DNA from: a virus
DNA length: 64,000 nucleotides
Virus record (IMG/VR): IMGVR_UViG_3300029444_000365
Location: 1-64,000 of that record
Reading direction: 5' to 3' (one strand)
Shown here in pieces: positions 1 through 64,000 of this stretch. The notes under the pieces were generated by a model. The model did no database searches. It had not been told where the DNA came from and saw only the letters and a list, made by a program, of their open reading frames with translations. Position 1 is the first letter of the stretch. Each line of letters begins with the position of its first letter. Made by a program: the position numbers and the translations under genes.

Positions 1-114
1 ACGACATTTAAAACTCCAAGTGGTTTTATAATCGCTAAACTGATGATAAATAGCCTGTCCCATTGACAATTTGTAGGCATCTGTCTCCAATAAACTTGTA
101 ATAATCTGTTCCAT
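1..114 (-). CDS. pncB: nicotinate phosphoribosyltransferase, N-terminal 38 aa only (gene runs off window start)
   Basis: rc translation MEQIITSLLETDAYKLSMGQAIYHQFSDYKTTWSFKCR matches the conserved PncB N-terminus ([20 protein letters not shown]...FRCR); ATG 1 nt after stop of upstream ORF (TAATATG). Confidence 0.6.
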   Translation of the reverse strand, partial: MEQIITSLLETDAYKLSMGQAIYHQFSDYKTTWSFKCR

Positions 115-115
115 A

Positions 116-670
116 TTATTTTCCTTCTTTCTTGATTTGATTAAATATTGTTCTAATATCATATTCTCTGTTTTCGTACTCATAAAACAGATTAATATAC
201 TTATCAATAAAAGCTATGTCATTTGGATGCATTGCAATTGGCTTACTTTTCTTAGATTTCCACCATTTTAATTCCTTCTCAAAATTAAACGATTTACCAT
301 AATATGCTCTACCTGCTCCAAGATAATCACAAAACATTTCTTTTTTATACTTCATTGGCATTTCAATAGGATTTCCACCATTATCAAAATTGTCCTGCCA
401 ATATTCGTAATGGTGCTTGTTTCTTCCTTTATGGTGCATCCAAGCTGCTGACCAACCATTCTCTTTCTTGCAAGCATCTATTGGACTTGAAGTACCTTGA
501 TAATACTTAACACTCTCCCAAAATTCCGTTGGAGAAAATTTAGATAAATCATGTACTAACCCTTGAAATGGAATTCCCACTTTACAGCAATAGTAGAACA
601 CCCAATGTTTATGCGTACAGACTTTCTTAAAATGTCTGAAAGTATTAATGATATAATTCTTATACTTCAT
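116..670 (-). CDS. hypothetical Cys/His/Trp-rich protein (184 aa), translationally coupled between radical-SAM gene and pncB
   Basis: track ORF 116..745 trimmed to Met26 (MKYKNYIIN): GGAGAG RBS, ATG embedded in stop region of upstream gene (AATAATGAAGTATAA); no family recognised. Confidence 0.5.
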   Translation of the reverse strand: MKYKNYIINTFRHFKKVCTHKHWVFYYCCKVGIPFQGLVHDLSKFSPTEFWESVKYYQGTSSPIDACKKENGWSAAWMHHKGRNKHHYEYWQDNFDNGGNPIEMPMKYKKEMFCDYLGAGRAYYGKSFNFEKELKWWKSKKSKPIAMHPNDIAFIDKYINLFYEYENREYDIRTIFNQIKKEGK

Positions 671-1304
671 TATTCTCTCCAATCTTTCTATACTCCGTAT
701 ATACTTTGTTTTCACAGTAATACAAGTTATAATCACACTGTTCAATGTACCACCATAACTTCTGATGTCCTTCTTTAAGATATTCTCTACAATAATCTGT
801 TTCCTGATAGTGATTATCTACCATCTGTCTGAAACTCAACTCATCAATAATACCTGAGTTATGACAATATACTGCTATTCTGTTAATTAAATCCTCTGTG
901 AAATTTTCCGTGACCACAAATACAACTCTGACAATTTCGTTTTTTAATCGCTTGATGGATTTTAATTGTTTAAAATCATGTAAATGGTATACAACTCTGT
1001 CAAAATATGCATATGGTGCATCTTTTACATTTGGCATACTTGTATGTAGCTCTATCTGAACTCTATGTAAAGTTATATCGAAGAATTTCCTATACCACTC
1101 TACATTATTTTCTAAATTCCATAATGGATCTCCACCACCAGATATTGATACCCAATTACACTGATTTTTCTTAATCTCCTCTTCCAAAGAGTTCAATCCA
1201 TCAATCGTACTCTTTGGAATCTGAAGGTTATTATTCTTTACAATGCAATATGGACATGAATAGTGGCATCCAAAATTGGTTATCACACTCATGTACTTAT
1301 CCAT
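660..1304 (-). CDS. radical SAM enzyme (QueE/NrdG-activase-like, 214 aa)
   Basis: N-terminal CHYSCPYC (Cx3Cx2C) cluster, GGGDP (GGEP-like) SAM motif; B. subtilis-type QueE has similar CxYSCxWC. Confidence 0.75.
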   Translation of the reverse strand: MDKYMSVITNFGCHYSCPYCIVKNNNLQIPKSTIDGLNSLEEEIKKNQCNWVSISGGGDPLWNLENNVEWYRKFFDITLHRVQIELHTSMPNVKDAPYAYFDRVVYHLHDFKQLKSIKRLKNEIVRVVFVVTENFTEDLINRIAVYCHNSGIIDELSFRQMVDNHYQETDYCREYLKEGHQKLWWYIEQCDYNLYYCENKVYTEYRKIGENNEV

Positions 1305-1307
1305 ATT

Positions 1308-1817
1308 CTACTCTCCAATCACTTCAATCTGACAACTTTTCATAACTTCCATAGCCGCTTTATGTTTATCAGGTGTGACTCCTGCACAGCAACTTGCATC
1401 TACTGTGACATTAATAAATGGATAATCAGCTTTAATAATTAAAGCATTTGATACTACACAAATTTCGCTACAAAGACCAATAAGTTCTATATCATTGTTA
1501 AATCCAAAGTCAGTCCAATGTGTCCAACCAAAAGATTCCTTATTGATATATGCACAATTTGGAACTTCTAATCCGTCTGCAATCTGCCATCCATGAGTAT
1601 TGTAAATACAATGTTCAACTGGTAACTTGATACCTTCTGGTGTACTTAAATAGTTTTCATAATGTGTATCTCTTGTGAAAATAATTCTATCTCCACGATT
1701 ATAATATTCTTCAATTTTCTTCTTGACATTTGGAACAATTGCCTGTGCTTCCTTTGTACCGAGTGAGCCATCAATAAAATCATTCTGCATATCAATTACA
1801 ATTAATGTTTTGCTCAT
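1308..1817 (-). CDS. pncA: isochorismatase-family cysteine hydrolase, nicotinamidase (PncA)-like
   Basis: LIVIDMQNDF motif, catalytic Cys in GLCSEICV, DTH...H metal-site pattern typical of PncA; 169 aa. Confidence 0.65.
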   Translation of the reverse strand: MSKTLIVIDMQNDFIDGSLGTKEAQAIVPNVKKKIEEYYNRGDRIIFTRDTHYENYLSTPEGIKLPVEHCIYNTHGWQIADGLEVPNCAYINKESFGWTHWTDFGFNNDIELIGLCSEICVVSNALIIKADYPFINVTVDASCCAGVTPDKHKAAMEVMKSCQIEVIGE

Positions 1818-1951
1818 TTTGTTACCTCTTTTCTTTATTTTTATATGTATTTATTCTCTAAAAACCCAAAAGAAATTCCGCTTTCTTTCGGTCTTGGTTT
1901 TTATACAATATATAGTATTTCTTGCAATTCCTTGATACTATATATTGTATA

Positions 1952-2309
1952 TTATTTTAGTTTTCTACTGTCATAGATGTTTCCCATACCATAACCATGA
2001 GTGCAAGCCATTAATGTGAAACAAATACCCTCTATTCCAATAACTCTACCGCCAATAAGACTATTCTCACTTACAGTTCCAACTCTTTGTACATCGTTTT
2101 CATAAGTTAATTTTGAATAGAGGGTAAATTAAAATTTTTTGCCACCGTATACAAGTAACTGAACCCACCAGCATTACCTACAGGCTGTGCCAATAAACAC
2201 ATTGCTACATGATCTGAATCATATACTCTATTACCCTGACGAAATTGCTTTCCAAAATTTATTTCACCGACACCACCAACTAACTGTGGTTTATCACCAC
2301 AAGCAGAAC
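1952..2309 (-). pseudogene. degenerate C5-methyltransferase TRD-like remnant (two frames, no start codon)
   Basis: immediately after MTase stop; frames read QGNRVYDSDHVAMCLLAQPVGNAGGFSYLY and IGGRVIGIEGICFTLMACTHGYGMG, i.e. two copies of the Q(G/S)xR(V/I)Y..G..(P)TL.A.GGG...Y block that precedes motif IX in C5-MTases; interrupted by stops. Confidence 0.3.
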
Positions 2310-3818
2310 TTAATCCACTTGTGGCTGATGAAAATTTACCATCTTCTCATCTGTACAAATATATGTATTGTCATACTGAGCCTTATATAAATGCTCAATC
2401 AACAAAGAGATGCAAGTTGTCACTATACTGTTACCGCTTTGTTTATATCCCTGAGTATCAGACATTCCAACTGCTTTACAGTTCTCATAATCAATATCAT
2501 CGAATCCCATGAGCCTGTGGCACTCTTTTGGCGTGAGCTTCCTCACAACTCTTAAATTGTCTCTTTCAACTTTTGGTTCTGTATTACCGCCACCACAAGT
2601 ATGCATAGCTGGTGCAATTCCATCTTCGCTATATACTCTGCGAGACTGTTCATGCATTCTCTGAAACTTTTCGCTGCATAAATCAGCAATATGTATTGGT
2701 TCGTTTGAGTCGGCAAGAATCTGTTTTGGCTGTTTATAATCGGTTGCCACTAAAGTACCCATTACTGAATCCTGCTGATAAACTAAATCTCTGTTACCTA
2801 ATCTGGTACAATTTTGTCCAATTGTTGTTCCTACTACATTCTTTTCAAATTTTGGATCTGTTATCTGAAGTCTTTTCTGTACTTCATCAGATAAGAAATA
2901 TTTCTCCAGAACACTGCTATCTGTTTCTAATAAATCCTTTAATCTGATTCCTGTATCAAAAGGCTGTGGAAATTCAAAAGACTTGGTATCAATATCCTTA
3001 CGAATAGAGATACAGAAGATTCTATTTCGATTCTGTGGAATACCTGTATTCTTTGCATTGATTGTCTGATAATATGAGTTATATCCCAAGTTATCAAGCC
3101 GAATCAGCCAATCCTTAAAACTGTCAATATACTTCTTTGATACAAGAGCATCTACATTCTCCATAAGCAAATACTTTGGTAATGTATTATTCTCTTTTGC
3201 TTTTACAAGAAGTCTCTCAACTTCATACAATAAACCTGAACGAGTTGATTTAATGTTGTGGTTGCCACAATTAGGGCATGTATAACGAGTATCTACGTCT
3301 AATTCAGATGGATCATATTCACAACCACAATCATGACATGTCCACTTTAATCCTTCCTGCTTACCGGCGATTGACAAATCTGTACATGGAGTCGAGTATG
3401 TAAGTAAATCACTATATGGCAGTGACTCAATCTGCATCATATCGCCAAGATTATGTGAAATATGGTCTGCTAACCAATATTTCTCAATACCTTTTGCCTT
3501 GTTCTTCTTTCGTGAAAGCTTCTCCCAATCATACGGAACATCTTTCTTAAAATCATATCCAAGTCTCTTATCTGTAAGCTGTTTTACCATTTCTTCTTTA
3601 CTTGGATAATCTTCATAATTTTCAATCATCTCATTAGTTAATCCACAATGAATTGCAGCATAACTAACTACTACTTCTTTGTCTAAATCTGCTGTTGCAA
3701 TCATATTTGCATTGAAGAGATGAGTATTATCAATTCCCTTCATCTGCGCACCAATACCACTGCAAAGCTCAATTACACTTAACTCACAATAATTATTTTT
3801 TTCTTTATTCTCTGTCAA
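2310..3818 (-). CDS. DNA (cytosine-5)-methyltransferase with internal zinc-ribbon insert
   Basis: motif I ELCSGIGAQ, motif IV TPCTDLSIAG (PC), ENV, QNRNRIF, TRD block SRRVYSEDGIAPAMHTCGGG, motif IX RKLTPKECHRLMGF, motif X QSGNSIV; insert CHDCGC..CPNCG. Confidence 0.85.
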   Translation of the reverse strand: MTENKEKNNYCELSVIELCSGIGAQMKGIDNTHLFNANMIATADLDKEVVVSYAAIHCGLTNEMIENYEDYPSKEEMVKQLTDKRLGYDFKKDVPYDWEKLSRKKNKAKGIEKYWLADHISHNLGDMMQIESLPYSDLLTYSTPCTDLSIAGKQEGLKWTCHDCGCEYDPSELDVDTRYTCPNCGNHNIKSTRSGLLYEVERLLVKAKENNTLPKYLLMENVDALVSKKYIDSFKDWLIRLDNLGYNSYYQTINAKNTGIPQNRNRIFCISIRKDIDTKSFEFPQPFDTGIRLKDLLETDSSVLEKYFLSDEVQKRLQITDPKFEKNVVGTTIGQNCTRLGNRDLVYQQDSVMGTLVATDYKQPKQILADSNEPIHIADLCSEKFQRMHEQSRRVYSEDGIAPAMHTCGGGNTEPKVERDNLRVVRKLTPKECHRLMGFDDIDYENCKAVGMSDTQGYKQSGNSIVTTCISLLIEHLYKAQYDNTYICTDEKMVNFHQPQVD

Positions 3819-4005
3819 AATCCTTTAATCTACAGAGATTGCGCAATCATTTATCCTAGAATTTACTGTTAATTCCTTTCTTCTTAATTATTTTATTGTA
3901 AAATCCTATGGAATTTGCACGTCTGCAAAAACCATAAGAAAAAAATATTTCATTTTACTTTATTTTTGGAAACACTTGAACGAATGTACAAGTTAAGAAA
4001 TATTC

Positions 4006-4380
4006 TCACTGATTTTCATTAATCAGCATATCTTCCAGTTTATAAATTTCATCTTTTAGAGATCTAATTCTGGTTCTAACCAATTTATTAAATCCCCATA
4101 CAGCTTCCTCGTATGTATCAGCAAAGAATCTCGCATATATAGTTACACCATTCTTTTTCAAATCTTTACCATTTGCTTTATATTCATAGAAATATTTATC
4201 TTCTTTGATTCTCCCCTTTACGGGCTTACACATAAGATTTAATGCTCTCTCATCTTCCTTGTATGCAAAAGCCCAAAAATCTTTATTATAATGTGTTCCA
4301 TCATCAATGTATTGTAAATCATTAAAGATATTTCTATATATACCATTATATCTTGCATCTATATTGTTACAATAAATCAT
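4006..4380 (-). CDS. hypothetical protein (124 aa)
   Basis: ORF in co-directional array; no motif recognised. Confidence 0.5.
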   Translation of the reverse strand: MIYCNNIDARYNGIYRNIFNDLQYIDDGTHYNKDFWAFAYKEDERALNLMCKPVKGRIKEDKYFYEYKANGKDLKKNGVTIYARFFADTYEEAVWGFNKLVRTRIRSLKDEIYKLEDMLINENQ

Positions 4381-4415
4381 TTTCTTACCTCGCTTTGCTT
4401 GGAAAATTTGGCTGA

Positions 4416-4712
4416 TCAGCCTTTGAATAGAATCTCTATTTGAAATTTCTTTAATTCATCTTGAATCATCTTCTGTATATCTTCTTTGTCAAAAGATATA
4501 TTTGCAACTGGAATAATATTTGCATTTTGATTAACATCGCCAACAAGAGCATTATCAAATGCCTCTAAAAACATTTCTGCAATTTCTTTTTCATAGTTGC
4601 CACACATTCCATCGTAGTTAATATCTGCAATTACTCTCGAAAAGAAATCTTTGAACTTATCAGCGATAAAATCTTTCTCATACCCTATTGGAATATCAAT
4701 TGTTAATTTCAT
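4416..4712 (-). CDS. hypothetical protein (98 aa)
   Basis: ORF in co-directional array. Confidence 0.5.
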   Translation of the reverse strand: MKLTIDIPIGYEKDFIADKFKDFFSRVIADINYDGMCGNYEKEIAEMFLEAFDNALVGDVNQNANIIPVANISFDKEDIQKMIQDELKKFQIEILFKG

Positions 4713-4726
4713 TCTTTTATCTCACC

Positions 4727-5161
4727 TTACTTCCCAAATGGATTCTCCATAATACAATGGTCAACCATATCTTTAAATGCAAAAGGTGAATCAATCACTC
4801 TATTTGAATATCTGAAACGCTTTAAAAACTCAAGTACCTCATGTGCATCTCTATGTGATAATGGAATAAATGATACATACTCTGGATGACCTTTAATGCA
4901 TACAACCGCCCAAGAATGGTCATCAGAACAAAAACCAACATCCGTTCCAACATCTACCATCGAGTTCATCATCTTGTGACAATCATCAACCAATTTATAA
5001 GAATCTTCATATGCAATAGTTGCATCAGACAACCGTATATTGGCATATTCGCATCTTCTTCTTGCGTTATTGTATGATTTTTTAGCTGCTTCCACTTGAA
5101 ATAAATCATCTTCTAATAACCAATGTCTCAATTTATCTCGTATTTTATCCTTTAATTTCAC
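4727..5161 (-). CDS. hypothetical protein (144 aa)
   Basis: ORF in co-directional array, adjacent to macro gene. Confidence 0.5.
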   Translation of the reverse strand: MKLKDKIRDKLRHWLLEDDLFQVEAAKKSYNNARRRCEYANIRLSDATIAYEDSYKLVDDCHKMMNSMVDVGTDVGFCSDDHSWAVVCIKGHPEYVSFIPLSHRDAHEVLEFLKRFRYSNRVIDSPFAFKDMVDHCIMENPFGK

Positions 5162-5167
5162 ACTCTC

Positions 5168-5611
5168 TCACCTCTTACATACCAAAATCTCAACATCTGT
5201 ATCCGCAAAAATGTTTTTAATCTGTTCAGAGACATCATTCCAGTTCAATCTATCTAAGCCACAACCAATTACAGGCATTGCAATCTTCTTGATATTATTC
5301 TCCAAACAAATCTGTTTCATCTTTTCAAGTGCAAGTCTCATTGTAATTGTTGTTGGTTTGTGAAAATATCTCTCTTTTGTAATAAGATTTAATACCCTAT
5401 CTTCTAATAGACAATCACCACCAATCCTCTTATGAGTATACCGGTCAAAATAATATGGATATTTTGTCAGCAACCTTCTCTTCATATCAAACCTTTTATT
5501 GAACTCAACTACAATTCCTTTACCCATTCCAAAATCTGCACTGATACAATGTGCTAAATAATAATCTTCTGGTACTGTAAACAAGTCTTTATTTTCTTCT
5601 CTATATTTCAC
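5168..5611 (-). CDS. macro domain protein (ADP-ribose / ADP-ribose-1-phosphate / O-acetyl-ADP-ribose processing family)
   Basis: 147 aa, HCISADFGMGKGIVVEF...AMPVIGCGLDRL pattern typical of macro/Appr-1-p processing domains. Confidence 0.7.
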   Translation of the reverse strand: MKYREENKDLFTVPEDYYLAHCISADFGMGKGIVVEFNKRFDMKRRLLTKYPYYFDRYTHKRIGGDCLLEDRVLNLITKERYFHKPTTITMRLALEKMKQICLENNIKKIAMPVIGCGLDRLNWNDVSEQIKNIFADTDVEILVCKR

Positions 5612-5832
5612 TATTTCACCTCGCTTACCACTTTTATCTTACATTCGATTTCTACAACTTCTAGCTGCCTATCAGCGTTATAACGTCTTGACTTGAATCT
5701 TCTAACCGCATTCTCAGCAGTTTTTCTTGTTTCCCAATATTTGTGTCGTGGGTTTGTAAGATTACTTAGTAATTTTCCTGTTAATTTATCCATTACACCA
5801 TATAATGTAAATTCATTTTCCATCTCTTTCAC
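5611..5832 (-). CDS. hypothetical protein (73 aa)
   Basis: ORF, start overlaps macro gene stop. Confidence 0.45.
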   Translation of the reverse strand: MKEMENEFTLYGVMDKLTGKLLSNLTNPRHKYWETRKTAENAVRRFKSRRYNADRQLEVVEIECKIKVVSEVK

Positions 5833-5837
5833 CTCAC

Positions 5838-6038
5838 TTATTCTCTATATGGTTCAGGACATTTCTGCCACGCAACCACATCTACGGTGCTACCACTTGG
5901 TAAAACATCCCATATCCAATTTCCCTTTGGATATTCATATCTATCAGTTTGTCTTACCTGTCTCCCAAAAGATGTTTCTATTGTTACCAAATACCTTCCT
6001 TTTTTCTGTGGTGGATTTTTAGTTCCCCATTTTGCCAT
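5838..6038 (-). CDS. hypothetical protein (66 aa)
   Basis: ORF in array. Confidence 0.45.
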   Translation of the reverse strand: MAKWGTKNPPQKKGRYLVTIETSFGRQVRQTDRYEYPKGNWIWDVLPSGSTVDVVAWQKCPEPYRE

Positions 6039-6048
6039 TTATTTCACC

Positions 6049-6789
6049 TCACATCCATTTATCAATCTCGCTAAACACATTGCCTAGCGAATCAACAATC
6101 GTCAGATCCGTATCTTCATTCATTAACACTTGAATTTTTTCCCTATTGATAATAACCAAATGCCTACCACTGAAATACGAAATATAATTCGCTGCTGGAT
6201 AAACTTTTAATGAAGTGCCACCAATAATCAACATTTCAGCATCTCGAATGGCTCTGATTGCCCTATTTACCGCATCATTAGGAAGATTTTCTCCATATAA
6301 AGTTACGTCAGGTCTAATCAGACCACCACATTCACACTTTGGGATAGCTTCTTTAGTGTTAAACAAGAAATCTGAATGATATTCCATTTTACATTTACTA
6401 CAATAATTCCTCTGAGTAGTTCCATGAATTTCAAATACATTCTTACTGCCAGCTTTTTGATGAAGCCCATCAATGTTCTGTGTAACAATAGCCTTCAACT
6501 TACCTATTTCTTCCATCTTAGCAAGTACCTTATGAGTAATATTTGGCTCAATATTTCTTGTATCCATCTTCTGACGATAGAACTCATAGAATACCTTTGG
6601 ATTGTTATATAAGCATTCTCGACTCAAAAGATACTCTGGCTCGTATCTATCAAACTGAACGTCATGCTGATTATATAACCCATCCTTAGAACGAAAGTCT
6701 GGAATACCACTTTCAGTAGATACACCTGCTCCACCAAAGAATACAATATTATTTGATTCTTCTATATATTCTCTTAATTTTTCGTACAT
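6049..6789 (-). CDS. SIR2-family NAD-dependent protein deacylase (sirtuin)
   Basis: GAGVSTESGIPDFRS, QNIDGLH, two CxxC zinc pairs (CSKC..CECG), GTS motif; 246 aa. Confidence 0.85.
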   Translation of the reverse strand: MYEKLREYIEESNNIVFFGGAGVSTESGIPDFRSKDGLYNQHDVQFDRYEPEYLLSRECLYNNPKVFYEFYRQKMDTRNIEPNITHKVLAKMEEIGKLKAIVTQNIDGLHQKAGSKNVFEIHGTTQRNYCSKCKMEYHSDFLFNTKEAIPKCECGGLIRPDVTLYGENLPNDAVNRAIRAIRDAEMLIIGGTSLKVYPAANYISYFSGRHLVIINREKIQVLMNEDTDLTIVDSLGNVFSEIDKWM

Positions 6790-6799
6790 AGTTCTTACC

Positions 6800-7051
6800 T
6801 CACTCTATCATTTCAACTTTAATTCTAAATTTTGTTGTTTCTATATGTTCGCTTTCTTGATAAGGACGATTATAATCAAAGTGCTGATGTTTAACAGTCG
6901 CAATCAAGTGAGCATCATTGCCAGAAACAAATTTCGTATCTGTCTCATAAGTATCTTCTGAACCATCACCAAGTTTAGAGTCTGTACAATATATCTGATT
7001 TGCGTCTAATGCATCTTGAATAATTCTGTAAATTTCTCCTGTATTATACAT
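6800..7051 (-). CDS. hypothetical protein (83 aa)
   Basis: ORF in array. Confidence 0.45.
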   Translation of the reverse strand: MYNTGEIYRIIQDALDANQIYCTDSKLGDGSEDTYETDTKFVSGNDAHLIATVKHQHFDYNRPYQESEHIETTKFRIKVEMIE

Positions 7052-7061
7052 AGCTACTCCT

Positions 7062-8450
7062 TTAATACTCTATCCAACCATCTGTAATACCAGTCATCCA
7101 ATAAATAAGATCTTCTCTATCATTTTTTAATCTTCCATCTATTACACGAGTTAAGATTTCATTGAGCCAGTATCCAACTTCTTTTCCACTTTTAATGAGC
7201 ATTGTATCCATTACATCTTTTCCATTAACTGCTAAATCCTTTAGAGAAAAACATTCATCGTCCTGTAAAACTTCTTCCAAAATATATCCGATATTGTCAA
7301 TCTTCTGTAATCTTGTTTCCTGATTAATGTCTGCTTGTGCTTTAATATCAGCTCTACGAACATTTAATAACCTTCTGAACTGTTCTTCTCCAATTTTATT
7401 AAGCCATCTCTTGACATATTTCTTCCCCATCTCAAAAGTTGTATCATGATAATAAACAAGCTGCACTACTTTTTCTCTTGTATCATTATCAAAACGAAGT
7501 CTTTTCATAATTGTATCAGTCATATCAGCACTGACTCTTCCATGACCTTTAAAATGTCTAATACCATCTTCTCCATCCTGATAACAATGTGGTTTTCCTA
7601 TGTCATGAAAGAACACCGCTAATGATGTAATTAAATCTATTGAATTTAAGTCGGGTTCACAATCACATTCATAAGCTTGTACTGCATGTACTGTATGATT
7701 CCATACATCATAAATGTGATATGGATTATTCTGTTGAAAGCCAAGCATATCTTTAATTTCAGGAATGAACAACGAGAATACTTCACGGAATAATCCTATC
7801 TGTATATAAAACTCGCTTGATAATGCAATCTTACAGAACTCACTGTTGATTCTCTCAATAGATATATTCTCTAAATTCTTATACATTTTATGAATATTAA
7901 AACTCACATCAGAATCAACCACAAATCCCAGTTGTGAAGCAAACCGAATAGCACGTAAAATTCTTAAAGCATCTTCCGAAAATCTATCCTCTGCTCTACC
8001 AACACATCTGATTTTATAATGCTCAATATCTTCCATACCATTAAACGGATTTACAAGACCAACTTCATCATTGTATGCCATCGCATTGATTGTAAAATCT
8101 CTACGCTTCAAATCTTCTTTAAGACTTCGTGTAAATGTTACGCTATCAGGTCTACGACTATCTGAGTAATTACCGTCAATTCTGTAAGTGGTGCATTCAT
8201 ATCCTTCACCGTCAATTACAATGGTAATAGTTCCATGTTGTAAACCAGTTTCAATAATTCTCTTGTCCTTGAATACTTCCATCATTTCATCTGGTGTGGC
8301 AGAAGTTGTAATGTCGTAATCGTGAATTGGTCTGCCAAGAATACTATCTCTCACTGCACCACCACATAAAAATGCCTCATATCCATTATTCTGTAAAGTA
8401 TGAATAATTTCATTTGCACCAGATGGAATTTCAATTTTCAATTTCTTCAT
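7062..8450 (-). CDS. cca: CCA-adding tRNA nucleotidyltransferase with C-terminal HD domain
   Basis: GGAVRD..DxD head motif (LCGGAVRDSILGRPIHDYDITT), RRDFTINA, HD motif FFHDIGK; 462 aa. Confidence 0.85.
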   Translation of the reverse strand: MKKLKIEIPSGANEIIHTLQNNGYEAFLCGGAVRDSILGRPIHDYDITTSATPDEMMEVFKDKRIIETGLQHGTITIVIDGEGYECTTYRIDGNYSDSRRPDSVTFTRSLKEDLKRRDFTINAMAYNDEVGLVNPFNGMEDIEHYKIRCVGRAEDRFSEDALRILRAIRFASQLGFVVDSDVSFNIHKMYKNLENISIERINSEFCKIALSSEFYIQIGLFREVFSLFIPEIKDMLGFQQNNPYHIYDVWNHTVHAVQAYECDCEPDLNSIDLITSLAVFFHDIGKPHCYQDGEDGIRHFKGHGRVSADMTDTIMKRLRFDNDTREKVVQLVYYHDTTFEMGKKYVKRWLNKIGEEQFRRLLNVRRADIKAQADINQETRLQKIDNIGYILEEVLQDDECFSLKDLAVNGKDVMDTMLIKSGKEVGYWLNEILTRVIDGRLKNDREDLIYWMTGITDGWIEY

Positions 8451-8487
8451 TCAAATTCACCTCAATTTTTGGTATATTTATAAAATA

Positions 8488-9042
8488 TCACTTATTCGTT
8501 ATCATATCCAAAAACAACAAATCATCTTTCTTCAATGTGATATCATAACCTTTCCATTCTTCCATTAGCCCTCTTATATCAAATTTATGCGGAACAATAA
8601 TTGCATAGCCGTGAGGAGTCTTATGTACCTCTATCTCTAATAATGGAATTTCCGAATACATAGCTATCTCATGGACAAAATCATTCATCAATAACTCATC
8701 ATCCACATCAAAATCAAATAACCACTTGCCATCATCTCTGTTCTGCACTTGCAGTGCAACTGAAGCCAATGTGTGATTGAGACGTGTCATACTCAGTTTA
8801 TCTCTCAGTAGTCGGATAATAAATTCTTCTCTGATTTTATCTTCATTCCTTGAATTGACCGACCTGTATAATCTTGTCTGTTCACCAGGAACTCCTTTGG
8901 CTGCAAAACTCTTAAATTCTTCAATTATTTTGTCTTCATTCTCTTTATATTCAAGGATTGTTTCAATTCGCCCCTTGAAGTTTGGAACATCTTTATTATC
9001 CTTGTTACGAGAACGAATTAAATATACATATAAATTTGACAT
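8488..9042 (-). CDS. hypothetical protein (184 aa); weak 2H-phosphoesterase-like HxT x2 (NHTL, HKTP)
   Basis: track ORF trimmed to MSNLYVYLI start (AAGGAG RBS, 5 nt after Tpt1 stop); two HxT motifs only, weak. Confidence 0.5.
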   Translation of the reverse strand: MSNLYVYLIRSRNKDNKDVPNFKGRIETILEYKENEDKIIEEFKSFAAKGVPGEQTRLYRSVNSRNEDKIREEFIIRLLRDKLSMTRLNHTLASVALQVQNRDDGKWLFDFDVDDELLMNDFVHEIAMYSEIPLLEIEVHKTPHGYAIIVPHKFDIRGLMEEWKGYDITLKKDDLLFLDMITNK

Positions 9043-9047
9043 TGTAT

Positions 9048-9611
9048 TTATTCTCCTTCTAAATAACAGATTGGTACTTCTTTTGTAAGCCATACACCAT
9101 TTTGAGATAAAAAGAATTTATATCCGTCATTATACATATCTTTTGCTCGAACCTTATAAATAAACGGTTCTCCATGTCTACTGCCAACATTTGTTGCTGT
9201 TTCAATATCTTTTGATAGATGAACATATAAACGGCTCTTAGAGATTAATCCTTGTTTGTTGATTGAAGAACAATATTTGACACCTGTTCCATGATATAAA
9301 ATATCTGGTGGCATACACTCTTTTAATTCTACATCAACTTTTATAGAATGACCTTGATTTGCTCTTATAAGCGTCTTTTCTCGATTAAATGAATATCTCT
9401 GTTTAGAATCTTCTTCTACAATTTTCTCAAGCATTTTCATTGTAATCGTCTGAGTTTTATTGATTCCTTTTAATAGATCTGACACGTTAGCCCAACCATG
9501 TTTGTCTAATGTGATACCGATAACATCAGGTCTGTGTCTAAGAATTAATGCTATGTATTTGCTTAAATTATTTTGCTCTTTATTCGTCATAATGTTATCT
9601 CCATTCTCCAA
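9048..9611 (-). CDS. kptA: RNA 2'-phosphotransferase KptA/Tpt1 (NAD-dependent)
   Basis: LSKYIALILRHRP, HGT, RLYVHLS motifs; 187 aa. Confidence 0.8.
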   Translation of the reverse strand: MENGDNIMTNKEQNNLSKYIALILRHRPDVIGITLDKHGWANVSDLLKGINKTQTITMKMLEKIVEEDSKQRYSFNREKTLIRANQGHSIKVDVELKECMPPDILYHGTGVKYCSSINKQGLISKSRLYVHLSKDIETATNVGSRHGEPFIYKVRAKDMYNDGYKFFLSQNGVWLTKEVPICYLEGE

Positions 9612-9831
9612 TATACTCAGAACATTCTTTTTTGAATTTTTCCAATATATGTATTAAGCTATCTATTTCATAAGAATCCTTAAATGTTATTTCAATTATT
9701 TCAGGCTTAGATATATCAATATTGTCAGTAGTGTAGGGCAATGGTTTCATAAAGCAATCAAATCTGACGTTCAACCCTTTATGTGTCAATCTTATTTGAT
9801 TGACATTTTCTTTATTTCCAACAACCTTCAA
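9595..9831 (-). CDS. hypothetical protein (78 aa)
   Basis: ORF overlapping Tpt1 start region. Confidence 0.45.
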   Translation of the reverse strand: MKVVGNKENVNQIRLTHKGLNVRFDCFMKPLPYTTDNIDISKPEIIEITFKDSYEIDSLIHILEKFKKECSEYIGEWR

Positions 9832-9948
9832 ATAGATTTCACCTCCAAAATTCCATAAGAAATGTGCGTTTCTTTCTAATGCAAAATATATACCACATAT
9901 AGTATATATTGCTTATTTTTAATACTATATATGGTATATCCATAACAA

Positions 9949-10338
9949 TTATTCACTTAATTCTGCAAGTGCCTTATCCAGATCCTCATCAGACATATTT
10001 TCAAGTGCCGCATCCTGTCTCTTAGCTTTGATTTCAAGCAATCTCTGTCTCATCTCAGCATTTTTCTTAGCATCTTCTCTCTTCTTTTTCTCATCCAGCT
10101 TCACGCTAACAATATACTTAACAATTTCAATCTTGTTAGAAATCTCCTCGTCTTCCTTTGACTTAGTATTCAGAAGACTCTCTTCCTCAGACTTCTTTAC
10201 TTCCGCATTGAGTGTCTTGAATACTGAGTCCAGATTTGTGAGAGATAAATCCCACAAATCAATTACATTAATCATTCCTCTGAATGGGAACTGATAGTTT
10301 GCTCTTGTTGCATTAATAAATAATTCGTTGTTTGTCAT
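9949..10338 (-). CDS. hypothetical protein (129 aa), charged C-terminal coiled coil
   Basis: ORF in array. Confidence 0.5.
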   Translation of the reverse strand: MTNNELFINATRANYQFPFRGMINVIDLWDLSLTNLDSVFKTLNAEVKKSEEESLLNTKSKEDEEISNKIEIVKYIVSVKLDEKKKREDAKKNAEMRQRLLEIKAKRQDAALENMSDEDLDKALAELSE

Positions 10339-10356
10339 AATAATCTCCTTTTCTAA

Positions 10357-12414
10357 TTAAAACTTAATCTTCATTACACGCTCTGTTGCGCCCTTAACCT
10401 TAACAACTAAATCTGCTCTCTTTGTCATAGAGAATCCAATTCCTGAAAGCTGATCATCAGTATCTTCTACATGGCACTTAGCACCTAAAGCCTCAAATAC
10501 TCTCTTGTGCTTTTCAAGGTCACTCTTTAAGAACTCATTGTAATAGCCATTAGGATCTTCGCTATTTACACAATCCTTCAGGAAAAAGAATAAATGTCTA
10601 TGACCAATTCCATCCTGCTCATCAAAATAATTTGGACTATAACTAATTACTGATACAGGAACAAACTGATTAGTGCTTACACCCCAAATCTCACGACTTG
10701 AGATAGATGAACTTCCAGATAACTTTTCCTTAATTGAGAAGTTGCCATTCTTGTCAAGTGTTACCTCTGCCACCTGAACTTTCTCACCAGTTCTCATAGG
10801 ATTGCTATAATCAAATGAATAAATCTCTCCATTGAACTCAACTTCTGCTCTAAATCCATGTCTTACTGCACCTGAATACTGATGTACAAAGAACTTATAA
10901 ACACCTGGTTTCATTCTTGACAGGTCTTCCCAAGTAATATTCTCTACTGCAACCTTTCTATCTGGATGAATAATATCAACGTCTAACTGACCACCCATTC
11001 TTGAAACACTTGGCTTTCTACAATTACTAAAGAAAATTTCATTCTCATCTGGCTCAATACAATGTGCATCAAGGTCGTAATTATCATGACCATCTTCGTT
11101 CCACTGAATAGAAAATCTGAGTACACCGTCAACATTACCGCCAGCAGCTTTTACATTCTGTTTCATATCAGAATCAGTAATGTTTCCTGAATAAGCCCAA
11201 GACAATCCATTATTCCACTTGAACATTGTCTTAGCGTCTGGATTAACAGGTGCAACCATAGAAACAAAATTCTTCTCATGCTTATTCTCTACAAAAGCTT
11301 CAATTTCTTTTGCGGTTGGAAGTACCTTATCAATGAAATCCTGTGCTGAAATCTCTTCAACCTTAGAAAACTTCTTAGGACTTACAGCAACATCCTTTTC
11401 CATCTGACCAAAAATATCATCTGCACCAACCATTCTTCTTGCAGCACTCTTATTTGAGAACAGTACATTATTTACAGTAATATCATTCAGATTAGCAAAT
11501 CTTCTCTGTAATGAATCCATATATCCAAGCTCTGTAATGGTCTTCTTTGCATCCTCAAGCATTTTCTTTGTAAAAATAGCCTTTGGTCTTTTATAGTTGC
11601 TCGGTGCTGTAATCTGCTCATACTTCTTAACTGCTGTGTCAAGATCCATATCCTCACTTACATTAATAAGAAGTGTTCCAATAGAATGATTTCTAATTCT
11701 ACCGATAGCCATACCTGCTGTTACCGACTTCTCCCAAGCATATAAATCCTTTTCAGTATCAGAAGTCAGCTTATCATATTCTTTCTTATACTTCTTGAAC
11801 TCTGTGAGTACACCTTTCCACTCTTCGCCCTTGTAAAGTGTATTTGAATTGATAAGTTCAAGAATTGTATCGAGTGCATCCATAGTAATTTCATCAAGAG
11901 AACGCTTAAATACATTTCTTGTGTCTCTGAACTGTCCCTTAACTTCCTCGTTTGAACGGCTACTTCTATTTACGAACTTGCTTGGAAGTTCTAAGAAAAA
12001 GTGATCCCACTGATGAGACTTTCCATTGATTTCCTCAAAATTAAAATCTGTACCAATCTTAGGGAACTTAGTTGTATAAATATCTGTAACTGTATGAGCT
12101 TTTACGAAAGCATCAAGTGCATCACATACTGGCTGATATGTTGTATCACCAAGATTCAGTTCCCAAATCGTATGAATCTGGTTATCCTTGATAGTTACAG
12201 CAGAACCAATATTCTTAATAAACTGTCTACAACAACTACAATCATGTTCTCTACGCTCTCTGAAAATCTCATTTGTACCAGCAGGGAAGCTATCAAGATA
12301 TGTATTCCATAATTCATCCTTATCTACATTTACCTCAAATAAATGTGTTGCCTCTTTCTGCATTTCATCGAAGTGCTTCTGTAATGCCTTCTTAAATTTC
12401 ATAAATCCATCCAT
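10357..12414 (-). CDS. large hypothetical protein (685 aa)
   Basis: long uninterrupted ORF; CSCC cluster near N-terminus; no family recognised. Confidence 0.6.
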   Translation of the reverse strand: MDGFMKFKKALQKHFDEMQKEATHLFEVNVDKDELWNTYLDSFPAGTNEIFRERREHDCSCCRQFIKNIGSAVTIKDNQIHTIWELNLGDTTYQPVCDALDAFVKAHTVTDIYTTKFPKIGTDFNFEEINGKSHQWDHFFLELPSKFVNRSSRSNEEVKGQFRDTRNVFKRSLDEITMDALDTILELINSNTLYKGEEWKGVLTEFKKYKKEYDKLTSDTEKDLYAWEKSVTAGMAIGRIRNHSIGTLLINVSEDMDLDTAVKKYEQITAPSNYKRPKAIFTKKMLEDAKKTITELGYMDSLQRRFANLNDITVNNVLFSNKSAARRMVGADDIFGQMEKDVAVSPKKFSKVEEISAQDFIDKVLPTAKEIEAFVENKHEKNFVSMVAPVNPDAKTMFKWNNGLSWAYSGNITDSDMKQNVKAAGGNVDGVLRFSIQWNEDGHDNYDLDAHCIEPDENEIFFSNCRKPSVSRMGGQLDVDIIHPDRKVAVENITWEDLSRMKPGVYKFFVHQYSGAVRHGFRAEVEFNGEIYSFDYSNPMRTGEKVQVAEVTLDKNGNFSIKEKLSGSSSISSREIWGVSTNQFVPVSVISYSPNYFDEQDGIGHRHLFFFLKDCVNSEDPNGYYNEFLKSDLEKHKRVFEALGAKCHVEDTDDQLSGIGFSMTKRADLVVKVKGATERVMKIKF

Positions 12415-12515
12415 GTTTTGTACCTCTTCTTTCTTATATTTATTTTTGTTAATTGTTTCTACTATTATATTCTCCGTTTTATAAATTAAAAGGTCTGTTT
12501 TATTACCCTTTGAAT

Positions 12516-12545
12516 GAGTTAGTAGGCTATGACACCTACTAACTC
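12516..12545. other. perfect 11-bp inverted repeat hairpin (GAGTTAGTAGG / CCTACTAACTC, 8-nt loop) at 3' end of transporter operon
   Basis: seen directly; T-rich only on plus side, so not a canonical minus-strand intrinsic terminator. Confidence 0.4.
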
Positions 12546-12550
12546 TTGAA

Positions 12551-12643
12551 TTATTTATTCTTCTTACGTTTTCCTACAATAAAACCTGCTCCAAAGCATA
12601 CACCAAGACAGATTACGAAAACTCCAATGTTTAATACAATCAT
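12551..12643 (-). CDS. small hydrophobic peptide (30 aa, MIVLNIGVFVICLGVCFGAGFIVGKRKKNK)
   Basis: AGGTGA RBS, single TM helix plus basic tail; below track cutoff. Confidence 0.3.
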   Translation of the reverse strand: MIVLNIGVFVICLGVCFGAGFIVGKRKKNK

Positions 12644-12651
12644 ATTGTCAC

Positions 12652-14235
12652 CTACTCAATAATCTTAAATGATACATCTGTTCTTCTATTCATTGCACGA
12701 TGTTCCTCTGTATCATTATCTATTACAGGATTGCTTGAACCGTTACCAACAGTTACGATTCTATCTGCTGAAATACCATTCATAATGAAGTAATTCTTAA
12801 CAGCTTCCGCTCTCTGGGCTGATAACTTCTGATTGTACTCGTCCTGCGGATCTGAATTTGGATTAGGATCTGTATTACCAGCAATCTCAATAATTGCTCC
12901 ATCGAGTACATTTGCAATATCAATAAATTTATTAAGCTCCTCGGATGCGGCGGCTGAATCTGTAAACTGGGCTGTATTCTTATTAAATGTTACCGAAGCA
13001 GATCCACTTAATAATGCCTCCGTATCCTGTACTTCCTGCTTATTATCATCTGTTACCTTTACTGTGTCTGTGTTAGATACATCTGTAGCATTAAACTTGT
13101 CTGCAATGGCATTAATATATGTATCATCAAAAATTGTATCTACTAAATCAGCATTTACAGTCTCACCAATTGATGTCCAAACATTGCACATATCTGAATA
13201 AATAGTCTTTGCTGTGCCATTTAATAAATCAGAATTGTCTTTCCAAGTTGTGAGTTTTGCAGTAGCTGCACTTCCTGCAATATCTTCATCAGATGCAGTA
13301 TTGAACATTGGCATTACTTCTCTGATTGCTGTAAACTCATTGTCGTACATATCGGATGCTTCAAGAGAACCCTGAACAAATTTCTCTACTATCTCTGGAT
13401 ATGCCTCTGCAAAATTCTTATCAAATAAAATTCCATCCATTACAAGATTTGTTGAGCTTGCTGTACTAAATAATACATGTGCATCTGTCATATTCTGTGC
13501 CTGTGTTAAATAAGGCTCCCATGTAGCAGCTACATCAACTTGTCCTGCAAAAAATGCTTTTGCTGTATCATCTGCTGTTGAGAATAATACAAGATTATCA
13601 ATAATATCAGATTTCTCATCGTCTGATAAATCAGAATTATTAACAAACCAAATAACTAATGTCTGTGCCTCTGAAAACTCAGGGACACCAATTTTTGCAC
13701 CAACTAAATCTTTTACTGAATTAATTGATGATTTGGCAATAATACCATCACCACCATTTGAGTAGTTTGTAATATATGGCATAATTACATCTTCACCAGC
13801 TTCTGTAAACTTTTGTGATAAAAATGCTGTTCTATTGATTGTATAGCCTGCCGCATTTAAATCACCTTTAATAAGGGCGTTGCTTGACTGTGTAGCATCA
13901 TTAATAACATTGATATTTACATTGATACCGAGTTTTCCATAAATAGAATCTGGCTGTGTTGTAAGTCCACCATTAGCGTCAATAATAGATTTCCAGCCAA
14001 TCCACTCATCTAATGAAAGATTAATAGTTCCGTCACTATTAGCTTTCTTTTTATTAGAACTAGAAGATGTTGTGCCAGTTACTTTGTTCCCTGCATTACT
14101 TATCGAAGTGTTACTCTTGGTTTTAATTAACCCTGTCTTTACACCAGCGAAAACACCACCACCAATTAATGCAATAACCAAAACCATAATTAAAATTTTT
14201 GAAGCTTTGGTAAGTCTAAATCTTTTTGTACTCAT
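12652..14235 (-). CDS. TM-anchored NMT1/SsuA-like substrate-binding protein fused to C-terminal OmpA-like peptidoglycan-binding domain
   Basis: N-terminal TM helix; SBP-like body; C-terminus AIIEIAGNTDPNPN...NQKLSAQRAEAVKNYF...NRRTDVSF matches OmpA/MotB C-domain consensus. Confidence 0.65.
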   Translation of the reverse strand: MSTKRFRLTKASKILIMVLVIALIGGGVFAGVKTGLIKTKSNTSISNAGNKVTGTTSSSSNKKKANSDGTINLSLDEWIGWKSIIDANGGLTTQPDSIYGKLGINVNINVINDATQSSNALIKGDLNAAGYTINRTAFLSQKFTEAGEDVIMPYITNYSNGGDGIIAKSSINSVKDLVGAKIGVPEFSEAQTLVIWFVNNSDLSDDEKSDIIDNLVLFSTADDTAKAFFAGQVDVAATWEPYLTQAQNMTDAHVLFSTASSTNLVMDGILFDKNFAEAYPEIVEKFVQGSLEASDMYDNEFTAIREVMPMFNTASDEDIAGSAATAKLTTWKDNSDLLNGTAKTIYSDMCNVWTSIGETVNADLVDTIFDDTYINAIADKFNATDVSNTDTVKVTDDNKQEVQDTEALLSGSASVTFNKNTAQFTDSAAASEELNKFIDIANVLDGAIIEIAGNTDPNPNSDPQDEYNQKLSAQRAEAVKNYFIMNGISADRIVTVGNGSSNPVIDNDTEEHRAMNRRTDVSFKIIE

Positions 14236-14250
14236 TCCATTCTCTCCTTA

Positions 14251-14988
14251 TTATTTGTTGTATTTTTTCTTTAAACTGTCTAAATAATCATTACTGCTAT
14301 TCTTTTTAGCTTCGACTTCTGCTTTTGCAAGTTTCGTAGACATCTTGTTATTATGTACTACTTTTGAACCCTCAACAATTGCATCTAAGTCTTTATTCTT
14401 ATCTCTGACAGAATCAAGAAGTTTATCAGTTGCAGTTACATTTTTTAACTCGTCCATATCATCATAGACTTCCTGTAACTGTTTCTTCACTTTCATATTC
14501 TCCACAACTTCCTTACTTTCTCTCTTTAATTTGCGGAGATTCTTTTCACACATTTCCTGTGCTTCTTTTGCAGTGTTAGCTGCGTCTTCATATGCTTTAA
14601 CTAATTCTGAATATCTCCTGATATCAGCCATAATCTCTTCTCTCTCATCAGCTTTTAACTGTGCTAACTCTATCTTATTTGCTTTTACAAGAGATTCACA
14701 TTCAGATTCGACCTTCTCAAGCTTTGCTTTGAGATTCTTCATATCTTTTTGTGCATTGCTTAATTTACCAGCAGCTACCTTGTAAGCATTATCCGCTTTG
14801 TTATAAGCGTCTTGTGCCTGATCAATTTTTTCACCATAAATAGCCTCCGCACCTTCTGGGGTTGTAGCCATATCTTTGATAAACAGTCTCGTAATTCCCG
14901 AAAATAATGTTCTTACTTCAGGAAATAAAATAAAAATCAAAATAATAACTGCAACTACCAAAATCACAATAAGTTTTCCAAGATCCAT
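14251..14988 (-). CDS. PspA/IM30-like coiled-coil protein with N-terminal TM helix
   Basis: TM helix then LFSGITRLFIKDM..PEGAEAIYGEKIDQAQ resembling PspA N-terminus; long coiled coil. Confidence 0.45.
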   Translation of the reverse strand: MDLGKLIVILVVAVIILIFILFPEVRTLFSGITRLFIKDMATTPEGAEAIYGEKIDQAQDAYNKADNAYKVAAGKLSNAQKDMKNLKAKLEKVESECESLVKANKIELAQLKADEREEIMADIRRYSELVKAYEDAANTAKEAQEMCEKNLRKLKRESKEVVENMKVKKQLQEVYDDMDELKNVTATDKLLDSVRDKNKDLDAIVEGSKVVHNNKMSTKLAKAEVEAKKNSSNDYLDSLKKKYNK

Positions 14989-15518
14989 TAATTGTCTCCT
15001 CCTTCAATAAATTTAATTAATCCAGAAATTCTACCAACTTCTGTATTAATACTATTCTCTGAAACTTTCATCTCTGACTGCTGTTCAGAAATTTCTTTTT
15101 CCAATCTTGCAATCTCTTTTTTATGATTCTCAATTTCAGTTTCCTTATCAGCGACATTGGCATTTCCATCATCTAAGATTTTTGCCAATACACTATTTAA
15201 TACATCCACTCTCTGTTCGCCATCAAGTGTTACATCAGTAACCGTTAAGCCGAACACTCCAAGAGTTGCTAACACTGAACCTCTCTTTGTCTCTGTAACC
15301 ATTTCTTTTGGAAGAGAATTAATCAGTTCTTCAATTTTGAAAATTGATTTTGACCTATCAGATAACTCATTCTGAGCATAAATATCATCAATAAGAGTAT
15401 CTGTATGTACCTCGTCAAGTTCAACTGGAACTGTACTATCCTCTACAGAATAATCAGTGCCTACATCATAATTCTCTTCTTCTGGAACTTTCTCTACGAA
15501 AAAGTCTCTAAATCCCAT
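14988..15518 (-). CDS. hypothetical acidic coiled-coil protein (176 aa)
   Basis: ORF, 1-nt overlap with downstream gene. Confidence 0.5.
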   Translation of the reverse strand: MGFRDFFVEKVPEEENYDVGTDYSVEDSTVPVELDEVHTDTLIDDIYAQNELSDRSKSIFKIEELINSLPKEMVTETKRGSVLATLGVFGLTVTDVTLDGEQRVDVLNSVLAKILDDGNANVADKETEIENHKKEIARLEKEISEQQSEMKVSENSINTEVGRISGLIKFIEGGDN

Positions 15519-15535
15519 TTTGTTTCCTCCTTAAA

Positions 15536-16147
15536 TTAAAATTCTATAATCACGTCACACATTTTTTGTGCTTCTTCTTTGCTATGTGTAACCATAATTA
15601 TTGTGTTATTTGTTTCTTTATGCTGCTTGATAATCAAATCTTGCATTTTTTGTCTAGTTTCAATATCTAATGCAGATAATGGTTCATCCATAAGAATTAT
15701 TTCTGGATTCATAAATAATGTTCTTGCCAAAGCAAGTCTTTGTCTCATACCGCCTGATAGTTGTTTTGGATATTTATTTTCGTTATCTTTCAATCCAACA
15801 ATAGAAATCATTTCTTTTGCTCTATCAATATCACACTTATTTATTCTCCCTTTGACTTTCTGTGCTATCAGAATATTATCCAAACACTTTAACCAATCAA
15901 ATGAAGTATAATTTTGATGCATCATGTAAATATTATTTTTACTTGCCTTAGTAACTAATTCTCCATTTACAACTACATTTCCACTTAAAGGCTTAATAAG
16001 ACCTGCGATTGTTCTTAACAAAGTTGTTTTCCCACAACCAGATTCACCTAATATCCCATAGATCTTAGGATCAAATTGATAGTTGAAATTCTTCAATAAA
16101 GGCTTGTCTCTGCTATACCCTGTATATAACTCATTTAACTTAACCAT
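15536..16147 (-). CDS. ABC transporter ATP-binding protein
   Basis: Walker A GESGCGKTT, signature LSGGMRQR, Walker B ILMDEPLSALD, H-loop VTHS. Confidence 0.8.
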   Translation of the reverse strand: MVKLNELYTGYSRDKPLLKNFNYQFDPKIYGILGESGCGKTTLLRTIAGLIKPLSGNVVVNGELVTKASKNNIYMMHQNYTSFDWLKCLDNILIAQKVKGRINKCDIDRAKEMISIVGLKDNENKYPKQLSGGMRQRLALARTLFMNPEIILMDEPLSALDIETRQKMQDLIIKQHKETNNTIIMVTHSKEEAQKMCDVIIEF

Positions 16148-16886
16148 TTATATACCTCCATTTAAAAATGTGTTTTACTAACCATTTTGCAGAAAAATCA
16201 AATATAACACTTATAATCATGATTACGATAATAGCCATAAAAACCAAATCTGTTCTTCCTCTTGAAGAAGATTGTTGAATTATATAACCCAATCCATATT
16301 TTGCATTAATTGTTTCTGCTACTGCTATATATGTAAATCCAATTCCATACATCATGATAAAACTATTTAATACTCCTGGTAGAGATGCTGGTATCTGTAT
16401 TCTCCAAATAGTTTGTATCTTATTCATTCCGATTGTTAATCCTGTATCAATCAAATCACTACTGACTTCCTCTAAACATAAAATAACTGAAGGCATCATG
16501 TATACAAAAGTTGCGATAAATAAAAATACTATTTTCATCATTTCGTCTATACCAAACCACATAATCAGTAGAGGATAAAAAGCTGTGACAGGAATGTATC
16601 TCATAACACTGATAATCGGATTTAATATATCTTTTGCTACTTTTGAGTTATAAACTAAAATTGCAATAGGAAATGCAATAAATCCTGATACAAAAGTTGC
16701 TATAGTTATTCTCAAAAACGAATATTTAATAGCCATTATCAACTGTCCAGTTTTCAACATTGCAATTAAATCTTTAAATACTGTCTTTGGATCTGGAACA
16801 AATAATTGATTTACATGTTGTGAAGCAATACTCCAAATTATAAAAATAGTCATTAGTAATGCTATTCTTTTTAAAATAATTTTCAC
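16140..16886 (-). CDS. ABC transporter permease, NitT/TauT (SsuC/TauC) family
   Basis: 6 TM segments, EAA-like loop VAETINAKYGLGYII...RGRTDLVF. Confidence 0.75.
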   Translation of the reverse strand: MKIILKRIALLMTIFIIWSIASQHVNQLFVPDPKTVFKDLIAMLKTGQLIMAIKYSFLRITIATFVSGFIAFPIAILVYNSKVAKDILNPIISVMRYIPVTAFYPLLIMWFGIDEMMKIVFLFIATFVYMMPSVILCLEEVSSDLIDTGLTIGMNKIQTIWRIQIPASLPGVLNSFIMMYGIGFTYIAVAETINAKYGLGYIIQQSSSRGRTDLVFMAIIVIMIISVIFDFSAKWLVKHIFKWRYING

Positions 16887-16985
16887 ATTCTCACCTCTTT
16901 CTATATCTATATTCTCTTTTTAATTTGGGAATTTTATTGAGCTGAATCACTCAGAAATTTTTTACAATGAAACGAAGTTTTCTTG

Positions 16986-17273
16986 TTACTTATTGTAGAT
17001 ATAGTCAGCATTTCTAAACAATATATTTGGAAATATATTTACAGCAACATTACGAAGTGCTACAAACAAATCCCCTCTCTCATCTACACATGAATCATGT
17101 CCATCAACTGTCTTAAATACATTTAACTCATCATCGGAATTTTTATATACAAAGTAATCAGTATCCTCATCAAGAACAAAACCTATATGTAAAGTTTCAC
17201 ATAAAATTCTAAATGCTTCTGCTGAATCAATATCTATAGTACATATTGCTTTTGTATTAACATTTATTTCCAT
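16986..17273 (-). CDS. hypothetical protein (95 aa)
   Basis: ORF in array. Confidence 0.45.
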   Translation of the reverse strand: MEINVNTKAICTIDIDSAEAFRILCETLHIGFVLDEDTDYFVYKNSDDELNVFKTVDGHDSCVDERGDLFVALRNVAVNIFPNILFRNADYIYNK

Positions 17274-17287
17274 TTGTTTCCTCTTAA

Positions 17288-17500
17288 TTATCTCTTATAC
17301 TCTATCCACCTATCTGAACCCTTGAACTTCACTTTAATCTTCGTAGGACATCCATCTGGGATAGATTTTAATGATTTATAATCGCCTATAATTGTTGCTG
17401 TTTCCAAAGCCTTGTGATTCTTCTCACATTCCATTGCTTTTTCTTTATCTGCATAATCAGTATTACAGAACTGACAAGTATATAATGTCTTTGTAACCAT
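17288..17500 (-). CDS. hypothetical zinc-ribbon protein (70 aa)
   Basis: CQFC...CEKNH / C-pairs. Confidence 0.45.
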   Translation of the reverse strand: MVTKTLYTCQFCNTDYADKEKAMECEKNHKALETATIIGDYKSLKSIPDGCPTKIKVKFKGSDRWIEYKR

Positions 17501-17518
17501 ATAAATCTCCTTTCCAAT

Positions 17519-17725
17519 TTACCAAATTCCATTTACCGTCTTATCAATAGCTTCCCTCATTACACCACCAGTCATTTTATTCATTGTATCCGCAACAAGA
17601 CCTTTAAACTCTGCTCTTATTCGTTTATTATGATGAGTACATGGCGTTGAACAATAATTATTTCTTCTACATTTTTCACAGTTACCATTCAATTTCCACT
17701 GTTCATTTTCCTGAATCTGTTCCAT
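17519..17725 (-). CDS. hypothetical Cys-rich protein (68 aa)
   Basis: CEKCRR..CSTPCTHH. Confidence 0.45.
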   Translation of the reverse strand: MEQIQENEQWKLNGNCEKCRRNNYCSTPCTHHNKRIRAEFKGLVADTMNKMTGGVMREAIDKTVNGIW

Positions 17726-17766
17726 AATATTCGTATGTTCCTTTCAAAGTTATATATTTATTCTGC

Positions 17767-18096
17767 CTAATATTGCTCTGCTATATCATCATATTCTCTT
17801 GAAAGATATCCAACTAAATCCTTATAAATATCTAACTGATGTTCATGTAAATAATTACATAGTTCAATATCTGTATTGAAAAACTCTTCAATAGCTGTAG
17901 AATTAGCCCATCTATCAAAAGCGCTTCTTGTTGAAACTCTAAGCATCCATCTGTTTTTAGTTCCACTATGAGGCTCTACTACCATAAAAATAACTGTATC
18001 TGTTCTTGCTTCTAAATGACCTTCGTATTCGTCAATCTCGTAATTCTGACCATTATTCATTTGGTCGTTCTCAAACCATCTTCTTATATTTTCCAT
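17767..18096 (-). CDS. hypothetical protein (109 aa)
   Basis: ORF; preceded by conserved 5'UTR motif. Confidence 0.5.
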   Translation of the reverse strand: MENIRRWFENDQMNNGQNYEIDEYEGHLEARTDTVIFMVVEPHSGTKNRWMLRVSTRSAFDRWANSTAIEEFFNTDIELCNYLHEHQLDIYKDLVGYLSREYDDIAEQY

Positions 18097-18133
18097 TTCT
18101 TAACCTCTCTTCCAAAGAAATCGAACTTTCTTG

Positions 18134-18316
18134 CTACTCAAATTTCTTATTAACCCAATGTCCTGTTGGATCAATTCTGTATTCTTCAACCAAATGTACT
18201 TTTTCTAACCATGCACAGTCACCATTCTCACATCTAATTGGCAACCATGCGAATACAGTGGAGTATCTTAGTTCACCATGATAAGGTTTTCTTTGTACTA
18301 CTTGTTTCCATCTCAT
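18134..18316 (-). CDS. hypothetical protein (60 aa)
   Basis: ORF; preceded by conserved 5'UTR motif. Confidence 0.45.
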   Translation of the reverse strand: MRWKQVVQRKPYHGELRYSTVFAWLPIRCENGDCAWLEKVHLVEEYRIDPTGHWVNKKFE

Positions 18317-18350
18317 AGTTTTTACCTCTCTTTCAAAGAAACGAACTTTC

Positions 18351-18518
18351 TTAGTAATCGTTTCCTATCAAACATACAAAACAACCACACTCCATACAGT
18401 CACCATGTCCAGTTTCAGAACACTCTTCTGCCACATTACATAATTTTTCTGGAATTTTTGTTATGTAATATCCATTATCTTTTAAAAGCTCTATTGCTTC
18501 TTTAATTTTTGTTTCCAT
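18351..18518 (-). CDS. hypothetical Cys-rich protein (55 aa, METKIKEAIELLKDNGYY...)
   Basis: GAGGT RBS; below track cutoff. Confidence 0.4.
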   Translation of the reverse strand: METKIKEAIELLKDNGYYITKIPEKLCNVAEECSETGHGDCMECGCFVCLIGNDY

Positions 18519-18533
18519 TTTCTACCTCACAAT

Positions 18534-18749
18534 CTAGCAAATATGTTTGCTTGTGTCTATTTTTAAAGCATCTGCTTCCAAGTCTTCTACTAACGTTCTT
18601 CGTTTCACTATTCTTTTTCCATTACAATAATTACACTTTTCTTCCCAAGATTGATCTTCGTAACAATTTAATCTTTTTGAACATTGTATTTTCCCATTAC
18701 CATTACATATGGGGCAAATAATATTTTCAAATTTTTCTAATACTTTCAT
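18534..18749 (-). CDS. hypothetical zinc-ribbon protein (71 aa)
   Basis: CPICNG..C...CNYCNG. Confidence 0.45.
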   Translation of the reverse strand: MKVLEKFENIICPICNGNGKIQCSKRLNCYEDQSWEEKCNYCNGKRIVKRRTLVEDLEADALKIDTSKHIC

Positions 18750-18897
18750 TTATTTTTCTCACCTGTTCATGTTTATCTTCTCTCTCATAATTGTAAACAC
18801 CAACTACTTTTGCTATTTCTATGCAACATTCATAATCATCCAAATCAGGTGATTGCAATAACTCAATAATTTTATTTACTTTTTCTTCATCACTCAT
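18727..18897 (-). CDS. hypothetical protein (56 aa, MSDEEKVNKIIELLQSPDLDDYECC...)
   Basis: AAGAGGTG RBS; overlaps next gene start by 23 nt. Confidence 0.35.
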   Translation of the reverse strand: MSDEEKVNKIIELLQSPDLDDYECCIEIAKVVGVYNYEREDKHEQVRKINESIRKI

Positions 18898-18912
18898 ATT
18901 TTCACCTCTTAA

Positions 18913-19014
18913 TCATTTCTCAAATTCTTCGCCAGTTGCACAATCATTTTTGACAGGAATTTTATCACTGTTATTTATTTCTTTTATGATATCTTTTGCA
19001 AATTTAACTGACAT
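18913..19014 (-). CDS. hypothetical peptide (33 aa)
   Basis: weak RBS; low confidence. Confidence 0.2.
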   Translation of the reverse strand: MSVKFAKDIIKEINNSDKIPVKNDCATGEEFEK

Positions 19015-19022
19015 AGTTCACT

Positions 19023-19142
19023 TTACTTCCTTGTTAGTCTAATTATCATCTCTACAAGTCTTTCCTTACTCATAGCATGTAAATGCTCTCTCTTCTCATC
19101 ATCTGAGCAGTTTTTAATAATTTTTAAATCACTCTCTGGCAT
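19023..19142 (-). CDS. hypothetical protein (39 aa, MPESDLKIIKNCSDDEKREHLHAMSKERLVEMIIRLTRK)
   Basis: track ORF 19023..19211 trimmed so it no longer overlaps the tRNA; strong RBS TAAGGAGGA 8 nt upstream. Confidence 0.45.
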   Translation of the reverse strand: MPESDLKIIKNCSDDEKREHLHAMSKERLVEMIIRLTRK

Positions 19143-19171
19143 TTTTAATATCCTCCTTATATTTTTTCTAA

Positions 19172-19246
19172 CTAGGCTGGTGGGACTTGAACCCACAAAA
19201 CCTGCGGTCAAAGCGCAGTGCGTCTAACCAATTTCGCCACAGCCCA
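19172..19246 (-). tRNA. tRNA-Gln (anticodon UUG), no encoded CCA
   Basis: hand-folded cloverleaf: acceptor UGGGCUG/CAGCCUA with U1-A72, U8, D-loop GG, anticodon stem CUGCG/CGCAG, loop CUUUGAC, T-arm GUGGG-UUCAAGU-CCCAC, G73. Confidence 0.7.
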
Positions 19247-19289
19247 TTAGAGATGGTGTGGAATTTCACCACACCAAGTTATTCTCTAT

Positions 19290-19883
19290 TTACTGGTCTG
19301 AATCAGCATCCTTTGTAACTACAGTATCGCTACCCTGTACTGTAACCCATCCATGTTTAAGTCTTGCTTCTGCCTCTTTCATACGAATGAGCTGATCAGT
19401 AATTGAACTGTTAATCTTTGCATTTGCGTCTGCCTCTGCCTCTGCTGCGATAACCTTTGCGTCTGCATCACCCTGAGCTTTTGTAACCTCTGCTTCAGCG
19501 TCAGCTTTTGCCTTATCAATATTTGTCTGATTCTGAATTGCCTGAGTCTCTGCGTCCTGTTGAGCCTTAATCTTAGCATTTATAGCTTTCATTGTATCTT
19601 TATCCACATCAATATTGATTAAAGATACGTTGCTAATTGTAATACCATACGGCTCAAATTTCTTTGCAAGATAATCTGAAACTGCACTATTAATATTCGC
19701 TCTTTCAGAACCAAGAATATCGGATACTTTGTAATTTGCAACAATCTCTTTAGTCCAAGAAACAATATTAGGTTTGATAAAACTATCTCTTACCTCTTTA
19801 CCACTCTGACCTTTAAATCTTGTAAAAACGTCTGCAACACTATTTTGTTTATACTGGTATGTATAAGTAAGCTCTAAAGTCAT
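19290..19883 (-). CDS. SPFH/band-7 (HflC/stomatin-like) protein, C-terminal part (frame B of a frameshift-split gene)
   Basis: TASSSEGKSMTLELTYTYQY..VADVF band-7 core, Ala/Glu/Lys-rich tail. Confidence 0.6.
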   Translation of the reverse strand: MTLELTYTYQYKQNSVADVFTRFKGQSGKEVRDSFIKPNIVSWTKEIVANYKVSDILGSERANINSAVSDYLAKKFEPYGITISNVSLINIDVDKDTMKAINAKIKAQQDAETQAIQNQTNIDKAKADAEAEVTKAQGDADAKVIAAEAEADANAKINSSITDQLIRMKEAEARLKHGWVTVQGSDTVVTKDADSDQ

Positions 19884-20167
19884 TGACTTACCCTCTGATG
19901 AACTTGCTGTAAAACTATCATCGTCTGGTGAATCTCCTTTTTAGAAGCTGTTAGATATGACTGCTCAAGACCAACTGTATATAATGTTGTCTTTACCATT
20001 GGACTCTTCCAATGCCAACCTTGATCAAGTACCTTTTTCTCTACTCCACCGTTCGCATTGTACTGAACTGCTGCATAGCCAGCAGGTACTCTTACTAAAG
20101 ATTTCATACATATGATTACTCCAATTACAAGTACAATTGCTGCTACAAATCCTCCTAGTTTCTTCAT
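19880..20167 (-). CDS. SPFH/band-7 protein, N-terminal part (TM helix + start of band-7 domain)
   Basis: MKKLGGFVAAIVLVIGVII TM, VPAGYAAVQYNANGGVEKKVLDQGWHWKSPM; joins frame B by a -1 shift at CTAAAAAG (19938-19946). Confidence 0.55.
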   Translation of the reverse strand: MKKLGGFVAAIVLVIGVIICMKSLVRVPAGYAAVQYNANGGVEKKVLDQGWHWKSPMVKTTLYTVGLEQSYLTASKKEIHQTMIVLQQVHQRVSQ

Positions 20168-20319
20168 TCTTTTGTCTCCTTTTCATCTTTATTTATTTCT
20201 TCTATCACACTATTTTTTATTATCTTATAGATAAATGAGCCTATTTTTGTAAAAAATGGTGACAGTAAAAACCATAATATTAATAGTCCTATAATGACCA
20301 AAATCATCAAAACTGACAT
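20164..20319 (-). CDS. small membrane protein (51 aa) upstream of the SPFH gene
   Basis: AAGGAG RBS, TM helix, ATGA overlap with SPFH start. Confidence 0.4.
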   Translation of the reverse strand: MSVLMILVIIGLLILWFLLSPFFTKIGSFIYKIIKNSVIEEINKDEKETKE

Positions 20320-20323
20320 TTGA

Positions 20324-20719
20324 TTATTCTCCTTGTTTTAATGTTGATATTCCTAATTTCTCTTCTAATTTTCTTTTTTCTCTTTCCATTTTATTTAATT
20401 TAATTATCAAAGAATCATAGTTATTAATTACATCACAAGCTGCCATCATACTTTCTGCTAAATTTCTTATATATTCTTCTTCATGGCGGTAAATCTTCTG
20501 TAAGTCTTTAATATTTGTTTGCCCATTAAAAATTTTTATCAATACATTTGCTAATTCTTTTTGATTATTTGGTGAATAATTAAAATTCACGCTCCAAGAA
20601 AAAGGAATATTGGTTAATTTTTCTATTCTATTAATTTCAGTTTTTAGGCTATTTATTTGTACACAAGTTTCTCTTAGTTCTTCTAATAGAGATTGCTCTT
20701 TATTCTTTTTATCAAACAT
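20324..20719 (-). CDS. hypothetical coiled-coil protein (131 aa)
   Basis: ORF in array. Confidence 0.5.
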   Translation of the reverse strand: MFDKKNKEQSLLEELRETCVQINSLKTEINRIEKLTNIPFSWSVNFNYSPNNQKELANVLIKIFNGQTNIKDLQKIYRHEEEYIRNLAESMMAACDVINNYDSLIIKLNKMEREKRKLEEKLGISTLKQGE

Positions 20720-20723
20720 ATTA

Positions 20724-20858
20724 TTACCTCAACAACAAATATTTTAACCAATCAGGTATATCAGCATTTACAACCATACTAAATATCCCAATGTTTGCTA
20801 ATATAGCGAGTATCGTAATTACTATAAATATTCCTATAATAAATAACTTATCTTTCAT
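20724..20858 (-). CDS. small TM peptide (44 aa)
   Basis: GGGAG RBS; hydrophobic; below track cutoff. Confidence 0.35.
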   Translation of the reverse strand: MKDKLFIIGIFIVITILAILANIGIFSMVVNADIPDWLKYLLLR

Positions 20859-21076
20859 ATGTATTTATTCTCCCCTTGCCAACTTATATATCCAAGTATC
20901 AACAGTTTCTGTAAATCATTGCCATGAAAACCTGTTACATCGCAAAATGCACCAAGTATTTCTGTATCTTCATGTGTTATTGCATGATAATTTACACTAT
21001 TACATTCTTCTAAGTGATTCATATTTCCATTTTGGAAAAATGTGTCTTGTAATATTTCATATTCAGTATTCGTCAT
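20855..21076 (-). CDS. hypothetical protein (73 aa)
   Basis: ORF in array. Confidence 0.45.
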   Translation of the reverse strand: MTNTEYEILQDTFFQNGNMNHLEECNSVNYHAITHEDTEILGAFCDVTGFHGNDLQKLLILGYISWQGENKYI

Positions 21077-21079
21077 ATT

Positions 21080-21220
21080 TTATGCACCATATCTTTCCAG
21101 TTCATCTAAAATTTTCTCAGCTTTAATATTGTGTTCATCACATTTTTTAGATAATAGATTCATTATCGAAACATAAAATTTTATCACCGCAAGATGAAAT
21201 CTAAATCTAACTTCGTTCAT
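21080..21220 (-). CDS. hypothetical protein (46 aa)
   Basis: GGAGG RBS 6 nt upstream of second ATG. Confidence 0.35.
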   Translation of the reverse strand: MNEVRFRFHLAVIKFYVSIMNLLSKKCDEHNIKAEKILDELERYGA

Positions 21221-21308
21221 ACTCATCCTCCAAACATTTCATGCCGTATAACCATTCAGAAAATCCAACGACACCTGCGACCAATGTAATTTCCAAAATC
21301 CATTCCAT
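21207..21308 (-). CDS. small TM peptide (33 aa)
   Basis: AGAGG RBS; low confidence. Confidence 0.25.
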   Translation of the reverse strand: MEWILEITLVAGVVGFSEWLYGMKCLEDEYERS

Positions 21309-21310
21309 AT

Positions 21311-21787
21311 CTATAACCTCTGATTCTTGGCAATACGTTTAATTTTCAAATCTTTTGGAATATCCATTGGTCTGAAATCAGACCTTATAATCCTTGATAT
21401 AATTACTGGCTTAACACCACATTTGGTATAACACATGACTATATCTCCTACCGATATATTCTCCATAAACATATTCCATTTCTCAGAAGTCGGAACTCTC
21501 CAAACGTATTCTTTATCACTCTGCTGATTTGGGTGCTTGCCATATATGTATGTAACTACTTTTTTATTCTCTCTTTCATATCTATATTGTTTGACATGTT
21601 CCACATCAAACTCTTTAAGCACTAAATATCTTATGTATCCATCTACCAATTCTTTTTTATGGTTGATTATAATTGGCTTGTCCAGTTCTCCATACTTAAG
21701 GAAATATCTCTTTACTCTGTTCATCTTTGCCTCATTTGGTACAGACTCGGCAAGATAATCTGGGATTATAATGTCTGCTAACTTCAA
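21311..21787 (-). CDS. ParB/Srx-like nuclease domain protein (158 aa)
   Basis: N-terminal KPIIINHKKELVDGYIRYLVLKEF resembles ParB N-domain (PIiV..G.hR). Confidence 0.5.
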   Translation of the reverse strand: MKLADIIIPDYLAESVPNEAKMNRVKRYFLKYGELDKPIIINHKKELVDGYIRYLVLKEFDVEHVKQYRYERENKKVVTYIYGKHPNQQSDKEYVWRVPTSEKWNMFMENISVGDIVMCYTKCGVKPVIISRIIRSDFRPMDIPKDLKIKRIAKNQRL

Positions 21788-21815
21788 TTTATTTGTTCTC
21801 CTTTATTTTATGTAT

Positions 21816-23264
21816 TTATGCATTTGCCATCTTATCAAAACTTCTCTTCATGAAGTCATAATTTACCTTCTGTGAAGAGCTAAATTTCTTCTGATTTTTG
21901 TATTTATTAATCCATTCCTCAAACTTGTCCTCATTCTCATTCTTGCAAGCATAAGCCATTAAAGCAATTAATGCCATCTGACACTTCTGATATAGTGGAA
22001 TATCTATTTTTATCTGATTATGATTAAAACAATACTCAACTAAATCTGTATATTCTTCAACATCCTCATTTGTCACTTCAGAATCTGCATTCTCCTGAAC
22101 AAAGGAAAGAATGCTTTCTTCCGTATTATCTTCAACATTTTCTTCCGTATTATTATTCTCTATTTCCTTGCTATTTGTTTCTGCTGTATCAATATATAAA
22201 AAATCGTTCATCAAAGCTGTATATGTATTAATTTTAGCAACTACAAGTTTTTTATCTGTAGTACCAGACTCTTTATTTAACGAATCGTAACTGACACCAT
22301 TAACATCAATACTATGTAATTTTCCTGATAACTCATGAATAAAATCTGCAAACTTGCTATCTTCTAAACCACATTTTGCAAATCTACTAAATACTGTCAG
22401 CCATACAGGAATATCTTTTTTAACAAGAATATCTTTACAAGTATCTTTACAAGCCGCTTCGATTCTTTGAAAATATTCATGGATTGTATTAAACTCTTCG
22501 ATATTACTGTTATCTTCGAGATAATCACATATTTCTTTTGCACCACGTTTATAGTCATCAAAATGAAAAACATTCATAACAGATCTGCATACACTCTGCA
22601 TATATTCTCCGTTTTTTCTGGCAGTATCAGAATACTCAATACTATTTTTAAAGAATCCTTCATCGGCAATGTTTTTAATTTTTCTTGCATATGTAGGAAT
22701 CCAAGTCAACGCTCTCTGACTTGTATTCATTCCTCTTTGTACATTCAATTTTCTTACCAATTTACTTACCTTTTTCATATCACAATTTTGATATGTGGCA
22801 ATTCTAAGCTGATAATTGTCAAATCGTTTCTTCAGTTCTTTTGGAAAATCATCATATGTTTTATTTTTAATATCAAATGTTTTCTTTTCCCATACAAAAT
22901 TCCCATCATCATCTTTTAGAAATTTACCATTTTCGTCTACTTGCTTTTCCTGGTACTCAATTTCACTATCTTCAATAGCACCAGTAAATTTATGATTTCC
23001 ATATCTAATCTGCATCAATGCGGTTGTTCTCTGAAGACCATCTACAATATATTTCTGTACAATATCTTCATTTAAAGGAATTTCGGCTAAAATTAAAGGT
23101 GGAAGATAATCACCAGTTAAGATCGTAACACCGATTCCATTAACAAATGGTTTGTCGCTACAGAAATACCTCTGTACATCCTGATTGTCATTAACATCTC
23201 CATCTTTTACCTCACTGGTATAGTTAATCAATGGAATATTTTCTTCTCTTACTTTCTTTGCCAT
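21816..23264 (-). CDS. DUF262-like (GmrSD N-terminal, DGQQR-motif ParB-fold) protein, 482 aa
   Basis: IVDGLQRTTALMQI = DGQQR signature of DUF262; long acidic C-terminal region. Confidence 0.6.
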   Translation of the reverse strand: MAKKVREENIPLINYTSEVKDGDVNDNQDVQRYFCSDKPFVNGIGVTILTGDYLPPLILAEIPLNEDIVQKYIVDGLQRTTALMQIRYGNHKFTGAIEDSEIEYQEKQVDENGKFLKDDDGNFVWEKKTFDIKNKTYDDFPKELKKRFDNYQLRIATYQNCDMKKVSKLVRKLNVQRGMNTSQRALTWIPTYARKIKNIADEGFFKNSIEYSDTARKNGEYMQSVCRSVMNVFHFDDYKRGAKEICDYLEDNSNIEEFNTIHEYFQRIEAACKDTCKDILVKKDIPVWLTVFSRFAKCGLEDSKFADFIHELSGKLHSIDVNGVSYDSLNKESGTTDKKLVVAKINTYTALMNDFLYIDTAETNSKEIENNNTEENVEDNTEESILSFVQENADSEVTNEDVEEYTDLVEYCFNHNQIKIDIPLYQKCQMALIALMAYACKNENEDKFEEWINKYKNQKKFSSSQKVNYDFMKRSFDKMANA

Positions 23265-23283
23265 GAGTATTTCCTCCTTATGT

Positions 23284-23844
23284 TTACATTAAAATTTTTA
23301 CATTCTCATATGCTTGAATAGCTGCAAGATTATTAGAATATTGTTTGCTATCCATATGTAATAATTCTCTGATTTCCTTTGCCTTATATCCTTCAGATAA
23401 CAAAGCAACTATTTTCCGTTGATTATATGATAATTTATTCAAATATCTTTCTATCTTTGTGCCTTCAAGCATATACTCAGCAACAAGTTCATATGTATTA
23501 AAATCTGATGGAATTAATTCGCTTAATTCCATACCATCCTCTGATACCAAACTATTGATTGAATCAATCTTCTTCGCAGGAATTCGTTTGTTACGATTAC
23601 GATCACGAATTTCAGTTTTAAACTTTCGTTTAATGTTGCTGGCTAAGAATGAATCAAAACTGCATTGATTTTTTTCATCATATTTAAAAACCGAATAACT
23701 AAGTGTATCTAATGCAATGTCAAAGAAATCATCATAATCCTTATCAGATATGCCACCTATTTTGATTATCATTGGAAGACACATTTTCTTGAGCATAGCC
23801 ATTTCGTTGTTACAGTAATAGTTAAGTGTTTGTTGTATATCCAT
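23284..23844 (-). CDS. sigma-70 family (ECF/phage-type) sigma factor
   Basis: region 2-like core, region 4 HTH LSYNQRKIVALLSEGYKAKEIRELLHMDSKQYSNNLAAIQ. Confidence 0.7.
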   Translation of the reverse strand: MDIQQTLNYYCNNEMAMLKKMCLPMIIKIGGISDKDYDDFFDIALDTLSYSVFKYDEKNQCSFDSFLASNIKRKFKTEIRDRNRNKRIPAKKIDSINSLVSEDGMELSELIPSDFNTYELVAEYMLEGTKIERYLNKLSYNQRKIVALLSEGYKAKEIRELLHMDSKQYSNNLAAIQAYENVKILM

Positions 23845-23869
23845 TTCATTACTCCTTTGATTTTGATGT

Positions 23870-24148
23870 TTACTTATTCTCTGTTTCGTTCACTTCAATT
23901 ATTCGATATGTATATTTTCGGTTGAATAATCCATTTATTGCTTTTTGTGTTCTTTCTTTGCTGACTTTAGTGGTGTCTACTTCAGCAATTACATTATGTA
24001 TAATGACCATCTCATCTTTGAGGTTACGTCTATTTTTTCGATTTGTACGAATTCTCTTATAGAATATCCAGCCTCTGTAGAGATCAACTGGCTTTTCCAA
24101 CTCTACTTCATGTAAGATATCTATCAATTCTTCGTCAGCTCGCTTCAA
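23870..24148 (-). CDS. hypothetical protein (92 aa)
   Basis: ORF. Confidence 0.45.
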   Translation of the reverse strand: MKRADEELIDILHEVELEKPVDLYRGWIFYKRIRTNRKNRRNLKDEMVIIHNVIAEVDTTKVSKERTQKAINGLFNRKYTYRIIEVNETENK

Positions 24149-24220
24149 CTCAATTTCGAGTTCTTTATATCTTTTTGCTGCATCACTAAGAATTCGTTCA
24201 CATTCGCCAAACTTATCAAC

Positions 24221-24496
24221 TCAAGACTTAACTGATTCAGCAACTTCATATCCATCATTACCTTTAATTGATACTTTAGTTGCTTTAACAATTCTCTCAA
24301 CTGATGTTTCCATCTTAATATCAGGTATACATTCCAATTTAAAATGTAAACGTCTCATAGATTTTGGTAGATGCTCCAAGATATTTTCTGCCTTTTGCTT
24401 TTGAAATGTGTCTCTTGTTTTCTTTGTACAAGCAATTGGTTGTCCATTATTGAGCCTTATGTATACACCATTGTTGTTTACAATTGCGTATTCCAA
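24221..24496 (-). CDS. hypothetical protein (91 aa)
   Basis: ORF. Confidence 0.45.
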   Translation of the reverse strand: MEYAIVNNNGVYIRLNNGQPIACTKKTRDTFQKQKAENILEHLPKSMRRLHFKLECIPDIKMETSVERIVKATKVSIKGNDGYEVAESVKS

Positions 24497-24528
24497 TTTC
24501 TATCACCCTTTCTTCTTATTTATAATAA

Positions 24529-24588
24529 GAGGCATCAAGGAGTTGAACCTTACATAATTTGACTTTCCTGTAAAGCTGATGCCTCATC
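24529..24588 (-). other. tRNA-like remnant: 8-bp acceptor-like stem (GAGGCAUC/GAUGCCUC) + T-arm (AAGG-UUCAACU-CCUU) but no D or anticodon arm
   Basis: hand fold; middle hairpin has 5-nt loop so not a functional tRNA. Confidence 0.4.
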
Positions 24589-24715
24589 CGTTAGTGGATT
24601 AAACTATGGTAGAACTATAGCAGCTACACATTCTGCTCTTACAAGGCAATATGTATGTACAAAGAAACAAGTACCTTGCGTACTGCACTTACATCGGGTG
24701 TGATTCAGTGCATAA

Positions 24716-24787
24716 CGGGGCTACTGGGATTCGAACCCAGAAATACATGGATCAAAACCATGTGCCTTGCCATTTGGCGATAACCCT
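24716..24787 (-). tRNA. tRNA-Gln (anticodon UUG), no encoded CCA
   Basis: AGGGUUAUCGCCAAAUGGCAAGGCACAUGGUUUUGAUCCAUG...GGGUUCGAAUCCCAGUAGCCCCG; close to bacterial tRNA-Gln, unpaired 1:72, G73. Confidence 0.75.
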
Positions 24788-24845
24788 ATAATTTATTAAA
24801 TTTTGATTAAATATGTGAAAAATATGCTGAATTGCTTGAATTTAA

Positions 24846-24874
24846 TTGACATTCCATCAATTTATATGTATTAT
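24846..24874 (+). promoter_or_regulatory. sigma-A-type promoter TTGACA-17-TATTAT
   Basis: seen directly; drives the candidate sRNA. Confidence 0.5.
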
Positions 24875-24880
24875 AATTAT

Positions 24881-24977
24881 GAGCGTATTCCAGTACGTTC
24901 ATAATACAATTCAACCAAATATTTTTAGGAAAGTCGAGCTAGTGTTCCAGCACTATGATGCTCGGCTTTCTCTTTTT
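24881..24977 (+). ncRNA. candidate small RNA (~95 nt) ending in an intrinsic terminator
   Basis: promoter upstream; nested hairpin GUCGAGC[UAGUG-UUCCAG-CACUA]UGAUGCUCGGC followed by UUUCUCUUUUU; no RBS/plausible ORF; convergent with MazF operon. Confidence 0.45.
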
Positions 24978-25093
24978 GTATCTCACATTTTATATATTAG
25001 AACGTTCGTTCGATTTTGTCAATACTTTTATCGAACATTCATTCTGTTTTTTATATAATATCACGTTACGAGTCCCAAATTCTGCTCTCGTAA

Positions 25094-25360
25094 CTATTTT
25101 CTTGAAAGAATTGTATGTAAATATCCCCTTGGCGTTTCTTCTTGGATTTCTGAAAAAACTTTAAGCCCATTGGAAAATTCATCACATACCCTTGCGATGC
25201 TTGCAGCTTCTTCCAAGATATTTGTGCAGTCGCAAAATTTCTTTTTACAAAATCCAACATTCACATCAGGTTTTGCTAAATCCTGCTTCGCTACTAATAC
25301 AATAGCATCTTTTTTTGCAAACTTTTTCGCTTCTTCCAGCGACATTTTAATATATTCCAT
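25094..25360 (-). CDS. hypothetical protein (88 aa) downstream of MazF toxin, possible antitoxin/partner
   Basis: ATGA-type junction with toxin gene. Confidence 0.45.
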   Translation of the reverse strand: MEYIKMSLEEAKKFAKKDAIVLVAKQDLAKPDVNVGFCKKKFCDCTNILEEAASIARVCDEFSNGLKVFSEIQEETPRGYLHTILSRK

Positions 25361-25361
25361 A

Positions 25362-25724
25362 TTAAGCCTCCTCTAATTGCCCGAAATTAGCATCGTATAC
25401 TGCTTTGACTTTTATTTTCTCTTGTAATTTAGTGATAGTACCTAACTTCTTCATTATTCTCTTTTTTGAAACTTGCCTAACGCATTCACCAAGAATCATT
25501 GAATCTTTAGTTAATCCTTTGCCTAAATCCTTATGAAAGAAAGAATGTGTCGGTTGCTGAAGATGTTTTATTTTACTTGTAAATGGAATTACAATTGTTG
25601 TATCAGAATAAATATTGCCATAAGCATTCTGAATTACAACTGCTGGTCTTATACCGCCTTGCTCTCCAGCAAAGACCACATCTCCGAAATCAACTCTTAC
25701 AATATCAAAAGTATTTATTTCCAT
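25362..25724 (-). CDS. mazF: MazF/EndoA (PemK/Kid) family mRNA interferase toxin
   Basis: FDIVRVDFGDVVFAGEQGGIRPAVVIQNAYGNIYSDTTIVIPFTS...PTHSFF...KDSMILGECVRQVSKKR matches B. subtilis EndoA/E. coli MazF core. Confidence 0.8.
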   Translation of the reverse strand: MEINTFDIVRVDFGDVVFAGEQGGIRPAVVIQNAYGNIYSDTTIVIPFTSKIKHLQQPTHSFFHKDLGKGLTKDSMILGECVRQVSKKRIMKKLGTITKLQEKIKVKAVYDANFGQLEEA

Positions 25725-25873
25725 ATATCACATCCTCCTTTCTTATATTGAGTATTCATAACTACCTTGGATTACCTTTGATACTTCGTATTATATACCT
25801 ATACATATTATATGTCAACATATAATATTGAAAAATATAATATTTTTTGATATTATATTAATAAGTAATTCAC

Positions 25874-26092
25874 ATGGAGGTATTATATATGAAATTAAAT
25901 GTGAAACAAATTCTTGAAAAACAAGGCAAAACTCCATATTGGTTATCTAAGGTTACAGGAATTTCTAACAATAATATTAGCAATATTTGCAATGGTGACA
26001 CAAAAAGTATTCGACTTGACACCATTGAGAAAATATGTCATGCACTAAATTGCACACCAAATGATATTTTCACCAACGACACTAATAAATAA
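25874..26092 (+). CDS. XRE-family HTH transcriptional regulator (72 aa)
   Basis: HTH_3-like; divergent from mazF; GGAGG RBS. Confidence 0.65.
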   Translation: MEVLYMKLNVKQILEKQGKTPYWLSKVTGISNNNISNICNGDTKSIRLDTIEKICHALNCTPNDIFTNDTNK

Positions 26093-26285
26093 ATTTAACG
26101 AGATCAAATGGTTGCACTTCCATTGCTTTAGCAACCAAATCAAGTACAGCTAAGTCAGGAACAGCACTTCCATTTTCCCATTTACTGATTGTACTTGGTG
26201 CAATGTCAGACATTTTCGCAAGCCCTCTTACTGTTATTCTCTTTTCAGTTCTGATTTTCTTTCCAATATATTTAACCATAATCAC
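26082..26285 (-). CDS. XRE-family HTH transcriptional regulator (67 aa)
   Basis: RGLAKMSDIAPSTISKWENG; 3' end overlaps convergent XRE gene by 11 nt. Confidence 0.65.
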   Translation of the reverse strand: MIMVKYIGKKIRTEKRITVRGLAKMSDIAPSTISKWENGSAVPDLAVLDLVAKAMEVQPFDLVKFIY

Positions 26286-27310
26286 ATCTCCATCAATTTC
26301 TCTTTCATTCCAACAGCTCCGTTTGCATAATTATTAACTGTTGTATTTACACTACTATGCCCCAACTGTTGTTGCACAAATGCAAGATTTCCATTCTGAT
26401 TCATTATACTAGCATAATAATGTCGCATCATATGTGGAGTAATACCATTTCCATAATTCTCAAATATCTGTTTGATATTTCTTTCCGTGGTACGTGTGCC
26501 ATTCTTATTAATAAAAACTGCTTCTTTGTCTACAATATTATTCAATGTGTTTCTATACTCTAGCCATTCTCTTAATGCTTTCAGAGCAGATCCAGTAAGA
26601 TATACAGGTCTTTTTTCAGTTTCTCTTTGATATCCTTTTGGTAAAACCATAATATGTGACATATCATTAAGATCAATATATTCACTATTTTCATCTAAAT
26701 GCAAATCTGATAAATCCAAACCAGCAAGTTCAGACTCTCTTATTCCAGTTCCTCTTAAGACACGAAAAATAGCAATATTCCTATTCCTTACACATTCATC
26801 CTTTTTCCACATTATTTTTTCTTCCATACCATTAAGCTGATTTTCTGTTGGAAGTTTTTGTGTTAAGTTGTTTTTAGAAGATATCCCTTTATATTTTATT
26901 TGTTTACTAAAATCTTCCATACTGTTATAAAGTTCTCTCAATAAACATTCTCTATATGAATATACATTTTTTATAAAACTTTTTATAATATTCTTTCTTG
27001 TTTCCGTTGTGGTTGGCGACATTCCATTTGTTTCCTTATATCTAAGGTATGAACTAATATTTTGTGGTCGCAAGTCGCTAAAATCAGAAACTTCTATTTC
27101 AGAAATTGATTTCTTATTAATAATATTACTTTCAATCAACCACTGTAAAAAATCTTTAATTGCTACTAAATAATTTAACGCTCCGTTCTTGCTTTCCAAC
27201 TCATTCAAGTAATCTCTTAAAAACTGTGGTGCATTTAACTCATCCAACTTCCTATTAAGCTTTTCAGCATTTTTATTTTGCACTTCTATCTTATAACACA
27301 TAATTATCAC
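26282..27310 (-). CDS. int: tyrosine recombinase / phage integrase
   Basis: C-terminal HMMRHYYAS...LGHSSVNTTVNNYAN (HxxR...Y) catalytic motifs; 342 aa. Confidence 0.8.
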   Translation of the reverse strand: MIIMCYKIEVQNKNAEKLNRKLDELNAPQFLRDYLNELESKNGALNYLVAIKDFLQWLIESNIINKKSISEIEVSDFSDLRPQNISSYLRYKETNGMSPTTTETRKNIIKSFIKNVYSYRECLLRELYNSMEDFSKQIKYKGISSKNNLTQKLPTENQLNGMEEKIMWKKDECVRNRNIAIFRVLRGTGIRESELAGLDLSDLHLDENSEYIDLNDMSHIMVLPKGYQRETEKRPVYLTGSALKALREWLEYRNTLNNIVDKEAVFINKNGTRTTERNIKQIFENYGNGITPHMMRHYYASIMNQNGNLAFVQQQLGHSSVNTTVNNYANGAVGMKEKLMEM

Positions 27311-27621
27311 TCCCTTGTATAATCTGCTATCGCTTTTGCAATAGCTTTAGCTGCCATTTTACTCTTTAATGATTTCTGAATAGATTCTGTATTCCAAGGG
27401 ACATCACTAAACTCAGCTAACTCACCACCACAATTCCAATTCGGAATACTAAAGAATCCTCCATTTACATATTCTCCGAAAATCACACTATAATAATTTC
27501 CATTATATTCAACACCTATATGGTGAATATTTTCAACATAAGCATCACCATTATAACCGATTTTATAATTTTCCATATTAATCAACCTCACTTTCCTACA
27601 TACATATTCTCTGTTTTCCAT
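27307..27621 (-). CDS. hypothetical protein (104 aa)
   Basis: ATGA overlap with integrase start. Confidence 0.45.
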   Translation of the reverse strand: MENREYVCRKVRLINMENYKIGYNGDAYVENIHHIGVEYNGNYYSVIFGEYVNGGFFSIPNWNCGGELAEFSDVPWNTESIQKSLKSKMAAKAIAKAIADYTRE

Positions 27622-27887
27622 TCAGGTAGCAGCTCATTATTCTCATCATAATATTTTGACTTAATTTTCTTTGCATATTCCATTCGCTCATCAAAATCAT
27701 CGCACCACCTGACTTCAAGATTTTTAGTTCTCATTTGCAATTTTGTACATAGACAACACAAGTTTTTTACATGATCCTTTTCTCTCATATTCGGTCTACG
27801 AATTTTATCACCAACTTGATTTTTGCTAAGACATCTTAAACAGATAAACTCACTTGCTCTGCTCGTATTGTCGTGTCGTTTACTCAT
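27588..27887 (-). CDS. hypothetical Cys-rich protein (99 aa)
   Basis: CLRC...CCLC pairs. Confidence 0.45.
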   Translation of the reverse strand: MSKRHDNTSRASEFICLRCLSKNQVGDKIRRPNMREKDHVKNLCCLCTKLQMRTKNLEVRWCDDFDERMEYAKKIKSKYYDENNELLPEWKTENMYVGK

Positions 27888-27989
27888 AATTTTATTTACC
27901 TCGTTTTCTATACTAAAAAAGAAGCAGTTAATTCCTGCTTCTATTGCTTATTTCTATATTTAATTCGCTTTCAATAAGAAAGCAATTTT

Positions 27990-28403
27990 TCATTTGATTA
28001 ATGTATCTACATCAATATTTGTTTTAAAAATAACAAACGATCTTGACTTCATTAATTCATCCGTTTTCTTGGCAGCTTCTCTCCAATCTAATCCTTCATA
28101 ATCTCTTTTTGAAATTTCGATAAAATCAGTTTCGTAAATTTTCTTATGAGTCTTTTTTATATCAACACATCCACTACTATTCAGTTCAGGTCTTCGTATT
28201 TTTACAACATATGCATCATATTTTGTGTCGATTATAAGTACACTTGCCATTTCACAGATTCTTTTATCTGGTAATCTACTTATAAGTTTTGTTCTAATAT
28301 CTCTAATATCCTCTTTATATAAATGTGGCTCATAAACACAATCTACAAAGCTTCCAAGCACCTTCATATTATTACCTCCAAATTTCCCATAAGAAATCGT
28401 CAT
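27990..28403 (-). CDS. hypothetical protein (137 aa)
   Basis: ORF. Confidence 0.45.
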   Translation of the reverse strand: MTISYGKFGGNNMKVLGSFVDCVYEPHLYKEDIRDIRTKLISRLPDKRICEMASVLIIDTKYDAYVVKIRRPELNSSGCVDIKKTHKKIYETDFIEISKRDYEGLDWREAAKKTDELMKSRSFVIFKTNIDVDTLIK

Positions 28404-28606
28404 TTCTTAAACATCAATTCTTCAACTTCCTGCTTTATCATACTTATTTCAGATAAATCATACGATTCAATCATTTTCTCTAATTCATTAGATAATCCAG
28501 ACATTTGTGATAAATCTTCAATAGCTCTTTCCATATGTTCATAAGCTAAATCTAAATTGTTCCACACGGTATCTAAATTATTTTGCGTTTTATTAATTCG
28601 ACTCAT
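28400..28606 (-). CDS. hypothetical protein (68 aa)
   Basis: ORF, overlapping junctions. Confidence 0.45.
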   Translation of the reverse strand: MSRINKTQNNLDTVWNNLDLAYEHMERAIEDLSQMSGLSNELEKMIESYDLSEISMIKQEVEELMFKK

Positions 28607-28996
28607 TTATACCACCTCTTCTAATCTTCCAAGTAAATCATTCTTTACTTCGATTATTGTATTCAACCTTGATTCAGTTTCAGTAACCTCACAAGCTTCT
28701 ACATTATAAGTCATTTGCTTTTCTAGGTCAGATTCAAGTCTGTCAATTTCTGTATCAAGCTCACCAATATATTCTTTTATCTTTTCTCTCATATCTAGCT
28801 CATTAACAAAATCAACTCCACCAAAATCCTCTTTAGTTAGTTCTCTCCCACACTTAGGACAAAATCTAAAGCGATTATCATTATTGACTTGTTTTTTACT
28901 TCCTGAAAAAGCAATTCCTGTCATATCTAAATATTTATCAATTTGAACCATTCTAAAATCATATTTTCCACCACATAATTCACAATTATTATTCAT
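28607..28996 (-). CDS. hypothetical zinc-ribbon/coiled-coil protein (129 aa)
   Basis: CELCGG...CPKCG. Confidence 0.45.
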   Translation of the reverse strand: MNNNCELCGGKYDFRMVQIDKYLDMTGIAFSGSKKQVNNDNRFRFCPKCGRELTKEDFGGVDFVNELDMREKIKEYIGELDTEIDRLESDLEKQMTYNVEACEVTETESRLNTIIEVKNDLLGRLEEVV

Positions 28997-29034
28997 TATC
29001 TTTCACCTCCAAAGGAAAGTTAAAATTGCTTGCC

Positions 29035-29739
29035 TTATTTGCTTTCAATATCAACTGGATTTTCCAATTTTAAAATTTCATCTCTATGCTCTACCAACGC
29101 AGCACTTGCAATAGCATTTATTTTATTCTGGCAAAATGACTCAATTTCACCTTTTGCTTCCATAACAGTTTTATCCATCTGTTCATTGAACTGGTCTGCA
29201 ATAAAATCCAAATCACATCCAATATCCATACTTAATTTTCTAAGTTTAGATATTACAGCTTCTTTGTCTGCCTTTGTTAGTGCCTTTTTCTGTGAAAACA
29301 AATCAGTCACATCCTGAATTAACTGCTGTGCCTCATTCATTGCTTCCTTTGTTTTATCTTTGAATTCATCAGTAAACTGTTCTCTTTTACTAACAAAATC
29401 ACATGGAGGTATTTTACCATCTTTTTCAGTATAGCGAATTGTTACTGGAATTCCTGTTTCTTGTCCAAAAGATGTAATTGCCTCGGCAAATTGTGAATAA
29501 CTCATTTCGACTTTTACAATAGGCTTGTTGCCAAAAATATCGTCACGATTTAACCCTCTTGTAATATCAGCATGTCTAAGTTCCATTGTAATTACATTAC
29601 TATGTTCAATGCTACTTCCAAATAAAGGTGTCTTTCCACCATAAGCTCTGTTAAATAACAAAGTACCATAACTAGGATGGCTTGTTTTTGTTCCAAATTT
29701 TGTTTCTTCTACTTTATATTCATTTTCCATATATTTCAT
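29035..29739 (-). CDS. hypothetical protein (234 aa)
   Basis: ORF. Confidence 0.5.
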   Translation of the reverse strand: MKYMENEYKVEETKFGTKTSHPSYGTLLFNRAYGGKTPLFGSSIEHSNVITMELRHADITRGLNRDDIFGNKPIVKVEMSYSQFAEAITSFGQETGIPVTIRYTEKDGKIPPCDFVSKREQFTDEFKDKTKEAMNEAQQLIQDVTDLFSQKKALTKADKEAVISKLRKLSMDIGCDLDFIADQFNEQMDKTVMEAKGEIESFCQNKINAIASAALVEHRDEILKLENPVDIESK

Positions 29740-29769
29740 TCTCCTTCCATAATAAACTTAGAGTTCCTA

Positions 29770-29931
29770 CTATTTACTTTCGATAATTACATTGATTCCG
29801 TCAAGTTTCAATTCTCTTGCTATATTCTCTGCATTATACCAATCAAATTTTTCTGCATTATCTTTTGATACCCATGCACCATTATTGTAGTATTTAATAT
29901 CATTTTCTTTTTTTATGATATATTTACACAT
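29770..29931 (-). CDS. hypothetical protein (53 aa)
   Basis: GGGAGAATATATT RBS; below track cutoff. Confidence 0.4.
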   Translation of the reverse strand: MCKYIIKKENDIKYYNNGAWVSKDNAEKFDWYNAENIARELKLDGINVIIESK

Positions 29932-29970
29932 AATATATTCTCCCTGCTCACATAAAAACTTGTTTTCCTA

Positions 29971-30216
29971 CTATTTTTCATAATAACTACATGGTACTTC
30001 ACATTCTCCAGAGGACGTACATGCAGGATTTTTACCACACAATCCATTTCCTAGCATATATTTACACCCTTCTTTTCTTGTACCAATATTTCTCGAACCA
30101 CAATTATTACAATGATATGATTTCTCTTTTTCATCATATCGAATATCCATATTTCCGCAATCCAAACAAATCATATTTTTATTCTCCATTCTTCTAAAGG
30201 ATCTATTACAAACCAA
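29971..30216 (-). CDS. hypothetical Cys-rich protein (81 aa, 14 Cys)
   Basis: CLDCG..CNNCG..C..C. Confidence 0.45.
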   Translation of the reverse strand: MVCNRSFRRMENKNMICLDCGNMDIRYDEKEKSYHCNNCGSRNIGTRKEGCKYMLGNGLCGKNPACTSSGECEVPCSYYEK

Positions 30217-30616
30217 TCATTTTTTCAAAATACATTGCTGCTTTACCATTTCCACCTTCATGTTTATATCCAATACATCCAATTAATGCAGAATCAAGAG
30301 ATAAATATGAATGGTTTGTATCACTGTAGTTAATGTATCCATGATAATATGTTTTCTTATCTCTTTTATCAATATACTCTACAATCTGATATTCTCCAAT
30401 GCAATGTATCTTGATCACATTGCCCCATGTAAATTCTTTTTCTATCAGTTCCAACTTTTCATCGTGTGTTGCTTCTCTTACATCCTTATCTGTAATTGTA
30501 TCCAGTAAACTAAATGAACAACTTCCATAATTACACGGATGAAACTTAAAATCATTTTCGTTTTTTACTACTGTTCCAATCTGATTTTTGTATACAACAA
30601 TGTCTCCATATTTCAT
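30206..30616 (-). CDS. hypothetical protein (136 aa)
   Basis: ORF. Confidence 0.45.
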   Translation of the reverse strand: MKYGDIVVYKNQIGTVVKNENDFKFHPCNYGSCSFSLLDTITDKDVREATHDEKLELIEKEFTWGNVIKIHCIGEYQIVEYIDKRDKKTYYHGYINYSDTNHSYLSLDSALIGCIGYKHEGGNGKAAMYFEKMIGL

Positions 30617-30697
30617 ATAAATACCTCCAATTTTCTAATGAAACTATTATTTCTCGCTTTTATTTTAGCATGTAAAATGCATACTGTCGGTATTCAT

Positions 30698-31330
30698 TTA
30701 CCAATCTTCACCCCATAATTTCTTAGTCACATTAAAATCACTTGGCATTGTCCTACATTTTAAACATCCAAAATTCAACTTGTTAAATTCTTCCTCTGTA
30801 ATTTCAGTGCCCATATCTCCTTCAACAGTCGTATCATAATCAAGTTTTCCCTGACATTCTGGACGAAAATACCATACTCTATAAAATTCTTTTCCAGTTT
30901 TTCTATTTTTTCCGCTAAACAAACAAGTAATTGTTCTTCCTGAACTAATTTCGGTTGTTACTATTTTCCCAAAATAAGGATTATACTGTCCATATGAATT
31001 GTATCCTCTCTTGATATTATTTTGTTTGTCACGTTCACTCATTTCCAATAACTGCTGCGTACCTCTTCCGTAAGAAGTGTTATACACTCTGCTACTATTC
31101 ACTCCAACAGTTGAATACAACTTAACTCCATTTCTGTCCGTTGTTTCAACTCTCTTTACTCGCTCACCGTTGATATAATCATTGCACAATCTGTCCATAT
31201 AATGCACATTTCCATCTTTATCAACTGTACGAGTTGTTTTCTTCATGTCATAATTATCATAAGCTGCCTTTGCAGCACTTCCTGCATAAATTCCTAAGAA
31301 TGCTAATAGTCCTCCGAACATATTCATCAA
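30698..31330 (-). CDS. hypothetical secreted/membrane-anchored protein (210 aa)
   Basis: N-terminal signal-like hydrophobic segment. Confidence 0.5.
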   Translation of the reverse strand: MMNMFGGLLAFLGIYAGSAAKAAYDNYDMKKTTRTVDKDGNVHYMDRLCNDYINGERVKRVETTDRNGVKLYSTVGVNSSRVYNTSYGRGTQQLLEMSERDKQNNIKRGYNSYGQYNPYFGKIVTTEISSGRTITCLFSGKNRKTGKEFYRVWYFRPECQGKLDYDTTVEGDMGTEITEEEFNKLNFGCLKCRTMPSDFNVTKKLWGEDW

Positions 31331-31344
31331 CCACCTTTCTTATA

Positions 31345-31497
31345 TTATTTTCTCCATTTATCCATTTCGTCTACAGACTTCTTATTAAGATTGTTATACA
31401 TATCTTGTCTCTTTTTTGCTTCATCTTCCTGACTAGCTTTCCAAGGAAGATATATACATAAATATCCTGCAATCAAACATCCAATTAACTGTGCCAT
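31345..31497 (-). CDS. small membrane protein (50 aa)
   Basis: GGAGG RBS; TM helix. Confidence 0.45.
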   Translation of the reverse strand: MAQLIGCLIAGYLCIYLPWKASQEDEAKKRQDMYNNLNKKSVDEMDKWRK

Positions 31498-31545
31498 AAT
31501 AACTACCTCCGTTATCTTATTTCCGTTACCATATTACTACTTTTA

Positions 31546-31719
31546 TTATATCACTACTATTTCATTATTAATAGTATCAAAAATCTCGTAGAAATTCTCT
31601 TCATAAATATTATCCAGTTTATCAGCTTCCTCATACTCATTAAGGGCATACATCGCAGCTTCCAACGAATCGAAACTATCTATGACATTTCCACCCTGTC
31701 CATCTCTGATTTCAAACAT
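31546..31719 (-). CDS. hypothetical acidic protein (57 aa)
   Basis: GGAGGTGA RBS. Confidence 0.45.
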   Translation of the reverse strand: MFEIRDGQGGNVIDSFDSLEAAMYALNEYEEADKLDNIYEENFYEIFDTINNEIVVI

Positions 31720-31810
31720 ACAATCACCTCCATTATATTATTCTCCACTAAAAAACAGACAACCTTTCGATTGCCTGTTTCAAGTCACATATTCAATTTA
31801 CAATTTTATA

Positions 31811-32002
31811 TTAAAACTCTATAACTTTATTCTCTCTCCCATCTTGATATGTATCAGTATATTTATTTAGTACGTTAGCTAACTCTTCTAATGTTTCAGA
31901 CTGCTCAATTTCTTTTTTGTATTCAGTAAATTCTTTACAAAATCCTTCATAATCATCACCTAAATACTCTTCCCTAGTACATGGAATATTATCTTTTGGC
32001 AA
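31811..32002 (-). CDS. hypothetical protein (63 aa)
   Basis: ORF. Confidence 0.4.
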   Translation of the reverse strand: MPKDNIPCTREEYLGDDYEGFCKEFTEYKKEIEQSETLEELANVLNKYTDTYQDGRENKVIEF

Positions 32003-32141
32003 GTACCATTCCTTTGCCTCTTCTAATTTTGTAAAAACAACCTCTGTATCAACATTATTTCTTAATTTTTTTCATAATATTTGTACCTCCATTCTTTTTA
32101 ATTATATCATATAAAAATATGCACTTCTGTTTTCTGATATA

Positions 32142-32369
32142 TTATAAATCCATTATATCAATTCCAAACTCTGATTTCAATACATTCTCAAAGCCTGGAT
32201 CGAATTCACAGTATCTCTTAATAAATTCATTGTTACTACATGGTGCAAACTCATTATGTACCAGTTCTCTTATGCCACCATCCATAAATATTGCAATTGC
32301 AGGCATCGCATATTTACTTATTTCCATTTCATCAACCTCCTTTACACGCATTGAGCAAATAATATACAC
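32142..32369 (-). CDS. hypothetical protein (75 aa)
   Basis: ORF. Confidence 0.4.
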   Translation of the reverse strand: MYIICSMRVKEVDEMEISKYAMPAIAIFMDGGIRELVHNEFAPCSNNEFIKRYCEFDPGFENVLKSEFGIDIMDL

Positions 32370-32487
32370 ATTTTCTTATGATCTGTGTATGTTATCTTTT
32401 TCTTAGTTGTCTTGTTATAAACAGTAATACTCAATTGCTTTGTGAGCAGATTCTGATTTAGCACTATCTGCTTTTCTTTGTTGTCTT

Positions 32488-32736
32488 TTAATAACATGTA
32501 GCTTTCCTCCTAAACCCAAGTACTACTGCATAAGCCGAGTTAAAAATCATATCAGACAACTCAATATTATGTACTGATTTGAAAACTTCTGTAAACGCTG
32601 TTTTCTCGTCCTTTCCATCTTCAATATTAAAGACTGCTGAAAGAAAAGCATCTTCTCTCTCATATTTGTCTGGATTTATTCTGTATCTCTTTAATAGCTC
32701 ATTATATAGCTTACTGTAAAAATTATAATCTTTCAT
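32488..32736 (-). CDS. hypothetical protein (82 aa)
   Basis: ORF. Confidence 0.4.
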   Translation of the reverse strand: MKDYNFYSKLYNELLKRYRINPDKYEREDAFLSAVFNIEDGKDEKTAFTEVFKSVHNIELSDMIFNSAYAVVLGFRRKATCY

Positions 32737-32774
32737 ATTTTACCTCACTTTTTCCAAGAATTTTCCGTTTCTTC

Positions 32775-32963
32775 CTAATCGCTAATCGGTAGCCAATTTA
32801 CAACCGCTGGCATTTGAATTAAGCTTTCTGTTTTCTGTATATCTTTTTGCATTTCTTTTATGTCTTCTGTAGTTGGTGGAATATTTTTAAAATTATATAC
32901 CGCACTATATATTCCGTTTTCCGTATAAAATATTACTAAATGTTTCATACTTGTTTTCCTCAC
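32775..32963 (-). CDS. hypothetical protein (62 aa)
   Basis: ORF. Confidence 0.4.
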   Translation of the reverse strand: MRKTSMKHLVIFYTENGIYSAVYNFKNIPPTTEDIKEMQKDIQKTESLIQMPAVVNWLPISD

Positions 32964-32984
32964 TTTCCGCAGTAAATCATCGTT

Positions 32985-33188
32985 TCATTTCTCTGCTAGG
33001 ATGTCATTAATGTGTTTTGTATACGAAATAATCTCATCAATCTTATATTTAATTTTCTCTGTATGTGTTTCGCCATCCTCTATTTTGTCGATAAGCTTTC
33101 CAATATTACTTGCTGTTGTACGAATGCTCTGTTGGTAGAAGGATAAGCTTTCTACCTCGTCTGATGTTAAAGTATATAATTTCTGCAT
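32985..33188 (-). CDS. hypothetical protein (67 aa)
   Basis: ORF. Confidence 0.4.
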   Translation of the reverse strand: MQKLYTLTSDEVESLSFYQQSIRTTASNIGKLIDKIEDGETHTEKIKYKIDEIISYTKHINDILAEK

Positions 33189-33213
33189 ATATATTTCTCC
33201 AATCCTAAAATTA

Positions 33214-33483
33214 TCATTTTATGTCCAAATTTGCTTTAATCATATCCATTGCATTATCTTTGATTTCATTACGCACCTTTTGTAATTTATCCCATGTCAC
33301 ATCTTCCTTCATACCACAATCACCCCAATTACAGTACATGTATTCTGTGACTGTATCAATAATGTTCATAATTGCTTCGTCACTTGCTACAACCCCAATC
33401 TTTTTCATAGGTTCATTTAGTGACATCTTATAAATCTTATTATCCTGTATATGGTAAAGTCCGTTATTCATAATATTCTCCAT
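33214..33483 (-). CDS. hypothetical protein (89 aa)
   Basis: ORF. Confidence 0.4.
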   Translation of the reverse strand: MENIMNNGLYHIQDNKIYKMSLNEPMKKIGVVASDEAIMNIIDTVTEYMYCNWGDCGMKEDVTWDKLQKVRNEIKDNAMDMIKANLDIK

Positions 33484-33510
33484 TCTTCTAAATTTTACTT
33501 AATTGTGATA

Positions 33511-33771
33511 TTACTCCTTTCGATTCACTCGTTTCAAAATAATTTCTGTATCGGTATAGGCAGTACAATATGCAATGTTATTGTTTTCATCATAATAATT
33601 TACATAATACGTATCATCGTCAAATGTTCTATTGACTCCAATAAAACCACCTCTTCTTTTGCCGTTTAAATAAACATCATACTTTACTTCTTTTAATGTA
33701 TCTGCCCAATAATCTTGAGGATTTTTCACTCTCCATATAAAATCATGTGGTGTTGTTCTTAATTCATCCAT
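33511..33771 (-). CDS. hypothetical protein (86 aa)
   Basis: ORF. Confidence 0.4.
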   Translation of the reverse strand: MDELRTTPHDFIWRVKNPQDYWADTLKEVKYDVYLNGKRRGGFIGVNRTFDDDTYYVNYYDENNNIAYCTAYTDTEIILKRVNRKE

Positions 33772-33807
33772 TATTTTGCCTCCAATTCTTACCTTAAAAC
33801 TCTTGAT

Positions 33808-34038
33808 TCATAGTGACGTATATTCCGTCATTTCTGAATCTCCACGTTCTATTGTAATTCCTGTCCTATAATATTTTTTATTTGTTGTCTTACTCCATTC
33901 AACGATTTCATTCTGCATTCCGTCAACGAAGTTAAATCCACGATTAACGAGGGCAATAATCAAATTCTCTATATTGTCTGCAATACAAATTTGATTTCCA
34001 TAACCATTCCTTGTGGAAAAATCTGCTGTAAATTTCAT
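33808..34038 (-). CDS. hypothetical protein (76 aa)
   Basis: ORF. Confidence 0.4.
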   Translation of the reverse strand: MKFTADFSTRNGYGNQICIADNIENLIIALVNRGFNFVDGMQNEIVEWSKTTNKKYYRTGITIERGDSEMTEYTSL

Positions 34039-34053
34039 ACTTATACCTCCATT

Positions 34054-34266
34054 CTATCCCATACATCCTAATTCAAGAACATCAGGATTATCAGCAAACC
34101 AATGATTATCAATATTTTCAATTTCAATCATATCTTTGGTTATCACTGACTCGTATCCTCCATGCTCTGTATATGCTTTTAATACTTTCTGTTTGGCTTC
34201 CTCTTCTGTATCAGCTTTTACAATTCCATAAGTGTCATCGTCAAATGTGTATATCCAAAACTTCAT
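34054..34266 (-). CDS. hypothetical protein (70 aa)
   Basis: ORF. Confidence 0.4.
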   Translation of the reverse strand: MKFWIYTFDDDTYGIVKADTEEEAKQKVLKAYTEHGGYESVITKDMIEIENIDNHWFADNPDVLELGCMG

Positions 34267-34272
34267 AGATCA

Positions 34273-34461
34273 TCACTCCTTATCATCTTCCCAATAAGCA
34301 TTTACATCATCTTTGTTATCCTTGTCATCATCCCAACAATTAAATCCACATTTTACTTTTGCTTTACAATCCCATTTCTTATCACAATAATAACAACATC
34401 TATCATCTTTGTAACTGCAATCGTCTGTTTCAGGCTTTACATAATTTCCACATTTGTACAT
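34273..34461 (-). CDS. hypothetical Cys/Asp-rich protein (62 aa)
   Basis: ORF. Confidence 0.4.
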   Translation of the reverse strand: MYKCGNYVKPETDDCSYKDDRCCYYCDKKWDCKAKVKCGFNCWDDDKDNKDDVNAYWEDDKE

Positions 34462-34467
34462 ATATCA

Positions 34468-34674
34468 TCACTCCATTTCTAACTCTCTTCTAATTACAGT
34501 ATCAACAAACCATTCAACTTCTTCTGGAATTTCCTTTTCGCACTCATATAATTTGTTATGAAATTTTCCATCATTATATGTTTTAATCACAAATGATTCT
34601 TGATTATATATCAACCAATACTCATTATCTCCTGTTTGTCTAAAGTGAATATCAATATCTTGCATAATTATCAC
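34468..34674 (-). CDS. hypothetical protein (68 aa)
   Basis: ORF. Confidence 0.4.
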   Translation of the reverse strand: MIIMQDIDIHFRQTGDNEYWLIYNQESFVIKTYNDGKFHNKLYECEKEIPEEVEWFVDTVIRRELEME

Positions 34675-34880
34675 CTCTCTCCAATCTCAAATAATTCATT
34701 ACCTGAAAAATCAGTCATATCTTGTAATACTGCATGAGCAAATTCTTTTGCGTATTCTGACCATATTTTATCTTGCAATTCTTCTACACTTAATCTTTCA
34801 AGCTCATAATCCTTAACGAATTTCCGAACTATATTTTTCATTCTGTATTCATAATCTTCTTCTATTATTGGAATATGCAT
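34671..34880 (-). CDS. hypothetical protein (69 aa)
   Basis: ORF, 4-nt overlap. Confidence 0.4.
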   Translation of the reverse strand: MHIPIIEEDYEYRMKNIVRKFVKDYELERLSVEELQDKIWSEYAKEFAHAVLQDMTDFSGNELFEIGER

Positions 34881-34897
34881 ATCTTATACCTCCAATC

Positions 34898-35227
34898 TTA
34901 TAATTTTATCTTTCCATAATCAGGAATCATCTGAATAAATTCATCTGCATTTGTAAACTGTTTATTGATTTCAATCCAATATTGTTCGTTATTTGTATCT
35001 GTACAACAAGCTTCTAATTTAAAATCATGCTGTGCGTAAATCGTTAAACATAATTCCGCTTTCTGAATAGATACACCCTCTGGAACTTCTTCAACAGTTG
35101 CATATTCTTCTAAAAAGTCATCAATTTCGCTTTCTTTTAAATCATAATTGTAAAATGCCTGTAATGGTTTGTCTGTATCATCTAACTCATTAAATGTAAT
35201 TTTTGTATAATCTAACATATTAAGCAA
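34898..35227 (-). CDS. hypothetical protein (109 aa)
   Basis: ORF. Confidence 0.45.
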   Translation of the reverse strand: MLNMLDYTKITFNELDDTDKPLQAFYNYDLKESEIDDFLEEYATVEEVPEGVSIQKAELCLTIYAQHDFKLEACCTDTNNEQYWIEINKQFTNADEFIQMIPDYGKIKL

Positions 35228-35456
35228 TCCTTTCTACACTACAGAAGAAATCATCTTCTGTAAAACTATATCCATCATAGTGTTCATAAATAAATTCATC
35301 ACTAACATATTCATCAATACTTGCAATCATTTCATATGATGGTTCATTGATATTAACTCCCATCACTTCTGCAAAAGTGCCTTCATTTACAAGTTCTGAA
35401 TAATATGCCTGTTTCAATTCGTGTAACTGATCTCTATTTAATTCTCTCGCTGTCAT
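35220..35456 (-). CDS. hypothetical protein (78 aa)
   Basis: ORF. Confidence 0.4.
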   Translation of the reverse strand: MTARELNRDQLHELKQAYYSELVNEGTFAEVMGVNINEPSYEMIASIDEYVSDEFIYEHYDGYSFTEDDFFCSVERIA

Positions 35457-35469
35457 AATTTATCACTCC

Positions 35470-35955
35470 TTATGCAACTTTTGTTATTTCCATGTAGCAA
35501 CCATTCATAGCTTTATCATACTGTCTAATATCATAGAGCCAACTAAACGGAACTTTAACAGTTCCTTCTTTTTTCAATTTTTCCATTACTTCCCCAATAG
35601 AAAAATAGCCCTGCATCCAACCATAGCCTGATAAATACTGTTGTCTATCCAAATTACACAGTCTGTCATGATATTTGATTGTATTTTTCTTTAGAAATTT
35701 AATATATCTATCAGATAATCCATAATTTTCTTCTGGGTTGTCATCACTGTATTCCGACATAACAAATGAATTTCCGTGGAATAATTCAAGCTGCCACATT
35801 ACTTCTCTCATATTATAAAGAGTTCTCGTTATTCCGTTTATTGCAATCATATAATCATTTCGTGTGCCAGGTTCCCAATTCTTTTTACTACATCTTCCGC
35901 ATTTATATGTATCTGTATTAATTATCATTTTATATCTCGCCATACAATCAACCAT
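35470..35955 (-). CDS. hypothetical protein (161 aa)
   Basis: ORF. Confidence 0.5.
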   Translation of the reverse strand: MVDCMARYKMIINTDTYKCGRCSKKNWEPGTRNDYMIAINGITRTLYNMREVMWQLELFHGNSFVMSEYSDDNPEENYGLSDRYIKFLKKNTIKYHDRLCNLDRQQYLSGYGWMQGYFSIGEVMEKLKKEGTVKVPFSWLYDIRQYDKAMNGCYMEITKVA

Positions 35956-35960
35956 CCTTT

Positions 35961-36263
35961 CTATAATTCAAATTCCACGATTCTTCCAGAACTTAACACT
36001 ACATATTCATCTCCATTTTCTGCAATATGATTTCCAAGCTCTGTATAATCAAGAACCGCCTCAATATGATGATCTAATTCTCCAATTACGTTATCAATAT
36101 AATTACTTGCCAAGTCATAAGCGGAATCAAATATTGCTACAATATGTAAATCATCTTCTGTTACATTGTCGTTAAAATTTCCAAGAAGTTCATCAACTTC
36201 CCTTTCCCATATATCCTGATCTAATAAGTATTCTCTTAATTCTTCCATGATTTTATCCTCCAA
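35961..36263 (-). CDS. hypothetical acidic protein (100 aa)
   Basis: ORF. Confidence 0.45.
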   Translation of the reverse strand: MEDKIMEELREYLLDQDIWEREVDELLGNFNDNVTEDDLHIVAIFDSAYDLASNYIDNVIGELDHHIEAVLDYTELGNHIAENGDEYVVLSSGRIVEFEL

Positions 36264-36283
36264 TCTTAAAATGAAATTGCTAT

Positions 36284-36673
36284 TTACGGTGTTTCTTCAA
36301 TATTCTTTTCCAACATAAATACAAGTCCATCCTTATATGTAATTCTGAACTTATATGTTTCTTCAAGCCAATCGTTAAAACCATCATCAAAATATGTTTT
36401 TTCTGTTCCTCTTCTTGGCTTAATATTATCTAATAATTCGATAAAACAACCTGCAATCCCAAATACAGACTCTGCAATTACTATTGGATTTTCCATAAAT
36501 GCAAGTGTTGATGGAACTGCTATGAATCTGCACCTATTGATATTCGGGTTACTACTTTCTGTTCTTTCAACTACAATAGCTGCTTGATTGCAATTACTAT
36601 TCATAAACATATTATAAAATCTATTTGCATTTTCTTTTCGTTCTTTTTTGGTTGTTCTTTTCATTTTTATCAC
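36284..36673 (-). CDS. hypothetical protein (129 aa)
   Basis: ORF. Confidence 0.45.
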   Translation of the reverse strand: MIKMKRTTKKERKENANRFYNMFMNSNCNQAAIVVERTESSNPNINRCRFIAVPSTLAFMENPIVIAESVFGIAGCFIELLDNIKPRRGTEKTYFDDGFNDWLEETYKFRITYKDGLVFMLEKNIEETP

Positions 36674-36918
36674 TCCCTTATCATCATGTTTCTAAAGTAT
36701 GCAAATACCATTATCATCGCTTTATATTTCCGTGGATGTTTCATAATATCCTCAATTTCTTTCTCAAGACCTGCTGTATCTATGTCTAATTCGCTTTTTG
36801 TGAGAAAGAATCCGTTTAATCCACGAATTTCCTCATTGCTATAAGTTTCCATAATTTCTCTTCTTATCATTTTTGCTGTGTCTATTACAGCTTGCTCTAA
36901 TAATTTTTGATTTACCAT
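36670..36918 (-). CDS. hypothetical protein (82 aa; track ORF trimmed to MVNQKLLEQ start)
   Basis: GGAGAG RBS, start 4 nt after stop of upstream small ORF. Confidence 0.4.
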   Translation of the reverse strand: MVNQKLLEQAVIDTAKMIRREIMETYSNEEIRGLNGFFLTKSELDIDTAGLEKEIEDIMKHPRKYKAMIMVFAYFRNMMIRE

Positions 36919-36922
36919 ATAA

Positions 36923-37102
36923 TCACTCTCCAATCTCTTCTGCAATTTCTTTTCGTGTTCCTCTAATAGAGCAACCTTCTGTATCATGTTTGTTTAGAAT
37001 GTTCCAAATTGCATTTTCTTCAGCTTCGGTAAGACTAAATCCTTCCCAATAACCGAAATCATTATCTTCATGTTCTATTACAATTCCTGCGATTCTATTC
37101 AT
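36923..37102 (-). CDS. hypothetical protein (59 aa, MNRIAGIVIEHEDNDFGYWEGF...)
   Basis: AAGGAGG RBS; below track cutoff. Confidence 0.4.
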   Translation of the reverse strand: MNRIAGIVIEHEDNDFGYWEGFSLTEAEENAIWNILNKHDTEGCSIRGTRKEIAEEIGE

Positions 37103-37103
37103 A

Positions 37104-37457
37104 TTAAGCTACCTCCTTTAATATCTGTGCAACCTCATCATTTGTAAGTTCTCTGATGACTTTCATTTTCTGCGCCAATATCCAACTGCCGCCTTGTGAT
37201 TCAGGACGATTGTAACTATCCCAATCTTCTACTTCACATTCAACCCATACTCTCTGTTCTCCGTTTGCAAGCCGCATTGAAAGATGTGGCGCTAATGGTT
37301 TAAAACAACAATGCCAACCGCATCGAACTGCAAATCCCTTTGTTGGATAACACTCAGCTTGTATCCATTCATTGAATGGGGTTGCATATGTTTTGTGAAT
37401 GAACAGCGGATATAATTTTCCGTCAGATAACTTTCGTAATAGTTTATATGCTCTCAT
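37104..37457 (-). CDS. hypothetical protein (117 aa)
   Basis: ORF. Confidence 0.45.
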   Translation of the reverse strand: MRAYKLLRKLSDGKLYPLFIHKTYATPFNEWIQAECYPTKGFAVRCGWHCCFKPLAPHLSMRLANGEQRVWVECEVEDWDSYNRPESQGGSWILAQKMKVIRELTNDEVAQILKEVA

Positions 37458-37529
37458 GTATTATTCTCCTTTCCATAATAAAAGAGAGTAGATTTCTCTA
37501 CTCTCAAGAAACAGTTCTTTCCTTTGGTT

Positions 37530-38423
37530 TTATGCTACTGCCTCAACGCTGTCATACAATGTTTCGCTTACACCAAAATCGAGTGCTATTTCCTTAATCA
37601 ACTCATCTCCCCACTTATCATTGAAGAATCCCCAACAACTGTCTTTTTCTTCCCAGTCATCATCTTCTGTATCATATTCTTCCGTGATGACTCCATATAC
37701 TTCACCAGTTAAATACATGTCATATTCTTCAACTTCGCCTTGCATCCACTGGTATGCAGCCTTCTTCCAATTTTTATCTGTGGTTTTTACGTAATTCCCT
37801 TTTTCATTCCTAATTTTTCCACCGCAATCAATAATTGTTTTCTTGTCAGTGTAAATATATCCAACCTGTCCAGAGTCCCATCTGTCACCAAAACTTCCAG
37901 TGCTCATTGTGATTCCGCTATGGTCATACAGATAAAGTGGAAGATATACAATGTTTGCGTGTTTCTCTAACAAATACCATTTATCTTTCTGTGGTAAAGC
38001 TTCAATCATATCATCGACTAACCAATCAAGCGATTCATATTCTTCTATTACATCAAATTTTGCTTCTCTGCTTGTGCCAAGTGGAAACCAATAATATGTT
38101 CCCCATAACTGCCACATCTGTTCATGTCTGTCATATCTCAACTCAAGTCCATTAGATGCTTTCTTTGCCTTGATATAATTAATGATTGATTTATCTTCTA
38201 CATTTTCCCTTATGAGATTATTTAAAAAGTCCTCATTATCGTTGTAATCATTATCCTTATAATCTCCCAGTCTATAATCTCTATGCCAACACATCATTTT
38301 GCCTATTTGACCATCCCAATCATACCGTGGATCGAGTGGTTCATTATCCTGTTCAATATGTAGTCTCATAAGCTTTCCGTTATCTTTATAGTATCTGTAT
38401 TCTTTATCTATCATATCAATCAA
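37530..38423 (-). CDS. hypothetical Trp/Asp-rich protein (297 aa)
   Basis: ORF. Confidence 0.5.
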   Translation of the reverse strand: MIDMIDKEYRYYKDNGKLMRLHIEQDNEPLDPRYDWDGQIGKMMCWHRDYRLGDYKDNDYNDNEDFLNNLIRENVEDKSIINYIKAKKASNGLELRYDRHEQMWQLWGTYYWFPLGTSREAKFDVIEEYESLDWLVDDMIEALPQKDKWYLLEKHANIVYLPLYLYDHSGITMSTGSFGDRWDSGQVGYIYTDKKTIIDCGGKIRNEKGNYVKTTDKNWKKAAYQWMQGEVEEYDMYLTGEVYGVITEEYDTEDDDWEEKDSCWGFFNDKWGDELIKEIALDFGVSETLYDSVEAVA

Positions 38424-38431
38424 CCTCCGTT

Positions 38432-38869
38432 CTATATTTCATAATCTCTTACTGGTTCTGTATAACCACTATCCAATTTAATTTCCGTTGTTTCATAATC
38501 ATCATAAACACTCTTTTGTGTTCCTCTTGTATGAATAATCTTTGCAAGCTGCATAATTACATATCTGCGTTCACAACCATGTTCATCATAAATTTTATGT
38601 TGATAATATAATGCTCTACCATTGCAAACTGTAAAATTATCAAACTCTTTTCCATAGAACTGTTCACAATCACTAGCATGTAAATTCCGTAATGCGTGTT
38701 CTCTAATGTACTGTTTCTCTTCATCTGTTAATTTATCTGTGTTATCTAATAATGAGAAATCAAACAGAATATTTCTCTTACCAGTCTCAAATGAATCAAC
38801 ATATTCCAGGCTATTTTCTTTTGCTGTCTTTTTAGCTGTCTTGTACAATTTATATTCTTTAATTTTCAT
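38432..38869 (-). CDS. hypothetical protein (145 aa)
   Basis: ORF. Confidence 0.45.
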   Translation of the reverse strand: MKIKEYKLYKTAKKTAKENSLEYVDSFETGKRNILFDFSLLDNTDKLTDEEKQYIREHALRNLHASDCEQFYGKEFDNFTVCNGRALYYQHKIYDEHGCERRYVIMQLAKIIHTRGTQKSVYDDYETTEIKLDSGYTEPVRDYEI

Positions 38870-39098
38870 TTTCGTTTACCTCCGCTTTATATTTCTCAAA
38901 CACTTCTTCGCATCTCGCTTTGTCGCTGCTCCAAAATACTAAATGCCAGGAATAAACCCATTCTCCATTTTCAAAATATTTATATTTCTCTTGGATTTCC
39001 CATCGCTTATTCCAATGACTTCCAATTCCTTCAACCATTCTGTATTTCCGTAACCGCACCATTTCATTCACTCCTTCCATTACAAAAGGCAGACACAT
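38859..39098 (-). CDS. hypothetical protein (79 aa)
   Basis: ORF. Confidence 0.4.
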   Translation of the reverse strand: MCLPFVMEGVNEMVRLRKYRMVEGIGSHWNKRWEIQEKYKYFENGEWVYSWHLVFWSSDKARCEEVFEKYKAEVNENEN

Positions 39099-39131
39099 TT
39101 GTTTGCGTCTGCCTTTATTTATTCTCTGTTT

Positions 39132-39557
39132 CTAATCAATCTCATCACACTCTAAACTATCAACATCCCAATCAAGTTCATCAATCGGCTTATCCCACAA
39201 TCCATTATCATCCGCAATATAGTTCATAATCTTTGCAAAACTACTTGCTTTTACCTTTTCCATTTCCTCTGTAAATTTATAAGTCGGCTGCATAGCATCG
39301 TCTGTTTCATAGATGTACATATCAATTGTGTTGTCACTATTTACGAATGCCTTGATAAAGCCCATCTCATTTTTATGGAAAATGAGAAACTCACATAACC
39401 TGTTATTACAATTCCAATCAAAAGGTGTGCTGTCATTGCCATTCATATAATGAATAGCTCCGTTAGTATCAAGCATTTCATCTGTTACATTAGGACACAT
39501 ATTTCGTGCAACCTTAAAAATTCTTTCAATTTCTCTTTTAAATTCATATCCATTCAT
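39132..39557 (-). CDS. hypothetical protein (141 aa; trimmed to MNGYEFK start)
   Basis: removes 107-nt overlap with upstream gene; AAGGAAG RBS. Confidence 0.45.
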   Translation of the reverse strand: MNGYEFKREIERIFKVARNMCPNVTDEMLDTNGAIHYMNGNDSTPFDWNCNNRLCEFLIFHKNEMGFIKAFVNSDNTIDMYIYETDDAMQPTYKFTEEMEKVKASSFAKIMNYIADDNGLWDKPIDELDWDVDSLECDEID

Positions 39558-39558
39558 A

Positions 39559-40071
39559 TTATTTTTCTTCCTTTGGTGTAATAAGCTTTGTGATCTTCTC
39601 TCTGAAAAATTCACAATATCCGTTAATACTTCCGTCATTATAAACCCAGAACCAATCATCATCATAATTCCAGAAAATTATTACTTCGTGACCTGCTGTG
39701 ACACCATCAAATACATGTTTATCTCTCGTTCCATCTTTTGATTTAAAACAATCATTTATCGTATCATCACTTGCTCCATTTTTCTTTAAAACAAGGTATA
39801 AATATCTTTTAAGGTTTTCCAAATCTCTTTCTGTTTGTATATCAAAAATTTCAACTTTCTCATCATAGCTACAATCATCGTTTATGTCGCAATGTGATAA
39901 ATAGTTTTTGTTACCCATTCTCTTTAATTGTTTACTTAACGCAAACAGTGCTGATTCCTCATACTTTTTGCACTCCTCTTCGCTTCTAAATACAGTTCCA
40001 TCATCTGCAATGTATTCTATTCTTACAAGTTTCTCGATTGTTTCTGTTTTTCTTACTTCTTTTATCTTCAT
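39559..40071 (-). CDS. hypothetical protein (170 aa)
   Basis: ORF. Confidence 0.45.
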   Translation of the reverse strand: MKIKEVRKTETIEKLVRIEYIADDGTVFRSEEECKKYEESALFALSKQLKRMGNKNYLSHCDINDDCSYDEKVEIFDIQTERDLENLKRYLYLVLKKNGASDDTINDCFKSKDGTRDKHVFDGVTAGHEVIIFWNYDDDWFWVYNDGSINGYCEFFREKITKLITPKEEK

Positions 40072-40174
40072 TTTTTATTTTTAGTCTCCTTTTCTCTTAT
40101 ACTATATATTGTGGTTGCTCGTTTTATACGTCACTACATCTTGTAATTTTTTACCAGGAAATTACAATTTCCTG

Positions 40175-40363
40175 TTAATCTTCCAAAGTCCAATTGCCAA
40201 CTTTATTTCCATTGATATCCATTATGTAACCAGCTTGATATCCATATTCGAGTTTTTCTTTAATCTCTTTTAAATTTCGTCTTAACTCATATGCACTTCT
40301 GTCAAGCTCACCATCTTCATCTCTATAAGCTGCGCCACCTGTTTCAATTTCAATTTTCAGCAT
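40175..40363 (-). CDS. hypothetical protein (62 aa; trimmed to MLKIEIETGG start)
   Basis: GAGGAGG RBS; removes 149-nt overlap. Confidence 0.4.
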   Translation of the reverse strand: MLKIEIETGGAAYRDEDGELDRSAYELRRNLKEIKEKLEYGYQAGYIMDINGNKVGNWTLED

Positions 40364-40364
40364 A

Positions 40365-40778
40365 TCAATATTCCTCCTCATAGAATTTAATTGTTCTTTC
40401 CTTTTCAGCTTCATATTTCGTTTTATCAGTAAACAACGTGAGATAAATATCTCCCTCTGTATATGTGAATATTGCCATCTGTTCATCTGAATAAGCATAG
40501 GCACTATAACCATCTACCTGCACTAAATCGAATTTACATTTCTTTGCAAATGCATAACTTAAATCAGACATCCAATGTCCACCCAACATATAGTTTCCGT
40601 TTTTATCTTCTGTCTCTTCCATAAAGTTTACATTTGCAATTCGCTTTGTATCTTCATTTAATGAATATACTGATAAATCTAAGTCTGCAATTTCATACTC
40701 ACTTTCTACTTTCTTTACTCCAAGCTTATCAATTAATTCAAAATATTCATTTCTCGAAACATATTTCATATCAATCAC
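40365..40778 (-). CDS. hypothetical protein (137 aa)
   Basis: ORF. Confidence 0.45.
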   Translation of the reverse strand: MIDMKYVSRNEYFELIDKLGVKKVESEYEIADLDLSVYSLNEDTKRIANVNFMEETEDKNGNYMLGGHWMSDLSYAFAKKCKFDLVQVDGYSAYAYSDEQMAIFTYTEGDIYLTLFTDKTKYEAEKERTIKFYEEEY

Positions 40779-40786
40779 GCTCCTTC

Positions 40787-41374
40787 CTAAATCAACAACA
40801 TTCTCTTATACTCTGGATTCTTTTTATGTCTATCTCCAACTTTAACGAAAATCGACTTTCCATTGTCAATAGTCACAGCTCCCCAAGGATCTGTCATAAG
40901 TGGATTTTTCTTCCAACCTTCAGGTATTTTAGATACAACTTCCATACCTCTTTCTTTTGCAACTTCCATTACATGTTCAAGTTTCTTTTCCGTTGCACTC
41001 TTACCTGTGGCAGATTTAAATAATCTGATGCAAGCTTCAATGATTTTCTTTCTGTTTTCTTCTGTATCTTCAAGCAACCAATCAAAGTTAATCACATTTC
41101 GTTTCCCATCAAATTTTTCTGTCACATTATATCCACCATAACAACCATTTTCTGAATCATGTACATAAGTATGGCAACCAATATAGGTTTCCATTACTTT
41201 ATCAGTCCAACCATTTTTATACCACGCATAAGGTAATGAATTTTTTCCACCTGGATTTTCACAATGCACAATTTCAATTACCATTGTTTCCTGCTTTGCA
41301 TTCTTACCAATTACATGTACCCATGTACTACCAAAATCTCTTTTTTCTATTTCATACTTCATCATACTAATCAA
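40787..41374 (-). CDS. hypothetical protein (195 aa)
   Basis: ORF. Confidence 0.45.
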   Translation of the reverse strand: MISMMKYEIEKRDFGSTWVHVIGKNAKQETMVIEIVHCENPGGKNSLPYAWYKNGWTDKVMETYIGCHTYVHDSENGCYGGYNVTEKFDGKRNVINFDWLLEDTEENRKKIIEACIRLFKSATGKSATEKKLEHVMEVAKERGMEVVSKIPEGWKKNPLMTDPWGAVTIDNGKSIFVKVGDRHKKNPEYKRMLLI

Positions 41375-41383
41375 CCTGCCTTT

Positions 41384-41665
41384 CTAATCATCAATTAAAT
41401 GCTCAATGTGTGCTTTTTCGCTCAAACAAACTGGCGTATCAAGTGTTCCCATAGAATAATCATAATCATACCACTCACTCATTGACGGATTAGGATCATT
41501 CCAAATTGCATTACATAAATGACTTGCAATACAAAAGTTGTCTTCATCAATTTTTTCTTTAATAAATTCCTTTAAACTGTCAAGTGTTGTAATCTCATCC
41601 AATTCTTCATTAAGCTGACTCATTACATCTTCAAATGATTTCTCTTCAAATTCTGTTCTTGTCAT
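41384..41665 (-). CDS. hypothetical acidic protein (93 aa)
   Basis: ORF. Confidence 0.4.
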   Translation of the reverse strand: MTRTEFEEKSFEDVMSQLNEELDEITTLDSLKEFIKEKIDEDNFCIASHLCNAIWNDPNPSMSEWYDYDYSMGTLDTPVCLSEKAHIEHLIDD

Positions 41666-41677
41666 ACAATCATCTCC

Positions 41678-42364
41678 TTATCTCACATATGGAATATCTT
41701 TTCCATGCATATAATTTTCACCTCTAAAACAATCACCACAGTATTCCCAAATTCCATCATTCACCTTTTTGAATGTGGAATATGTTGTTCTGCCTTCTCC
41801 GTTTTCATCAATTCTGCTTGAACATGGTTCACCAATCTGTGAACAATCGCTTCTCATACAAACTGGTGGTAATAAATCCATAAAGAAATCAACCATATCT
41901 TCTGTGAAATACTCACCAACTTCATGTGCATCAAGTCCAAAATAGTGTTCTTTATCTACAACTTCCTTTCCCTTGTACATTTTCGGTTCGCTTAATGGAA
42001 CACCGTCATATTCGACTTCTTCAATCACTAAATCTTCATTGAACCATGTATATGATTCATAATGCTTTTTATAAACTTCTGCTGCTTTGCGTGTTGGGAA
42101 GATTTGTGGATTACCTGCTGATAATCTATATTCTCCGTTGTAATACACAACTTCATATCCCTTAAGTCCTTTTGTCCATCCTGGAATATCAGTTTCGATC
42201 ACATATCCGTTATCAACTGACCATTCAACTGCTTCATAATCATATTCGTCTACAGGTTCACCAACTGTTTTATACTTGTAACTTGCACATTCTTCTTTGC
42301 CTTTTTCTGTAAGTACAAAATGCTTTCCCTTGTCTGCTTTGTACCAATTGTTCCGTAATTTCAT
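41678..42364 (-). CDS. hypothetical protein (228 aa)
   Basis: ORF. Confidence 0.45.
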   Translation of the reverse strand: MKLRNNWYKADKGKHFVLTEKGKEECASYKYKTVGEPVDEYDYEAVEWSVDNGYVIETDIPGWTKGLKGYEVVYYNGEYRLSAGNPQIFPTRKAAEVYKKHYESYTWFNEDLVIEEVEYDGVPLSEPKMYKGKEVVDKEHYFGLDAHEVGEYFTEDMVDFFMDLLPPVCMRSDCSQIGEPCSSRIDENGEGRTTYSTFKKVNDGIWEYCGDCFRGENYMHGKDIPYVR

Positions 42365-42456
42365 AATTCGTTTCCTCCTTGTAATAAAATAGGCAGCTAG
42401 GTATTTATTCTCCTAACTGCCTTTGCGTTTGCGTTATTCTGTTTAGTTGCTAAACA

Positions 42457-42765
42457 TTACAGATACTCTGCAAAAATCTGAAGGTTAAATTTGTTACTCA
42501 ACTCTTCAATAGTCATATCTTTAAGTTTCTTTGCAAGTGATAATTCGTTTGCATTATAACTCCATTCCATTGCACATCCGTTTGGTGTTGCAGGAAATTT
42601 CACTTCTACACAAATTTCATTTGTATATTCTGTAACTTCTGTTACTGTACCAAAGAAACTTTTATGTGTTCTTTCTCCATATTCCTTTTCATATTCTGTA
42701 TCTGGGTTAGATACATACACTAAATCACCAACTTTAAACATCTTAATCACCTCATTTCTTTCCAT
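42457..42765 (-). CDS. hypothetical protein (102 aa)
   Basis: ORF. Confidence 0.4.
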   Translation of the reverse strand: MERNEVIKMFKVGDLVYVSNPDTEYEKEYGERTHKSFFGTVTEVTEYTNEICVEVKFPATPNGCAMEWSYNANELSLAKKLKDMTIEELSNKFNLQIFAEYL

Positions 42766-42991
42766 AGTTTACACTCATTGGATGCCAACTCATATCAAAT
42801 CCGAAATCATATTCCAGACATTCAACAATTTCATCCTCATTGAATGAAAGGGCTTTCATTTCTCTTATAATTATCTCCTCGAAATCATCTTCGTCCTCAA
42901 CTATTCCCATGAGATAATTAATAAGATATTTAAGCTTCTTACCATGCTTTCTGTAATCTGCTAACTGTTTCCGTGTATTTTCCGTTATCAT
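42752..42991 (-). CDS. hypothetical protein (79 aa)
   Basis: ORF. Confidence 0.4.
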   Translation of the reverse strand: MITENTRKQLADYRKHGKKLKYLINYLMGIVEDEDDFEEIIIREMKALSFNEDEIVECLEYDFGFDMSWHPMSVNYGKK

Positions 42992-43032
42992 TTTCCTTCA
43001 CCTGCTTCCTAAGAAATCTTAGTTTCATTCGG

Positions 43033-43317
43033 CTAATACGCTAATACAGATGTATAATAATCTAACTCAGCTTCATCTAATCCATGTTCTTCAGCAGATT
43101 CAACGTCTTTCAGTATATTAAAAATCATATCTATTGTCATATCTAATGTATATGATTCCCAATATTCTTCTTTTGTTAAATCATCATCTTCTGAACCGAG
43201 AAAATAAAATGCGTTATCACCAATTCTGCAACAAATGCCAATACATCCTGCATATTCTTCTTCGATTGAAACAGTTCCAGATTCAAAACCATTTCTAATC
43301 ATTTCTCTTGTAATCAT
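43033..43317 (-). CDS. hypothetical acidic protein (94 aa)
   Basis: ORF. Confidence 0.4.
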   Translation of the reverse strand: MITREMIRNGFESGTVSIEEEYAGCIGICCRIGDNAFYFLGSEDDDLTKEEYWESYTLDMTIDMIFNILKDVESAEEHGLDEAELDYYTSVLAY

Positions 43318-43352
43318 GTCCTATCCTCCAATCTTTTAAATAAATGCGAATT

Positions 43353-43556
43353 TCAAATACTCATTGTTCCATCCAAATAATCATTTACACCTTCAAAATA
43401 ATCTTCGTTTGACTGTTCCTGATGAGCAAATCCCTGTTCGCACTGTTCCTCATAAGCTGCCTTTTGTGTCTCTTCATAAATAATTTCATCAATTCTGTTC
43501 ATTTCTCTTGTCTCCAATTCTAATGAGATACACATATTTAGTGCCAACTTTCGCAA
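43353..43556 (-). CDS. hypothetical acidic protein (67 aa)
   Basis: ORF. Confidence 0.4.
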   Translation of the reverse strand: MRKLALNMCISLELETREMNRIDEIIYEETQKAAYEEQCEQGFAHQEQSNEDYFEGVNDYLDGTMSI

Positions 43557-43759
43557 GTAGAATTTCTATCAACTAATCCTTCTACTTCTGTACAATATCC
43601 TTCATAAGTTGTACAAGGATTGTACGCACTGCATCCGTCACAACGCTTGCACTTTCGCTTTGAACTGCTTACAATATGATACATATTCGGTTCTACATAT
43701 TTCTCTTTAATGTCTTCCCATTGTTTTTGAGTTACTTTTAAATAAGCATTTACAATCAT
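43538..43759 (-). CDS. hypothetical Cys-rich protein (73 aa)
   Basis: CKRCDGC..C; preceded by conserved 5'UTR motif. Confidence 0.45.
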   Translation of the reverse strand: MIVNAYLKVTQKQWEDIKEKYVEPNMYHIVSSSKRKCKRCDGCSAYNPCTTYEGYCTEVEGLVDRNSTCESWH

Positions 43760-43798
43760 TTTCTCTTACCTCCATTTTAAAGAAACACACAAATTTCT

Positions 43799-44038
43799 TT
43801 ATTCTGTATCGCATAATGTATATCCCATTCCTGCTAACACATCTGGTGCATTATTATAATTGATTTCCTCAAAATCTTCTTCCATCCATGATAAAGTTCC
43901 CTTACAATCACATTCAGGACAAGTGTCTTCTCCGTGATTTATCAGCATTGCTCTTCCACAGTTATTACATGCTACAAAATCACAACATTCGCTTTTGTTT
44001 TCATTTGTAACTCTGTCTAATACAATATTTTCATCCAT
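43799..44038 (-). CDS. hypothetical Cys-rich protein (79 aa)
   Basis: CCDFVACNNCG...CPECDC; preceded by conserved 5'UTR motif. Confidence 0.45.
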   Translation of the reverse strand: MDENIVLDRVTNENKSECCDFVACNNCGRAMLINHGEDTCPECDCKGTLSWMEEDFEEINYNNAPDVLAGMGYTLCDTE

Positions 44039-44095
44039 TTTTAATCACCATTCATCTTTCTTAAAATCCATAAGAAGCTCGCATTTTTATTTATC

Positions 44096-44230
44096 TTATC
44101 TAAACACATCAATACAAGATAATGGTACACTTAATTCACTTGCTAATTTTTTTCGTGCATTAAATTCGTTTTCAGCTTCTACTTCATAGCTTTTCATTGT
44201 TACTGTACAAAATAATTTCCATTTCATCAT
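44096..44230 (-). CDS. hypothetical protein (44 aa, MMKWKLFCTVTMKSYEVEAENEF...)
   Basis: AAAGGAAGG RBS; preceded by conserved 5'UTR motif; below track cutoff. Confidence 0.4.
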   Translation of the reverse strand: MMKWKLFCTVTMKSYEVEAENEFNARKKLASELSVPLSCIDVFR

Positions 44231-44260
44231 AATTACCTTCCTTTCTAAAGAAACACGCAT

Positions 44261-44563
44261 TTACTCAGTTACTCCCAGCTCTACCATACAGATATAAAAA
44301 TATCCATCTCCGTTTCTCTCTTTAAAACATAATGAATCTTCATAACTTTCATCTTTTACATAGCGAAAATCATTATCATCAATATATTCTTCTTTTCGCT
44401 TTTTCATATCTACAAGAGCTTTCTCTTTATTTGTGAATAATTTCATATCACATCCTTCTACACAATCAACATCTCCGTCCATATTGTAATTCTTTTCATA
44501 TACTAAAAACATATAATCACCTCTACCTTTCCGAAGAAACCATTTACTACCAACTAATCTCAC
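44261..44563 (-). CDS. hypothetical protein (100 aa)
   Basis: ORF. Confidence 0.4.
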   Translation of the reverse strand: MRLVGSKWFLRKGRGDYMFLVYEKNYNMDGDVDCVEGCDMKLFTNKEKALVDMKKRKEEYIDDNDFRYVKDESYEDSLCFKERNGDGYFYICMVELGVTE

Positions 44564-45329
44564 AAGTTTCTTTATTAAAGAAATAAGCGTGATCGCTTAA
44601 TATTTCTTCGGGTTCAACTTGTGTTTCATTTACCTCACGAACCATATTTGAATACATTTCCATATCTGGGTTATTGTCGATATGAATAATACATTCATGA
44701 ATACTTGATGGAAGAATTACAAGGTTACTATTATATTTCCTTGCAATATTGCTTAACAACTCTTTATTACAAATTGCAACTGCTCCATTTACCTTTTCCT
44801 TATTTGTAACAATAATCATTTTTGCTTCATCCATATCGAAAAGTTCGTCACAACCTATCATATTGGCAAGCATTTTTGCCATATCTTCAACAAGAATATT
44901 TTCTTTTGCATTTAACAATGCTCTTGCAAAAATCTCATCTTCGCTTACTTCTTTAAACATTCCTGGCTTTACCTTGTATGTAGCATCTTCTGCGACTTTT
45001 ACCCTAACATACATTTCCATATCAAGATAATCCCTCTTTAAAATATTTTCATTCGTCTTTCTCTGTAAACAAAGTTGCAAGTTATTCTTTGCATAATCCC
45101 ACTTTACGATCTTATCCGTATTTATATCCATTTTTGGAATGTTTTCATAAATATTAATAATTTCACTTACACACTCATCTACTGTATAATTTAAGTCGGG
45201 ATAAATAGTAGGTCTTATTGTACCTTCACCTATAATTATTCCGACTTTTTCAATTCCATTTTTTACCACTGTTGTACTTTCTGCCTTGTATCCTCTGTTA
45301 TTTAACTCTGCAATAATTTTATTCATCAT
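44547..45329 (-). CDS. hypothetical protein (260 aa)
   Basis: ORF. Confidence 0.5.
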   Translation of the reverse strand: MMNKIIAELNNRGYKAESTTVVKNGIEKVGIIIGEGTIRPTIYPDLNYTVDECVSEIINIYENIPKMDINTDKIVKWDYAKNNLQLCLQRKTNENILKRDYLDMEMYVRVKVAEDATYKVKPGMFKEVSEDEIFARALLNAKENILVEDMAKMLANMIGCDELFDMDEAKMIIVTNKEKVNGAVAICNKELLSNIARKYNSNLVILPSSIHECIIHIDNNPDMEMYSNMVREVNETQVEPEEILSDHAYFFNKETCEISW

Positions 45330-45373
45330 AATTTTTTACCTGCCTTTCTTCTAATGAAATATCCATTTACTCT

Positions 45374-45592
45374 TTACTCTAAATCCAAATCATCTTCATC
45401 ACAAACAGATCCGCACTGTCCATCTGATGTAAGAATTAAGGCTCTATAATCATTTCCTCTAAATGATGCTATGCCTTTACCTTCTTCAATATATCCAATG
45501 TATTCTCCATACATATCACCTGATGGTTGAAATACAATTTTCATATCTTCATCATAGTCATCCAACATTCTTTTTAATTCACCAACTGTCAT
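45374..45592 (-). CDS. hypothetical protein (72 aa)
   Basis: ORF. Confidence 0.4.
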   Translation of the reverse strand: MTVGELKRMLDDYDEDMKIVFQPSGDMYGEYIGYIEEGKGIASFRGNDYRALILTSDGQCGSVCDEDDLDLE

Positions 45593-45598
45593 ATTTAA

Positions 45599-45934
45599 TC
45601 ACTCACTTTCATTTTCAAACTCGTCAATAAACTTTTGTGTAAACCTACCTACTTTGTAAGTTCCATAGTTTACCTTTACCTCATCCGTAATTTCCAGATA
45701 TCCGTTCTCAACCATTTCGGTAATCAGATTGGGAGAATCGGCACTCAGAAATGATTCTCCCTCATTAAGTGAATACTGTGGGATATTGATTGTAACGTCT
45801 CCATACAATTCGCCTTTTTCATCACCACTTGCAACAAACGCAAGAACTGCTTTTCTATGGAACATATCTGCGTATGTATCTACTACAAAAGATACTTCGC
45901 AATCATTTACTTTTATTGTTTTCATTTTCATCAC
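45599..45934 (-). CDS. hypothetical protein (111 aa)
   Basis: ORF. Confidence 0.4.
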   Translation of the reverse strand: MMKMKTIKVNDCEVSFVVDTYADMFHRKAVLAFVASGDEKGELYGDVTINIPQYSLNEGESFLSADSPNLITEMVENGYLEITDEVKVNYGTYKVGRFTQKFIDEFENESE

Positions 45935-46383
45935 TCCTTACTATTTGCGCCATCTGCAAATCCATCATCGTAACCCTTGTTATACATAGGATTCTCAAAC
46001 TTTGTATTCGCTATTGGTGAATCTTCTTCAATGCCAAAGAAAGATTTCTCTTCCTCTGACATTTCACAGATTTCGTCAAAATATTCAAGAGCACTTTCTC
46101 TGTCGTCAGAGATAAGTCCATCTTTGAAGAGTATTGCAAGTTCTTCAAGTCTGCATCGTGGGATATATCCCTCTTCAGTTTTGTATCTAAAAGCATCAAT
46201 CGCTTTTGCTAATGCTTCTGCTTTTGATATTGGTGAAAATTCACCAAAGTTGTAATAGACATATGTCCATGCCCATTCACCTTTTGCCTTGTCAAGCCTA
46301 TTGACTACCGCATATTCATCCATCCGTGTTTTACGGAGAATTAATGCATAATCACCTTTTTCCATTATTACTTCATATTTCAT
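45931..46383 (-). CDS. hypothetical protein (150 aa)
   Basis: ORF. Confidence 0.45.
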   Translation of the reverse strand: MKYEVIMEKGDYALILRKTRMDEYAVVNRLDKAKGEWAWTYVYYNFGEFSPISKAEALAKAIDAFRYKTEEGYIPRCRLEELAILFKDGLISDDRESALEYFDEICEMSEEEKSFFGIEEDSPIANTKFENPMYNKGYDDGFADGANSKE

Positions 46384-46388
46384 TTTTA

Positions 46389-46616
46389 TTACCTCCTACT
46401 ACTAATTTTTGACAATAACTCTCTGCCACCCTTTAGCGAATGCCTTTTACATTCACCAAGCCATAGCATTCTATTTAACGACTCTGGAAGACTTATTACA
46501 TCTCCCTTTTCATTCTCATATATGTAATGAGAACCTGATTTCCGTTTGATATGGTATCCGTTCATCTCCATTACTGGATTGACGACACGGATATCACTAT
46601 GCCATCTTTTGCTCAT
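46389..46616 (-). CDS. hypothetical protein (75 aa)
   Basis: ORF. Confidence 0.4.
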   Translation of the reverse strand: MSKRWHSDIRVVNPVMEMNGYHIKRKSGSHYIYENEKGDVISLPESLNRMLWLGECKRHSLKGGRELLSKISSRR

Positions 46617-46725
46617 TTGTTTTCTCTCCTTTTATTTATTTGACCGTATAGCCGTTATCTCAGCTATTATGTATTATTTATGCATATACCATAACTATGC
46701 ACCTCCTTTGCATATAGTTATTCTC

Positions 46726-47646
46726 TTAAATTGCCTTCTTTCTTGTTGCTTTTTTCTTTGTTGCTGTAAATGGGCTTTCCATTTCGTAACGTACAATTTC
46801 TGACAGATAATCAAAAATCTGTGCCTGTGTTTTATCCATGATATTTTCAACAAAGTATTCAGTTCCATTACAATGTTTAATTAAGGCTTTCTCCATTTCG
46901 TCTGTTCTGCCTTCTGTGTATGCATATAATGCTTTTAAAGCACGAATAATTTTTGCAGTATATGCTTTTCCGTTGTAACTATCTGCATATCCATTCCATT
47001 TGAGTTTGGTAATAATATTAAGAATATGATCAAGCAATTCTGGATTCATACGAACTAATTCAATTCCATCTGTTATGGATGTGAGCGTTCCAACTTTGTT
47101 TGCCTTATTTCTATCTCCTTTGACCGACAGATTGTATTTTTTACAAATATCTCTAAGTGTAATATAATCCTCATCTCCACTTGTTATCTTTGCCTTATAT
47201 GTATCTTTTGGTCTAATCTGTGTTCTGCCTTTTGTTTGATCCGTAAATATAGCGATTGCTTTCTTTAAATCGCATTCAATTACTTGTCCTACAATAAAAT
47301 CTTTTCCTGATTTTACTGCTCCGTATGTTCTATGTTGCCCTTCAATAGCCCAAAGTAATCCCATAAAATGCCAATAAATAGGCAATCCCCACAAATCACT
47401 ATCATAGTTATTTCCAATAGATAAAGCCTTTGGTACTCTGATTTCCCTTTGCCATTCTGGGTAATGGATGTATTTCGGATCAATACAAATCAAAACCTTA
47501 TCACCAATCCGTGAATTTACCTTTGCGTTCTTTACAAGTTCCTTTATAAATATTTTCTCTGTCTTTTCGTCAATCCCTGCTGCCTTCCTGATTTCTGCTA
47601 CTTCTTTCTCTGCTTCTTCTGGGAATAAAAATGTTCTTTTGCACAT
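46726..47646 (-). CDS. DndB-like DGQHR-domain (ParB/Srx-fold) protein, 306 aa
   Basis: WAIEGQHRTYGAV = DGQHR signature. Confidence 0.6.
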   Translation of the reverse strand: MCKRTFLFPEEAEKEVAEIRKAAGIDEKTEKIFIKELVKNAKVNSRIGDKVLICIDPKYIHYPEWQREIRVPKALSIGNNYDSDLWGLPIYWHFMGLLWAIEGQHRTYGAVKSGKDFIVGQVIECDLKKAIAIFTDQTKGRTQIRPKDTYKAKITSGDEDYITLRDICKKYNLSVKGDRNKANKVGTLTSITDGIELVRMNPELLDHILNIITKLKWNGYADSYNGKAYTAKIIRALKALYAYTEGRTDEMEKALIKHCNGTEYFVENIMDKTQAQIFDYLSEIVRYEMESPFTATKKKATRKKAI

Positions 47647-47729
47647 AACTTTTACCTTTTTAACCTTTCTTAAATTTAAATTTTTTTGTATAAAAATAAC
47701 GGTTTGCCTTTTGACAAACCGTTTAGTTA

Positions 47730-47984
47730 CTAAATACCCAATTCTTTTCGGATTTCGCTTGTCCAGTAGCGAACATCCTCAAGCTCTTCTCCATTTGCAA
47801 TGTCTTCATCTAAATTAGTAAGCAAATACTTGATTGTATTATTTGGCTCACCTTTCTCTTTACTTGACTGAAACTCGCATAAATAATTATAAGCATTCTC
47901 AGCTATCTCGATTGGTGCGAAACCGCCTTTCCAATTCATATTAGCATAATCAGCTATGCGGTAGAAATCAGCATAATCTAACAT
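47730..47984 (-). CDS. hypothetical protein (84 aa; ATG start MLDYADF)
   Basis: track ORF start adjusted to first ATG, 1 nt after upstream stop (TAATATG). Confidence 0.4.
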   Translation of the reverse strand: MLDYADFYRIADYANMNWKGGFAPIEIAENAYNYLCEFQSSKEKGEPNNTIKYLLTNLDEDIANGEELEDVRYWTSEIRKELGI

Positions 47985-47985
47985 A

Positions 47986-48129
47986 TTAATCAACCTCTCT
48001 TCTGCCTGTAATAGTCAAAGTAAAATTCTGCCTTACCACTACTGTAATTTTTGTGTAGCCTTTTCTTTTTAATGAACGGATTGCCTTCCGCTCGTTGTAC
48101 ATTGGAACATTAAATAGTGTGTAACTCAT
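47986..48129 (-). CDS. hypothetical protein (47 aa, MSYTLFNVPMYNERKAIRSLKRKGY...)
   Basis: GGAGG RBS, ATGA overlap with upstream micro-ORF. Confidence 0.4.
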   Translation of the reverse strand: MSYTLFNVPMYNERKAIRSLKRKGYTKITVVVRQNFTLTITGRREVD

Positions 48130-48251
48130 GCTGCATCCTCCTTTAATAATACATATTCAAGATAATCAGTTTCCGTTGCGAATAACTGATATCTGCTTTC
48201 GCTTTTCAGCCATCCCATATAGCCGTTGGGTACGGTGTATCCTTTAATCAT
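48126..48251 (-). CDS. hypothetical protein (41 aa, MIKGYTVPNGYMGWLKSESRYQ...)
   Basis: AAGGAGG RBS. Confidence 0.4.
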   Translation of the reverse strand: MIKGYTVPNGYMGWLKSESRYQLFATETDYLEYVLLKEDAA

Positions 48252-48263
48252 TGTTTGCCTCCT

Positions 48264-48440
48264 TTACAGTAATGCGGATAATATTTCCGCAAAGCTCTTG
48301 TGATTTTTGTTTTGCCTTTTATTTCTCTTTGCATAAAGCTCCTCTGCATAACGCATATTCTCATATGCGATCTCTGCTTCAGGGCGAGCATCTATAATTT
48401 CCATTCCGTTGTACGCTCTGTATACTATTGCCTTTTGCAT
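48264..48440 (-). CDS. hypothetical protein (58 aa, MQKAIVYRAYNGMEIIDARPEAE...)
   Basis: AGAGGAGGA RBS; TAAAATG junction. Confidence 0.4.
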   Translation of the reverse strand: MQKAIVYRAYNGMEIIDARPEAEIAYENMRYAEELYAKRNKRQNKNHKSFAEILSALL

Positions 48441-48441
48441 T

Positions 48442-48582
48442 TTACAGTTCCTCCTCTCTTGCGGTGCGCAAAATCCGTGTTACCTCATTTTCGGATGTTG
48501 CATTTTTGATTTTATTAATTACGTTTTCGCTATAGCAAAGCTGCTTAGCAATGCGAATAGCGTTGTACTTTATTGCGCCCAT
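48442..48582 (-). CDS. hypothetical protein (46 aa, MGAIKYNAIRIAKQLCYSENVINKIKN...)
   Basis: GGGAG RBS. Confidence 0.35.
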   Translation of the reverse strand: MGAIKYNAIRIAKQLCYSENVINKIKNATSENEVTRILRTAREEEL

Positions 48583-48586
48583 TTAT

Positions 48587-49099
48587 TTATTCTCCCTTCT
48601 GTACGTAATCGAACCTTTCGATTACATCATCTGTATAGTTTGTATCTGGATTGTAAATTAGATACGTTACTATTGTGTCTCCCTTAGTGCAGTCAACACT
48701 TTCGTATGAGATATAGCTTCCGTCCTCAAGACTTCCGTTTTTCTCATCGTCTGTGACTGTTCCAATGCATTTTTCTATGATTAGTTTGCCTTGTCTATTG
48801 GCAAGAATATCTTCTGTAAGTTCAGAAGAATCATAGAATTGACAAATATTATCCGTTTCTGTTTCGCTTGGGATCACGTTTACATTTGGCTCAAAATTGT
48901 AACTGTCAGTTGATGTACTGATAGTCAACTTATTTTCGCTTGCATAGTAATCAATTGATTGAATATCATTGACTGCTAAGTATTGTTTTGCGTTTGGTTT
49001 TGGCTCAACTGTCTTCTGTATAGACATTGTTTTGCCTATTAAAAAAGCACTCATTACGAGTGCGGTTGTTGTTAGTATGTATGCAATTTTGTGTTTCAT
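48587..49099 (-). CDS. hypothetical secreted/membrane-anchored protein (170 aa)
   Basis: N-terminal hydrophobic signal-anchor. Confidence 0.5.
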   Translation of the reverse strand: MKHKIAYILTTTALVMSAFLIGKTMSIQKTVEPKPNAKQYLAVNDIQSIDYYASENKLTISTSTDSYNFEPNVNVIPSETETDNICQFYDSSELTEDILANRQGKLIIEKCIGTVTDDEKNGSLEDGSYISYESVDCTKGDTIVTYLIYNPDTNYTDDVIERFDYVQKGE

Positions 49100-49129
49100 G
49101 GTTCGTTTATCTCCTTAATTTTGGGTATA

Positions 49130-49165
49130 AAAATAGCACCCTTTGCGCTTTACGTTTGGGTGCTT
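49130..49165 (-). terminator. intrinsic terminator (AGCACCC...GGGUGCU stem + AUUUUUAU on minus-strand RNA)
   Basis: 7-bp GC-rich stem, 16-nt loop, U-run; downstream of 49195..49497. Confidence 0.45.
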
Positions 49166-49194
49166 GATTGGTGCGTTGGTTATATTTGACGCAG

Positions 49195-49497
49195 TTACAT
49201 TGTTTTTAGTTTCGCTTGAAGTTCTGCTATTTGAGCCTGGACTTCTTGCTTTGCCTGCTGCTTCTCTATATAATTACTATCTGGGATGAATTCCATTATC
49301 TCATCAGGCATACATTGAAAATAATCGCAAATACGACAAATAATTTCTAATGTTACAGATTCATTATTAATTAATTTTTGCATAGTACCACCACCAATAT
49401 TGGCAGCTATTTTAAATTCTTTTTGTGTTAAATTATTTTCTTTTAGCTTATTAAAAAGCCTAGTATATTCAATACGCATTTTCTTATATGCCTCCAT
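49195..49497 (-). CDS. XRE-family HTH regulator with C-terminal coiled coil (100 aa)
   Basis: LTQKEFKIAANIGGGTMQKLINNESVTLEIICRICDYF HTH_3-like. Confidence 0.6.
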   Translation of the reverse strand: MEAYKKMRIEYTRLFNKLKENNLTQKEFKIAANIGGGTMQKLINNESVTLEIICRICDYFQCMPDEIMEFIPDSNYIEKQQAKQEVQAQIAELQAKLKTM

Positions 49498-49578
49498 CAG
49501 TTATTCACCTCCTATAATAGCATATAATTTCGCTTTTGTAAAAGGGCAAAGTTGTCCCTTGCCCTTAATTTCCGTAGA

Positions 49579-49869
49579 CTATTTAACCCCAAAACTTTTT
49601 AATGTCTGAGGTTCAAGAGTGGCAACCATATAATAAAACAATGCATTCAGATATAATTCATCATCTTTTGCTATATGTTCCCAATTTTCCCTTGTTTCTT
49701 CTGCGGTTGCTTTCAGACCACCGCCATATTTTTGCCAAATAGTATCTCTGCTACCTACAGACATATCACGCAAATGGTTATCCATTTGACGCAAAGACTC
49801 CATCCGTTGAGCGGTGTTCCAATCGTTAATTTTGAGCATAGTAATGCCCTCCTTTTGTTTTTTAGGCAC
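49579..49869 (-). CDS. hypothetical protein (96 aa)
   Basis: ORF. Confidence 0.45.
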   Translation of the reverse strand: MPKKQKEGITMLKINDWNTAQRMESLRQMDNHLRDMSVGSRDTIWQKYGGGLKATAEETRENWEHIAKDDELYLNALFYYMVATLEPQTLKSFGVK

Positions 49870-49993
49870 ACTGTACCTATCTACAATGTTACCATAAAAT
49901 CAGCCTCCTTTTCAATTTCCGTTTCGCTACTGCTCATCGGTTACGGACTCACACCGTAAGACGGAAGGCAGAACTTAATCTGCCTTTATATAA

Positions 49994-50239
49994 TTATCCA
50001 AAACATAATGTTATTTTGCGTTCTGTATAAGTACGCAACTCATTATTCCAGACTGTGCCTTCTGTATGCGAATATGTGCATGGCAAACCCTCATATTTTA
50101 AATCCGCAAGACATATATCTTTTAATTTTTTATTAGGCAATTCTATTCCTAGATCTGCCTTTATAAGTTGAGATATTATATCTTTTGCCTTATAGTTACC
50201 TTCTGCATCTGAATGAATTGTTGTTTGCATATTAAGCAT
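49994..50239 (-). CDS. hypothetical protein (81 aa)
   Basis: ORF. Confidence 0.4.
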   Translation of the reverse strand: MLNMQTTIHSDAEGNYKAKDIISQLIKADLGIELPNKKLKDICLADLKYEGLPCTYSHTEGTVWNNELRTYTERKITLCFG

Positions 50240-50241
50240 GA

Positions 50242-50433
50242 TTATACCTCCTGCAAATCTAATTTAATCATGTCTATAACTACAGTTCCCTTATATTTCA
50301 AAGGTTCATTATAAAAGGCATTCCAACCCTCTTTGATTTTTTCAAGCTGTTTTTGAGACAGCCACATGTCAAGCATGTTTTCTATTAAAGCCTGATTATT
50401 CATGACGTAAGTCCTCCTTAATCTCTGAAACAC
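50242..50433 (-). CDS. hypothetical protein (63 aa)
   Basis: ORF. Confidence 0.4.
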   Translation of the reverse strand: MFQRLRRTYVMNNQALIENMLDMWLSQKQLEKIKEGWNAFYNEPLKYKGTVVIDMIKLDLQEV

Positions 50434-50600
50434 TCTTCAAAGTCGCAAAGTGCCATTTCCCTATAAATTCCAGACGCACCGCCAAAAGTTCGTGCATATA
50501 AAAGCGCAAACTTATTTCGTGCATACTCTTTTGAAAATACGCCTATATTATAGGCAAGTCGAATAGAATATAATTCTTGTGAAAACTTGTCTTTCATCAT
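50418..50600 (-). CDS. hypothetical protein (60 aa)
   Basis: ORF. Confidence 0.4.
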   Translation of the reverse strand: MMKDKFSQELYSIRLAYNIGVFSKEYARNKFALLYARTFGGASGIYREMALCDFEECFRD

Positions 50601-50611
50601 ACTATTTCCCC

Positions 50612-51097
50612 TTAATCTCTAATATTTGAGGCAGTCCAGCCAGCGTTGCCTTTTCCGTACCAATGAGCCTCTTCAGTTACCTCGTTCCACTCAAGCGGAT
50701 TATTAATCTGATGTGTGTTAATCCGTGAGCCAGTTCCTTTTTTATGCAAAGCATATGTTTTCATCATGCTTTTACAACTATCAAAGGACAGATTTTCCCT
50801 TTGAACCGTAGGAATATAGCCTAACTTTTCACACGCAGACTTTACCCACTTATAAATCGGATGGTCTGCATTTACAAGCACATCTTGCCAATATCCGCAG
50901 AAAATATGGACTGGCAATTTACCATTGAAAAGCGCAAAATCATCGCATACCCAGAAAACACGCTTTTCGTTTTCGTTGGTGTATCTACCGTAGATTGCAC
51001 CTGGTAACACCTTAAAATCGCAAGGCAGATTTGTAACAGTTCCCTTACATAAACGCACATAAAATTTTGGTGCGTGTACGTGGTTATTTTTTGGCAT
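50612..51097 (-). CDS. hypothetical protein (161 aa; trimmed to MPKNNHV start)
   Basis: AGGGGG RBS; removes overlap with hairpin and tRNA-like fragment. Confidence 0.45.
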   Translation of the reverse strand: MPKNNHVHAPKFYVRLCKGTVTNLPCDFKVLPGAIYGRYTNENEKRVFWVCDDFALFNGKLPVHIFCGYWQDVLVNADHPIYKWVKSACEKLGYIPTVQRENLSFDSCKSMMKTYALHKKGTGSRINTHQINNPLEWNEVTEEAHWYGKGNAGWTASNIRD

Positions 51098-51144
51098 GGT
51101 TTCACCCCCTAAAATTAGGCGCACTTGTAGTGCGATTTTTGAAA

Positions 51145-51185
51145 TAGGCAGGCAGGGAATCGAACCCTGCTCACCTAGCACTTGC
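51145..51185 (-). other. tRNA 3'-half-like fragment (T-arm CAGGG-UUCGAUU-CCCUG + acceptor 3' strand CUGCCUA), no 5' half
   Basis: hand fold; upstream part does not form an anticodon arm; typical footprint of integration into a tRNA gene. Confidence 0.4.
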
Positions 51186-51200
51186 GTACTACTACCTAGA

Positions 51201-52022
51201 TTATTTTGCAGCCTTTTTGTCCTCAGACTTTACTTCAGGCTTGATAACCTCATGGTATTTCTCATTCGCAAGGACAACCGAACACAAGTCGGTAATACTT
51301 GCTACTTGCTGAGCTTTAGTCAGATTAAGGTTGTAGTTATACGGCTCATAATTCACCGTTTTATTACCTAAATCATCCTTGCCAGTCTTAATCTTTCTAC
51401 TAGCGTTACCGCCAAAAGAAGCGACAAAATGATGTAATAACCACTCATCAATAAATGAACGCTTGCAAGTAACTGGATAGAAATACTTACAATCCTCATT
51501 GTTAAAAATCTCAACAATCAACGGACGGAGATACTCTTTGAATTGTTTAAGCCCTGAACCTTTTGTGTAAAATGTTTTGATAGCATCAGCAATTTTCTTT
51601 GCTCTTTCATCTGAAAGAAAATCAGAATTAAAAGCTGTAATATCAATAGATTTATAAATCTGGTGCGCTAATAAATTGATGTGAACACGGTCTGTCAGTG
51701 GTAAAGCGGTCACTGTATCGAGTGACATGCAAGCCTCTACCTCTTTGCGAAGTTCTACGACATTATTCCGCTTAGAGATAAAGTCCCCTGCATCTACTCC
51801 GAGCTTCTCAACGACAACCCCAACCTCAGCGGTTAAAGCATCCACACCAAGAGCTACTCTTTCAAACTTCTCGCGCAAGTCTGTAAAAGCCTTCTCAGCC
51901 TTTGCAAGCTCAGCATGACGGACAACGGTCTTGACTGCATCCATAACTAAGAAGTTATCCTTTTTGCAAGCATCGAGATTAGTTGCGTCAGTTTTGATGT
52001 CGAATAATTCAGATTTTAACAT
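51201..52022 (-). CDS. hypothetical protein (273 aa; start at second Met with GGAAGGA RBS)
   Basis: ORF; by eye more GC-rich than its surroundings. Confidence 0.5.
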   Translation of the reverse strand: MLKSELFDIKTDATNLDACKKDNFLVMDAVKTVVRHAELAKAEKAFTDLREKFERVALGVDALTAEVGVVVEKLGVDAGDFISKRNNVVELRKEVEACMSLDTVTALPLTDRVHINLLAHQIYKSIDITAFNSDFLSDERAKKIADAIKTFYTKGSGLKQFKEYLRPLIVEIFNNEDCKYFYPVTCKRSFIDEWLLHHFVASFGGNASRKIKTGKDDLGNKTVNYEPYNYNLNLTKAQQVASITDLCSVVLANEKYHEVIKPEVKSEDKKAAK

Positions 52023-52968
52023 AAATAGTCCTTCCATCCTAGTTTTAACGTGGGGACATCCACGAAAAAAAATAAATAAGTTTCAATGTTTTTTTTACTG
52101 GAATAATTCCAGCGACTGCGCTATAATGGAATTGAACCACTACAAAAGATTTTATAAAAATCCAATGGTGCCAACTAGCGCACTATTCACCGACTAAGGT
52201 TACTTATATTTTTTTAAACCGATTGAACTAAAACAAGTTTTCGGAGATTTTAAAACTTGAGTTTTTCGCACTAGCTCATACGGATATAAGCTATTTTGTA
52301 AACCAGTATAAAACCAAAATCTAACAATTAAATGTTTTTTACTGGCTTGTATGTAAAATCTGTACGAATACAGATTATAGAAAAGTTGTGCTATGTATTG
52401 GTACTTGCTAACGGATATATGCTGTATATACATTAGCTTGCGCCCCGTCAAATATGTTTAGGTAAAATTAGTTCATGCCCCTGAACTTGCTAACTACATC
52501 TCATGCAATAGCTGTCTGTAATGTTATTATATAGGTTTACCAAGGTTTACACCTACAATTCTATTAGTACCATTCTACCATTCTACGGTGGTACTAAGAC
52601 AGTTAAGTTCGCTGTCGTGGCTTTAGTCTATATAACCGTTTTGACATACGTTTTAAATACGTCTATTCCGTCATCTGCTGTGCGGTGCTTCGCTCGTGTG
52701 GTCTATGACCTTTTTATTATAGCTGAGCAAATAGCTATCTTGCTATCATGTAGCAAGTGGTACTTTATTAACTTGTCAATCACTACTGAATGAAGTAGTA
52801 ATTAGGTTTCCGACACCCTTAACGTATGGACTTATAAAAAGGGTTTTGCCCCTTGCCCTTTCGGACAAGTCAATAATAATACAAATTTTGGGATTTTGCA
52901 ATACATTTTTTAGGATTTTTATTATTTTGTTAAAATTGTATAATTTTAGTATAGTTTTGGTGTGGGTT

Positions 52969-53049
52969 ATTGTGAATTATTCACAATTTGTTGATAACTA
53001 TGTGGATAAGTTTTAATTGATTGTTGATAACTTATAAAAATGTGGATAA
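52969..53049. promoter_or_regulatory. 19-bp perfect palindrome ATTGTGAATTATTCACAAT followed by four direct DnaA-box-like 9-mers (2x TGTGGATAA = rc TTATCCACA; 2x TGTTGATAA = rc TTATCAACA)
   Basis: seen directly in the 1.6-kb non-coding hub. Confidence 0.5.
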
Positions 53050-53564
53050 ACTAACGATAACAAAACTATATCAGATAATAATATCAATACTATATAACAT
53101 AGTTTTTAAAACTACATATAATGGTTTTTATAGTTCTAAAAAGAATGTATAATATATATCTATTATCCATTGTTTTGCCTAATTGGGGGTAGTTAAAACT
53201 AATTAATAAGGCTGGAAATGCAGCAAGCCCTATAGCTGATTCATCCACACACCAACTCAAAAATCCATCCTTCCCCAATCCTCAAAAATCCCAACAAAAT
53301 CAAGCAAAATCCCAAATTCTCTCCTCCAAACCACTTATCGTACCCCATATCGTCAAAACCCACTAAAATCAAGCATTTTCCTTGCTTTACAACCCAAAAA
53401 TCAAACCTTCCTCTCACCAAAAATTCATCCATAAATCCAAAATCTTCCTTATTTATAGGTACTTTTAACGATAACGTTTTTCACCTCAAAATCGCCCAAA
53501 TCATCTCTCACCACACTCCTCACATAGGGGGGTACTCAAAAAACTACACACAAAATCACTCCAA

Positions 53565-53585
53565 TAAGAGAATAACTATATAACC
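53565..53585 (+). promoter_or_regulatory. AGAGAATA-type promoter-like motif (ATAAGAGAATAACTATATAAC) upstream of 53622 gene
   Basis: one of 6-7 related copies upstream of plus-strand genes. Confidence 0.35.
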
Positions 53586-53621
53586 AATACAAAAATAATT
53601 ATTCAACTTAAAGGAGAAAAC

Positions 53622-54599
53622 ATGAATACATATCTAATACCAACAACAGCAGCTTATTGCTATGAACCTTATGATCATATCTATCTCGCATATGCCAACA
53701 CTCCACTAGAAGCATATAGAAAAGCACAAACAGAATTACAAGGTGAATACATACCACAAAAATTACAAAAATATGAATCATACTCATTTGAATTATATAA
53801 GCCAAATGACACTGCTACTTTCCCATTTCCAGAATCTCAAAAATATGATATACTTACAGAAGCGTTTAAGAATACAAAAGGAGCTGAGAATATGGGACAT
53901 TTTAATGTAAATTGGAATGAATATACTGAAGTTTTATCTAAAAAAGCAGATAAAGAAATTTGGTCAAATCCGACTTATCCTAATAATGGTATATTAACTA
54001 ATTATCTAGTTCATACCTATAAACGTCTTAGAACAGAAAGACAAATTATAAGAAAAGATAATTATGCTTTATTTAATACAGGACTCTTTACCAAGTATTA
54101 TGAATCAATATATGCGTATTCTGATCAGGAGTATAATGTATCATTTCTTACTGGACATGAATTAAATCAACATGGAATATCTGAACGTCCACAAAAAGCT
54201 AATTATTTTGAAGATCCTTCTCTTCTATTGTTTGATTGGCATTACCCAATAGATATACATTTCAAGCATATTTTGGAAGATGAAAAGAATAAAGAAAGAT
54301 TACCAAAAGGATTTTTAGAAAAAGAAAATAAAATGTGTATCTTAACAGGCGCAGTTGAATTAATGAAACGTAGAGTTTCAGCAAACTATAAATTAGCAAT
54401 TCCACAATGTTATGAAGATAAAATTCAATTATTACTTCCTTTATGTTTAGACACAGACGAAGGAAAACCTGATTTAGCTCTTGCAGTCACAAAATTAGAT
54501 AATTGTTATCAAGGATACACATGTTTAACACTTGATATGGCATATAATAATGCTCGTCTTATAGCTAAACCAGAGTCTAGTTGGTTATATTCTAAGTAA
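53622..54599 (+). CDS. hypothetical protein (325 aa)
   Basis: strong RBS AAAGGAGAAAAC; no family recognised. Confidence 0.6.
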   Translation: MNTYLIPTTAAYCYEPYDHIYLAYANTPLEAYRKAQTELQGEYIPQKLQKYESYSFELYKPNDTATFPFPESQKYDILTEAFKNTKGAENMGHFNVNWNEYTEVLSKKADKEIWSNPTYPNNGILTNYLVHTYKRLRTERQIIRKDNYALFNTGLFTKYYESIYAYSDQEYNVSFLTGHELNQHGISERPQKANYFEDPSLLLFDWHYPIDIHFKHILEDEKNKERLPKGFLEKENKMCILTGAVELMKRRVSANYKLAIPQCYEDKIQLLLPLCLDTDEGKPDLALAVTKLDNCYQGYTCLTLDMAYNNARLIAKPESSWLYSK

Positions 54600-54611
54600 A
54601 AATTGTTTATC

Positions 54612-54652
54612 TAAGGCAGATTGATTACTCAGTCTGTCTTATTTTTATGTCA
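54612..54652 (+). terminator. intrinsic terminator (AAGGCAGAUUG / CAGUCUGUCUU stem with two G-U pairs, then AUUUUUA)
   Basis: seen directly after 53622..54599. Confidence 0.5.
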
Positions 54653-55115
54653 AAATATACATCCACTCTCTCTAGCGTTCATATTGCTTCAAATAAGCCA
54701 TTCTAATTTTTAGACAACAATCTCTCCACCCACTTTCTTTTACACACCTTAAAAGGCAAAATACAAGGTCATATTTTTTAACTTCAAATCTCAAACTATA
54801 CAATATAACTAAATATATCATCAATATTGCAACGTATTTTATATAAAATGTATAGCATTCATTCTCATAACACCCTCTATAAGCTGAAAATTCACTGTCC
54901 TGACAGTGTGTAGAAAGTTCCAACCTACTACCCTTACACTTTATTGGCTAAACAATGCATTTCTCAAATTTACTATTCCAATAAGGAAAAATAAAAATGT
55001 ATGTCATATGTGCGTAAGCACAAGATATAGTCCCTTGATAGGGACGGTCTTTTCGCAGCGTTAGCAAGAAAAGAATATCTCTAGGGTAGACAACTGATAA
55101 CAAGCCCATACCAAA

Positions 55116-55130
55116 AGAGAGAATAATATA
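55116..55130 (+). promoter_or_regulatory. AGAGAGAATAATATA promoter-like motif
   Basis: 18 nt upstream of 55148 start. Confidence 0.35.
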
Positions 55131-55147
55131 CCAAGGAGGAATCAAAT

Positions 55148-55519
55148 ATGATACAAGAAAACGAAATACCAAAATATCTCAAGTCAAAAGAAAGCAATAT
55201 CTCAAAGAGTAATCGCAAATCAAAACACAAACATCATTATGAAGAATGTTTAATTCAATACAGATCCACATTTATAGGAAAGACTCGTCTTAATACAGAT
55301 TTATATACCTACTGTACTATTTGTGGAAAAATAAATGAGCGATTCAAGGAAAATAAATCTATTGTAAAAGATTATATCAGAGAAGTTAATTCGCCAATAG
55401 GTAAATTCAAATGCTACTCTCGTATTTCTAGTGAGGAATTATATAAAAAATATCATGATAAATTGCCAATATTCTTTGTAGAGAATATTTACAAAGAGAA
55501 GTATGTTGATTTAGAGTAG
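55148..55519 (+). CDS. hypothetical basic protein (123 aa)
   Basis: AAGGAGGA RBS. Confidence 0.5.
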   Translation: MIQENEIPKYLKSKESNISKSNRKSKHKHHYEECLIQYRSTFIGKTRLNTDLYTYCTICGKINERFKENKSIVKDYIREVNSPIGKFKCYSRISSEELYKKYHDKLPIFFVENIYKEKYVDLE

Positions 55520-55532
55520 AATAATAATCCAG

Positions 55533-56651
55533 ATGGAGAATAAAACTATAGGTACATCATACATGTACCTAAATGAAACCATCAATTTAAAACATATGTA
55601 TTTAAATCAACCAATAACAATCAAACAAAAGAAAGAAGGAATTATTATAATTGGGGTATATTCTATAACAAATTTGAAAACTAAAAAATTATATATTGGA
55701 GAAAGTCTTGATATTGATAAAAGATGGATTAACCATAAAAATGATCTTTTAAATAACCAACACGCTAATTATTATCTTCAACAAGATTTTAATAAGTTTG
55801 GGAAGGCATTTTTTAAATTTGAAGTTCTGCAAGAAGTTGAAAGAGATAGTATCACTATTACTCAATCCAAATTATTGATGTTAGAAAATGCTTATATAGA
55901 AAAATATAAAAATGAAGATTATGAATTATATAACATAGAAAATACACTAGAAGATGTTCTTTCAAATAAAAGGAAATTATTGGTTTGCGAAGAAATTGCA
56001 AATTATGTTGTAGTGTCTCAATTTTTAAGAAATAAATATGTATATGATTATACAAATAAAAGATTTAATTATTGTCAAAGAGATACAATTGAAAATTTAA
56101 TATTATCTAATTCTTCCATCAAAGGGAAAGAAAAAGCAAAGCAAGTTGCAAACATAATATTAAAAGAGTTAATTGATCAGAATTTATATGAAAACTTTAT
56201 AATAGAAAACACTTACTCTATTTATCTATATCATAAAATTCAAGAACGTAAAATTATAGAAATTAATTCTAAAGGTCGAGAATATATATTAAATCATTAT
56301 GACTTTAATTCGTTTTTATTGAGAAAAAGAACTTCTGAAACCAAATTTTATATACAACAATATCCCTCTGAAAAGAAAATTAAACCAGAAGATCAAAATA
56401 GAATACAAGATGTTTGGCATAAACTTAAAGATAAATGCATTTTACCACCAGAAAATAAATACAATGATTTTCGAGATATGCTTATAAAATTAAATTTAAT
56501 TATTATTGATAATAATAAGAGAACACGAGCAACTGAATTTGCAATGAAAAATAAATATTTTTTAGTTGTTAAATATAATAAAGCTAAAGATATTTATCAA
56601 TATGTTATATCTCAAGATGGTTTAAGGTATATTTTAGCAAATATAAAATAA
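55533..56651 (+). CDS. GIY-YIG homing-endonuclease-like protein (372 aa)
   Basis: GVYSITNLKTKKLYIGESLDIDKRWINHKN = GIY...YIG..R..H/N motif; long DNA-binding-type tail. Confidence 0.7.
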   Translation: MENKTIGTSYMYLNETINLKHMYLNQPITIKQKKEGIIIIGVYSITNLKTKKLYIGESLDIDKRWINHKNDLLNNQHANYYLQQDFNKFGKAFFKFEVLQEVERDSITITQSKLLMLENAYIEKYKNEDYELYNIENTLEDVLSNKRKLLVCEEIANYVVVSQFLRNKYVYDYTNKRFNYCQRDTIENLILSNSSIKGKEKAKQVANIILKELIDQNLYENFIIENTYSIYLYHKIQERKIIEINSKGREYILNHYDFNSFLLRKRTSETKFYIQQYPSEKKIKPEDQNRIQDVWHKLKDKCILPPENKYNDFRDMLIKLNLIIIDNNKRTRATEFAMKNKYFLVVKYNKAKDIYQYVISQDGLRYILANIK

Positions 56652-56747
56652 AATTTTTTAATTTACAGAGTAATTTGTGAAACAAATTGCGCTGTAAATA
56701 GTCTGTCTTATTAAATAAGTTATATATCTTCTTTCAGTTCAGTTGAC

Positions 56748-56807
56748 CTACACAAAAGTGTAGTCAAAATTCTCATATTTTAAAATTGGACATACACAAA
56801 AGTGTAG
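56748..56807. promoter_or_regulatory. two copies of 16-bp palindromic operator (C/A)TACACAAAAGTGTAG, centres ~45 bp apart
   Basis: seen directly, upstream of 56890 gene and of an AGAGAATA motif. Confidence 0.55.
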
Positions 56808-56846
56808 TTTGCTGAACGCTCGTAAAGGCGTTTCTCTTTAAATAGA

Positions 56847-56866
56847 AACAGAGAATAAATAAATAT
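56847..56866 (+). promoter_or_regulatory. AACAGAGAATAAATAAATAT promoter-like motif
   Basis: 24 nt upstream of 56890 TTG start. Confidence 0.4.
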
Positions 56867-56889
56867 CACATACAAAGGAGTATTTTTAA

Positions 56890-57696
56890 TTGCAACAAAA
56901 AATAGAATATTTTACACGTTTCCCAAATGGCTATATCCAAGGGAATATCAAAACAAAATATGGAGTTAGTAGGAAATTTTATATCACATACATACTTATA
57001 GATAAATACAGATCATATGAAGACTATAGTTGGATTACTATTCGTAAAGTAATGGAATTCTATGGCTATAAAACAACCAAACATAAACCAAAAGCATTTC
57101 ACGAAATTCTCGATGTATTAGAATATATGGTTAATAATAAAATGATTGAAGTAAAACAAGACCTTGATTCTATAGGATATGATACTGGAATTGAGATTAA
57201 GATAATTCCTGAAAATTTTGATCCGTGTAAAGATTTTTCAAAACTCACATCATCTCAATATGATTTTATAATGATGAATGAATCTTCTATAAATAGAGAG
57301 AATATATTAGTAGCCTTTCTATATATTAATTCTTATATTTATCTACGACAAAGAGATAAAAATGGCAATGAGCTATTATCAAAACCACAAGACAAGCCAG
57401 AAGCCTTTTGGCGAAGTATAGATTCTATGTCGAAAGAACTTTCTATGTCAAAAGACACAATTAATCAATGTATTCAATATCTCACATCTTCTATTGGCGA
57501 CAAAGAACCACTTCTAATCAAAAAAGAAGTCGGTAGTGTTCAGCCTGATCCCAAAAAACCACCACAAAATGTACCAAATATATATGTACTTAATAAAGAA
57601 GGATATGAGCAAGAAATTGAATGGGCTATTGCTAAGATGTTAGAAATCTATAATGTAGACTCATTTGGAGAAATCAAAAACGGCAATAAGTCGTAA
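56890..57696 (+). CDS. hypothetical protein (268 aa), TTG start
   Basis: AAAGGAG RBS; operator pair upstream suggests a regulated (early/regulatory) gene. Confidence 0.55.
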   Translation: MQQKIEYFTRFPNGYIQGNIKTKYGVSRKFYITYILIDKYRSYEDYSWITIRKVMEFYGYKTTKHKPKAFHEILDVLEYMVNNKMIEVKQDLDSIGYDTGIEIKIIPENFDPCKDFSKLTSSQYDFIMMNESSINRENILVAFLYINSYIYLRQRDKNGNELLSKPQDKPEAFWRSIDSMSKELSMSKDTINQCIQYLTSSIGDKEPLLIKKEVGSVQPDPKKPPQNVPNIYVLNKEGYEQEIEWAIAKMLEIYNVDSFGEIKNGNKS

Positions 57697-57700
57697 CTAA

Positions 57701-57719
57701 AACAGAGAATAAACATATG
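57701..57719 (+). promoter_or_regulatory. AACAGAGAATAAACATATG promoter-like motif
   Basis: 77 nt upstream of 57796. Confidence 0.35.
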
Positions 57720-57795
57720 TAATAAATTAACGCAGCACTCAAAGGAGCTGATTACAATATGAATAATAATTTTAAAACAAAAGGAGAACTAATTA

Positions 57796-57996
57796 ATGAA
57801 CAAAACCGTAACAATTACATCAAAGAACCATAAATATGCAAATACATATGGGGGAAATATTTGTATATCAGATTTTTGCACTGATTATGAAGGCAGTCGA
57901 AATATTGCAGAACGTATTGAATCTGCATGGCGATTTGATAGGTCATGTGAAAGAAATAGAGTTGTATTAGATGATTATAAGGAGAGACAAAAATAA
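57796..57996 (+). CDS. hypothetical protein (66 aa)
   Basis: AAAGGAG RBS. Confidence 0.5.
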   Translation: MNKTVTITSKNHKYANTYGGNICISDFCTDYEGSRNIAERIESAWRFDRSCERNRVVLDDYKERQK

Positions 57997-58298
57997 TGGC
58001 AGATATAAATATGAGTGTATCAATTGAGGAGCAGGAAATTTGTATTAATGCAATGCGTGATGAAAAGTTTGCAACAATATATGCTTCCGATTCTACATAT
58101 ATTACGAAATTGGATAGATTGTATAAGGAAAGCCCTGATATGTACTCTCTTATTGAAGATACAAGTAGAGGCAAGAAATATTTATTAAAGGATAAAACTC
58201 TTATCAGTTTCAGAGCAAAGAAACGTGAACTTACAGATGAGCAAAAGAAACAAGCTGCTGAACGTATGAGAAAATATCAAGCCAATAAATCTAACTGA
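57996..58298 (+). CDS. hypothetical protein (100 aa)
   Basis: ATGA-type overlap with upstream gene. Confidence 0.5.
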   Translation: MADINMSVSIEEQEICINAMRDEKFATIYASDSTYITKLDRLYKESPDMYSLIEDTSRGKKYLLKDKTLISFRAKKRELTDEQKKQAAERMRKYQANKSN

Positions 58299-58436
58299 GA
58301 TACCCTTTCTAGCCAGAATTTCTAATGTAGACCATTGTACAGAAAATTCTAATCCCATTCGTGAAGAAATACTCGTCTAAGAATTACATTTTTCAAATTA
58401 CAATAAACAACAATAAATAGAAAGAAGGATTACATT

Positions 58437-58790
58437 ATGCTGAGAAATTATTATCAAGGAACAATGATAACTGTCGAGTTACCAAAGAATCAATATAAAG
58501 GTTATGTGGTTGATTGCATATACAGATATGTCAAGGATATGAACAAGTATGCACTGAGCATGTGGCTTCGTAATACTGGAGTTGACGACAGAATGCAGAT
58601 TTGCTCACAGGAAATTAATACTCAATACATTACAAGCACAAGAGAGAATATAAAGAAGGATGTGTGTGCAATTGTTGAGCAAGCTGCCAATAGTTCATAT
58701 TTTGACAAGTCGATTGAGACTTATGAGTATACACAGAAATGTTTTGAGCGTGGCAATGCTGAATTTGAGAATGAGGAGAACAGATCATGA
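58437..58790 (+). CDS. hypothetical protein (117 aa)
   Basis: AAGAAGGA RBS. Confidence 0.5.
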   Translation: MLRNYYQGTMITVELPKNQYKGYVVDCIYRYVKDMNKYALSMWLRNTGVDDRMQICSQEINTQYITSTRENIKKDVCAIVEQAANSSYFDKSIETYEYTQKCFERGNAEFENEENRS

Positions 58791-59017
58791 GCTGTCCATA
58801 TTGTAGAGGAATAGGTGAACATGATTACAGATGTCCTCTTTGGCAGCCAAGTAAAAAGGCAAGAGTTAAGTGTGGTTATTGTGATGAGTATATTCTTGAA
58901 GGTGACGATTACGTTGAGATTAATGGATGGGCTTATCACAAAGACTGCTTAACTGTTAATAGGTTACTTGATTTAATTGGAGTTATTACAAAGGAGATGT
59001 CGTATGAATTGGATTAA
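58787..59017 (+). CDS. hypothetical zinc-ribbon protein (76 aa)
   Basis: CPYCRG...C..C..CGYCDE; ATGA overlap. Confidence 0.5.
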   Translation: MSCPYCRGIGEHDYRCPLWQPSKKARVKCGYCDEYILEGDDYVEINGWAYHKDCLTVNRLLDLIGVITKEMSYELD

Positions 59018-59132
59018 AAGAAAGATAAAATGGATTATTTATAAACTTAATGGACTTATACCTAAGATACATGACTTGCCTGACGTTGTGTATATTAAGT
59101 GGATGGGCGAGGAATTCATTATTAAGAAGTAA
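59004..59132 (+). CDS. hypothetical protein (42 aa, MNWIKRKIKWIIYKLNGLIPKIHDLPD...)
   Basis: AAGGAG RBS 8 nt upstream; overlaps upstream gene end. Confidence 0.45.
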   Translation: MNWIKRKIKWIIYKLNGLIPKIHDLPDVVYIKWMGEEFIIKK

Positions 59133-59145
59133 ATAGAAATTTTAT

Positions 59146-59161
59146 TTGGAGAATATATAAG
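59146..59161 (+). promoter_or_regulatory. TTGGAGAATATATAAG promoter-like motif
   Basis: 24 nt upstream of 59185. Confidence 0.35.
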
Positions 59162-59184
59162 TGGAGAAAAAAGGAGGATTCAAA

Positions 59185-59505
59185 GTGTATTGTTTTCAAA
59201 AGAAGGATGGAACAGTAAAGAAATATTACAAAGAAGCCATCGACTACATTCTGACTGCAACAGTTCAAAAACATGAAATAATGGTTGGAAGATCTGATGA
59301 AGTTGGAAAAATATATGAATGCTATACAACTAAAAGGAAAAGATTTTTAGAACCCAAACGAAACACAATTCAATCTAAAATCATTGACATATGTGCTGAA
59401 TTTGGTTGTTATACAAATCCGTGGTATAGCGGTTATCAAGAAATTTCAATTGAATTGCATGGAGATAATGTGGAATTTATGCTAAATGAACTTAGAAAAT
59501 ATTAA
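59185..59505 (+). CDS. hypothetical protein (106 aa; GTG start with AAGGAGGA RBS)
   Basis: track ORF 59161 start moved to in-frame GTG with proper RBS spacing. Confidence 0.45.
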   Translation: MYCFQKKDGTVKKYYKEAIDYILTATVQKHEIMVGRSDEVGKIYECYTTKRKRFLEPKRNTIQSKIIDICAEFGCYTNPWYSGYQEISIELHGDNVEFMLNELRKY

Positions 59506-59526
59506 TAATAAACAAAAGGAGGATTT

Positions 59527-59991
59527 ATGGCTGGTATAGTTGAAAAAGAAACCAATTTTTATCTATATAAGATTATAGATAAAGACGAATTAGTGTATAT
59601 TGGGAAATCAACTAATATTGATAATAGAATTGAAGTTCATAGCGTTATAAATAATCATTTTGATAAAAACACGTATTTTATATGTAGAGGAGAAAGTATA
59701 TCAAATTTGGTTATTTATATTGCAAATGTTCCTGACGAGTATCTTTTGTCAATATATGAAATAACATTAATTTCAAAATATAAACCACTATATAATAACA
59801 GCGACAAGTATGATACAAAACATCTATTAAAGTTACCAAAAATAAATTGGTTTCCATATGTATCAAAAGAAAATTGTGAAGCAATTTATAACATGAAAAC
59901 AGGCAAGATTATTGATACTTGTTTAATAGATACACCACTAAAAAGATGGAATATTTTAAAAGATTTACATATGGAGGAAATTAAATGTTAG
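59527..59991 (+). CDS. small GIY-YIG-like endonuclease (154 aa)
   Basis: NFYLYKIIDKDELVYIGKSTNIDNRIEVH; AAGGAGGA RBS. Confidence 0.55.
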   Translation: MAGIVEKETNFYLYKIIDKDELVYIGKSTNIDNRIEVHSVINNHFDKNTYFICRGESISNLVIYIANVPDEYLLSIYEITLISKYKPLYNNSDKYDTKHLLKLPKINWFPYVSKENCEAIYNMKTGKIIDTCLIDTPLKRWNILKDLHMEEIKC

Positions 59992-62753
59992 ATACACAGA
60001 TTAATATGTATTCTGTTGATACAGGTCATTTTTATAGCAATCATGAAAAATACTTACATGAAATGAACTGTAAATACAGACGTGAAAGAAATTATGTAAA
60101 TAATATGCTTCCAAAATTAGAAGAAGAACTCGTAACGCAAGGTTATAACAAAGATGATTTTTCTGATTGGAAACGTTGTACCGTTGAAGACTACTATGAA
60201 CAAGAAAATGATTCTGTAAAAGAATATATGAAGTGGTGTTTGATTATAAAACACAAAAGAGAGAAAGCAAATTTATCAAAAGAAAAACTTTTGAATCTAT
60301 TATCAAATAAGACAATTCAAAAAGAGAATCTATCGAATAAAATCGAGTATTGCAAATCGCATAATATTCCATATAATAAAAAAATCGAATTAAGAGAGTT
60401 AAGAAAAGACGAACTAAATGATAATAATATCATTTCAGTATTTGAATCTTCCCTTACCCGTATTATCGGCATTAAAAAAGACGAACTAACAGACGCTCTT
60501 ATTGTAGTTCAAGTTTATTATTTTGATGTATTTAAAGATTTATCTTTTTATGGATTTATGTATAATGGCGAAAAATACAGATACTTTACATCTTCTGCTG
60601 GTCAAATTCGTAAGAAAAAAGCTGTTTTTATTAAAGAATCAGTATGGAATGAAGTTGAAAAGACAGTCATGTGTGGTCTTACTATTGATAAAATAAACTC
60701 AAAGGGTGGAAACAATGTAAATAAACATCTTGCATATATGGCATTGGCGAATTCAGCTACTGACCAGTGGAATGATTTTAATATAGACAGATGTATTGTT
60801 GTAGATGATTTTGAAACGAATGTTCCAGGAGAATTTGATTTTATTGATGAGACTGATTATTCGATTGAGAGAAAAACTGGTACTGTTCCGATTACTCATA
60901 CTGATGGAGCTGGCATGATGTTGCCAAGCGTAATGATGAAAAATACAATGTTTCGTGCGCCTTGGGTAAAAGGTTTATTGGGGGTATTTGATTTTAAAAA
61001 GTTTATTGAAGTGAACAACTGCTCTCCTATTATCACAGATATTTATGGACAAGACCATGATGTAATTGCTGAAGATATTAGAATAATTTTCACAAAAAGT
61101 CAATTTAAGATGTATAAGTTTTACGATTCATGGGATGAGTATAAGACATATTTTAAGCAATATCATTGTCAAGCTGGTAGATGCAACACTGAGGAAGATA
61201 GAATTAAAAATGCAAAAATCAATTATCAGATGTTACAAACTCTCACAAATGTAACAGACGAAGAGATTGATTTACTTACAAAGAAGTCTGTAGAACGAAT
61301 TACAAATATTTGTAACTCTGTTGATACCATGAAAGATATTCTTGGAATTACACCTTATAATACAAATATGACAGCTTTTCAAAAAGCAGTAAATATTTAT
61401 CCTGCTCTACTCAACGATACATATGCAAAAGACGTGATCCGTGAAGTAAAGAATAGCCTTTTAAAAAAATATAGAAGTGGAAAACTTGAAGTAAATGGAA
61501 AATATACTTTCTTACTTCCAGATTATTATGCAGCTTGTGAGTATTGGTTTGGGCACATTGATACACCTAAAGGATTGTTGGCAGACAAAGAGGTGTTTTG
61601 TTGGTTATTTAAACAATATGATAAACTTGACTGTCTAAGAAGTCCTCACCTCTACAAAGAACATGCTATTCGTTTTAATGTGGCGAATAAAGTATATGAG
61701 GAACGAGTTGATAAAATCAGAGAATGGTTTATAACAAATGCGGTATATACAAGTACATATGACTTGATTAGTAAAATTCTTCAGTTTGATGTTGATGGAG
61801 ATAAATCATTGGTGGTTGCTGATCCTGATTTTGTAAGAATCGCAGAACGTAATATGAATGGTGTTGTACCACTCTATTATAATATGCGTAAAGCTGAACC
61901 AAGAATTTTGAATAATCAGAGTATTTATGAAGGATTAAATGCGGCATTTACAGGTGGAAATATCGGTATTTATAGCAACAATATTTCAAAAATCTGGAAT
62001 AATGACGTATTTATCAATGGAACAGATGAGGAAAAAGAACATGCAACTAATTGTGTCAAGCGTTTATGCTGTCAAAATAATTTTGTTATTGATTACGCTA
62101 AGACATTATACAAACCTGAGTTTCCAGAAACAATTGGTGAAGAAATTAAAGAGTTTACCAATCAGAAACTTCCTGCATTCTTTGAATACGCCAAAGACAA
62201 GGAAAAATCACAAGTTGATGATAGAAATGATAGTTTTGTAAATAAACTCTACTCTCGTATTCCTAATAAATCAATTAATACAAGAGGTATGAAACTTGGA
62301 GAATTAAAATATAAGGATATGATGAAAAACCCTGATATTGTATGCTCTAAAGAAGTTTCTGATTTGTATGATGAGTTAAACAAGAAGTATCGTTATATGA
62401 TTAATATGAAGGATGAATATATTGATAATCTTCATTATGTAGCTTGTTCTATTAGAAACCAGTTTGCGGAGCTTGGATATTCGGAAGAAATGATTGCTGA
62501 TATGCTTGTGCAGTATTTGTATGAAGGGGAAAAACGTGGAAAACAATTATTTTGGTTTTGTTATGGTCAGTATGTAGTTGTCAATTTAGAGAAAAATCCA
62601 AATATTAAAAAGAAAAAGACTAAAATGATTCAGTGTATTGATTGTGGTGAATGGATTGAAGTTGATTTTATGTCCAAGTCATGTAGATGTGAACTTTGTC
62701 AGCATGAATATCGAAAACAGCTTGATCGAGAAAGAAAAAGAAAAAACAAGTAA
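59985..62753 (+). CDS. YonO-like single-subunit two-barrel (DPBB) DNA-dependent RNA polymerase, 922 aa
   Basis: LRSPHLYKEHA (beta-prime RxPxLH DPBB1 motif) ~50 aa upstream of QFDVDGDKSLVV (beta-prime NADFDGDQMAVH catalytic motif); size and phage context as SPbeta YonO. Confidence 0.6.
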   Translation: MLDTQINMYSVDTGHFYSNHEKYLHEMNCKYRRERNYVNNMLPKLEEELVTQGYNKDDFSDWKRCTVEDYYEQENDSVKEYMKWCLIIKHKREKANLSKEKLLNLLSNKTIQKENLSNKIEYCKSHNIPYNKKIELRELRKDELNDNNIISVFESSLTRIIGIKKDELTDALIVVQVYYFDVFKDLSFYGFMYNGEKYRYFTSSAGQIRKKKAVFIKESVWNEVEKTVMCGLTIDKINSKGGNNVNKHLAYMALANSATDQWNDFNIDRCIVVDDFETNVPGEFDFIDETDYSIERKTGTVPITHTDGAGMMLPSVMMKNTMFRAPWVKGLLGVFDFKKFIEVNNCSPIITDIYGQDHDVIAEDIRIIFTKSQFKMYKFYDSWDEYKTYFKQYHCQAGRCNTEEDRIKNAKINYQMLQTLTNVTDEEIDLLTKKSVERITNICNSVDTMKDILGITPYNTNMTAFQKAVNIYPALLNDTYAKDVIREVKNSLLKKYRSGKLEVNGKYTFLLPDYYAACEYWFGHIDTPKGLLADKEVFCWLFKQYDKLDCLRSPHLYKEHAIRFNVANKVYEERVDKIREWFITNAVYTSTYDLISKILQFDVDGDKSLVVADPDFVRIAERNMNGVVPLYYNMRKAEPRILNNQSIYEGLNAAFTGGNIGIYSNNISKIWNNDVFINGTDEEKEHATNCVKRLCCQNNFVIDYAKTLYKPEFPETIGEEIKEFTNQKLPAFFEYAKDKEKSQVDDRNDSFVNKLYSRIPNKSINTRGMKLGELKYKDMMKNPDIVCSKEVSDLYDELNKKYRYMINMKDEYIDNLHYVACSIRNQFAELGYSEEMIADMLVQYLYEGEKRGKQLFWFCYGQYVVVNLEKNPNIKKKKTKMIQCIDCGEWIEVDFMSKSCRCELCQHEYRKQLDRERKRKNK

Positions 62754-62792
62754 AATTCCGCATATCTTTAATGATATTTTGCACCCATTAGT

Positions 62793-62832
62793 AATGGACT
62801 ATTTTTAAATGCTATTTTTTAAATAGTCCATT
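62793..62832 (+). other. 12-bp perfect inverted repeat AATGGACTATTT...AAATAGTCCATT (16-nt loop) after RNAP gene
   Basis: seen directly; no U-run, so a hairpin or protein site rather than a classic terminator. Confidence 0.4.
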
Positions 62833-62953
62833 CAATATGGACTTTCATTTGTGTCTATATGGAGAACAACATATCATATAGGCATAAGCCTAATTTACAA
62901 ATCAAGATATGTTTCTATAAACGAATTCGTGCAGTTGGGAGGAATGATTATTT

Positions 62954-63247
62954 TTGACAATTACACAGGAAAAGATTATTAAAGAAATCGCAGAGAAAGA
63001 AGATATAAATGTAGCGACAGTCCGTAAGGTATTCAAAAGGGCAGAGAAATGTATATTCGCCTACCTATCTTCTACTACTCCCACTGATAATACAGTGGTA
63101 AAAATTTTAGATGGATTAAGTTTGGAATGTAAATATATTCCAGAAAAAGAAATTCATACATATGATAATATCCGATGTGAGGCAAAAATTTGGACGAAAC
63201 CAAAAATAACTCGTTATTACAATAGAAAGTTAAATGGATATTTTTGA
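62954..63247 (+). CDS. HU/IHF-like DNA-binding protein (97 aa), TTG start
   Basis: ITQEKIIKEIAEKEDINVATVRKVF...VKILDGLSLECKYIPEKE resembles HU family (as SPO1 TF1); GGGAGG RBS. Confidence 0.4.
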   Translation: MTITQEKIIKEIAEKEDINVATVRKVFKRAEKCIFAYLSSTTPTDNTVVKILDGLSLECKYIPEKEIHTYDNIRCEAKIWTKPKITRYYNRKLNGYF

Positions 63248-63281
63248 TTAAACAATGAAATCAGCTTTTCTTGGCTGATAA

Positions 63282-63300
63282 AACAGAGAATATATAATTG
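63282..63300 (+). promoter_or_regulatory. AACAGAGAATATATAATTG promoter-like motif (contains TATAAT)
   Basis: follows hairpin ATCAGC-ttttcttg-GCTGAT. Confidence 0.35.
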
Positions 63301-63615
63301 TCGAGAGACATTATAATATTTCGCCTAACACATGGATATATTTTAGTTGCTGTGAAGCCATGTGAAAAACTTGTGTATGAGTGTGAGAAATCAAGTGAGT
63401 TCAGCAAGCAAAAACTTGTACCATACATTTCTGTGGAAGCTATTTGAAGGCTATTGTCATTATGACACATGAGCCAAAGGCGTTTTCAAGCAGAACAATT
63501 CTAAAAATTATTTCTAAGATTGGTATATATTCATATTGTACTACCTCTTCTTATATGTGTTGGTGGCTGTACTACAGTTCTTGTAGTATGGTCACTGATA
63601 ATTCTTAAATATTAT

Positions 63616-63689
63616 CGCGGAATGACGAGCAATGGAAGCTCACTTGGCTCATAACCAAGAGTATGCAGGTTCGAGTCCTGTTTCCGCAA
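63616..63689 (+). tRNA. tRNA-Met/initiator-like (anticodon CAU), no encoded CCA
   Basis: anticodon stem CUUGG/CCAAG with loop CUCAUAA, T-arm GCAGG-UUCGAGU-CCUGU, acceptor CGCGGAA/UUCCGCA with C1:A72 mismatch (initiator-like), D-arm GAGC/GCUC; D-region offset unresolved by hand. Confidence 0.5.
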
Positions 63690-64000
63690 CTCTCCTACTT
63701 TTTGTAGGACGGTCGGTTTCGGATCGTGAGTTGTTGAAACTCAAAATAAACTTAGTAATAAGGATAAAGCAGGAATGTCTTTAGTTCGCATAAGACACTG
63801 CGACTGCGCATAGTAGTTTGACGGAAAACACAGATAATCTATACCAAACCTAAAACCAGAGGGCTACTGCTAATGATATGGCTTGGTAGGGGCGATGAAA
63901 AACGCTCTGTATTAACATGGAAACATGGGTATGATTACTGTCTTATTGGTGCGATTTCCGCAAGAAAAAGTGCTGATATTGATTGTTGCAACGTTTCTTA

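Follow-up and report, generated by a model that had tools for sequence, protein, structure and literature searches.

Bacterial PspA/Snf7 operons that also encode an ABC ATPase, a permease and a PBPB+OmpA protein were briefly mentioned by Ravi et al. 2024 (mSystems, PMC11237479), with OGG56892.1 of Candidatus Handelsmanbacteria and a variant in Archangium gephyra as examples, and membrane remodelling was proposed to be linked to solute transport. We describe here a cassette from a 64,000-nt stretch of viral DNA (the window) which, in the layout it takes in Lak megaphages and Bacteroidota, resembles these operons in gene order: a PspA-family gene lies directly upstream of the gene for a signal- or TM-anchored solute-binding protein (SBP) fused to OmpA, followed by permease and ABC ATPase. 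Two further components of the operons of Ravi et al., a separate TM-Snf7 protein and a double AAA+ ATPase, were not found in the cassette. By contrast, the PspA-like protein of the cassette has a TM anchor of its own and is constantly accompanied by an acidic protein with an amphipathic helix; the cassette is carried by phages and Bacteroidota.

Effectors of the Psp/Lia systems (E. coli PspA with PspBC, B. subtilis LiaH with its anchor LiaI, and cyanobacterial Vipp1/IM30) share with the PspA-like protein an alpha1-alpha2/3 hairpin core, an EDP-type start of helix alpha1 (TPEG in the cassette) and a predicted cytoplasmic, membrane-proximal location. The cassette protein differs in being anchored by a covalent N-terminal TM helix rather than by a separate partner protein, in being encoded with a transporter, and in having no PspF or LiaRS regulator beside it. 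NitT/TauT importers (TauABC, SsuABC, ThiXYZ and NrtABCD) are similar in their permease, ATPase and SBP folds and provide the best NCBIfam matches; by contrast, all scores of the cassette proteins lie far under the equivalog cut-offs, the SBP is a TM-anchored, peptidoglycan-binding fusion, and the ATPase has no regulatory domain. Inner-membrane proteins with OmpA-like peptidoglycan anchors (MotB/PomB, TssL, YiaD, Pal, and ZorB of Zorya) have the same arrangement of TM anchor, linker and C-terminal OmpA-like domain with a conserved peptidoglycan-binding motif, whereas here a whole SBP domain is set between anchor and OmpA-like domain and no MotA/ZorA-type channel partner is present. Genes for phage-borne binding proteins, PstS of cyanophages among them, are an established kind of auxiliary gene. 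Compared to such uptake genes, including PHROG 'ABC transporter' morons (e.g., phrog_293), which likewise are phage-borne transporter components, the cassette is a complete transporter with envelope proteins that stays together as one unchanging unit in phage groups that are unrelated.

Organization of the cassette

Positions 12516-16886 of the minus strand were found to form a translationally coupled operon of six tightly packed genes, all six preceded by a ribosome-binding site (RBS) of the GGAGG type, with junctions of -8, +17, -1, +15 and +8 nt in order. In the direction of transcription the genes encode a permease, an ATPase, an acidic coiled-coil protein, a PspA/Vipp1-like protein, an SBP-OmpA fusion and a 30-aa TM peptide, followed by a hairpin:

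16140-16886, minus strand: ABC importer permease, type-I, NitT/TauT-like (248 aa, GTG start; Pfam PF00528 BPD_transp_1, E 1.6e-22)
15536-16147, minus strand: ABC ATPase (203 aa; Pfam PF00005 ABC_tran, E 3.4e-29; 8-nt overlap with the permease gene)
14988-15518, minus strand: acidic cytoplasmic protein (176 aa, pI 4.3, 40 D+E versus 18 K+R)
14251-14988, minus strand: TM-anchored PspA/IM30/Vipp1-like protein (245 aa; start codon overlaps the upstream stop by 1 nt)
12652-14235, minus strand: SBP fused to an OmpA-like domain (527 aa; Pfam OmpA, NMT1 and NMT1_2 above cut-offs)
14140-14211, minus strand: N-terminal TM signal-anchor of SBP-OmpA (residues 9-32; helix 9-32 in the AF2 model)
13111-14028, minus strand: NMT1/TauA/SsuA-type periplasmic-binding-protein domain (residues 70-375; Foldseek against PDB)
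12667-13014, minus strand: OmpA-like peptidoglycan-binding domain (residues 408-523; PF00691, 9e-18)
12551-12643, minus strand: 30-aa single-pass TM micro-protein (MIVLNIGVFVICLGVCFGAGFIVGKRKKNK; own RBS, 8 nt past the SBP stop)
12516-12545, minus strand: perfect 11-bp hairpin with 8-nt loop (GAGTTAGTAGG-tgtcatag-CCTACTAACTC, just past the last ORF)

These elements and their order, including the 11 perfect pairs of the hairpin, agree in every detail with those listed in an earlier note on this DNA, which fairly described the arrangement as not a standard transporter layout. All six ORFs, the 30-aa peptide included, are under strong purifying selection (dN/dS of 0.04-0.19 against five relatives), and over 120 independent loci contain the gene set; thus, the operon is more than a chance assembly. 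A small conserved TM ORF occupies the place of the micro-protein in 75 of 130 loci, nearly all of the Clostridia-phage group. The hairpin, the longest perfect one in the window, is followed by no T-run (U-tract), and a terminator scan made no call there; its probable role is at the 3' end or as a stabiliser. In one relative (L063) this position is taken by a 10-bp hairpin whose loop (TGTCAGAG) is nearly identical and whose stem differs.

Transporter and wall-tethered binding protein

The best NCBIfam matches of the permease were TauC (2.2e-32), SaoP and SsuC, all under equivalog cut-offs, and its coupling loop is of the EAA type (DTGLTIGMNKIQTIWRIQIP). The ATPase consists of the nucleotide-binding core only, with no C-terminal regulatory domain; its motifs are intact (Walker A GESGCGKT, LSGG, Walker B IILMDE and the TH H-loop) and it matches phrog_293 at 2.3e-64. 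SBP-OmpA scored 9e-18 to Pfam OmpA, 30.2 bits to NMT1 and 27.9 bits to NMT1_2, matched phrog_25518 at 9.4e-250, and is 48% identical to gp249 of phage G over 99% of its length. In its AF2 model (pLDDT 83.6), the N-terminal helix leads into a disordered S/T/N-rich tether (residues 32-65, pLDDT <50); no lipobox was found in the sequence. The best PDB match of the OmpA-like domain was Rv0899/ArfA (5.9e-12), and its GNTD...LSxxRA motif is invariant in 50 homologues. The SBP is thereby predicted to be held twice, by the TM anchor in the membrane and by the OmpA-like domain on peptidoglycan.

By Foldseek, the SBP domain was closest to TauA (6ssy; E 9.7e-16, TMt 0.76), with TssL and an uncharacterised chain next, then SsuA and further PqqT, Thi5, ThiY, NrtA and CmpA, at only about 10-15% identity to the binding proteins matched. 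The NitT/TauT-type importer and the SBP-OmpA fusion proposed in the earlier note are therefore both borne out, the former by the permease matches, the SsuA_fam match of the SBP and TauA as best structural match, and the latter by the three Pfam models above cut-off. Its guess of an HMP- or nicotinate-type substrate found no support, because the NAD-related genes nearby do not accompany the cassette elsewhere (ligases and gyrase lie beside it in phage G, and other genes in Lak); in addition, TauA, SsuA, PqqT, ThiY and NrtA all lie at about the same distance from the SBP. Polar residues T131, S158, G160, D162, D266, D332 and Y345 are invariant in phage and cellular homologues despite an overall identity of about 24% between the two, and lie at strand ends and helix starts, which argues for a real, predicted ligand-binding site in the SBP cleft.

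A plain auxiliary importer of a limiting P-, S- or N-containing compound for phage DNA synthesis, with the PspA-like and acidic proteins as assembly chaperones or regulators and no role in membrane protection, would account for a transporter that is complete and intact by sequence and for the conserved cleft. Candidate substrates on this account are phosphonate/phosphate-like compounds, sulfonate, nitrate or a vitamin precursor. SBP homologues of the B type also match the Phosphonate-bd and OpuAC models and are named 'phosphate ABC transporter substrate-binding/OmpA family protein' by NCBI, and phage-borne binding proteins have precedent in cyanophage PstS. By contrast, no substrate class reached its NCBIfam equivalog cut-off, one lineage has no ATPase gene in the cassette and keeps the rest, and the account leaves unexplained that conservation of the peptidoglycan anchor, the PspA-like and the acidic protein equals that of the transporter and that the PspA-like gene is the most constrained. 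We consider this explanation unlikely.

PspA-like and acidic proteins

The PspA-like protein begins with a TM helix (residues 2-20) and an amphipathic helix (22-40), followed by a long helical hairpin modeled by AF2 as H43-101/H105-227. The domain search suggested in the earlier note was borne out for NMT1 and OmpA; PspA_IM30 reached 27.0 bits, under its gathering score of 33.9, with profile positions 13-217 of 220 covered. Within the family, 20 of 39 members match this model (best 7.7e-13), and the nine top PDB matches of the family profile were Vipp1/PspA (1.2e-6 to 1.8e-4, aligned from the EDP motif on), in agreement with the TM-anchored PspA-like protein that the note had claimed. Foldseek likewise placed Vipp1 (6zvr) first, and PspA (4whe) was matched with a TMt of 0.76 and an rmsd of 1.6 A. 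Of the Lak-type and cellular proteins only 6 of 23 match PspA_IM30, and a profile of these alone did not reach PspA in the PDB. With a dN/dS of 0.04-0.05 the PspA-like gene is the most constrained of the cassette. A possible envelope-stress role, suggested for the locus in the earlier note, would fit the protein.

The acidic protein (dN/dS 0.07-0.17) opens with an amphipathic peptide (MGFRDFFVEK), continues through an acidic linker into a conserved core (SIFKIEE..LPKEM..TKRGSV..LGVFGLT) and ends in a coiled coil; it had no match beyond generic coiled coils in Pfam, NCBIfam or the PDB. Its family of 356 clusters at 50% identity is uniformly about 170-200 aa long and free of fused domains. The N-termini (MGLFEKLGLV or similar) resemble the membrane-binding helix alpha0 of Vipp1 (MGLFDRLGRVV) when read by sequence. 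Homology of the acidic protein to the PspA-like protein was examined and rejected.

ATPases of the Lak type carry an N-terminal extension that opens with an amphipathic peptide of the acidic-protein kind. This extension, together with an SBP tethered at both ends, would suit an ATP-driven machine for envelope remodelling (its purpose could be to repair membranes, to form vesicles or to time lysis) in which ABC ATPase and permease serve as motor of an ESCRT-III-like polymer, replacing a Vps4-like AAA+ protein, and SBP-OmpA as a wall strut; the operons of Ravi et al. pair PspA and TM-Snf7 with an AAA+ ATPase that is absent here. FtsEX and MacB are known mechanotransmitting ABC systems. The permease fold and coupling loop are, by contrast, those of an ordinary type-I importer and unlike FtsEX or MacB, and the conserved polar cleft speaks for ligand binding. 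Such a machine is distinctly unlikely in our judgement.

Phage setting

The window is part of a large SPbeta-like temperate phage of gut Clostridia, and encodes a YonO-like RNA polymerase and an integrase. Phage-type genes of the same strand and composition border the cassette on both sides, 201 + 43 IMG/VR viral contigs carry it, and the sole F-type copies among 185,579 species genomes have further phage genes in common with the window. Exact copies of the proteins on metagenome contigs of 490-774 kb, possibly host chromosomes, could suggest that the region is host DNA adjoining a prophage. We give practically no credence to this reading, which the earlier note had named as one that would undo its own: it is refuted by the flanking phage genes, the viral contigs and the complete deposited genome of phage G, and carriage by a phage, as claimed, is borne out. 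The label of moron, by contrast, found no support: the GC content of the cassette (0.28-0.35) is like that of its flanks (about 0.31), no sigma-70-type promoter was detected upstream, and the cassette is the best-conserved block among distant relatives with differing flanks.

Expression from a prophage, with the envelope altered against other phages as lysogenic conversion or superinfection exclusion, would be in keeping with a temperate phage, with the occurrence of the cassette in isolate genomes and with the envelope location of its proteins; Zorya defence also uses an OmpA/MotB-type anchor, and weak ZorB domain matches were seen. PADLOC, by contrast, returned only generic ABC and MotB-domain matches and no specific defence family, the cassette lies within a long minus-strand run of phage genes, shares their orientation and showed no promoter of its own, and it occurs also in Bacillus phage G, Lak megaphages and Bacteroidota chromosomes beside housekeeping genes. 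A device of this kind is judged highly unlikely.

Distribution and proposed function

The cassette is the phage copy of an old, widely conserved five-gene module; its recurrence, also in cellular Bacteroidota, had escaped the earlier note. Among the 131 loci compared, SBP-OmpA was present in 131, the permease and the PspA-like protein each in 123, the ATPase in 122 and the acidic protein in 116. The order permease-ATPase-acid-PspA-SBP was found in Clostridia phages and Bacillus phage G, and acid-PspA-SBP-permease-ATPase in Lak megaphages, a 735-kb phage, other IMG/VR contigs of up to 553 kb and, among housekeeping genes, chromosomes of Bacteroidota (Dysgonomonas, Saprospiraceae and Bacteroidales). 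Acid-PspA-SBP is contiguous in both orders, and the two are homologous in each component, as detected by hhalign for the acidic (93%, E 2.4e-7) and PspA-like proteins (93-95% for the pair) and by direct tblastn for permease, ATPase and SBP-OmpA. A lineage of MT835556 and a Peptococcaceae MAG has kept permease, acidic protein, PspA-like protein and SBP in a cassette with no ATPase gene, and another (L044) has a deletion/fusion; uptake may therefore be dispensable in some phages.

Taken together, the operon encodes, by prediction from its sequence, a complete type-I ABC importer of the NitT/TauT lineage, a wall-tethered SBP, a TM-fixed PspA/Vipp1 protein of the ESCRT-III superfamily, an acidic partner and a TM micro-protein. 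As a whole it is best explained, tentatively and with slightly less than an even chance in our estimate, as one envelope complex that couples solute uptake with PspA-like membrane upkeep for a large phage. Functional coupling is suggested by co-occurrence (116-131 of 131 loci), contiguity of acid-PspA-SBP in both orders, homology of the components, conservation beyond that of the flanks and a dN/dS of 0.04-0.19. In such a complex, the physical contacts of which are deduced from synteny only, the tethered SBP would bind a small solute, probably a charged one, near the wall and pass it to the permease, with uptake powered by the ATPase. The anchored PspA-like protein, possibly recruited or regulated by the acidic protein, would polymerise beside the transporter on the cytoplasmic face and keep the membrane sealed and energised.

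The loci of Dysgonomonas, Saprospiraceae and Bacteroidales amid housekeeping genes suggest a cellular origin of the module, which Bacteroidota chromosomes share with phage G and Lak, the largest phages known. For the phage, the benefit would be supply and proton-motive force sustained under envelope stress, in a long and costly infection or in the lysogen.

Operon layout

Six ORFs were found on the minus strand of positions 12516-16886 of the window, in the order permease, ATPase, acidic protein (176 aa), PspA-like protein (245 aa), a 527-aa solute-binding protein fused to an OmpA-like domain (SBP-OmpA) and a 30-aa hydrophobic peptide. This gene order had been proposed in an earlier note made from the sequence alone; domain searches agreed with it, and the anatomy given there (ORFs, domains and order) was correct overall. 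All six ORFs are preceded by a GGAGG-type ribosome-binding site, and the gene junctions, in operon order, measure -8, +17, -1, +15 and +8 nt. Based on these ribosome-binding sites and tight junctions, the cassette is a single translationally coupled operon. Values of dN/dS ranged from 0.04 to 0.19 across the six ORFs, with the PspA-like gene lowest. The position of the 30-aa peptide is kept in 75 of 130 loci, essentially those of the Clostridia-phage group.

The longest perfect hairpin of the window (11 pairs, 8-nt loop) is located at 12516-12545; it has no T-run and was not called by a terminator scan. A conserved terminator was rejected for this element, as most relatives have no perfect hairpin at that place and the U-tract is absent. 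In the related locus L063, a 10-bp hairpin is found about 110 nt past the SBP-OmpA stop codon, the same place as in the window; the loops of the two are near-identical (TGTCAGAG vs. TGTCATAG), whereas the stems are entirely different. This pair suggests that part of the cassette family may have a conserved structured 3' element.

Recurrence of the module in phages and Bacteroidota

At the nucleotide level, no match to the cassette was obtained by megablast of 50,697 phage records, and relatives were found only at the protein level. When phage records were searched with SBP-OmpA, matches were obtained to Bacillus phage G gp249 (48% identity over the full length) and its paralogue gp250, to a human faecal phage scaffold, to all 15 Lak megaphage records in the collection and to a 735-kb uncultured phage. 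The phage G neighbours (permease gp243, ATPase gp245, gp246, gp247 and gp249/250) follow the window order with two extra small genes. At this phage G locus (L001, 8007-11212), gp249 and gp250 are tandem SBP-OmpA paralogues, and the additional gp244 (small hydrophobic) and gp248 lie within the cassette. IMG/VR yielded 201 relatives of the binding protein on contigs of up to 215 kb, and a further 43 loci, on contigs of approximately 12.5 to 553 kb that mostly exceed 100 kb, came from a second IMG/VR scan for which proteins of Lak and the 735-kb phage served as seeds. By tblastn of 131 loci, the binding protein was detected in 131, the permease and the PspA-like protein in 123 each, the ATPase in 122 and the acidic protein in 116, with most of the missing genes falling at cut-off contig ends.

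Two gene orders were observed. In the window, phage G and Clostridia phages the order is permease-ATPase-acidic-PspA-SBP; in Lak, the 735-kb phage and other huge phages it is acidic-PspA-SBP-permease-ATPase. Both keep the acidic-PspA-SBP trio contiguous, and profile-profile comparison linked them at 93% (E 2.4e-7) for the acidic protein and at 95% (E 3.7e-8) for the PspA-like protein. Distant relatives share almost nothing with the window but the cassette.

Variants of the module were also detected. The lineage of MT835556 (L002, 1469-5528) and the related locus L139 has no ATPase gene, with about 216 nt between the permease and the acidic protein, and retains the permease, acidic protein, PspA-like protein and SBP-OmpA. 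A deletion variant, L044 (7123-7983), has an ORF whose start corresponds to the ABC ATPase and whose end corresponds to the C-terminal portion of the PspA-like protein, and the gene for the acidic protein is absent.

Bacteroidota homologues of the Lak-type binding protein carry the NCBI name 'phosphate ABC transporter substrate-binding/OmpA family protein'. Cassettes of five genes in the Lak order were found in Dysgonomonas sp. 521 (flanked by genes for a rhomboid protease, seryl-tRNA synthetase and glycoside hydrolases), in two Saprospiraceae MAGs (between aspartate-semialdehyde dehydrogenase and glycosyltransferases) and in a Bacteroidales MAG (amid lipid and glycan enzymes). The Dysgonomonas proteins are 56% (binding protein), 36% (PspA-like) and 30% (acidic) identical to those of Lak, and matched the phage profiles at 1e-113 and 3.5e-50. 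This similarity, taken together with the chromosomal contexts, therefore indicates that the module moved between Bacteroidota and their huge phages. The version of the Clostridia phages and phage G is a rearranged and more distant branch, for which no clearly cellular copy was found. The module is real, conserved and unusual, and its carriers are Bacteroidota and several groups of large phages unrelated to one another. Its conservation over Bacteroidota, Clostridia phages, phage G and Lak says that the parts cooperate and matter for fitness.

Phage identity of the window

Composition, including GC content, was uniform across the cassette and its flanks, and the same proteins were found on many metagenome contigs amid large-phage genes (CCA-adding enzyme, C5 methylase, SIR2, Tpt1 and nicotinamidase-like). 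Features of the window outside the cassette include the following.

10357-12414, minus: 685-aa protein, DUF8224 (precomputed Pfam), phrog_1735 (6.4e-268)
21816-23264, minus: 482-aa protein, weak GmrSD_N (DUF262-type) match
26282-27310, minus: tyrosine integrase, phrog_1 (2e-32), inside a long minus-strand gene block
55533-56651, plus: GIY-YIG-type homing endonuclease, phrog_7168 (2.6e-15)
59985-62753, plus: YonO homologue, 922 aa, single-subunit RNA polymerase type, phrog_8308
19172-19246, 24715-24788 (minus) and 63616-63690 (plus): tRNA genes, two tRNA-Gln(TTG) and one tRNA-Met(CAT)

Psychrobacillus phage Perkons, Clostridium phage D-1873 and SPbeta-like Bacillus phages encode counterparts of the YonO homologue with 43-49% identity, and it has further matches in Enterocloster phages. 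A scan of one genome per species, run with alignment of close relatives, found the full cassette in ten Clostridia genomes. Isolates among these ten include Acetatifactor muris, Lacrimispora amygdalina, Hominicoprocola fusiformis and Dysosmobacter segnis, and several of the ten genomes have further phage genes of the window nearby. Taken together, the phage neighbours, uniform composition, integrase, YonO homologue, IMG/VR relatives and Clostridia genomes reveal the window to be a large SPbeta-like temperate phage of Lachnospiraceae/Oscillospiraceae. The label 'huge phage' was discarded for the window, as the YonO-like polymerase and integrase point to the SPbeta-like temperate type. Contigs of 490-774 kb with identical proteins are probably host chromosomes that carry the prophage. 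The alternative that the cassette is host flank and not phage DNA, by which the earlier note said its claim of phage carriage would fall, does not hold and is left with virtually no probability.

The 685-aa protein is encoded directly downstream of the operon; it adjoins the cassette in close relatives and is absent from the phage G locus. The 482-aa protein is encoded a few kb upstream of the cassette and is conserved in close relatives, and the GIY-YIG endonuclease is near a strand switch at about 53 kb. In the related locus L005, an integrase, HTH proteins and a PemK toxin are found a few kb upstream of the cassette.

The cassette had also been proposed to be a moron, which would be marked by composition unlike that of the flanks, a promoter and terminator of its own, and patchy presence among close relatives. 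By contrast, its GC content is flank-like, no sigma-70-type site was detected upstream and no canonical terminator was detected, and nearly every related locus has the cassette, which is conserved better than its flanks. The moron proposal is not supported.

An intact-looking importer with a doubly tethered binding protein

The permease matched BPD_transp_1 (PF00528) with 80.6 bits (cut-off 26.4; E 1.6e-22), has the EAA-type coupling loop DTGLTIGMNKIQTIWRIQIP and found its best NCBIfam matches in TauC, SaoP and SsuC. The ATPase matched ABC_tran (PF00005; 102.6 bits, E 3.4e-29), with its motifs intact (Walker A GESGCGKT, signature LSGG, Walker B IILMDE and H-loop TH). For SBP-OmpA, the two Pfam families named in the earlier note were recovered, NMT1 with 30.2 bits (above its cut-off of 20.5) and the OmpA-like domain at 9e-18 (PF00691; 64.9 bits, gathering score 27.2), the latter with PDB matches that include ArfA, YiaD, Pal and MotB; NMT1_2 also scored above its cut-off (27.9 bits vs. 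24.7). In the AF2 model of SBP-OmpA (pLDDT 83.6), a transmembrane (TM) helix at residues 9-32 is followed by a tether that is disordered up to residue 65; next come the binding domain with its two lobes (70-375), a linker and the OmpA-like domain (408-523). In a set of 50 homologues that spans two branches about 24% identical to each other, the polar residues T131, S158, G160, D162, D266, D332 and Y345, placed at strand ends and helix starts, are invariant, as is the peptidoglycan-binding motif GNTD...LSxxRA. These positions mark a putative conserved ligand site and a putative functional wall anchor. The importer is complete and intact-looking, its binding protein is doubly tethered, and the PspA-family protein encoded with it is membrane-anchored.

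The best Foldseek match of the binding domain was TauA (6ssy; E 9.7e-16, TMt 0.76), followed by SsuA, PqqT, Thi5, ThiY and NrtA/CmpA at about 10-15% identity. Assignment of a substrate from these fold matches was rejected, since TauA, SsuA, PqqT, ThiY, Thi5 and NrtA are all about equally distant at that identity. No substrate-defined NCBIfam equivalog (taurine, sulfonate, nitrate, HMP and others) was reached, and all NCBIfam matches of the transporter were far under the curated cut-offs (TauC 112.6 vs. 342; SsuA_fam 69.4 vs. 163.5). Thus, the binding-protein family (NMT1/SsuA/TauA type) is clear, and no particular substrate is indicated.

Import of HMP or nicotinate had been suggested based on NAD-related genes in the window, which are listed here together with a DUF5662 gene.

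116-745, minus: DUF5662
1308-1817, minus: isochorismatase/nicotinamidase-like
6049-6789, minus: SIR2
9048-9611, minus: Tpt1 RNA 2'-phosphotransferase

This suggestion found no support, and neither in phage G nor in Lak are the NAD-related genes conserved alongside the cassette. Downstream, the related locus L005 has NAPRTase, NadD-like and NAD synthase genes in addition.

A membrane-anchored member of the PspA/IM30/Vipp1 superfamily

The PspA-like protein of the window aligned to positions 13-217 of the 220 positions of the PspA_IM30 profile with 27.0 bits, which is under the gathering score of 33.9. The assignment in the earlier note fell short in Pfam for this protein and stood at the level of profile and fold. 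Among 39 diverse family members, 20 matched Pfam PspA_IM30 (best 7.7e-13), and the top nine PDB matches of the family profile were all Vipp1/PspA (E 1.2e-6 to 1.8e-4), in an alignment that starts at the EDP motif, the beginning of helix alpha1. The AF2 model (pLDDT 70) has a long hairpin (H43-101/H105-227) with pLDDT of 85-93 at the turn. By Foldseek, Vipp1 (6zvr) was the first match and E. coli PspA (4whe) was superposed with TMt 0.76 and rmsd 1.6 A, at E-values of only 0.025-0.1; weak Foldseek E-values are usual for helical hairpins. The N-terminus has one TM helix (residues 2-20) followed by a helix (22-40) at the position expected for alpha0. Membership of the PspA/IM30/Vipp1 superfamily is well supported for the branch of the window. 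For the Lak-type and cellular proteins, a profile of these alone gave no PspA match in the PDB, and 6 of 23 matched Pfam PspA_IM30 with no other family recurring; we infer membership for this branch.

SPFH proteins tether PspA in B. subtilis. A Band_7/SPFH gene is located at 19290-20167 (minus strand) of the window, split into ORFs of 95 and 197 aa; the related locus L007 has it split as well, and L006 and L008 have it as one intact gene of 292 aa. It was dismissed as a conserved part of the cassette, as such a gene was near the cassette in only 12 of 144 loci.

The acidic protein and amphipathic N-termini

For the acidic protein (pI 4.3), searches of Pfam, NCBIfam, PADLOC, the PDB and the PHROGs of assigned function returned no family beyond generic coiled coils. 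Its relatives formed 356 clusters at 50% identity, all of 170-200 aa and free of fused domains, and by these searches it stands as a separate family. Divergence from a copy of the PspA-like protein was considered as its origin and rejected (hhalign only 10.6%). The protein is strictly co-inherited with the importer, the binding protein and the PspA-family protein.

Vipp1 helix alpha0 starts with MGLFDRLGRVV, and the N-terminus of the acidic protein is closely similar, with MGFRDFFVEK in the window and, among relatives, MGLFEKLGLVEK, MAGLFERMGLV or MAKKSFFERIGVV. The ATPases of the Lak-type and Bacteroidota cassettes have an N-terminal extension of about 60-150 aa, acidic or of low complexity, as in three related loci.

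L003, 10678-11667: extended ATPase
L004, 9529-10686: extended ATPase
L142, 5004-5954: extended ATPase

In phage copies the first residues of the extension (MSDFKTLFG, MNFFNRGKE) make up an amphipathic peptide similar to the one on the acidic protein, and in Dysgonomonas they read MEDRNSISDIF. We take the N-termini of the acidic protein and the Lak-type ATPases as putative membrane-binding or docking peptides.

Comparison with known systems

The nearest precedent is a passing remark and a table entry in Ravi et al. 2024 (PMC11237479), where PspA and TM-Snf7 occur with a double AAA+ ATPase in longer operons of some bacteria; Candidatus Handelsmanbacteria has the order X-PspA-(PBPB+OmpA)-permease-ABC ATPase-TM+Snf7-AAA+ (Table S3), and phages are not mentioned. 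Like that operon, the cassette places a gene of the PspA family beside those for a PBP+OmpA fusion, a permease and an ABC ATPase, and positions one to five correspond to the Lak/Bacteroidota layout when compared by gene order alone. Unlike that operon, TM-Snf7 and the double AAA+ ATPase are missing: neither was found in the window cassette or beside the phage and Bacteroidota cassettes inspected. It can be supposed that here the ABC ATPase drives the PspA-type polymer in place of the AAA+ ATPase of the related bacterial operons; we consider such a remodelling machine improbable.

The phage proteins belong to PHROGs families of unknown function (phrog_25518 and phrog_33389), and the phage G record is annotated only with 'ABC transporter' and 'OmpA/MotB domain'. 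Literature searches on transporters of phage G and jumbo phages, megaphage OmpA, phage PspA/ESCRT-III, the NCBI product name and Lak transporters found no paper on the cassette, and it goes unmentioned in the phage G multi-omics paper. The cassette is a variant of a computationally noted, uncharacterised type of system, and its carriage by large phages and Bacteroidota is newly shown.

Proposed function

The earlier note offered envelope stress and superinfection exclusion as further readings. PADLOC returned no specific defence family, with matches of a generic kind to ABC-ATPase and MotB-domain only, and an exclusion or conversion device appears very unlikely. The envelope-stress reading is tentatively the favoured one on the evidence. 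Our tentative proposal, which we put somewhat short of probable, is that the cassette proteins would assemble as one envelope complex, in which a solute is captured in the wall zone and then imported while the PspA-type protein stabilises the membrane alongside uptake; a large phage or lysogen would benefit from a host cell that stays energised and supplied. A plain nutrient importer with accessory chaperones is an alternative that we regard as unlikely. The MT835556/Peptococcaceae lineage without an ATPase gene in its cassette and the L044 deletion/fusion variant speak against a strict transport role.

Within the ESCRT-III superfamily of membrane-remodelling proteins, PspA/Vipp1 form the bacterial branch. 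Beyond the proposed envelope complex, it is conceivable, if a long shot, that the cassette represents an uncharacterised envelope machine common to large-genome phages and Bacteroidota, in which a wall-strutted ABC transporter is coupled to a membrane-anchored ESCRT-III/PspA polymer and perhaps drives or gates it. If so, this would be a new type of Psp-like system in which an ABC ATPase fills the role of Vps4-type AAA+ ATPases elsewhere, and the largest phages would repair or reshape the host membrane with such a machine during infection. The cassette bears on how PspA/Vipp1 proteins are targeted and regulated without a Vps4-like ATPase, as the PspA-like protein here has a permanent membrane anchor and is in fixed genetic linkage with an ABC transporter and a wall anchor. 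The question is testable: phage G is cultured, Dysgonomonas has a chromosomal copy, and prophage isolates are at hand in Acetatifactor muris DSM 23669, Hominicoprocola fusiformis, Dysosmobacter segnis and Lacrimispora amygdalina. The answer would give a function to genes that NCBI names only as phosphate ABC transporter substrate-binding/OmpA family proteins and hypothetical proteins, and would reveal the effect of very large phages on the envelope of their hosts.

Follow-up and report, generated by a model that had tools for sequence, protein, structure and literature searches.

Between positions 23844 and 21816, a large temperate Lachnospiraceae phage would encode a transcription factor made of two parts, a sigma-70-family sigma factor and a DUF262-type protein, here called p2. 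As the main explanation, we consider it fairly likely that p2 is a nucleotide-gated regulatory subunit of this mobile-element sigma factor. Judging from gene order and gene fusions, the two proteins are very probably functional partners, while the nucleotide-gated regulation of sigma by p2, taken as a claim of its own, is put forward more tentatively.

The DNA analysed comprises positions 1 to 64,000 of IMGVR_UViG_3300029444_000365 (hereafter the window), and these 64 kb are the only part of the phage genome in view. The three ORFs that the initial annotation had singled out as ParB/Srx-fold proteins were all found, on the minus strand: p1 (21311-21787, 158 aa, TTG start), p2 (21816-23264, 482 aa, with DGLQRTTAL at residues 75-83) and p3 (46726-47646, 306 aa). 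Since the exact p2 and p3 sequences are widely indexed in a public assembly collection (in 98 and 115 blocks, respectively) and homologue searches returned many relatives of each of the three proteins, we regard p1, p2 and p3 as real genes. The proposed ParB/Srx fold was borne out for each protein in turn by profile and/or structure evidence. Their co-occurrence did not hold up as a joint system: the three families have no detectable kinship to one another (p3 was compared with p1 and p2 by hhalign), and p2 and p3, found together on 29 IMG/VR contigs at a distance of 20-30 kb, are simply two genes that a single phage lineage conserves. A sister genome (L004) even has a fourth DUF262 gene. This lineage is made up of Lachnospiraceae phages of about 150-190 kb. 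The element encodes an integrase, and a relative was found inserted into a chromosome of 3.0 Mb. All p2 relatives found belong to Lachnospiraceae and phages thereof; annotated phage and plasmid collections, searched at the nucleotide and the protein level, yielded almost no matches except MT835469, from which the fusions described below were discovered. A cultured host with a related prophage is Konateibacter massiliensis Marseille-P3773, in which the prophage lies at about 301-315 kb of NZ_LT860099.

The gene upstream of p2 (23284..23844, minus strand), which the initial annotation did not mention, encodes a sigma-70-family sigma factor of 186 aa with sigma2 and sigma4. Its product matched PHROG 351 'RNA polymerase sigma factor' (E 5.5e-7), and the profile of the sigma family (A4) matched SigH (3mzy) over regions 2-4 with an E-value of 5e-9, along with many SigA, RpoS and FliA chains. 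The window protein by itself gave sub-threshold Pfam matches only; among 26 members of its family, 18 matched Sigma70_r2 and seven matched Sigma70_r4_2, so that both the region 2 and the region 4 domains of sigma-70 factors were found for this gene. The p2 reading frame starts 19 nt past the stop codon of sigma and is served by a separate ribosome-binding site (AAGGAGG). Of 98 loci with a p2 homologue, reaching down to about 32% identity, 97 have a sigma gene immediately upstream of it, and the single exception is a locus that starts inside p2. The most distant loci are L093-L101 (32-37% identity); the sigma and p2 ORFs are all that they still have in common with the window, and their flanks include chromosomal genes (PrkC/PP2C, xseA-dxs, GH97). 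In some loci selfish genes are inserted between sigma and p2, and the pair is retained. No sequence relationship between p2 and sigma was detected by hhalign. Part of the adjacency signal reflects shared ancestry, the relatives being confined to one bacterial family and its phages.

In MT835469 the two proteins are joined in a single ORF of 765 aa at positions 29703-32000 (L102:4146-6443), in which residues 3-216 correspond to sigma and residues 241-763 to p2. The p2 family comprises 775 clusters at 50% identity, and sigma::p2 fusions account for 53 of the best 150 representatives, which are those covered by the count. The fusion chains match Sigma70_r2/r4_2 and GmrSD_N together, and in the Pfam scan they never matched PF02195. 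One of them, P0301, sits in the syntenic slot of the split pair. About 11 transitions between the fused and the unfused state were inferred on a rough tree. Across the family, p2 is found either directly 3' of sigma or fused C-terminally to sigma4, the position of a sigma regulator. Related phages and Lachnospiraceae genomes commonly encode a sigma::DUF262 fusion, of which the two genes in the window are the split form.

The assignment of p2 as a DUF262-type protein with a DGxQR motif, already made by the initial annotation, is confirmed by its homologues and by structure matches. By itself p2 reached 24.5 bits against Pfam GmrSD_N (PF03235), which is under the gathering score of 33.2, and 33 of 37 p2 homologues matched this domain (best E 1e-10). 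The BFVD matches of p2 are GmrSD_N/DUF262 proteins, and its fold agrees with BrxU and SspE. The N-terminal DUF262/GmrSD_N domain with QR and DGQQR motifs that marks the GmrSD family was found in p2, as was the N-terminal nucleotide-binding ParB/Srx fold of partition ParB proteins. The nucleotide-pocket motifs of DUF262 are kept (Q31-R32, D75-G-x-Q-R79 and N174), and across about 140 clusters the most conserved positions are the residues of the pocket; those conserved family-wide are Q31, R32, E61, D75, G76, Q78, R79, Y104, N174 and Q183. One distant clade has C or S in place of Q78 in DGxQR, which counts against nucleotide gating by p2. Searches of the PDB with the single sequences and first profiles of p2 and p3 returned nothing; a more diverse p2 profile gave a non-significant alignment with Noc over QR...DGxQR (E 0.8), which serves as an illustration only.

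The pocket lies in an N-terminal core (residues ~1-180), which is followed by a helical middle domain (181-356), an acidic, disordered linker (357-384) and a helical C-terminal domain (385-482). The AF2 model (pTM 0.48) does not fix the relative arrangement of these domains. The C-terminal half had been described as acidic; the acidity is indeed present, but it spans all of p2, with a strongly acidic linker. The C-terminal domain is missing from 26 of 137 representatives and is therefore not essential for the core function of p2. As modelled, this layout resembles that of ParB, with an N-terminal NTP domain, a middle domain, a flexible linker and C-terminal helices that could dimerise. Rather than acting as a switch on free sigma, p2 might then be a DNA-loaded, nucleotide-dependent clamp or loader that, acting from the DNA, turns on middle or late transcription by sigma, on the model of T4 gp45 with gp33/gp55 or of KorB sliding from its site. 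NTP-gated DNA clamps are known for ParB-fold proteins, KorB and HerB act on transcription, and the tight coupling to sigma would fit a clamp as well as it fits a regulatory subunit. We nevertheless consider a clamp unlikely, because p2 is acidic and neither an HTH, another recognisable DNA-binding motif nor a basic surface was detected in it, because about one fifth of the p2 representatives do without the C-terminal domain, and because BrxU and SspE, the DUF262 proteins with solved structures, are not known as sliding clamps. Moreover, no repeated palindromic or parS-like site was found in the window, where the repeat search gave mostly ribosome-binding site and start-codon contexts.

The absence of a DUF1524/HNH partner domain, noted from the start, was upheld by domain and motif searches: p2 has no DUF1524 His-Me-finger nuclease domain of the GmrSD type and no nuclease motif, and its C-terminal half contains no conserved His. 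In a search of the PADLOC-DB defence models, p2 and p3 had no match at E <= 0.1, and p1 gave only a chance-level match to Csm3. These results bear on the roles that the initial annotation had considered for the ParB/Srx proteins, namely defence, anti-defence or exclusion factors (a modified-DNA sensor or a decoy) and partition or packaging proteins. The DUF262 fold is chiefly associated with type IV restriction and PT-sensing defence, the phage has anti-defence-looking genes (a DNA methyltransferase at 2310-3818, SIR2, nicotinamidase-like and tRNA nucleotidyltransferase genes), and p3 stands among early genes (DUF5688, DUF4313) of a kind typically seen in the leading regions of conjugative elements; defence- or partition-type roles may be conceivable for p1 and p3. 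For p2, however, its obligate linkage, and often fusion, to a sigma factor speaks against them, in addition to the lack of a nuclease and of a defence-model match. A partition function is further opposed by the lack of any HTH or ParB-type Pfam domain in p1, p2 and p3 and of a ParA among the scanned ORFs of the 64-kb window, by the failure to find parS, and by the presence of an integrase and of a chromosomally integrated relative. Overall, we regard this group of roles as improbable. It is more improbable still that the linkage is an inherited gene order or an annotation artefact and p2 an independent NTPase or a nucleotide-degrading ParB/Srx enzyme like Osa, since, although the relatives all come from Lachnospiraceae and their phages and synteny around the pair is largely conserved in the jumbo-phage lineage, the pair is kept where every flanking gene differs, 53 independent 50%-identity clusters consist of one uninterrupted ORF, and one fusion was also seen as an isolated chromosomal gene.

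The initial annotation had treated p1 and p2 as a pair. The invariant partner of p2 is instead the sigma factor encoded before it. Only about 25 of 99 loci have p1 behind p2, the distant MT835469 among them; elsewhere the slot 3' of p2 is taken by at least 20 unrelated genes. p1 is an optional accessory protein in a variable slot downstream of the sigma-p2 module. Its description as ParB N-domain-like was correct: residues ~1-70 form a minimal ParB-N-like domain with the motif DGYIR, and with a diverse profile the N-terminal ~75 residues matched the ParB N-domain of pNOB8 (5k5d, E 9e-5). A ParB-like PHROG was also matched (E 1.5e-3). This domain is followed by DUF5839 (PF19157) at residues ~85-140, where the match at 89-139 scored 32.9 bits as compared to a gathering score of 23.7, and homologues match likewise. 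The protein is basic (pI 9.5), and distant members have Q or M in place of the Arg in DGYIR.

Directly upstream of sigma, the phage lineage carries a further gene, gene X (23870..24496, minus strand), which is about 205-240 aa long if intact. In the window it is split by an in-frame TGA at a conserved Trp codon into two ORFs (24221-24496 and 23870-24148), as seen when its read-through translation was compared with the intact copy of locus L003. The gene X profile matched 82 loci, L091 and L102 included, and a Pfam scan assigned it to no family. Recoding of TGA to Trp was considered for this stop and rejected, as 14 long ORFs out of 78 end in TGA, the search for a suppressor tRNA came up empty and the gene is disrupted in different ways in other assemblies. 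No sigma-dependent promoter or regulon was identified: tRNA genes fill the region upstream of gene X and defeated phylogenetic footprinting there, and a scan for promoter and terminator consensus gave nothing beyond the shuffled expectation.

The third protein, p3, is encoded in the block of early genes and has no relation to the sigma module. It had been called a DndB-like DGQHR protein. The family is indeed of the DGQHR type (family consensus DGQHR, with G103, H105 and R106 invariant), but the letters in the window are EGQHR (102-106), a variant of the DndB motif, and neither p3 nor 32 family members matched Pfam DndB (PF14072). By itself p3 had no Pfam match at E <= 1. Of 32 homologues, 54-95% identical to p3, 22 matched PF20188 (DUF6551; best E 8.6e-8) and three matched ParBc_2, and by family transitivity p3 may be placed in DUF6551. 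A second motif, HxPxWQR, is found at residues 61-67, and the helical C-terminal domain contains the invariant WNGYADxYNGKAYT; the pI is 9.1. An HTH_26 gene lies about 1.5 kb upstream of p3 in 65 of 80 loci, and downstream a HicA-like 75-aa gene and a 150-aa gene are present in 43 and 48 of the 80 loci, respectively. We conclude that p3 is an independent ParB/Srx-fold protein that probably binds NTP.

If p2 is a regulatory subunit of sigma, the DUF262 module would control a sigma factor as its effector in place of a nuclease. Binding or hydrolysis of NTP in the QR/DGxQR/N pocket would switch the interaction between p2 and sigma, and the switched sigma would in turn set the timing, or the choice of DNA, with which host RNA polymerase is directed to phage promoters. 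The part played by p2 would be comparable to that of anti-sigma factors or of the C-terminal extensions of ECF sigma factors, and its pocket may respond to DNA as well. The folds, the conserved motifs, the obligate adjacency and the fusion are observations, from which we infer the NTP dependence and a physical contact between sigma and p2 in the split form; the regulation may be positive or negative. Weighing against this reading are the Pfam score of p2 below the gathering threshold, the loosely defined domain arrangement of its AF2 model, its acidity and lack of a recognisable DNA-binding motif, a C-terminal domain that part of the family does without, the failure to identify a sigma-dependent promoter or regulon, and the share of common ancestry in the adjacency signal. 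A bolder version, in which the DUF262 module would, as in GmrSD, BrxU and SspE, read the chemical state of DNA (methylation or another modification) in a nucleotide-dependent manner and pass the signal to an 'epigenetically licensed' sigma factor, is speculative and in our opinion quite unlikely; if it were true, initiation would occur only on DNA with (or without) the element's own modification, and a phage or island could tell its own DNA apart from that of the host when transcription starts.

Sigma factors are usually controlled by anti-sigma proteins, by proteolysis or by small C-terminal extensions. The coupling of sigma and p2 points to an undescribed mode of transcription control, and a ParB/Srx-fold module as sigma partner would add a control principle based on NTP gating and possibly also on DNA state. 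The effectors of ParB-fold switches, which include nucleases, DNA-modifying enzymes and transcriptional repressors, would be extended to sigma factors. The p2 family is abundant in phages of human-gut Lachnospiraceae, where its members are at present annotated only as 'DUF262' or 'hypothetical'. Neither restriction nor anti-restriction follows from a DUF262 match in a phage, and an easy annotation error is corrected here.

The DUF262 module of GmrSD, BrxU and SspE acts as a sensor that hydrolyses nucleotides and governs the DUF1524 nuclease fused to it; p2 differs in having no DUF1524/His-Me nuclease, no match to defence models and a sigma factor as the coupled effector. As regards the position of the regulator, the sigma-p2 module resembles ECF41, ECF42 and the sigma/anti-sigma operons, in which the regulator is either C-terminal to sigma4 or co-transcribed downstream, and which likewise occur in fused and split forms. 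However, the known ECF extensions consist of SnoaL-like or TPR domains, and the anti-sigma domain of classical anti-sigma factors binds zinc or is transmembrane, whereas the regulator in our case is a DUF262 NTP-binding fold. The best solved relative of the sigma factor is SigH.

Among nuclease-less proteins of the ParB/Srx superfamily, DndB is similar in size to p2, controls transcription and responds to ATP, being an ATP-modulated transcription regulator (PMC10853773). It shares with p3 the DGQHR-type motif. On the other hand, neither p2 nor p3 matches Pfam DndB, dndCDE is not nearby, and DndB represses by binding its own promoter and is not associated with a sigma factor as p2 is. KorB, HerB (YfjB) and VirB, ParB-like NTP switches by which mobile elements regulate transcription, have an HTH, bind specific DNA sites as CTP-dependent clamps and are not coupled to a sigma factor, unlike p2, and no HTH or site was found for p2 or p3. 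HerB is a ParB-like protein that reprograms transcription (PMC13370423), and a ParB-like activator of phage dioxygenases on dsDNA has been described (PMC13229309). The closest in principle are the fusions of a ParB-CTPase fold with Sigma70 reported in a survey, in which a nucleotide-binding module is likewise joined to a sigma-70 domain; ATP binding was found for one bacterial example, and phage DUF6551 proteins, the probable family of p3, bound CTP or ATP (10.1101/2025.10.10.680097). That survey was seeded with PF02195 and described neither the genomic context nor the function of its Sigma70 fusion (10.1101/2025.10.10.680097), and since the sigma::p2 fusions match PF03235 and never PF02195, they probably represent a different branch. 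The ParB-fold/Sigma70 fusions, DndB, HerB and the dioxygenase activator are precedents that support the reading of p2 as a nucleotide-gated regulatory subunit of its sigma factor.

The three ORFs that the initial annotation had assigned to the ParB/Srx fold were all found on the minus strand as described: p1 (21311-21787, 158 aa), p2 (21816-23264, 482 aa; residues 75-83 read DGLQRTTAL) and p3 (46726-47646, 306 aa). Profile searches recovered ParB/Srx families for each of them, and the observation stands. As a single sequence, p2 scored 24.5 bits against Pfam GmrSD_N (threshold 33.2); the same model was matched by 33 of 37 p2 homologues, and the structural neighbours of p2 among viral proteins were GmrSD_N/DUF262 proteins. 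The C-terminal half of p1 matched DUF5839 above the gathering threshold, while its N-terminal ~75 residues, in a diverse alignment, matched the pNOB8 ParB N-domain across the DGYxR motif (E 9e-5). No Pfam match was obtained for p3 itself, and its homologues matched DUF6551 (22/32) or ParBc_2 (3/32). The description of p3 as a DGQHR protein holds for the family consensus, but the motif reads EGQHR in the window copy. Profile-profile comparison detected no relationship among the three families; they are independent, highly divergent superfamily members and not a duplicated set. All three are indeed present; their co-occurrence, regarded as unusual, is however ordinary by itself in a phage whose size is 150 kb or more, and the interest lies rather in the coupling of p2 to a sigma factor.

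Directly upstream of p2, with a gap of 19 nt, lies a gene for a sigma-70-family sigma factor (23284-23844, 186 aa; hereafter sigma), and p2 has its own AAGGAGG site. The initial annotation did not mention this gene. It matched the PHROG 'RNA polymerase sigma factor' (E 5.5e-7), and its family profile matched SigH (PDB 3mzy, E 5e-9) and dozens of SigA/RpoS/FliA chains; Sigma70_r2 was found in 18/26 family members and r4_2 in 7/26. A p2 profile search of 1.84 billion representatives gave 775 clusters at E <= 1e-3. In 53 of the best 150 clusters, the sigma profile lies N-terminal to the p2 profile in one chain of ~680-780 aa. These fusions match Sigma70_r2 or r4_2 along with GmrSD_N, and never PF02195. 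One fusion representative (P0301) occupies the exact syntenic slot of the split pair of the window (integrase, HTH, PemK, gene X, fusion), and another, without the C-terminal domain, stands alone beside plsX. The annotated phage collection contained one p2 match only, in MT835469, a gut phage of 176 kb (29% identity), where sigma (residues 3-216) and p2 (241-763) form a single uninterrupted 765-aa ORF, followed by a p1 homologue. A rough tree places most fused and unfused proteins in separate clades, with ~11 transitions inferred. Because sigma and p2 are fused into a single chain in relatives, which is classical gene-fusion evidence, they probably act as one functional unit.

The most conserved positions of p2 over ~140 clusters are Q31-R32, E61, D75-G76-x-Q78-R79, Y104, N174, M179 and Q183, which we take to be the DUF262 QR, DGQQR and N motifs lining the nucleotide pocket. 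QR and DGxQR fall on ParB boxes I and II in a non-significant alignment with Noc. The pocket core is followed by a helical middle domain (residues 181-356) and then by a linker (357-384, net charge -9) that is disordered and strongly acidic. The C-terminal domain (385-482), again helical, occurs in 111/137 representatives; p2 is acidic over its whole length. As originally noted, p2 carries no signal of a DUF1524/HNH partner domain, and among family representatives its C-terminal half has no conserved His. On the best-supported reading, sigma and p2 would make up a transcription factor of two parts, fused elsewhere, and p2, as a nuclease-less, nucleotide-binding DUF262 module, would regulate sigma. 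Its effect on sigma may be inhibition or activation, and p2 may engage DNA. It is also plausible that p2 is a DNA-loaded clamp or co-activator. The defence, decoy or partition roles proposed at first are unlikely for p2, which matched none of the PADLOC defence models; they may still apply to p1 and p3.

A sigma homologue lies immediately upstream in 97 of the 98 loci encoding a p2 relative, and the sole exception begins within p2. The adjacency is not merely frozen synteny: where p2 is most diverged (L093-L101, 32-37% identical), no ORF besides sigma and p2 still matches the window, the flanks include chromosomal genes (PASTA kinase and PP2C phosphatase, xseA...dxs, GH97 and others), and insertions are tolerated. 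The module is a target of selfish elements: a 415-aa IscB-like ORF (L029/L030/L034, about 4680-5927) or a 178-aa GIY-YIG-like ORF (L054/L062, 5182-5718) separates sigma from p2, and an IS200/IS605 TnpA+TnpB pair (L006:9904-11419) disrupts the gene downstream of p2. Mere synteny is contradicted by the sigma-p2 fusions.

The slot after p2 is highly variable, with a p1-like gene in only ~25/99 loci; elsewhere it is filled by no fewer than 20 unrelated families, so that the proposed p1-p2 pairing was not borne out and p1 lies outside the core. Since p1 recurs there in several sub-lineages, the distant MT835469 among them, the two may be loosely linked in function. Distant members have Q or M in place of the Arg of the DGYIR motif, which suggests that p1, with a pI of 9.5, is a non-catalytic, basic binding domain. 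On the other side of the pair, gene X (23870-24496, minus strand; about 205-240 aa), which matched no Pfam family, precedes sigma in 82 loci. In the window a conserved Trp codon of gene X is replaced in frame by TGA (...AESVKS*VDKFGE...), as it is in L001. The in-frame stop of L014 is a different one, at a Gln two codons before that site, and L002 has a frameshift, so gene X has been disrupted several times independently. Global TGA recoding is an unlikely source of the stop, as TGA ends 14 of 78 long ORFs. Between gene X and tRNA-Gln (24715-24788) we noticed by eye a tRNA-like remnant (~24529-24585, minus strand). Its 7-bp acceptor stem (GAGGCAT/ATGCCTC) pairs perfectly, and it has a hairpin resembling a D-arm, a GGTTCAACTCC T-arm and only ~9 nt in place of the anticodon arm. 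It was called by neither ARAGORN nor Rfam, and related loci have genuine tRNA genes in its place.

p3 lies 23.5 kb from p2, close to where the leftward early block starts, and its neighbours include an HTH_26 gene. The adjacent block (44547-46616, minus strand) holds DUF5688, DUF4313 and a weakly HicA-like 75-aa gene, families that otherwise typify the leading regions of Firmicutes conjugative elements, which hints at early-entry functions common to phages and conjugative elements. The genes seen near p3 included no ParA, dnd, dpd or dioxygenase partner. Both p2 and p3 loci are found on 29 IMG/VR contigs; therefore, they are conserved lineage genes and not one system. Phage DUF6551 proteins have been reported to bind CTP or ATP (10.1101/2025.10.10.680097). 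Among window ORFs, the p2 profile matched nothing besides p2, while a sister phage has a fourth DUF262 gene ~5 kb upstream of its integrase (L004:4053-4853, 266 aa, GmrSD_N 68.8 bits); the lineage gains and loses extra DUF262 genes.

The element is a phage. The window is AT-rich (~31% GC), and from ~52 kb to 0 kb nearly every gene runs leftward in a single block. It encodes an integrase, a DNA methyltransferase, homing endonucleases, three tRNAs and several large proteins with PHROG-only matches. Its relatives are IMG/VR viral contigs of ~150-190 kb, with remoter ones in Lachnospiraceae genomes, including the isolate chromosome of Konateibacter massiliensis. The exact p2 and p3 proteins each occur in ~100 blocks of a public assembly collection. 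Both are genuine genes, abundant in a phage lineage of the human gut. Just upstream of the sigma module, a lysogeny-type block conserved across the lineage (25094-27310) contains a tyrosine integrase (26282-27310), divergent HTH genes and a PemK-family toxin (25362-25724) with an 88-aa partner downstream. On the minus strand, a SIR2-family protein (6049-6789, E 1.5e-56), an isochorismatase/nicotinamidase-like protein (1308-1817, E 2.8e-23) and a tRNA nucleotidyltransferase (7062-8450) suggest NAD metabolism and tRNA repair, possibly aimed at host defences. A Band_7/SPFH gene (19290-20167, minus strand) is split into 95-aa and 197-aa ORFs with a 4-nt overlap, as in L001, and is a single intact 292-aa gene in L002 and L004. 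A 51-nt near-perfect intergenic palindrome, TATACAATATATAGTAT...ATACTATATATTGTATAT, present in two copies 78% identical (1902-1952 and 9889-9939), could be an operator, terminator or recombination site.

Full-text literature searches that combined DUF262/GmrSD with sigma factors, DGQHR/DndB with sigma, and ParB with sigma extensions turned up no account of this architecture. It is not categorically new, because the principle of a ParB fold joined to sigma is already hinted at in one preprint, where ATP-binding ParB-fold/Sigma70 fusions are mentioned in passing (10.1101/2025.10.10.680097). The top UniProt viral relative of p2 is named just 'DUF262 domain-containing protein'.

Sigma/anti-sigma operons, and ECF sigma factors that carry C-terminal regulatory extensions, offer a parallel to this gene order, in which sigma is followed by its partner, and to its occurrence in both fused and split form. 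In characterised relatives, the ParB/Srx module, acting as a nucleotide-dependent sensor or loader, controls the activity of a partner on DNA. In GmrSD, BrxU and SspE this partner is a DUF1524 nuclease; elsewhere it is DpdA or a phage 5mYOX dioxygenase (PMC13229309). Promoters, too, are controlled by ParB/Srx-type proteins, such as DndB (PMC10853773), HerB (PMC13370423) and KorB.

What the first reader, a model, noticed from the sequence alone, without database searches (positions are those of the whole stretch)
52038..53621. 1.6-kb non-coding hub at the strand switch: palindromes, four co-oriented DnaA-box-like 9-mers and a 330-bp G-depleted C/A-rich tract
Between the last minus-strand gene and the first plus-strand gene there is no credible ORF. 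Present instead are: CGTGG-ggacat-CCACG and CTGGAATAATTCCAG palindromes (52043-52058, 52089-52103); a 19-bp perfect palindrome ATTGTGAATTATTCACAAT (52969-52987); immediately after it TGTTGATAA, TGTGGATAA, TGTTGATAA, TGTGGATAA (rc = TTATCAACA/TTATCCACA, the DnaA box and a known variant) all in one orientation within 61 bp; then a ~330-bp stretch (53241-53575) with only ~10 G on the plus strand (ccatccttccccaatcctcaaaaatcccaacaaaatc...). This looks like a replication origin or DnaA-responsive control region (host DnaA recruitment or titration) next to an extremely strand-asymmetric element that could be a transcribed G-less leader/ncRNA or an unwinding element.
Basis: seen in the sequence. Interest (0 to 1): 0.65.

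Follow-up and report, generated by a model that had tools for sequence, protein, structure and literature searches.

The report
Phage genome-end region, not an origin
The 1.6-kb gene-free hub is most likely where this large SPbeta-like gut phage cuts and starts packaging its DNA. A conserved, almost G-free, C-rich stretch begins exactly at the predicted cut site, and the DnaA-like boxes are an optional cassette found in only about a fifth of related phages.

Summary
The window is a large SPbeta-like phage of gut Firmicutes with a YonO-type RNA polymerase; the one host clue is a Lachnospiraceae prophage.

The hub sits at the divergent strand switch upstream of the polymerase operon. In SPbeta this position holds the pac site or "genome opening point".

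A composite box, GGGGGTA-N41/42-WAGC|N8-10-CCACAC, occurs once in the window (53185-53250), once in SPbeta's yonR-yonP gap and once in Psychrobacillus phage Perkons. In Perkons the 264-bp terminal repeat reported from PhageTerm analysis ends exactly at the "|". The BUCT083 record is opened at that same base, and the BUCT082 record starts 251 bp upstream.

The C-rich, G-poor tract starts within 10 nt of this boundary in 89 of 102 related loci. It is 200-890 nt long, about 3% G and 30% C, and carries conserved TATCG/CGATA motifs.

The DnaA-like 9-mers occur in only 20 of 98 distinct left flanks. Other lineages carry other short repeats at the same place.

Best reading: a genome-terminus and packaging region plus early promoters, with an undescribed subterminal tract that resembles T7's SRL array. 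The tract's mechanism is inferred. A host-DnaA-dependent origin is not supported but not excluded.

The parts
52038..52960 (.). Left non-coding arm. It is the probable long 5' region of the leftward operon. It holds the hairpin 52049-52064, the palindrome 52098-52112, a tRNA-like fold and a conserved non-coding block at about 52521-52640.
   Evidence: No conserved ORF. Homologous only in the closest relatives; the left flanks fall into 39 mosaic clusters among 98.
52969..52987 (.). 19-bp perfect palindrome ATTGTGAATTATTCACAAT, a candidate operator. It overlaps the -35 hexamer of a leftward promoter-like site.
   Evidence: Exact match. Promoter-like site TTCACA-17-TATACT on the minus strand, 52976..52948, 10 of 12 matches.
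52989..53049 (+). Four co-oriented DnaA-box-like 9-mers (TGTTGATAA / TGTGGATAA, twice each). This is a lineage-specific short-repeat cassette.
   Evidence: The same cassette lies at -248..-196 from the boundary in a subset of relatives. A different 3-box arrangement lies at -347..-323 in another lineage. It is absent from 73 of 98 distinct flanks, which carry other repeats such as TGTTACAAA x7 and TAAAGTGG x4.
52916..52944 (+). Promoter-like module P1, ending in TGTATAAT (52937-52944) and pointing rightward.
   Evidence: Direct repeat D1 with 53125-53153. Consensus scan only; transcription was not shown.
53125..53153 (+). Promoter-like module P2, ending in TGTATAAT (53146-53153), 32 nt upstream of box 1 and pointing into the tract.
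   Evidence: The block ...AATATATATCTATTA... is conserved in most gut relatives. Other lineages carry CACGG-N15-CCGTG around a -10-like TATAGAAAT at the same place.
53185..53201 (+). Box 1: GGGGGTAGTTAAAACTA.
   Evidence: Unique in the window. GGGGGT and AAAA are invariant in 100 aligned relatives, at a fixed 52-nt distance from the boundary. Also present in SPbeta and Perkons.
53232..53253 (+). Terminus box ATAGC|TGATTCATCCACACACC. The predicted inner boundary of the terminal repeat, and so the predicted terminase cut, lies between 53236 and 53237.
   Evidence: The composite pattern is found once in the window and in 0 of 100 shuffles. It is found once each in SPbeta and Perkons. It aligns to the Perkons DTR end ...CCCTAAGC| and to the BUCT083 record opening ...CCCATAGC|. 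Homology to relatives starts at 53231/53232.
53237..53575 (+). C-rich, G-poor subterminal tract (core 53239-53457: 5 G in 219 nt; C 33-40% per 60 nt).
   Evidence: Conserved as a property and as sequence islands in all relatives. Also present in SPbeta and Perkons and in a Lachnospiraceae prophage.
53335..53353 (+). TTATCGTACCCCATATCGT: two direct TATCG sites that contain two of the tract's few G residues.
   Evidence: TATCG is present in 84 of 84 distinct relatives at a median of +101 from the boundary. The double site is present in 75 of 84 and is invariant in alignment A1. The SPbeta tract has ATCGTAATCGCTATCGTAA.
53469..53475 (+). CGATAAC, the inverted partner of TTATCG, about 130 bp downstream.
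   Evidence: CGATA[AT]C is present in 66 of 84 relatives at a median of +232. SPbeta has three TTACGAT(A/C) copies in the corresponding part.
53527..53549 (+). Box 2: GGGGGGTACTCAAAAAACTACAC, a partial repeat of box 1 that closes the tract.
   Evidence: A second box is present in 50 of 84 relatives at a median of +292.
53550..53621 (+). Conserved segment before the gene (AATAAGAGAATAACTATATAACCAATAC...) and the RBS AAAGGAG.
   Evidence: Nearly invariant in alignment A1. No sigma-70-like site was scored here.
53622..54599 (+). First plus-strand gene, encoding a DUF3825 protein.
   Evidence: Pfam PF12873, E = 8e-57.
59985..62753 (+). YonO-type single-chain RNA polymerase gene, which marks the phage as SPbeta-like.
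   Evidence: Pfam PF05183 and phrog_8308. 44% identity to SPbeta YonO, 43% to Perkons, 49% to C. botulinum phage D-1873.

Best explanation
The hub is the phage's genome-end and packaging-start region, combined with divergent early promoters and operators. It corresponds to the yonR-yonP intergenic region of SPbeta and to the terminal-repeat region of phage Perkons.

Inferred mechanism:
1. During maturation, terminase recognises the conserved composite box (GGGGGTAG..AAAAC, then a fixed 52-nt distance, then ATAGC|TGATTCATCCACAC).
2. It cuts the concatemer between 53236 and 53237, and again a few hundred bp to the left. That second site could not be located here.
3. Virion DNA therefore carries a short direct terminal repeat.
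4. Packaging then runs rightward through the C-rich tract into the RNA-polymerase operon.

The C-rich, G-poor tract is a subterminal cis element. Its closest analogue is the SRL array next to T7's terminal repeat. It carries conserved TATCG / CGATA protein-site-like motifs in a background from which G is excluded.

G is avoided even in the variable and inserted parts of the tract. The constraint therefore probably acts on a single strand. That strand could be RNA made from the promoter-like site just upstream, or DNA exposed during end processing. Either way it would lack stable hairpins, start codons and ribosome sites.

The four DnaA-like 9-mers are one of several interchangeable short-repeat cassettes in the variable DNA to the left of the boundary. 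They are binding sites for a specificity or regulatory protein, possibly host DnaA in this lineage.

Shown here: the homology, the unique occurrence, the sharp composition step and the conservation. Inferred: the cleavage at 53236|53237, the packaging direction and what the tract does.
For: Phage type and position:
- The window is an SPbeta-like phage.
- The hub is the divergent switch upstream of the RNA-polymerase operon.
- In SPbeta-like phages the packaging start or 'genome opening point', with a precise block of about 250 bp, lies between yonR and yonP (bioRxiv 10.1101/2021.11.22.469490; PMC8270828).

The boundary:
- The composite pattern occurs once in the window and in 0 of 100 shuffles. 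It occurs once in the SPbeta yonR-yonP gap and once in Perkons.
- The Perkons 264-bp DTR was reported from PhageTerm analysis (PMC13245101) and is annotated in GenBank. It ends exactly at the aligned '|'.
- The BUCT083 record is opened at exactly CCCATAGC|ACTTCC.
- The BUCT082 record starts 251 bp upstream with CTTCGATTCCC. The Perkons DTR starts with CTTACGCTATTCCC.

The tract:
- It begins within 10 nt of the boundary in 89 of 102 loci.
- Averaged over 74 distinct loci, G drops from about 20% to 4% and C rises from about 15% to 32% within one 50-nt bin.
- The same pattern is seen in SPbeta and Perkons and in a Lachnospiraceae prophage.
- The box occurs once per stretch of DNA returned, in at least 118 viral contigs of 9-217 kb.
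- The tract stays next to the box, not next to the downstream gene, where an extra roughly 900 nt separates the tract from the DUF3825 gene.
- In SPbeta and Perkons a good sigma-A-type promoter lies just before the first gene, downstream of the tract (sequence read).
- T7's SRL, immediately inside its terminal repeat, is also G-poor and C-rich: 16 G and 50 C in positions 161-320.
Against: - No virion DNA ends are available for this phage or any gut relative. The cut site is predicted only by homology.
- A profile of the box finds the right places in Perkons and SPbeta as their best hits, but with non-significant E-values (1.5 and 4.3). The exact pattern was written after seeing the three sequences.
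- The outer boundary motif of SPbeta and Perkons is not found in the gut group.
- Only 2 of about 21 contigs cut short on the upstream side start within 10 nt of the boundary. A mosaic junction could also break assemblies there.
- How the BUCT082 and BUCT083 records were opened is not documented in any paper I could read.
- Strand-pure composition has no established role in packaging.
- A-tract phasing is inconclusive.
- A conserved promoter-like site points into the tract, so a role as RNA is not excluded.
Confidence: 0.6

Rival explanations
1. The tract is a transcribed, untranslated leader of the DUF3825 / RNA-polymerase operon, made by host RNA polymerase from the promoter-like site at 53146-53153. 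As C-rich, G-poor, unstructured RNA it loads the termination factor Rho. It therefore acts as a Rho-dependent attenuator or insulator that keeps the polymerase operon silent until induction. This could coexist with the terminus role.
For: - The tract is 330 nt with 33-40% C and 0-7% G, has one start codon on the sense strand and almost no predicted structure. The consensus fold is -8 kcal/mol over 643 columns.
- A conserved promoter-like block lies 30-40 nt upstream of box 1 in most relatives.
- No intrinsic terminator lies between it and the gene.
- G is also avoided in lineage-specific insertions, which fits a constraint on a single strand.
Against: - In SPbeta and Perkons a strong promoter lies between the tract and the first gene, so there the tract is not the leader from the proximal promoter.
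- The tract follows the terminus box, not the gene start.
- Transcription was not shown.
- The conserved TATCG/CGATA islands look like DNA sites.
Confidence: 0.2
2. One reading: the DnaA-like box cluster with the AT-rich DNA around it is a replication origin that depends on host DnaA, or a DnaA-responsive or DnaA-titrating control region.
For: - There are two perfect and two one-mismatch DnaA boxes in one orientation within 61 bp. Only one other perfect box occurs in the 64 kb.
- The same consensus recurs in two different arrangements in two lineages.
- The boxes lie in the most AT-rich part of the hub.
- Arrays of short repeats at this position resemble origin iterons.
- The replication origin of SPbeta-type phages is unknown (PMC8270828).
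- The cumulative skew minimum lies near the hub.
Against: - The boxes are absent from 73 of 98 distinct flanks of otherwise homologous hubs.
- I saw no DnaA-trio-like 3-nt repeat next to the boxes when reading the sequence.
- The skew change coincides with the gene-strand switch.
- The conserved part of the hub maps to virion DNA ends, not to the boxes.
- The tract itself is G+C-rich for this genome, so it is not an unwinding element.
Confidence: 0.12
3. The tract has no function. It is a by-product of mutation, for example cytosine deamination on a bottom strand that is often single-stranded (which would turn top-strand G into A), or it is a compositional accident.
For: The top strand is poor in G and rich in A (38%), as such a bias would produce.
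Against: - C is enriched two-fold, which deamination does not explain.
- The composition changes within 50 nt at a conserved box.
- Sequence islands are invariant across phages whose neighbouring protein is only 54-70% identical.
- In the more distant relatives the tract aligns at 70-77% identity, in the same range as the adjacent coding DNA (73-77%).
Confidence: 0.04

Closest known systems
SPbeta (Spbetavirus) yonR-yonP intergenic region: the pac site or 'genome opening point' and the MrpR-controlled yonP promoter
   Same: - Same genomic position: the divergent switch just upstream of the operon that holds the YonO polymerase.
- Same box (GGGGGTA, 42 nt, TAGC, 10 nt, CCACAC), followed at once by a C-rich, G-poor tract of about 330 nt with ATCGTA/TACGAT motifs.
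   Different: - Sequence identity outside the box and motifs is too low for BLAST.
- The first downstream gene differs: yonP in SPbeta, a DUF3825 gene here.
- SPbeta has one DnaA-like 9-mer (AGTGGATAA) just outside the presumed repeat, not four.
- The SPbeta literature describes headful packaging from a pac site. I found no mention of the G-poor tract in the papers I read.
Psychrobacillus phage Perkons: 264-bp short direct terminal repeats
   Same: - The repeat's inner end aligns base-for-base with the window's ATAGC|TGATTC box.
- GGGGGTA lies 52 nt before it.
- A 507-nt G-poor tract (5% G, 25% C) starts at the boundary, upstream of a YonO-type polymerase operon.
   Different: - Perkons also has a mirror-image tract, G-poor in the outward sense, on the other side of the repeat. 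This is weak or absent in the gut group.
- About 880 nt and a separate strong promoter lie between the tract and the first gene.
T7 concatemer junction: 160-bp terminal repeat plus the SRL array of CCTAAAG heptamers
   Same: A non-coding stretch immediately inside a short terminal repeat is G-poor and C/A-rich on the inward-reading strand: 16 G and 50 C in positions 161-320. Most of its G residues sit at the end of the repeated heptamer. Both phages encode their own RNA polymerase.
   Different: - T7's array is a clear tandem heptamer repeat, whereas the window's tract is not tandemly repeated.
- There is no sequence homology.
- To my knowledge the function of SRL is itself not settled.
- T7's right-hand array (SRR) shows little asymmetry.
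Chromosomal and plasmid DnaA-box clusters (oriC, P1 oriR, B. subtilis DnaA-box clusters)
   Same: Several consensus TTATCCACA boxes lie close together in AT-rich non-coding DNA at a divergent switch.
   Different: - All four boxes are co-oriented.
- No DnaA-trio or defined unwinding element was seen.
- The boxes are not conserved among relatives and are interchangeable with unrelated repeats.
Rho utilisation (rut) sites in long untranslated leaders
   Same: The stretch is long, C-rich, G-poor, unstructured and untranslated on the sense strand.
   Different: It is much longer than the roughly 80 nt Rho needs (my knowledge). It is tied to a DNA terminus box. Transcription and Rho dependence were not shown.

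Membership tests
SPbeta-type genome terminus / packaging-start region | Lies in the divergent intergenic region upstream of the operon that encodes the YonO-type RNA polymerase | tested here: met
   Strand switch at 52038-53621; YonO homologue at 59985-62753 on the same strand as the tract. SPbeta layout; Perkons layout.
SPbeta-type genome terminus / packaging-start region | Sequence motif shared with phages whose ends are known, at the same spacing | tested here: met
   GGGGGTA-N41/42-WAGC-N8-10-CCACAC occurs once each in the window, SPbeta and Perkons, and in 0 of 100 shuffles. Caveats: the pattern was defined after the fact, and the profile E-values were 1.5 and 4.3.
SPbeta-type genome terminus / packaging-start region | Virion DNA actually ends (or packaging actually starts) at this site | not testable with these tools
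   No virion read data are available. Indirect evidence only: the Perkons DTR end, the BUCT083 and BUCT082 record ends, and two contigs that start 4-10 nt from the boundary.
SPbeta-type genome terminus / packaging-start region | Single copy per genome | tested here: met
   One match in the 64-kb window. One match per stretch of DNA returned, from at least 118 viral contigs. Whole genomes could not be scanned.
DnaA-dependent replication origin | Cluster of DnaA boxes | tested here: met
   Four boxes (2 perfect, 2 with one mismatch) in 61 bp.
DnaA-dependent replication origin | Adjacent AT-rich unwinding element or DnaA-trios | tested here: inconclusive
   The flanking DNA is AT-rich, but I saw no phased 3-nt repeat when reading 53050-53140. 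No dedicated tool was run.
DnaA-dependent replication origin | Boxes conserved in related replicons | tested here: not met
   Clusters in 20 of 98 distinct flanks; none in 73 of 98.
DnaA-dependent replication origin | Replication starts here (marker frequency, skew independent of gene orientation) | not testable with these tools
   The skew minimum is near the hub but is confounded with the gene-strand switch.
Rho-dependent terminator / rut site | At least 80 nt of C-rich, G-poor, unstructured, untranslated RNA | tested here: met
   This holds only if the strand is transcribed.
Rho-dependent terminator / rut site | Transcribed, with Rho-dependent 3' ends downstream | not testable with these tools
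   Only promoter-like consensus matches are available.
Structured non-coding RNA | Conserved secondary structure with covariation | tested here: not met
   RNAalifold gave -8.2 kcal/mol over 643 columns and -0.07 over the box region in 100 sequences. Rfam gave nothing for the tract.

The most novel reading that the evidence does not exclude
The almost G-free, C-rich tract that begins at the terminal-repeat boundary is a previously undescribed class of cis element shared by SPbeta-like phages of Bacillus, Psychrobacillus and gut Firmicutes. It would act as a single strand. One possibility is RNA made from a promoter inside the terminal repeat, which couples transcription (or Rho loading) to terminase cutting, as T7 RNA polymerase pausing does at the T7 concatemer junction. 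Another is structure-free single-stranded DNA during end processing and circularisation. In this reading the interchangeable short-repeat cassettes beside it, including genuine host-DnaA boxes in about 20% of lineages, set which protein licenses the site.
Probability: 0.25. Interest if true: 0.65.

Novelty: new member of a known kind. Interest (0 to 1): 0.45.

Why it matters
- It places the probable DNA ends and packaging start of a large, uncultured family of 80-220 kb gut phages. At least 118 contigs carry the box. This helps to orient and complete metagenomic genomes.
- It gives a base-precise, testable prediction: a cut between 53236 and 53237.
- It links three separate observations as one conserved site: SPbeta's 'opening point with a 250-bp block', the Perkons terminal repeat and the BUCT082/083 record ends. 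This suggests that SPbeta-type phages have short exact terminal repeats of about 250 bp.
- It brings out a conserved strand-pure tract that I did not find mentioned in the SPbeta papers I read. The tract resembles T7's unexplained SRL array and could be a handle on how such ends are processed.
- It warns against calling origins from DnaA-box clusters alone.

Tried and rejected
- BLAST of the hub against 50,697 phage records found nothing useful. The link to SPbeta came through the polymerase protein.
- Rfam gave only a sub-threshold tRNA-like hit in the left arm and nothing for the tract.
- I tested whether box 1 is the YonO promoter. The published SPbeta YonO start site lies in a different gap (yonN-yonK). 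I placed it only roughly, from the published primers and my recollection of the prophage coordinates. That gap is not G-poor and shows no similar box. Rejected.
- Conserved RNA structure was not found. One apparent compensatory change (CAGC/GCTG to CTGC/GCAG) is outnumbered by broken cases.
- Hidden ORFs are not conserved.
- A-tract phasing as a sign of bent DNA was inconclusive, because the sequences are related to each other.
- The outer-boundary motif of SPbeta and Perkons (CTT.CG..ATTCCC) is not conserved in the gut group. A lone look-alike at 52659 is probably chance.
- C. botulinum phage c-st (404-bp repeats) and the Enterocloster and Thomasclavelia phages, which have distant polymerases, show no comparable box or C-rich tract.
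- Contig ends as evidence of physical ends gave only weak support.
- A search of the paper library for how BUCT082/083 were opened found nothing.
Full report
**What is in the window**

The region 52038-53621 separates about 52 kb of minus-strand genes from a plus-strand block.

The plus-strand block starts with a DUF3825 gene (53622-54599). About 6 kb further on it holds a 922-aa protein of the YonO / RdRP-like two-barrel RNA polymerase family. That protein matches Pfam PF05183 and phrog_8308. It is 44% identical to SPbeta YonO, 43% to Psychrobacillus phage Perkons and 49% to C. botulinum phage D-1873.

The minus-strand block carries a tyrosine recombinase, a C5 methyltransferase, a CCA-adding enzyme, Sir2 and many small ORFs. 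The window is therefore part of a large, low-GC, SPbeta-like temperate phage.

Relatives are abundant in human-gut viral and metagenomic contigs of 80-220 kb. One sits as a prophage in a Lachnospiraceae genome.

**Checking the observation**

All the features exist.
- Two of the palindromes are 6-9 nt away from the stated coordinates. They are really at 52049-52064 and 52098-52112. The 19-bp palindrome and the four DnaA-like 9-mers are exactly as described.
- Two of the three perfect DnaA boxes in the 64 kb lie in this 61-bp cluster.
- The tract 53241-53575 has 18 G rather than about 10. Its 219-nt core has 5. It is the most extreme G-poor, C-rich stretch in the window.
- No ORF in the gap is credible or conserved.
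- The tract is not a tandem or low-complexity repeat.

**What is conserved**

In 49 loci found through the DUF3825 protein, DNA homology to the window begins abruptly at 53231/53232 in most relatives. It then continues through the tract into the gene. DNA to the left of that point is shared only with the closest relatives.

Every relative has a G-poor, C-rich tract, including those whose DUF3825 protein is only 54-70% identical. The tracts are 160-740 nt long with 2-5% G.

Alignment shows fixed islands in a background where G is avoided, even in lineage-specific insertions. The islands are:
- GGGGGT(A/G)..AAAAC
- ATAGC|TGATTCATCCACAC, exactly 52 nt after the G-run
- TTATCGTACCCCATATCGT
- CTTCCTTATTTA
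- CGATAAC
- a second GGGGGTAC..AAAAAC box

A pattern built from the first two islands found at least 118 viral contigs, with one match in each stretch of DNA returned. Among these:
- The tract begins within 10 nt of the '|' in 89 of 102 loci. Its median length is 275 nt, with 3.2% G and 30% C.
- Averaged over 74 distinct loci, G falls from about 20% to 4% and C rises from about 15% to 32% within a single 50-nt bin at that point.
- TATCG is present in 84 of 84 distinct tracts at about +101. Its inverted partner CGATA(A/T)C is present in 66 of 84 at about +232.

**The link to phage DNA ends**

SPbeta has the same layout in its yonR-yonP divergent gap, upstream of yonP-yonO-yonN. It reads ...ATATGGGGGTATATTT...CCCATAGC|ACTTCCATTTCCACACCC.... 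A C-rich, G-poor tract of about 330 nt follows, with ATCGTAATCGCTATCGTAA and several TTACGAT(A/C) copies.

Perkons has ...GGGGGTATAAAAAT...CCCTAAGC|TCATCTATCCACACAGC..., followed by a 507-nt tract.

The pattern GGGGGTA-N41/42-WAGC-N8-10-CCACAC matches once in each of the three phages and never in 100 shuffles of the window.

In Perkons, the paper reports 264-bp direct terminal repeats as the defined genome ends, from PhageTerm analysis of the sequencing reads (PMC13245101). The GenBank feature ends exactly at the '|'.

For SPbeta-like phages, Kohm et al. place the packaging start or 'genome opening point' between yonR and yonP. They describe a precise block of about 250 bp after it.

Two independent SPbeta-like records fit this:
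- BUCT083 is opened exactly at CCCATAGC|ACTTCC.
- BUCT082 starts 251 bp upstream, with CTTCGATTCCC. This resembles the first bases of the Perkons repeat, CTTACGCTATTCCC.

I conclude that the box marks the inner boundary of a short terminal repeat in this phage group. The window's equivalent lies between 53236 and 53237.

This rests on homology, with three caveats:
- A profile search alone gives non-significant E-values for Perkons and SPbeta, although the top hits are at the right places.
- I could not find the outer boundary in the gut group.
- Contig ends give only weak support: two contigs start 4-10 nt from the boundary.

**The DnaA-like boxes**

Among 98 distinct left flanks, 20 carry 3-4 co-oriented DnaA-like 9-mers and 73 carry none. 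The 20 fall into two arrangements, at -248..-196 as in the window and at -347..-323.

The left flanks fall into 39 mosaic clusters. Several carry other repeated short motifs at the same place: TGTTACAAA x7, TAAAGTGG x4 and TAGTTTGAGTATCAAA x3. In one case an otherwise homologous flank has the DnaA-like cassette swapped for another.

The boxes are therefore non-random, but they are an optional, exchangeable cassette and not the conserved core of the hub. They may well bind host DnaA in this lineage. Whether that would serve replication, regulation of the promoter-like sites P1/P2 or packaging specificity cannot be decided here.

In SPbeta the same intergenic region also holds a binding site for the master repressor MrpR at the yonP promoter (PMC10516654). 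An operator role for such repeats therefore has a precedent.

**What the tract does**

The tract is always attached to the terminus box, not to the downstream gene. In SPbeta and Perkons a good promoter lies between the tract and the first gene. This argues against a simple leader role and for a role tied to the DNA end.

T7 offers an analogue. Its SRL array, immediately inside the 160-bp terminal repeat, is also G-poor and C/A-rich, and most of its G residues sit at the end of the repeated heptamer.

On the other hand, G is excluded across the whole tract, which points to a constraint on one strand. A conserved promoter-like block also points into the tract. The RNA would be an ideal Rho-loading substrate and is essentially unstructured.

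I therefore rank the readings as follows:
1. A subterminal packaging or end-processing element: about 0.6 for the terminus assignment, less for the exact role.
2. A Rho-dependent leader or insulator, which could coexist with the first: about 0.2.
3. A DnaA-dependent origin or control region: about 0.12.
4. No function: about 0.04.

The tract is not an unwinding element, because it is the most G+C-rich part of the hub.

**Novelty**

The kind of element is known: a packaging-start and terminal-repeat region in an SPbeta-like phage. This is a new member from uncultured gut phages.

What seems new to me:
- a base-precise conserved boundary box shared across Bacillus, Psychrobacillus and gut Firmicute phages;
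- the observation that a strand-pure C-rich tract starts exactly there;
- the interchangeable short-repeat cassettes, some of them DnaA-like, beside it.

I found no mention of the tract in the papers I could read.

Noticed in passing
window 52117-52181 (minus strand): tRNA-like element about 80 nt upstream of the first leftward gene. It scores 23.6 bits against Rfam tRNA, below the gathering score of 29. It has a perfect 7-bp acceptor stem and a T-arm, the D-arm is nearly missing, and the anticodon-loop-like sequence is UUUAUAA. ARAGORN does not call it. The fold z-score is -3.3. It could be a decayed tRNA, an attP remnant or a leader structure.
   Followed up: partly
window 52521-52640: Non-coding block that stays well conserved in relatives where the overlapping 90-aa ORF is broken. 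It contains TACCATTC x2.4 and the hairpin GTACCA...TGGTAC. It may be a small RNA or a protein-binding site.
   Followed up: partly
window 52830-52976 (minus strand): A leftward promoter-like site (TTCACA-17-TATACT, 10 of 12 matches) overlaps the 19-bp palindrome. About 100 nt downstream is a weak hairpin plus T-run (AAAGGGcaaggggcaaaaCCCTTTTTAT). This would give a small leftward RNA of about 100 nt. The terminator scan did not score it.
   Followed up: no
window 55533-56651 and 59527-59991: Two GIY-YIG homing-endonuclease-like genes lie in the polymerase operon, one directly abutting the YonO-type gene. In several SPbeta-like phages the yonO gene is split around such insertions.
   Followed up: no
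window 19172-19246, 24715-24788, 63616-63690: Two tRNA-Gln(UUG) genes lie in the minus-strand block and a tRNA-Met(CAU) gene lies just after the polymerase gene. A CCA-adding enzyme gene is at 7062-8450.
   Followed up: no
L056/L060 (Perkons junction), L185 (BUCT082 end): On the far side of the terminal repeat, Perkons has a C-poor stretch of about 240 nt, and BUCT082 has a C-poor last 300 nt (15 C, 80 G). Both virion ends therefore have a G-poor 5'-ended strand just inside the repeat. In the gut group this mirror tract is weak. In the window, 52881-53030 is C-poor.
   Followed up: partly
L055 about 10795-10803 (SPbeta): A one-mismatch DnaA-like 9-mer (AGTGGATAA) lies about 14 nt outside the point where the BUCT082 record begins, which is the presumed outer boundary of the repeat.
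   Followed up: no
L186 (T7 positions 1-340): T7's terminal repeat contains CCCCCATAGGGGGTACC, and it ends ...CCCTATCTGTTACAG| at the position where T7 RNA polymerase is known to pause (my knowledge). The window's box has GGGGGTAG and ...CCCTATAGC|. This is probably coincidence, but it is curious given the similar subterminal G-poor arrays.
   Followed up: no
L189 (metagenome contig ERZ1027215.4371), positions 1-47: The contig begins with a Nextera adapter (…AGATGTGTATAAGAGACAG) joined to phage sequence equivalent to window 53116, which is 121 nt left of the predicted boundary. It is either adapter contamination or a hint of a read-start hot spot.
   Followed up: no
L055 5154-6834 (SPbeta yonN-yonK gap): SPbeta has a second large gene-free gap of 1.7 kb. 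It holds the YonO start site and an unannotated RNA (PMC5467207). It is not G-poor. The window ends before the equivalent place could be examined.
   Followed up: partly
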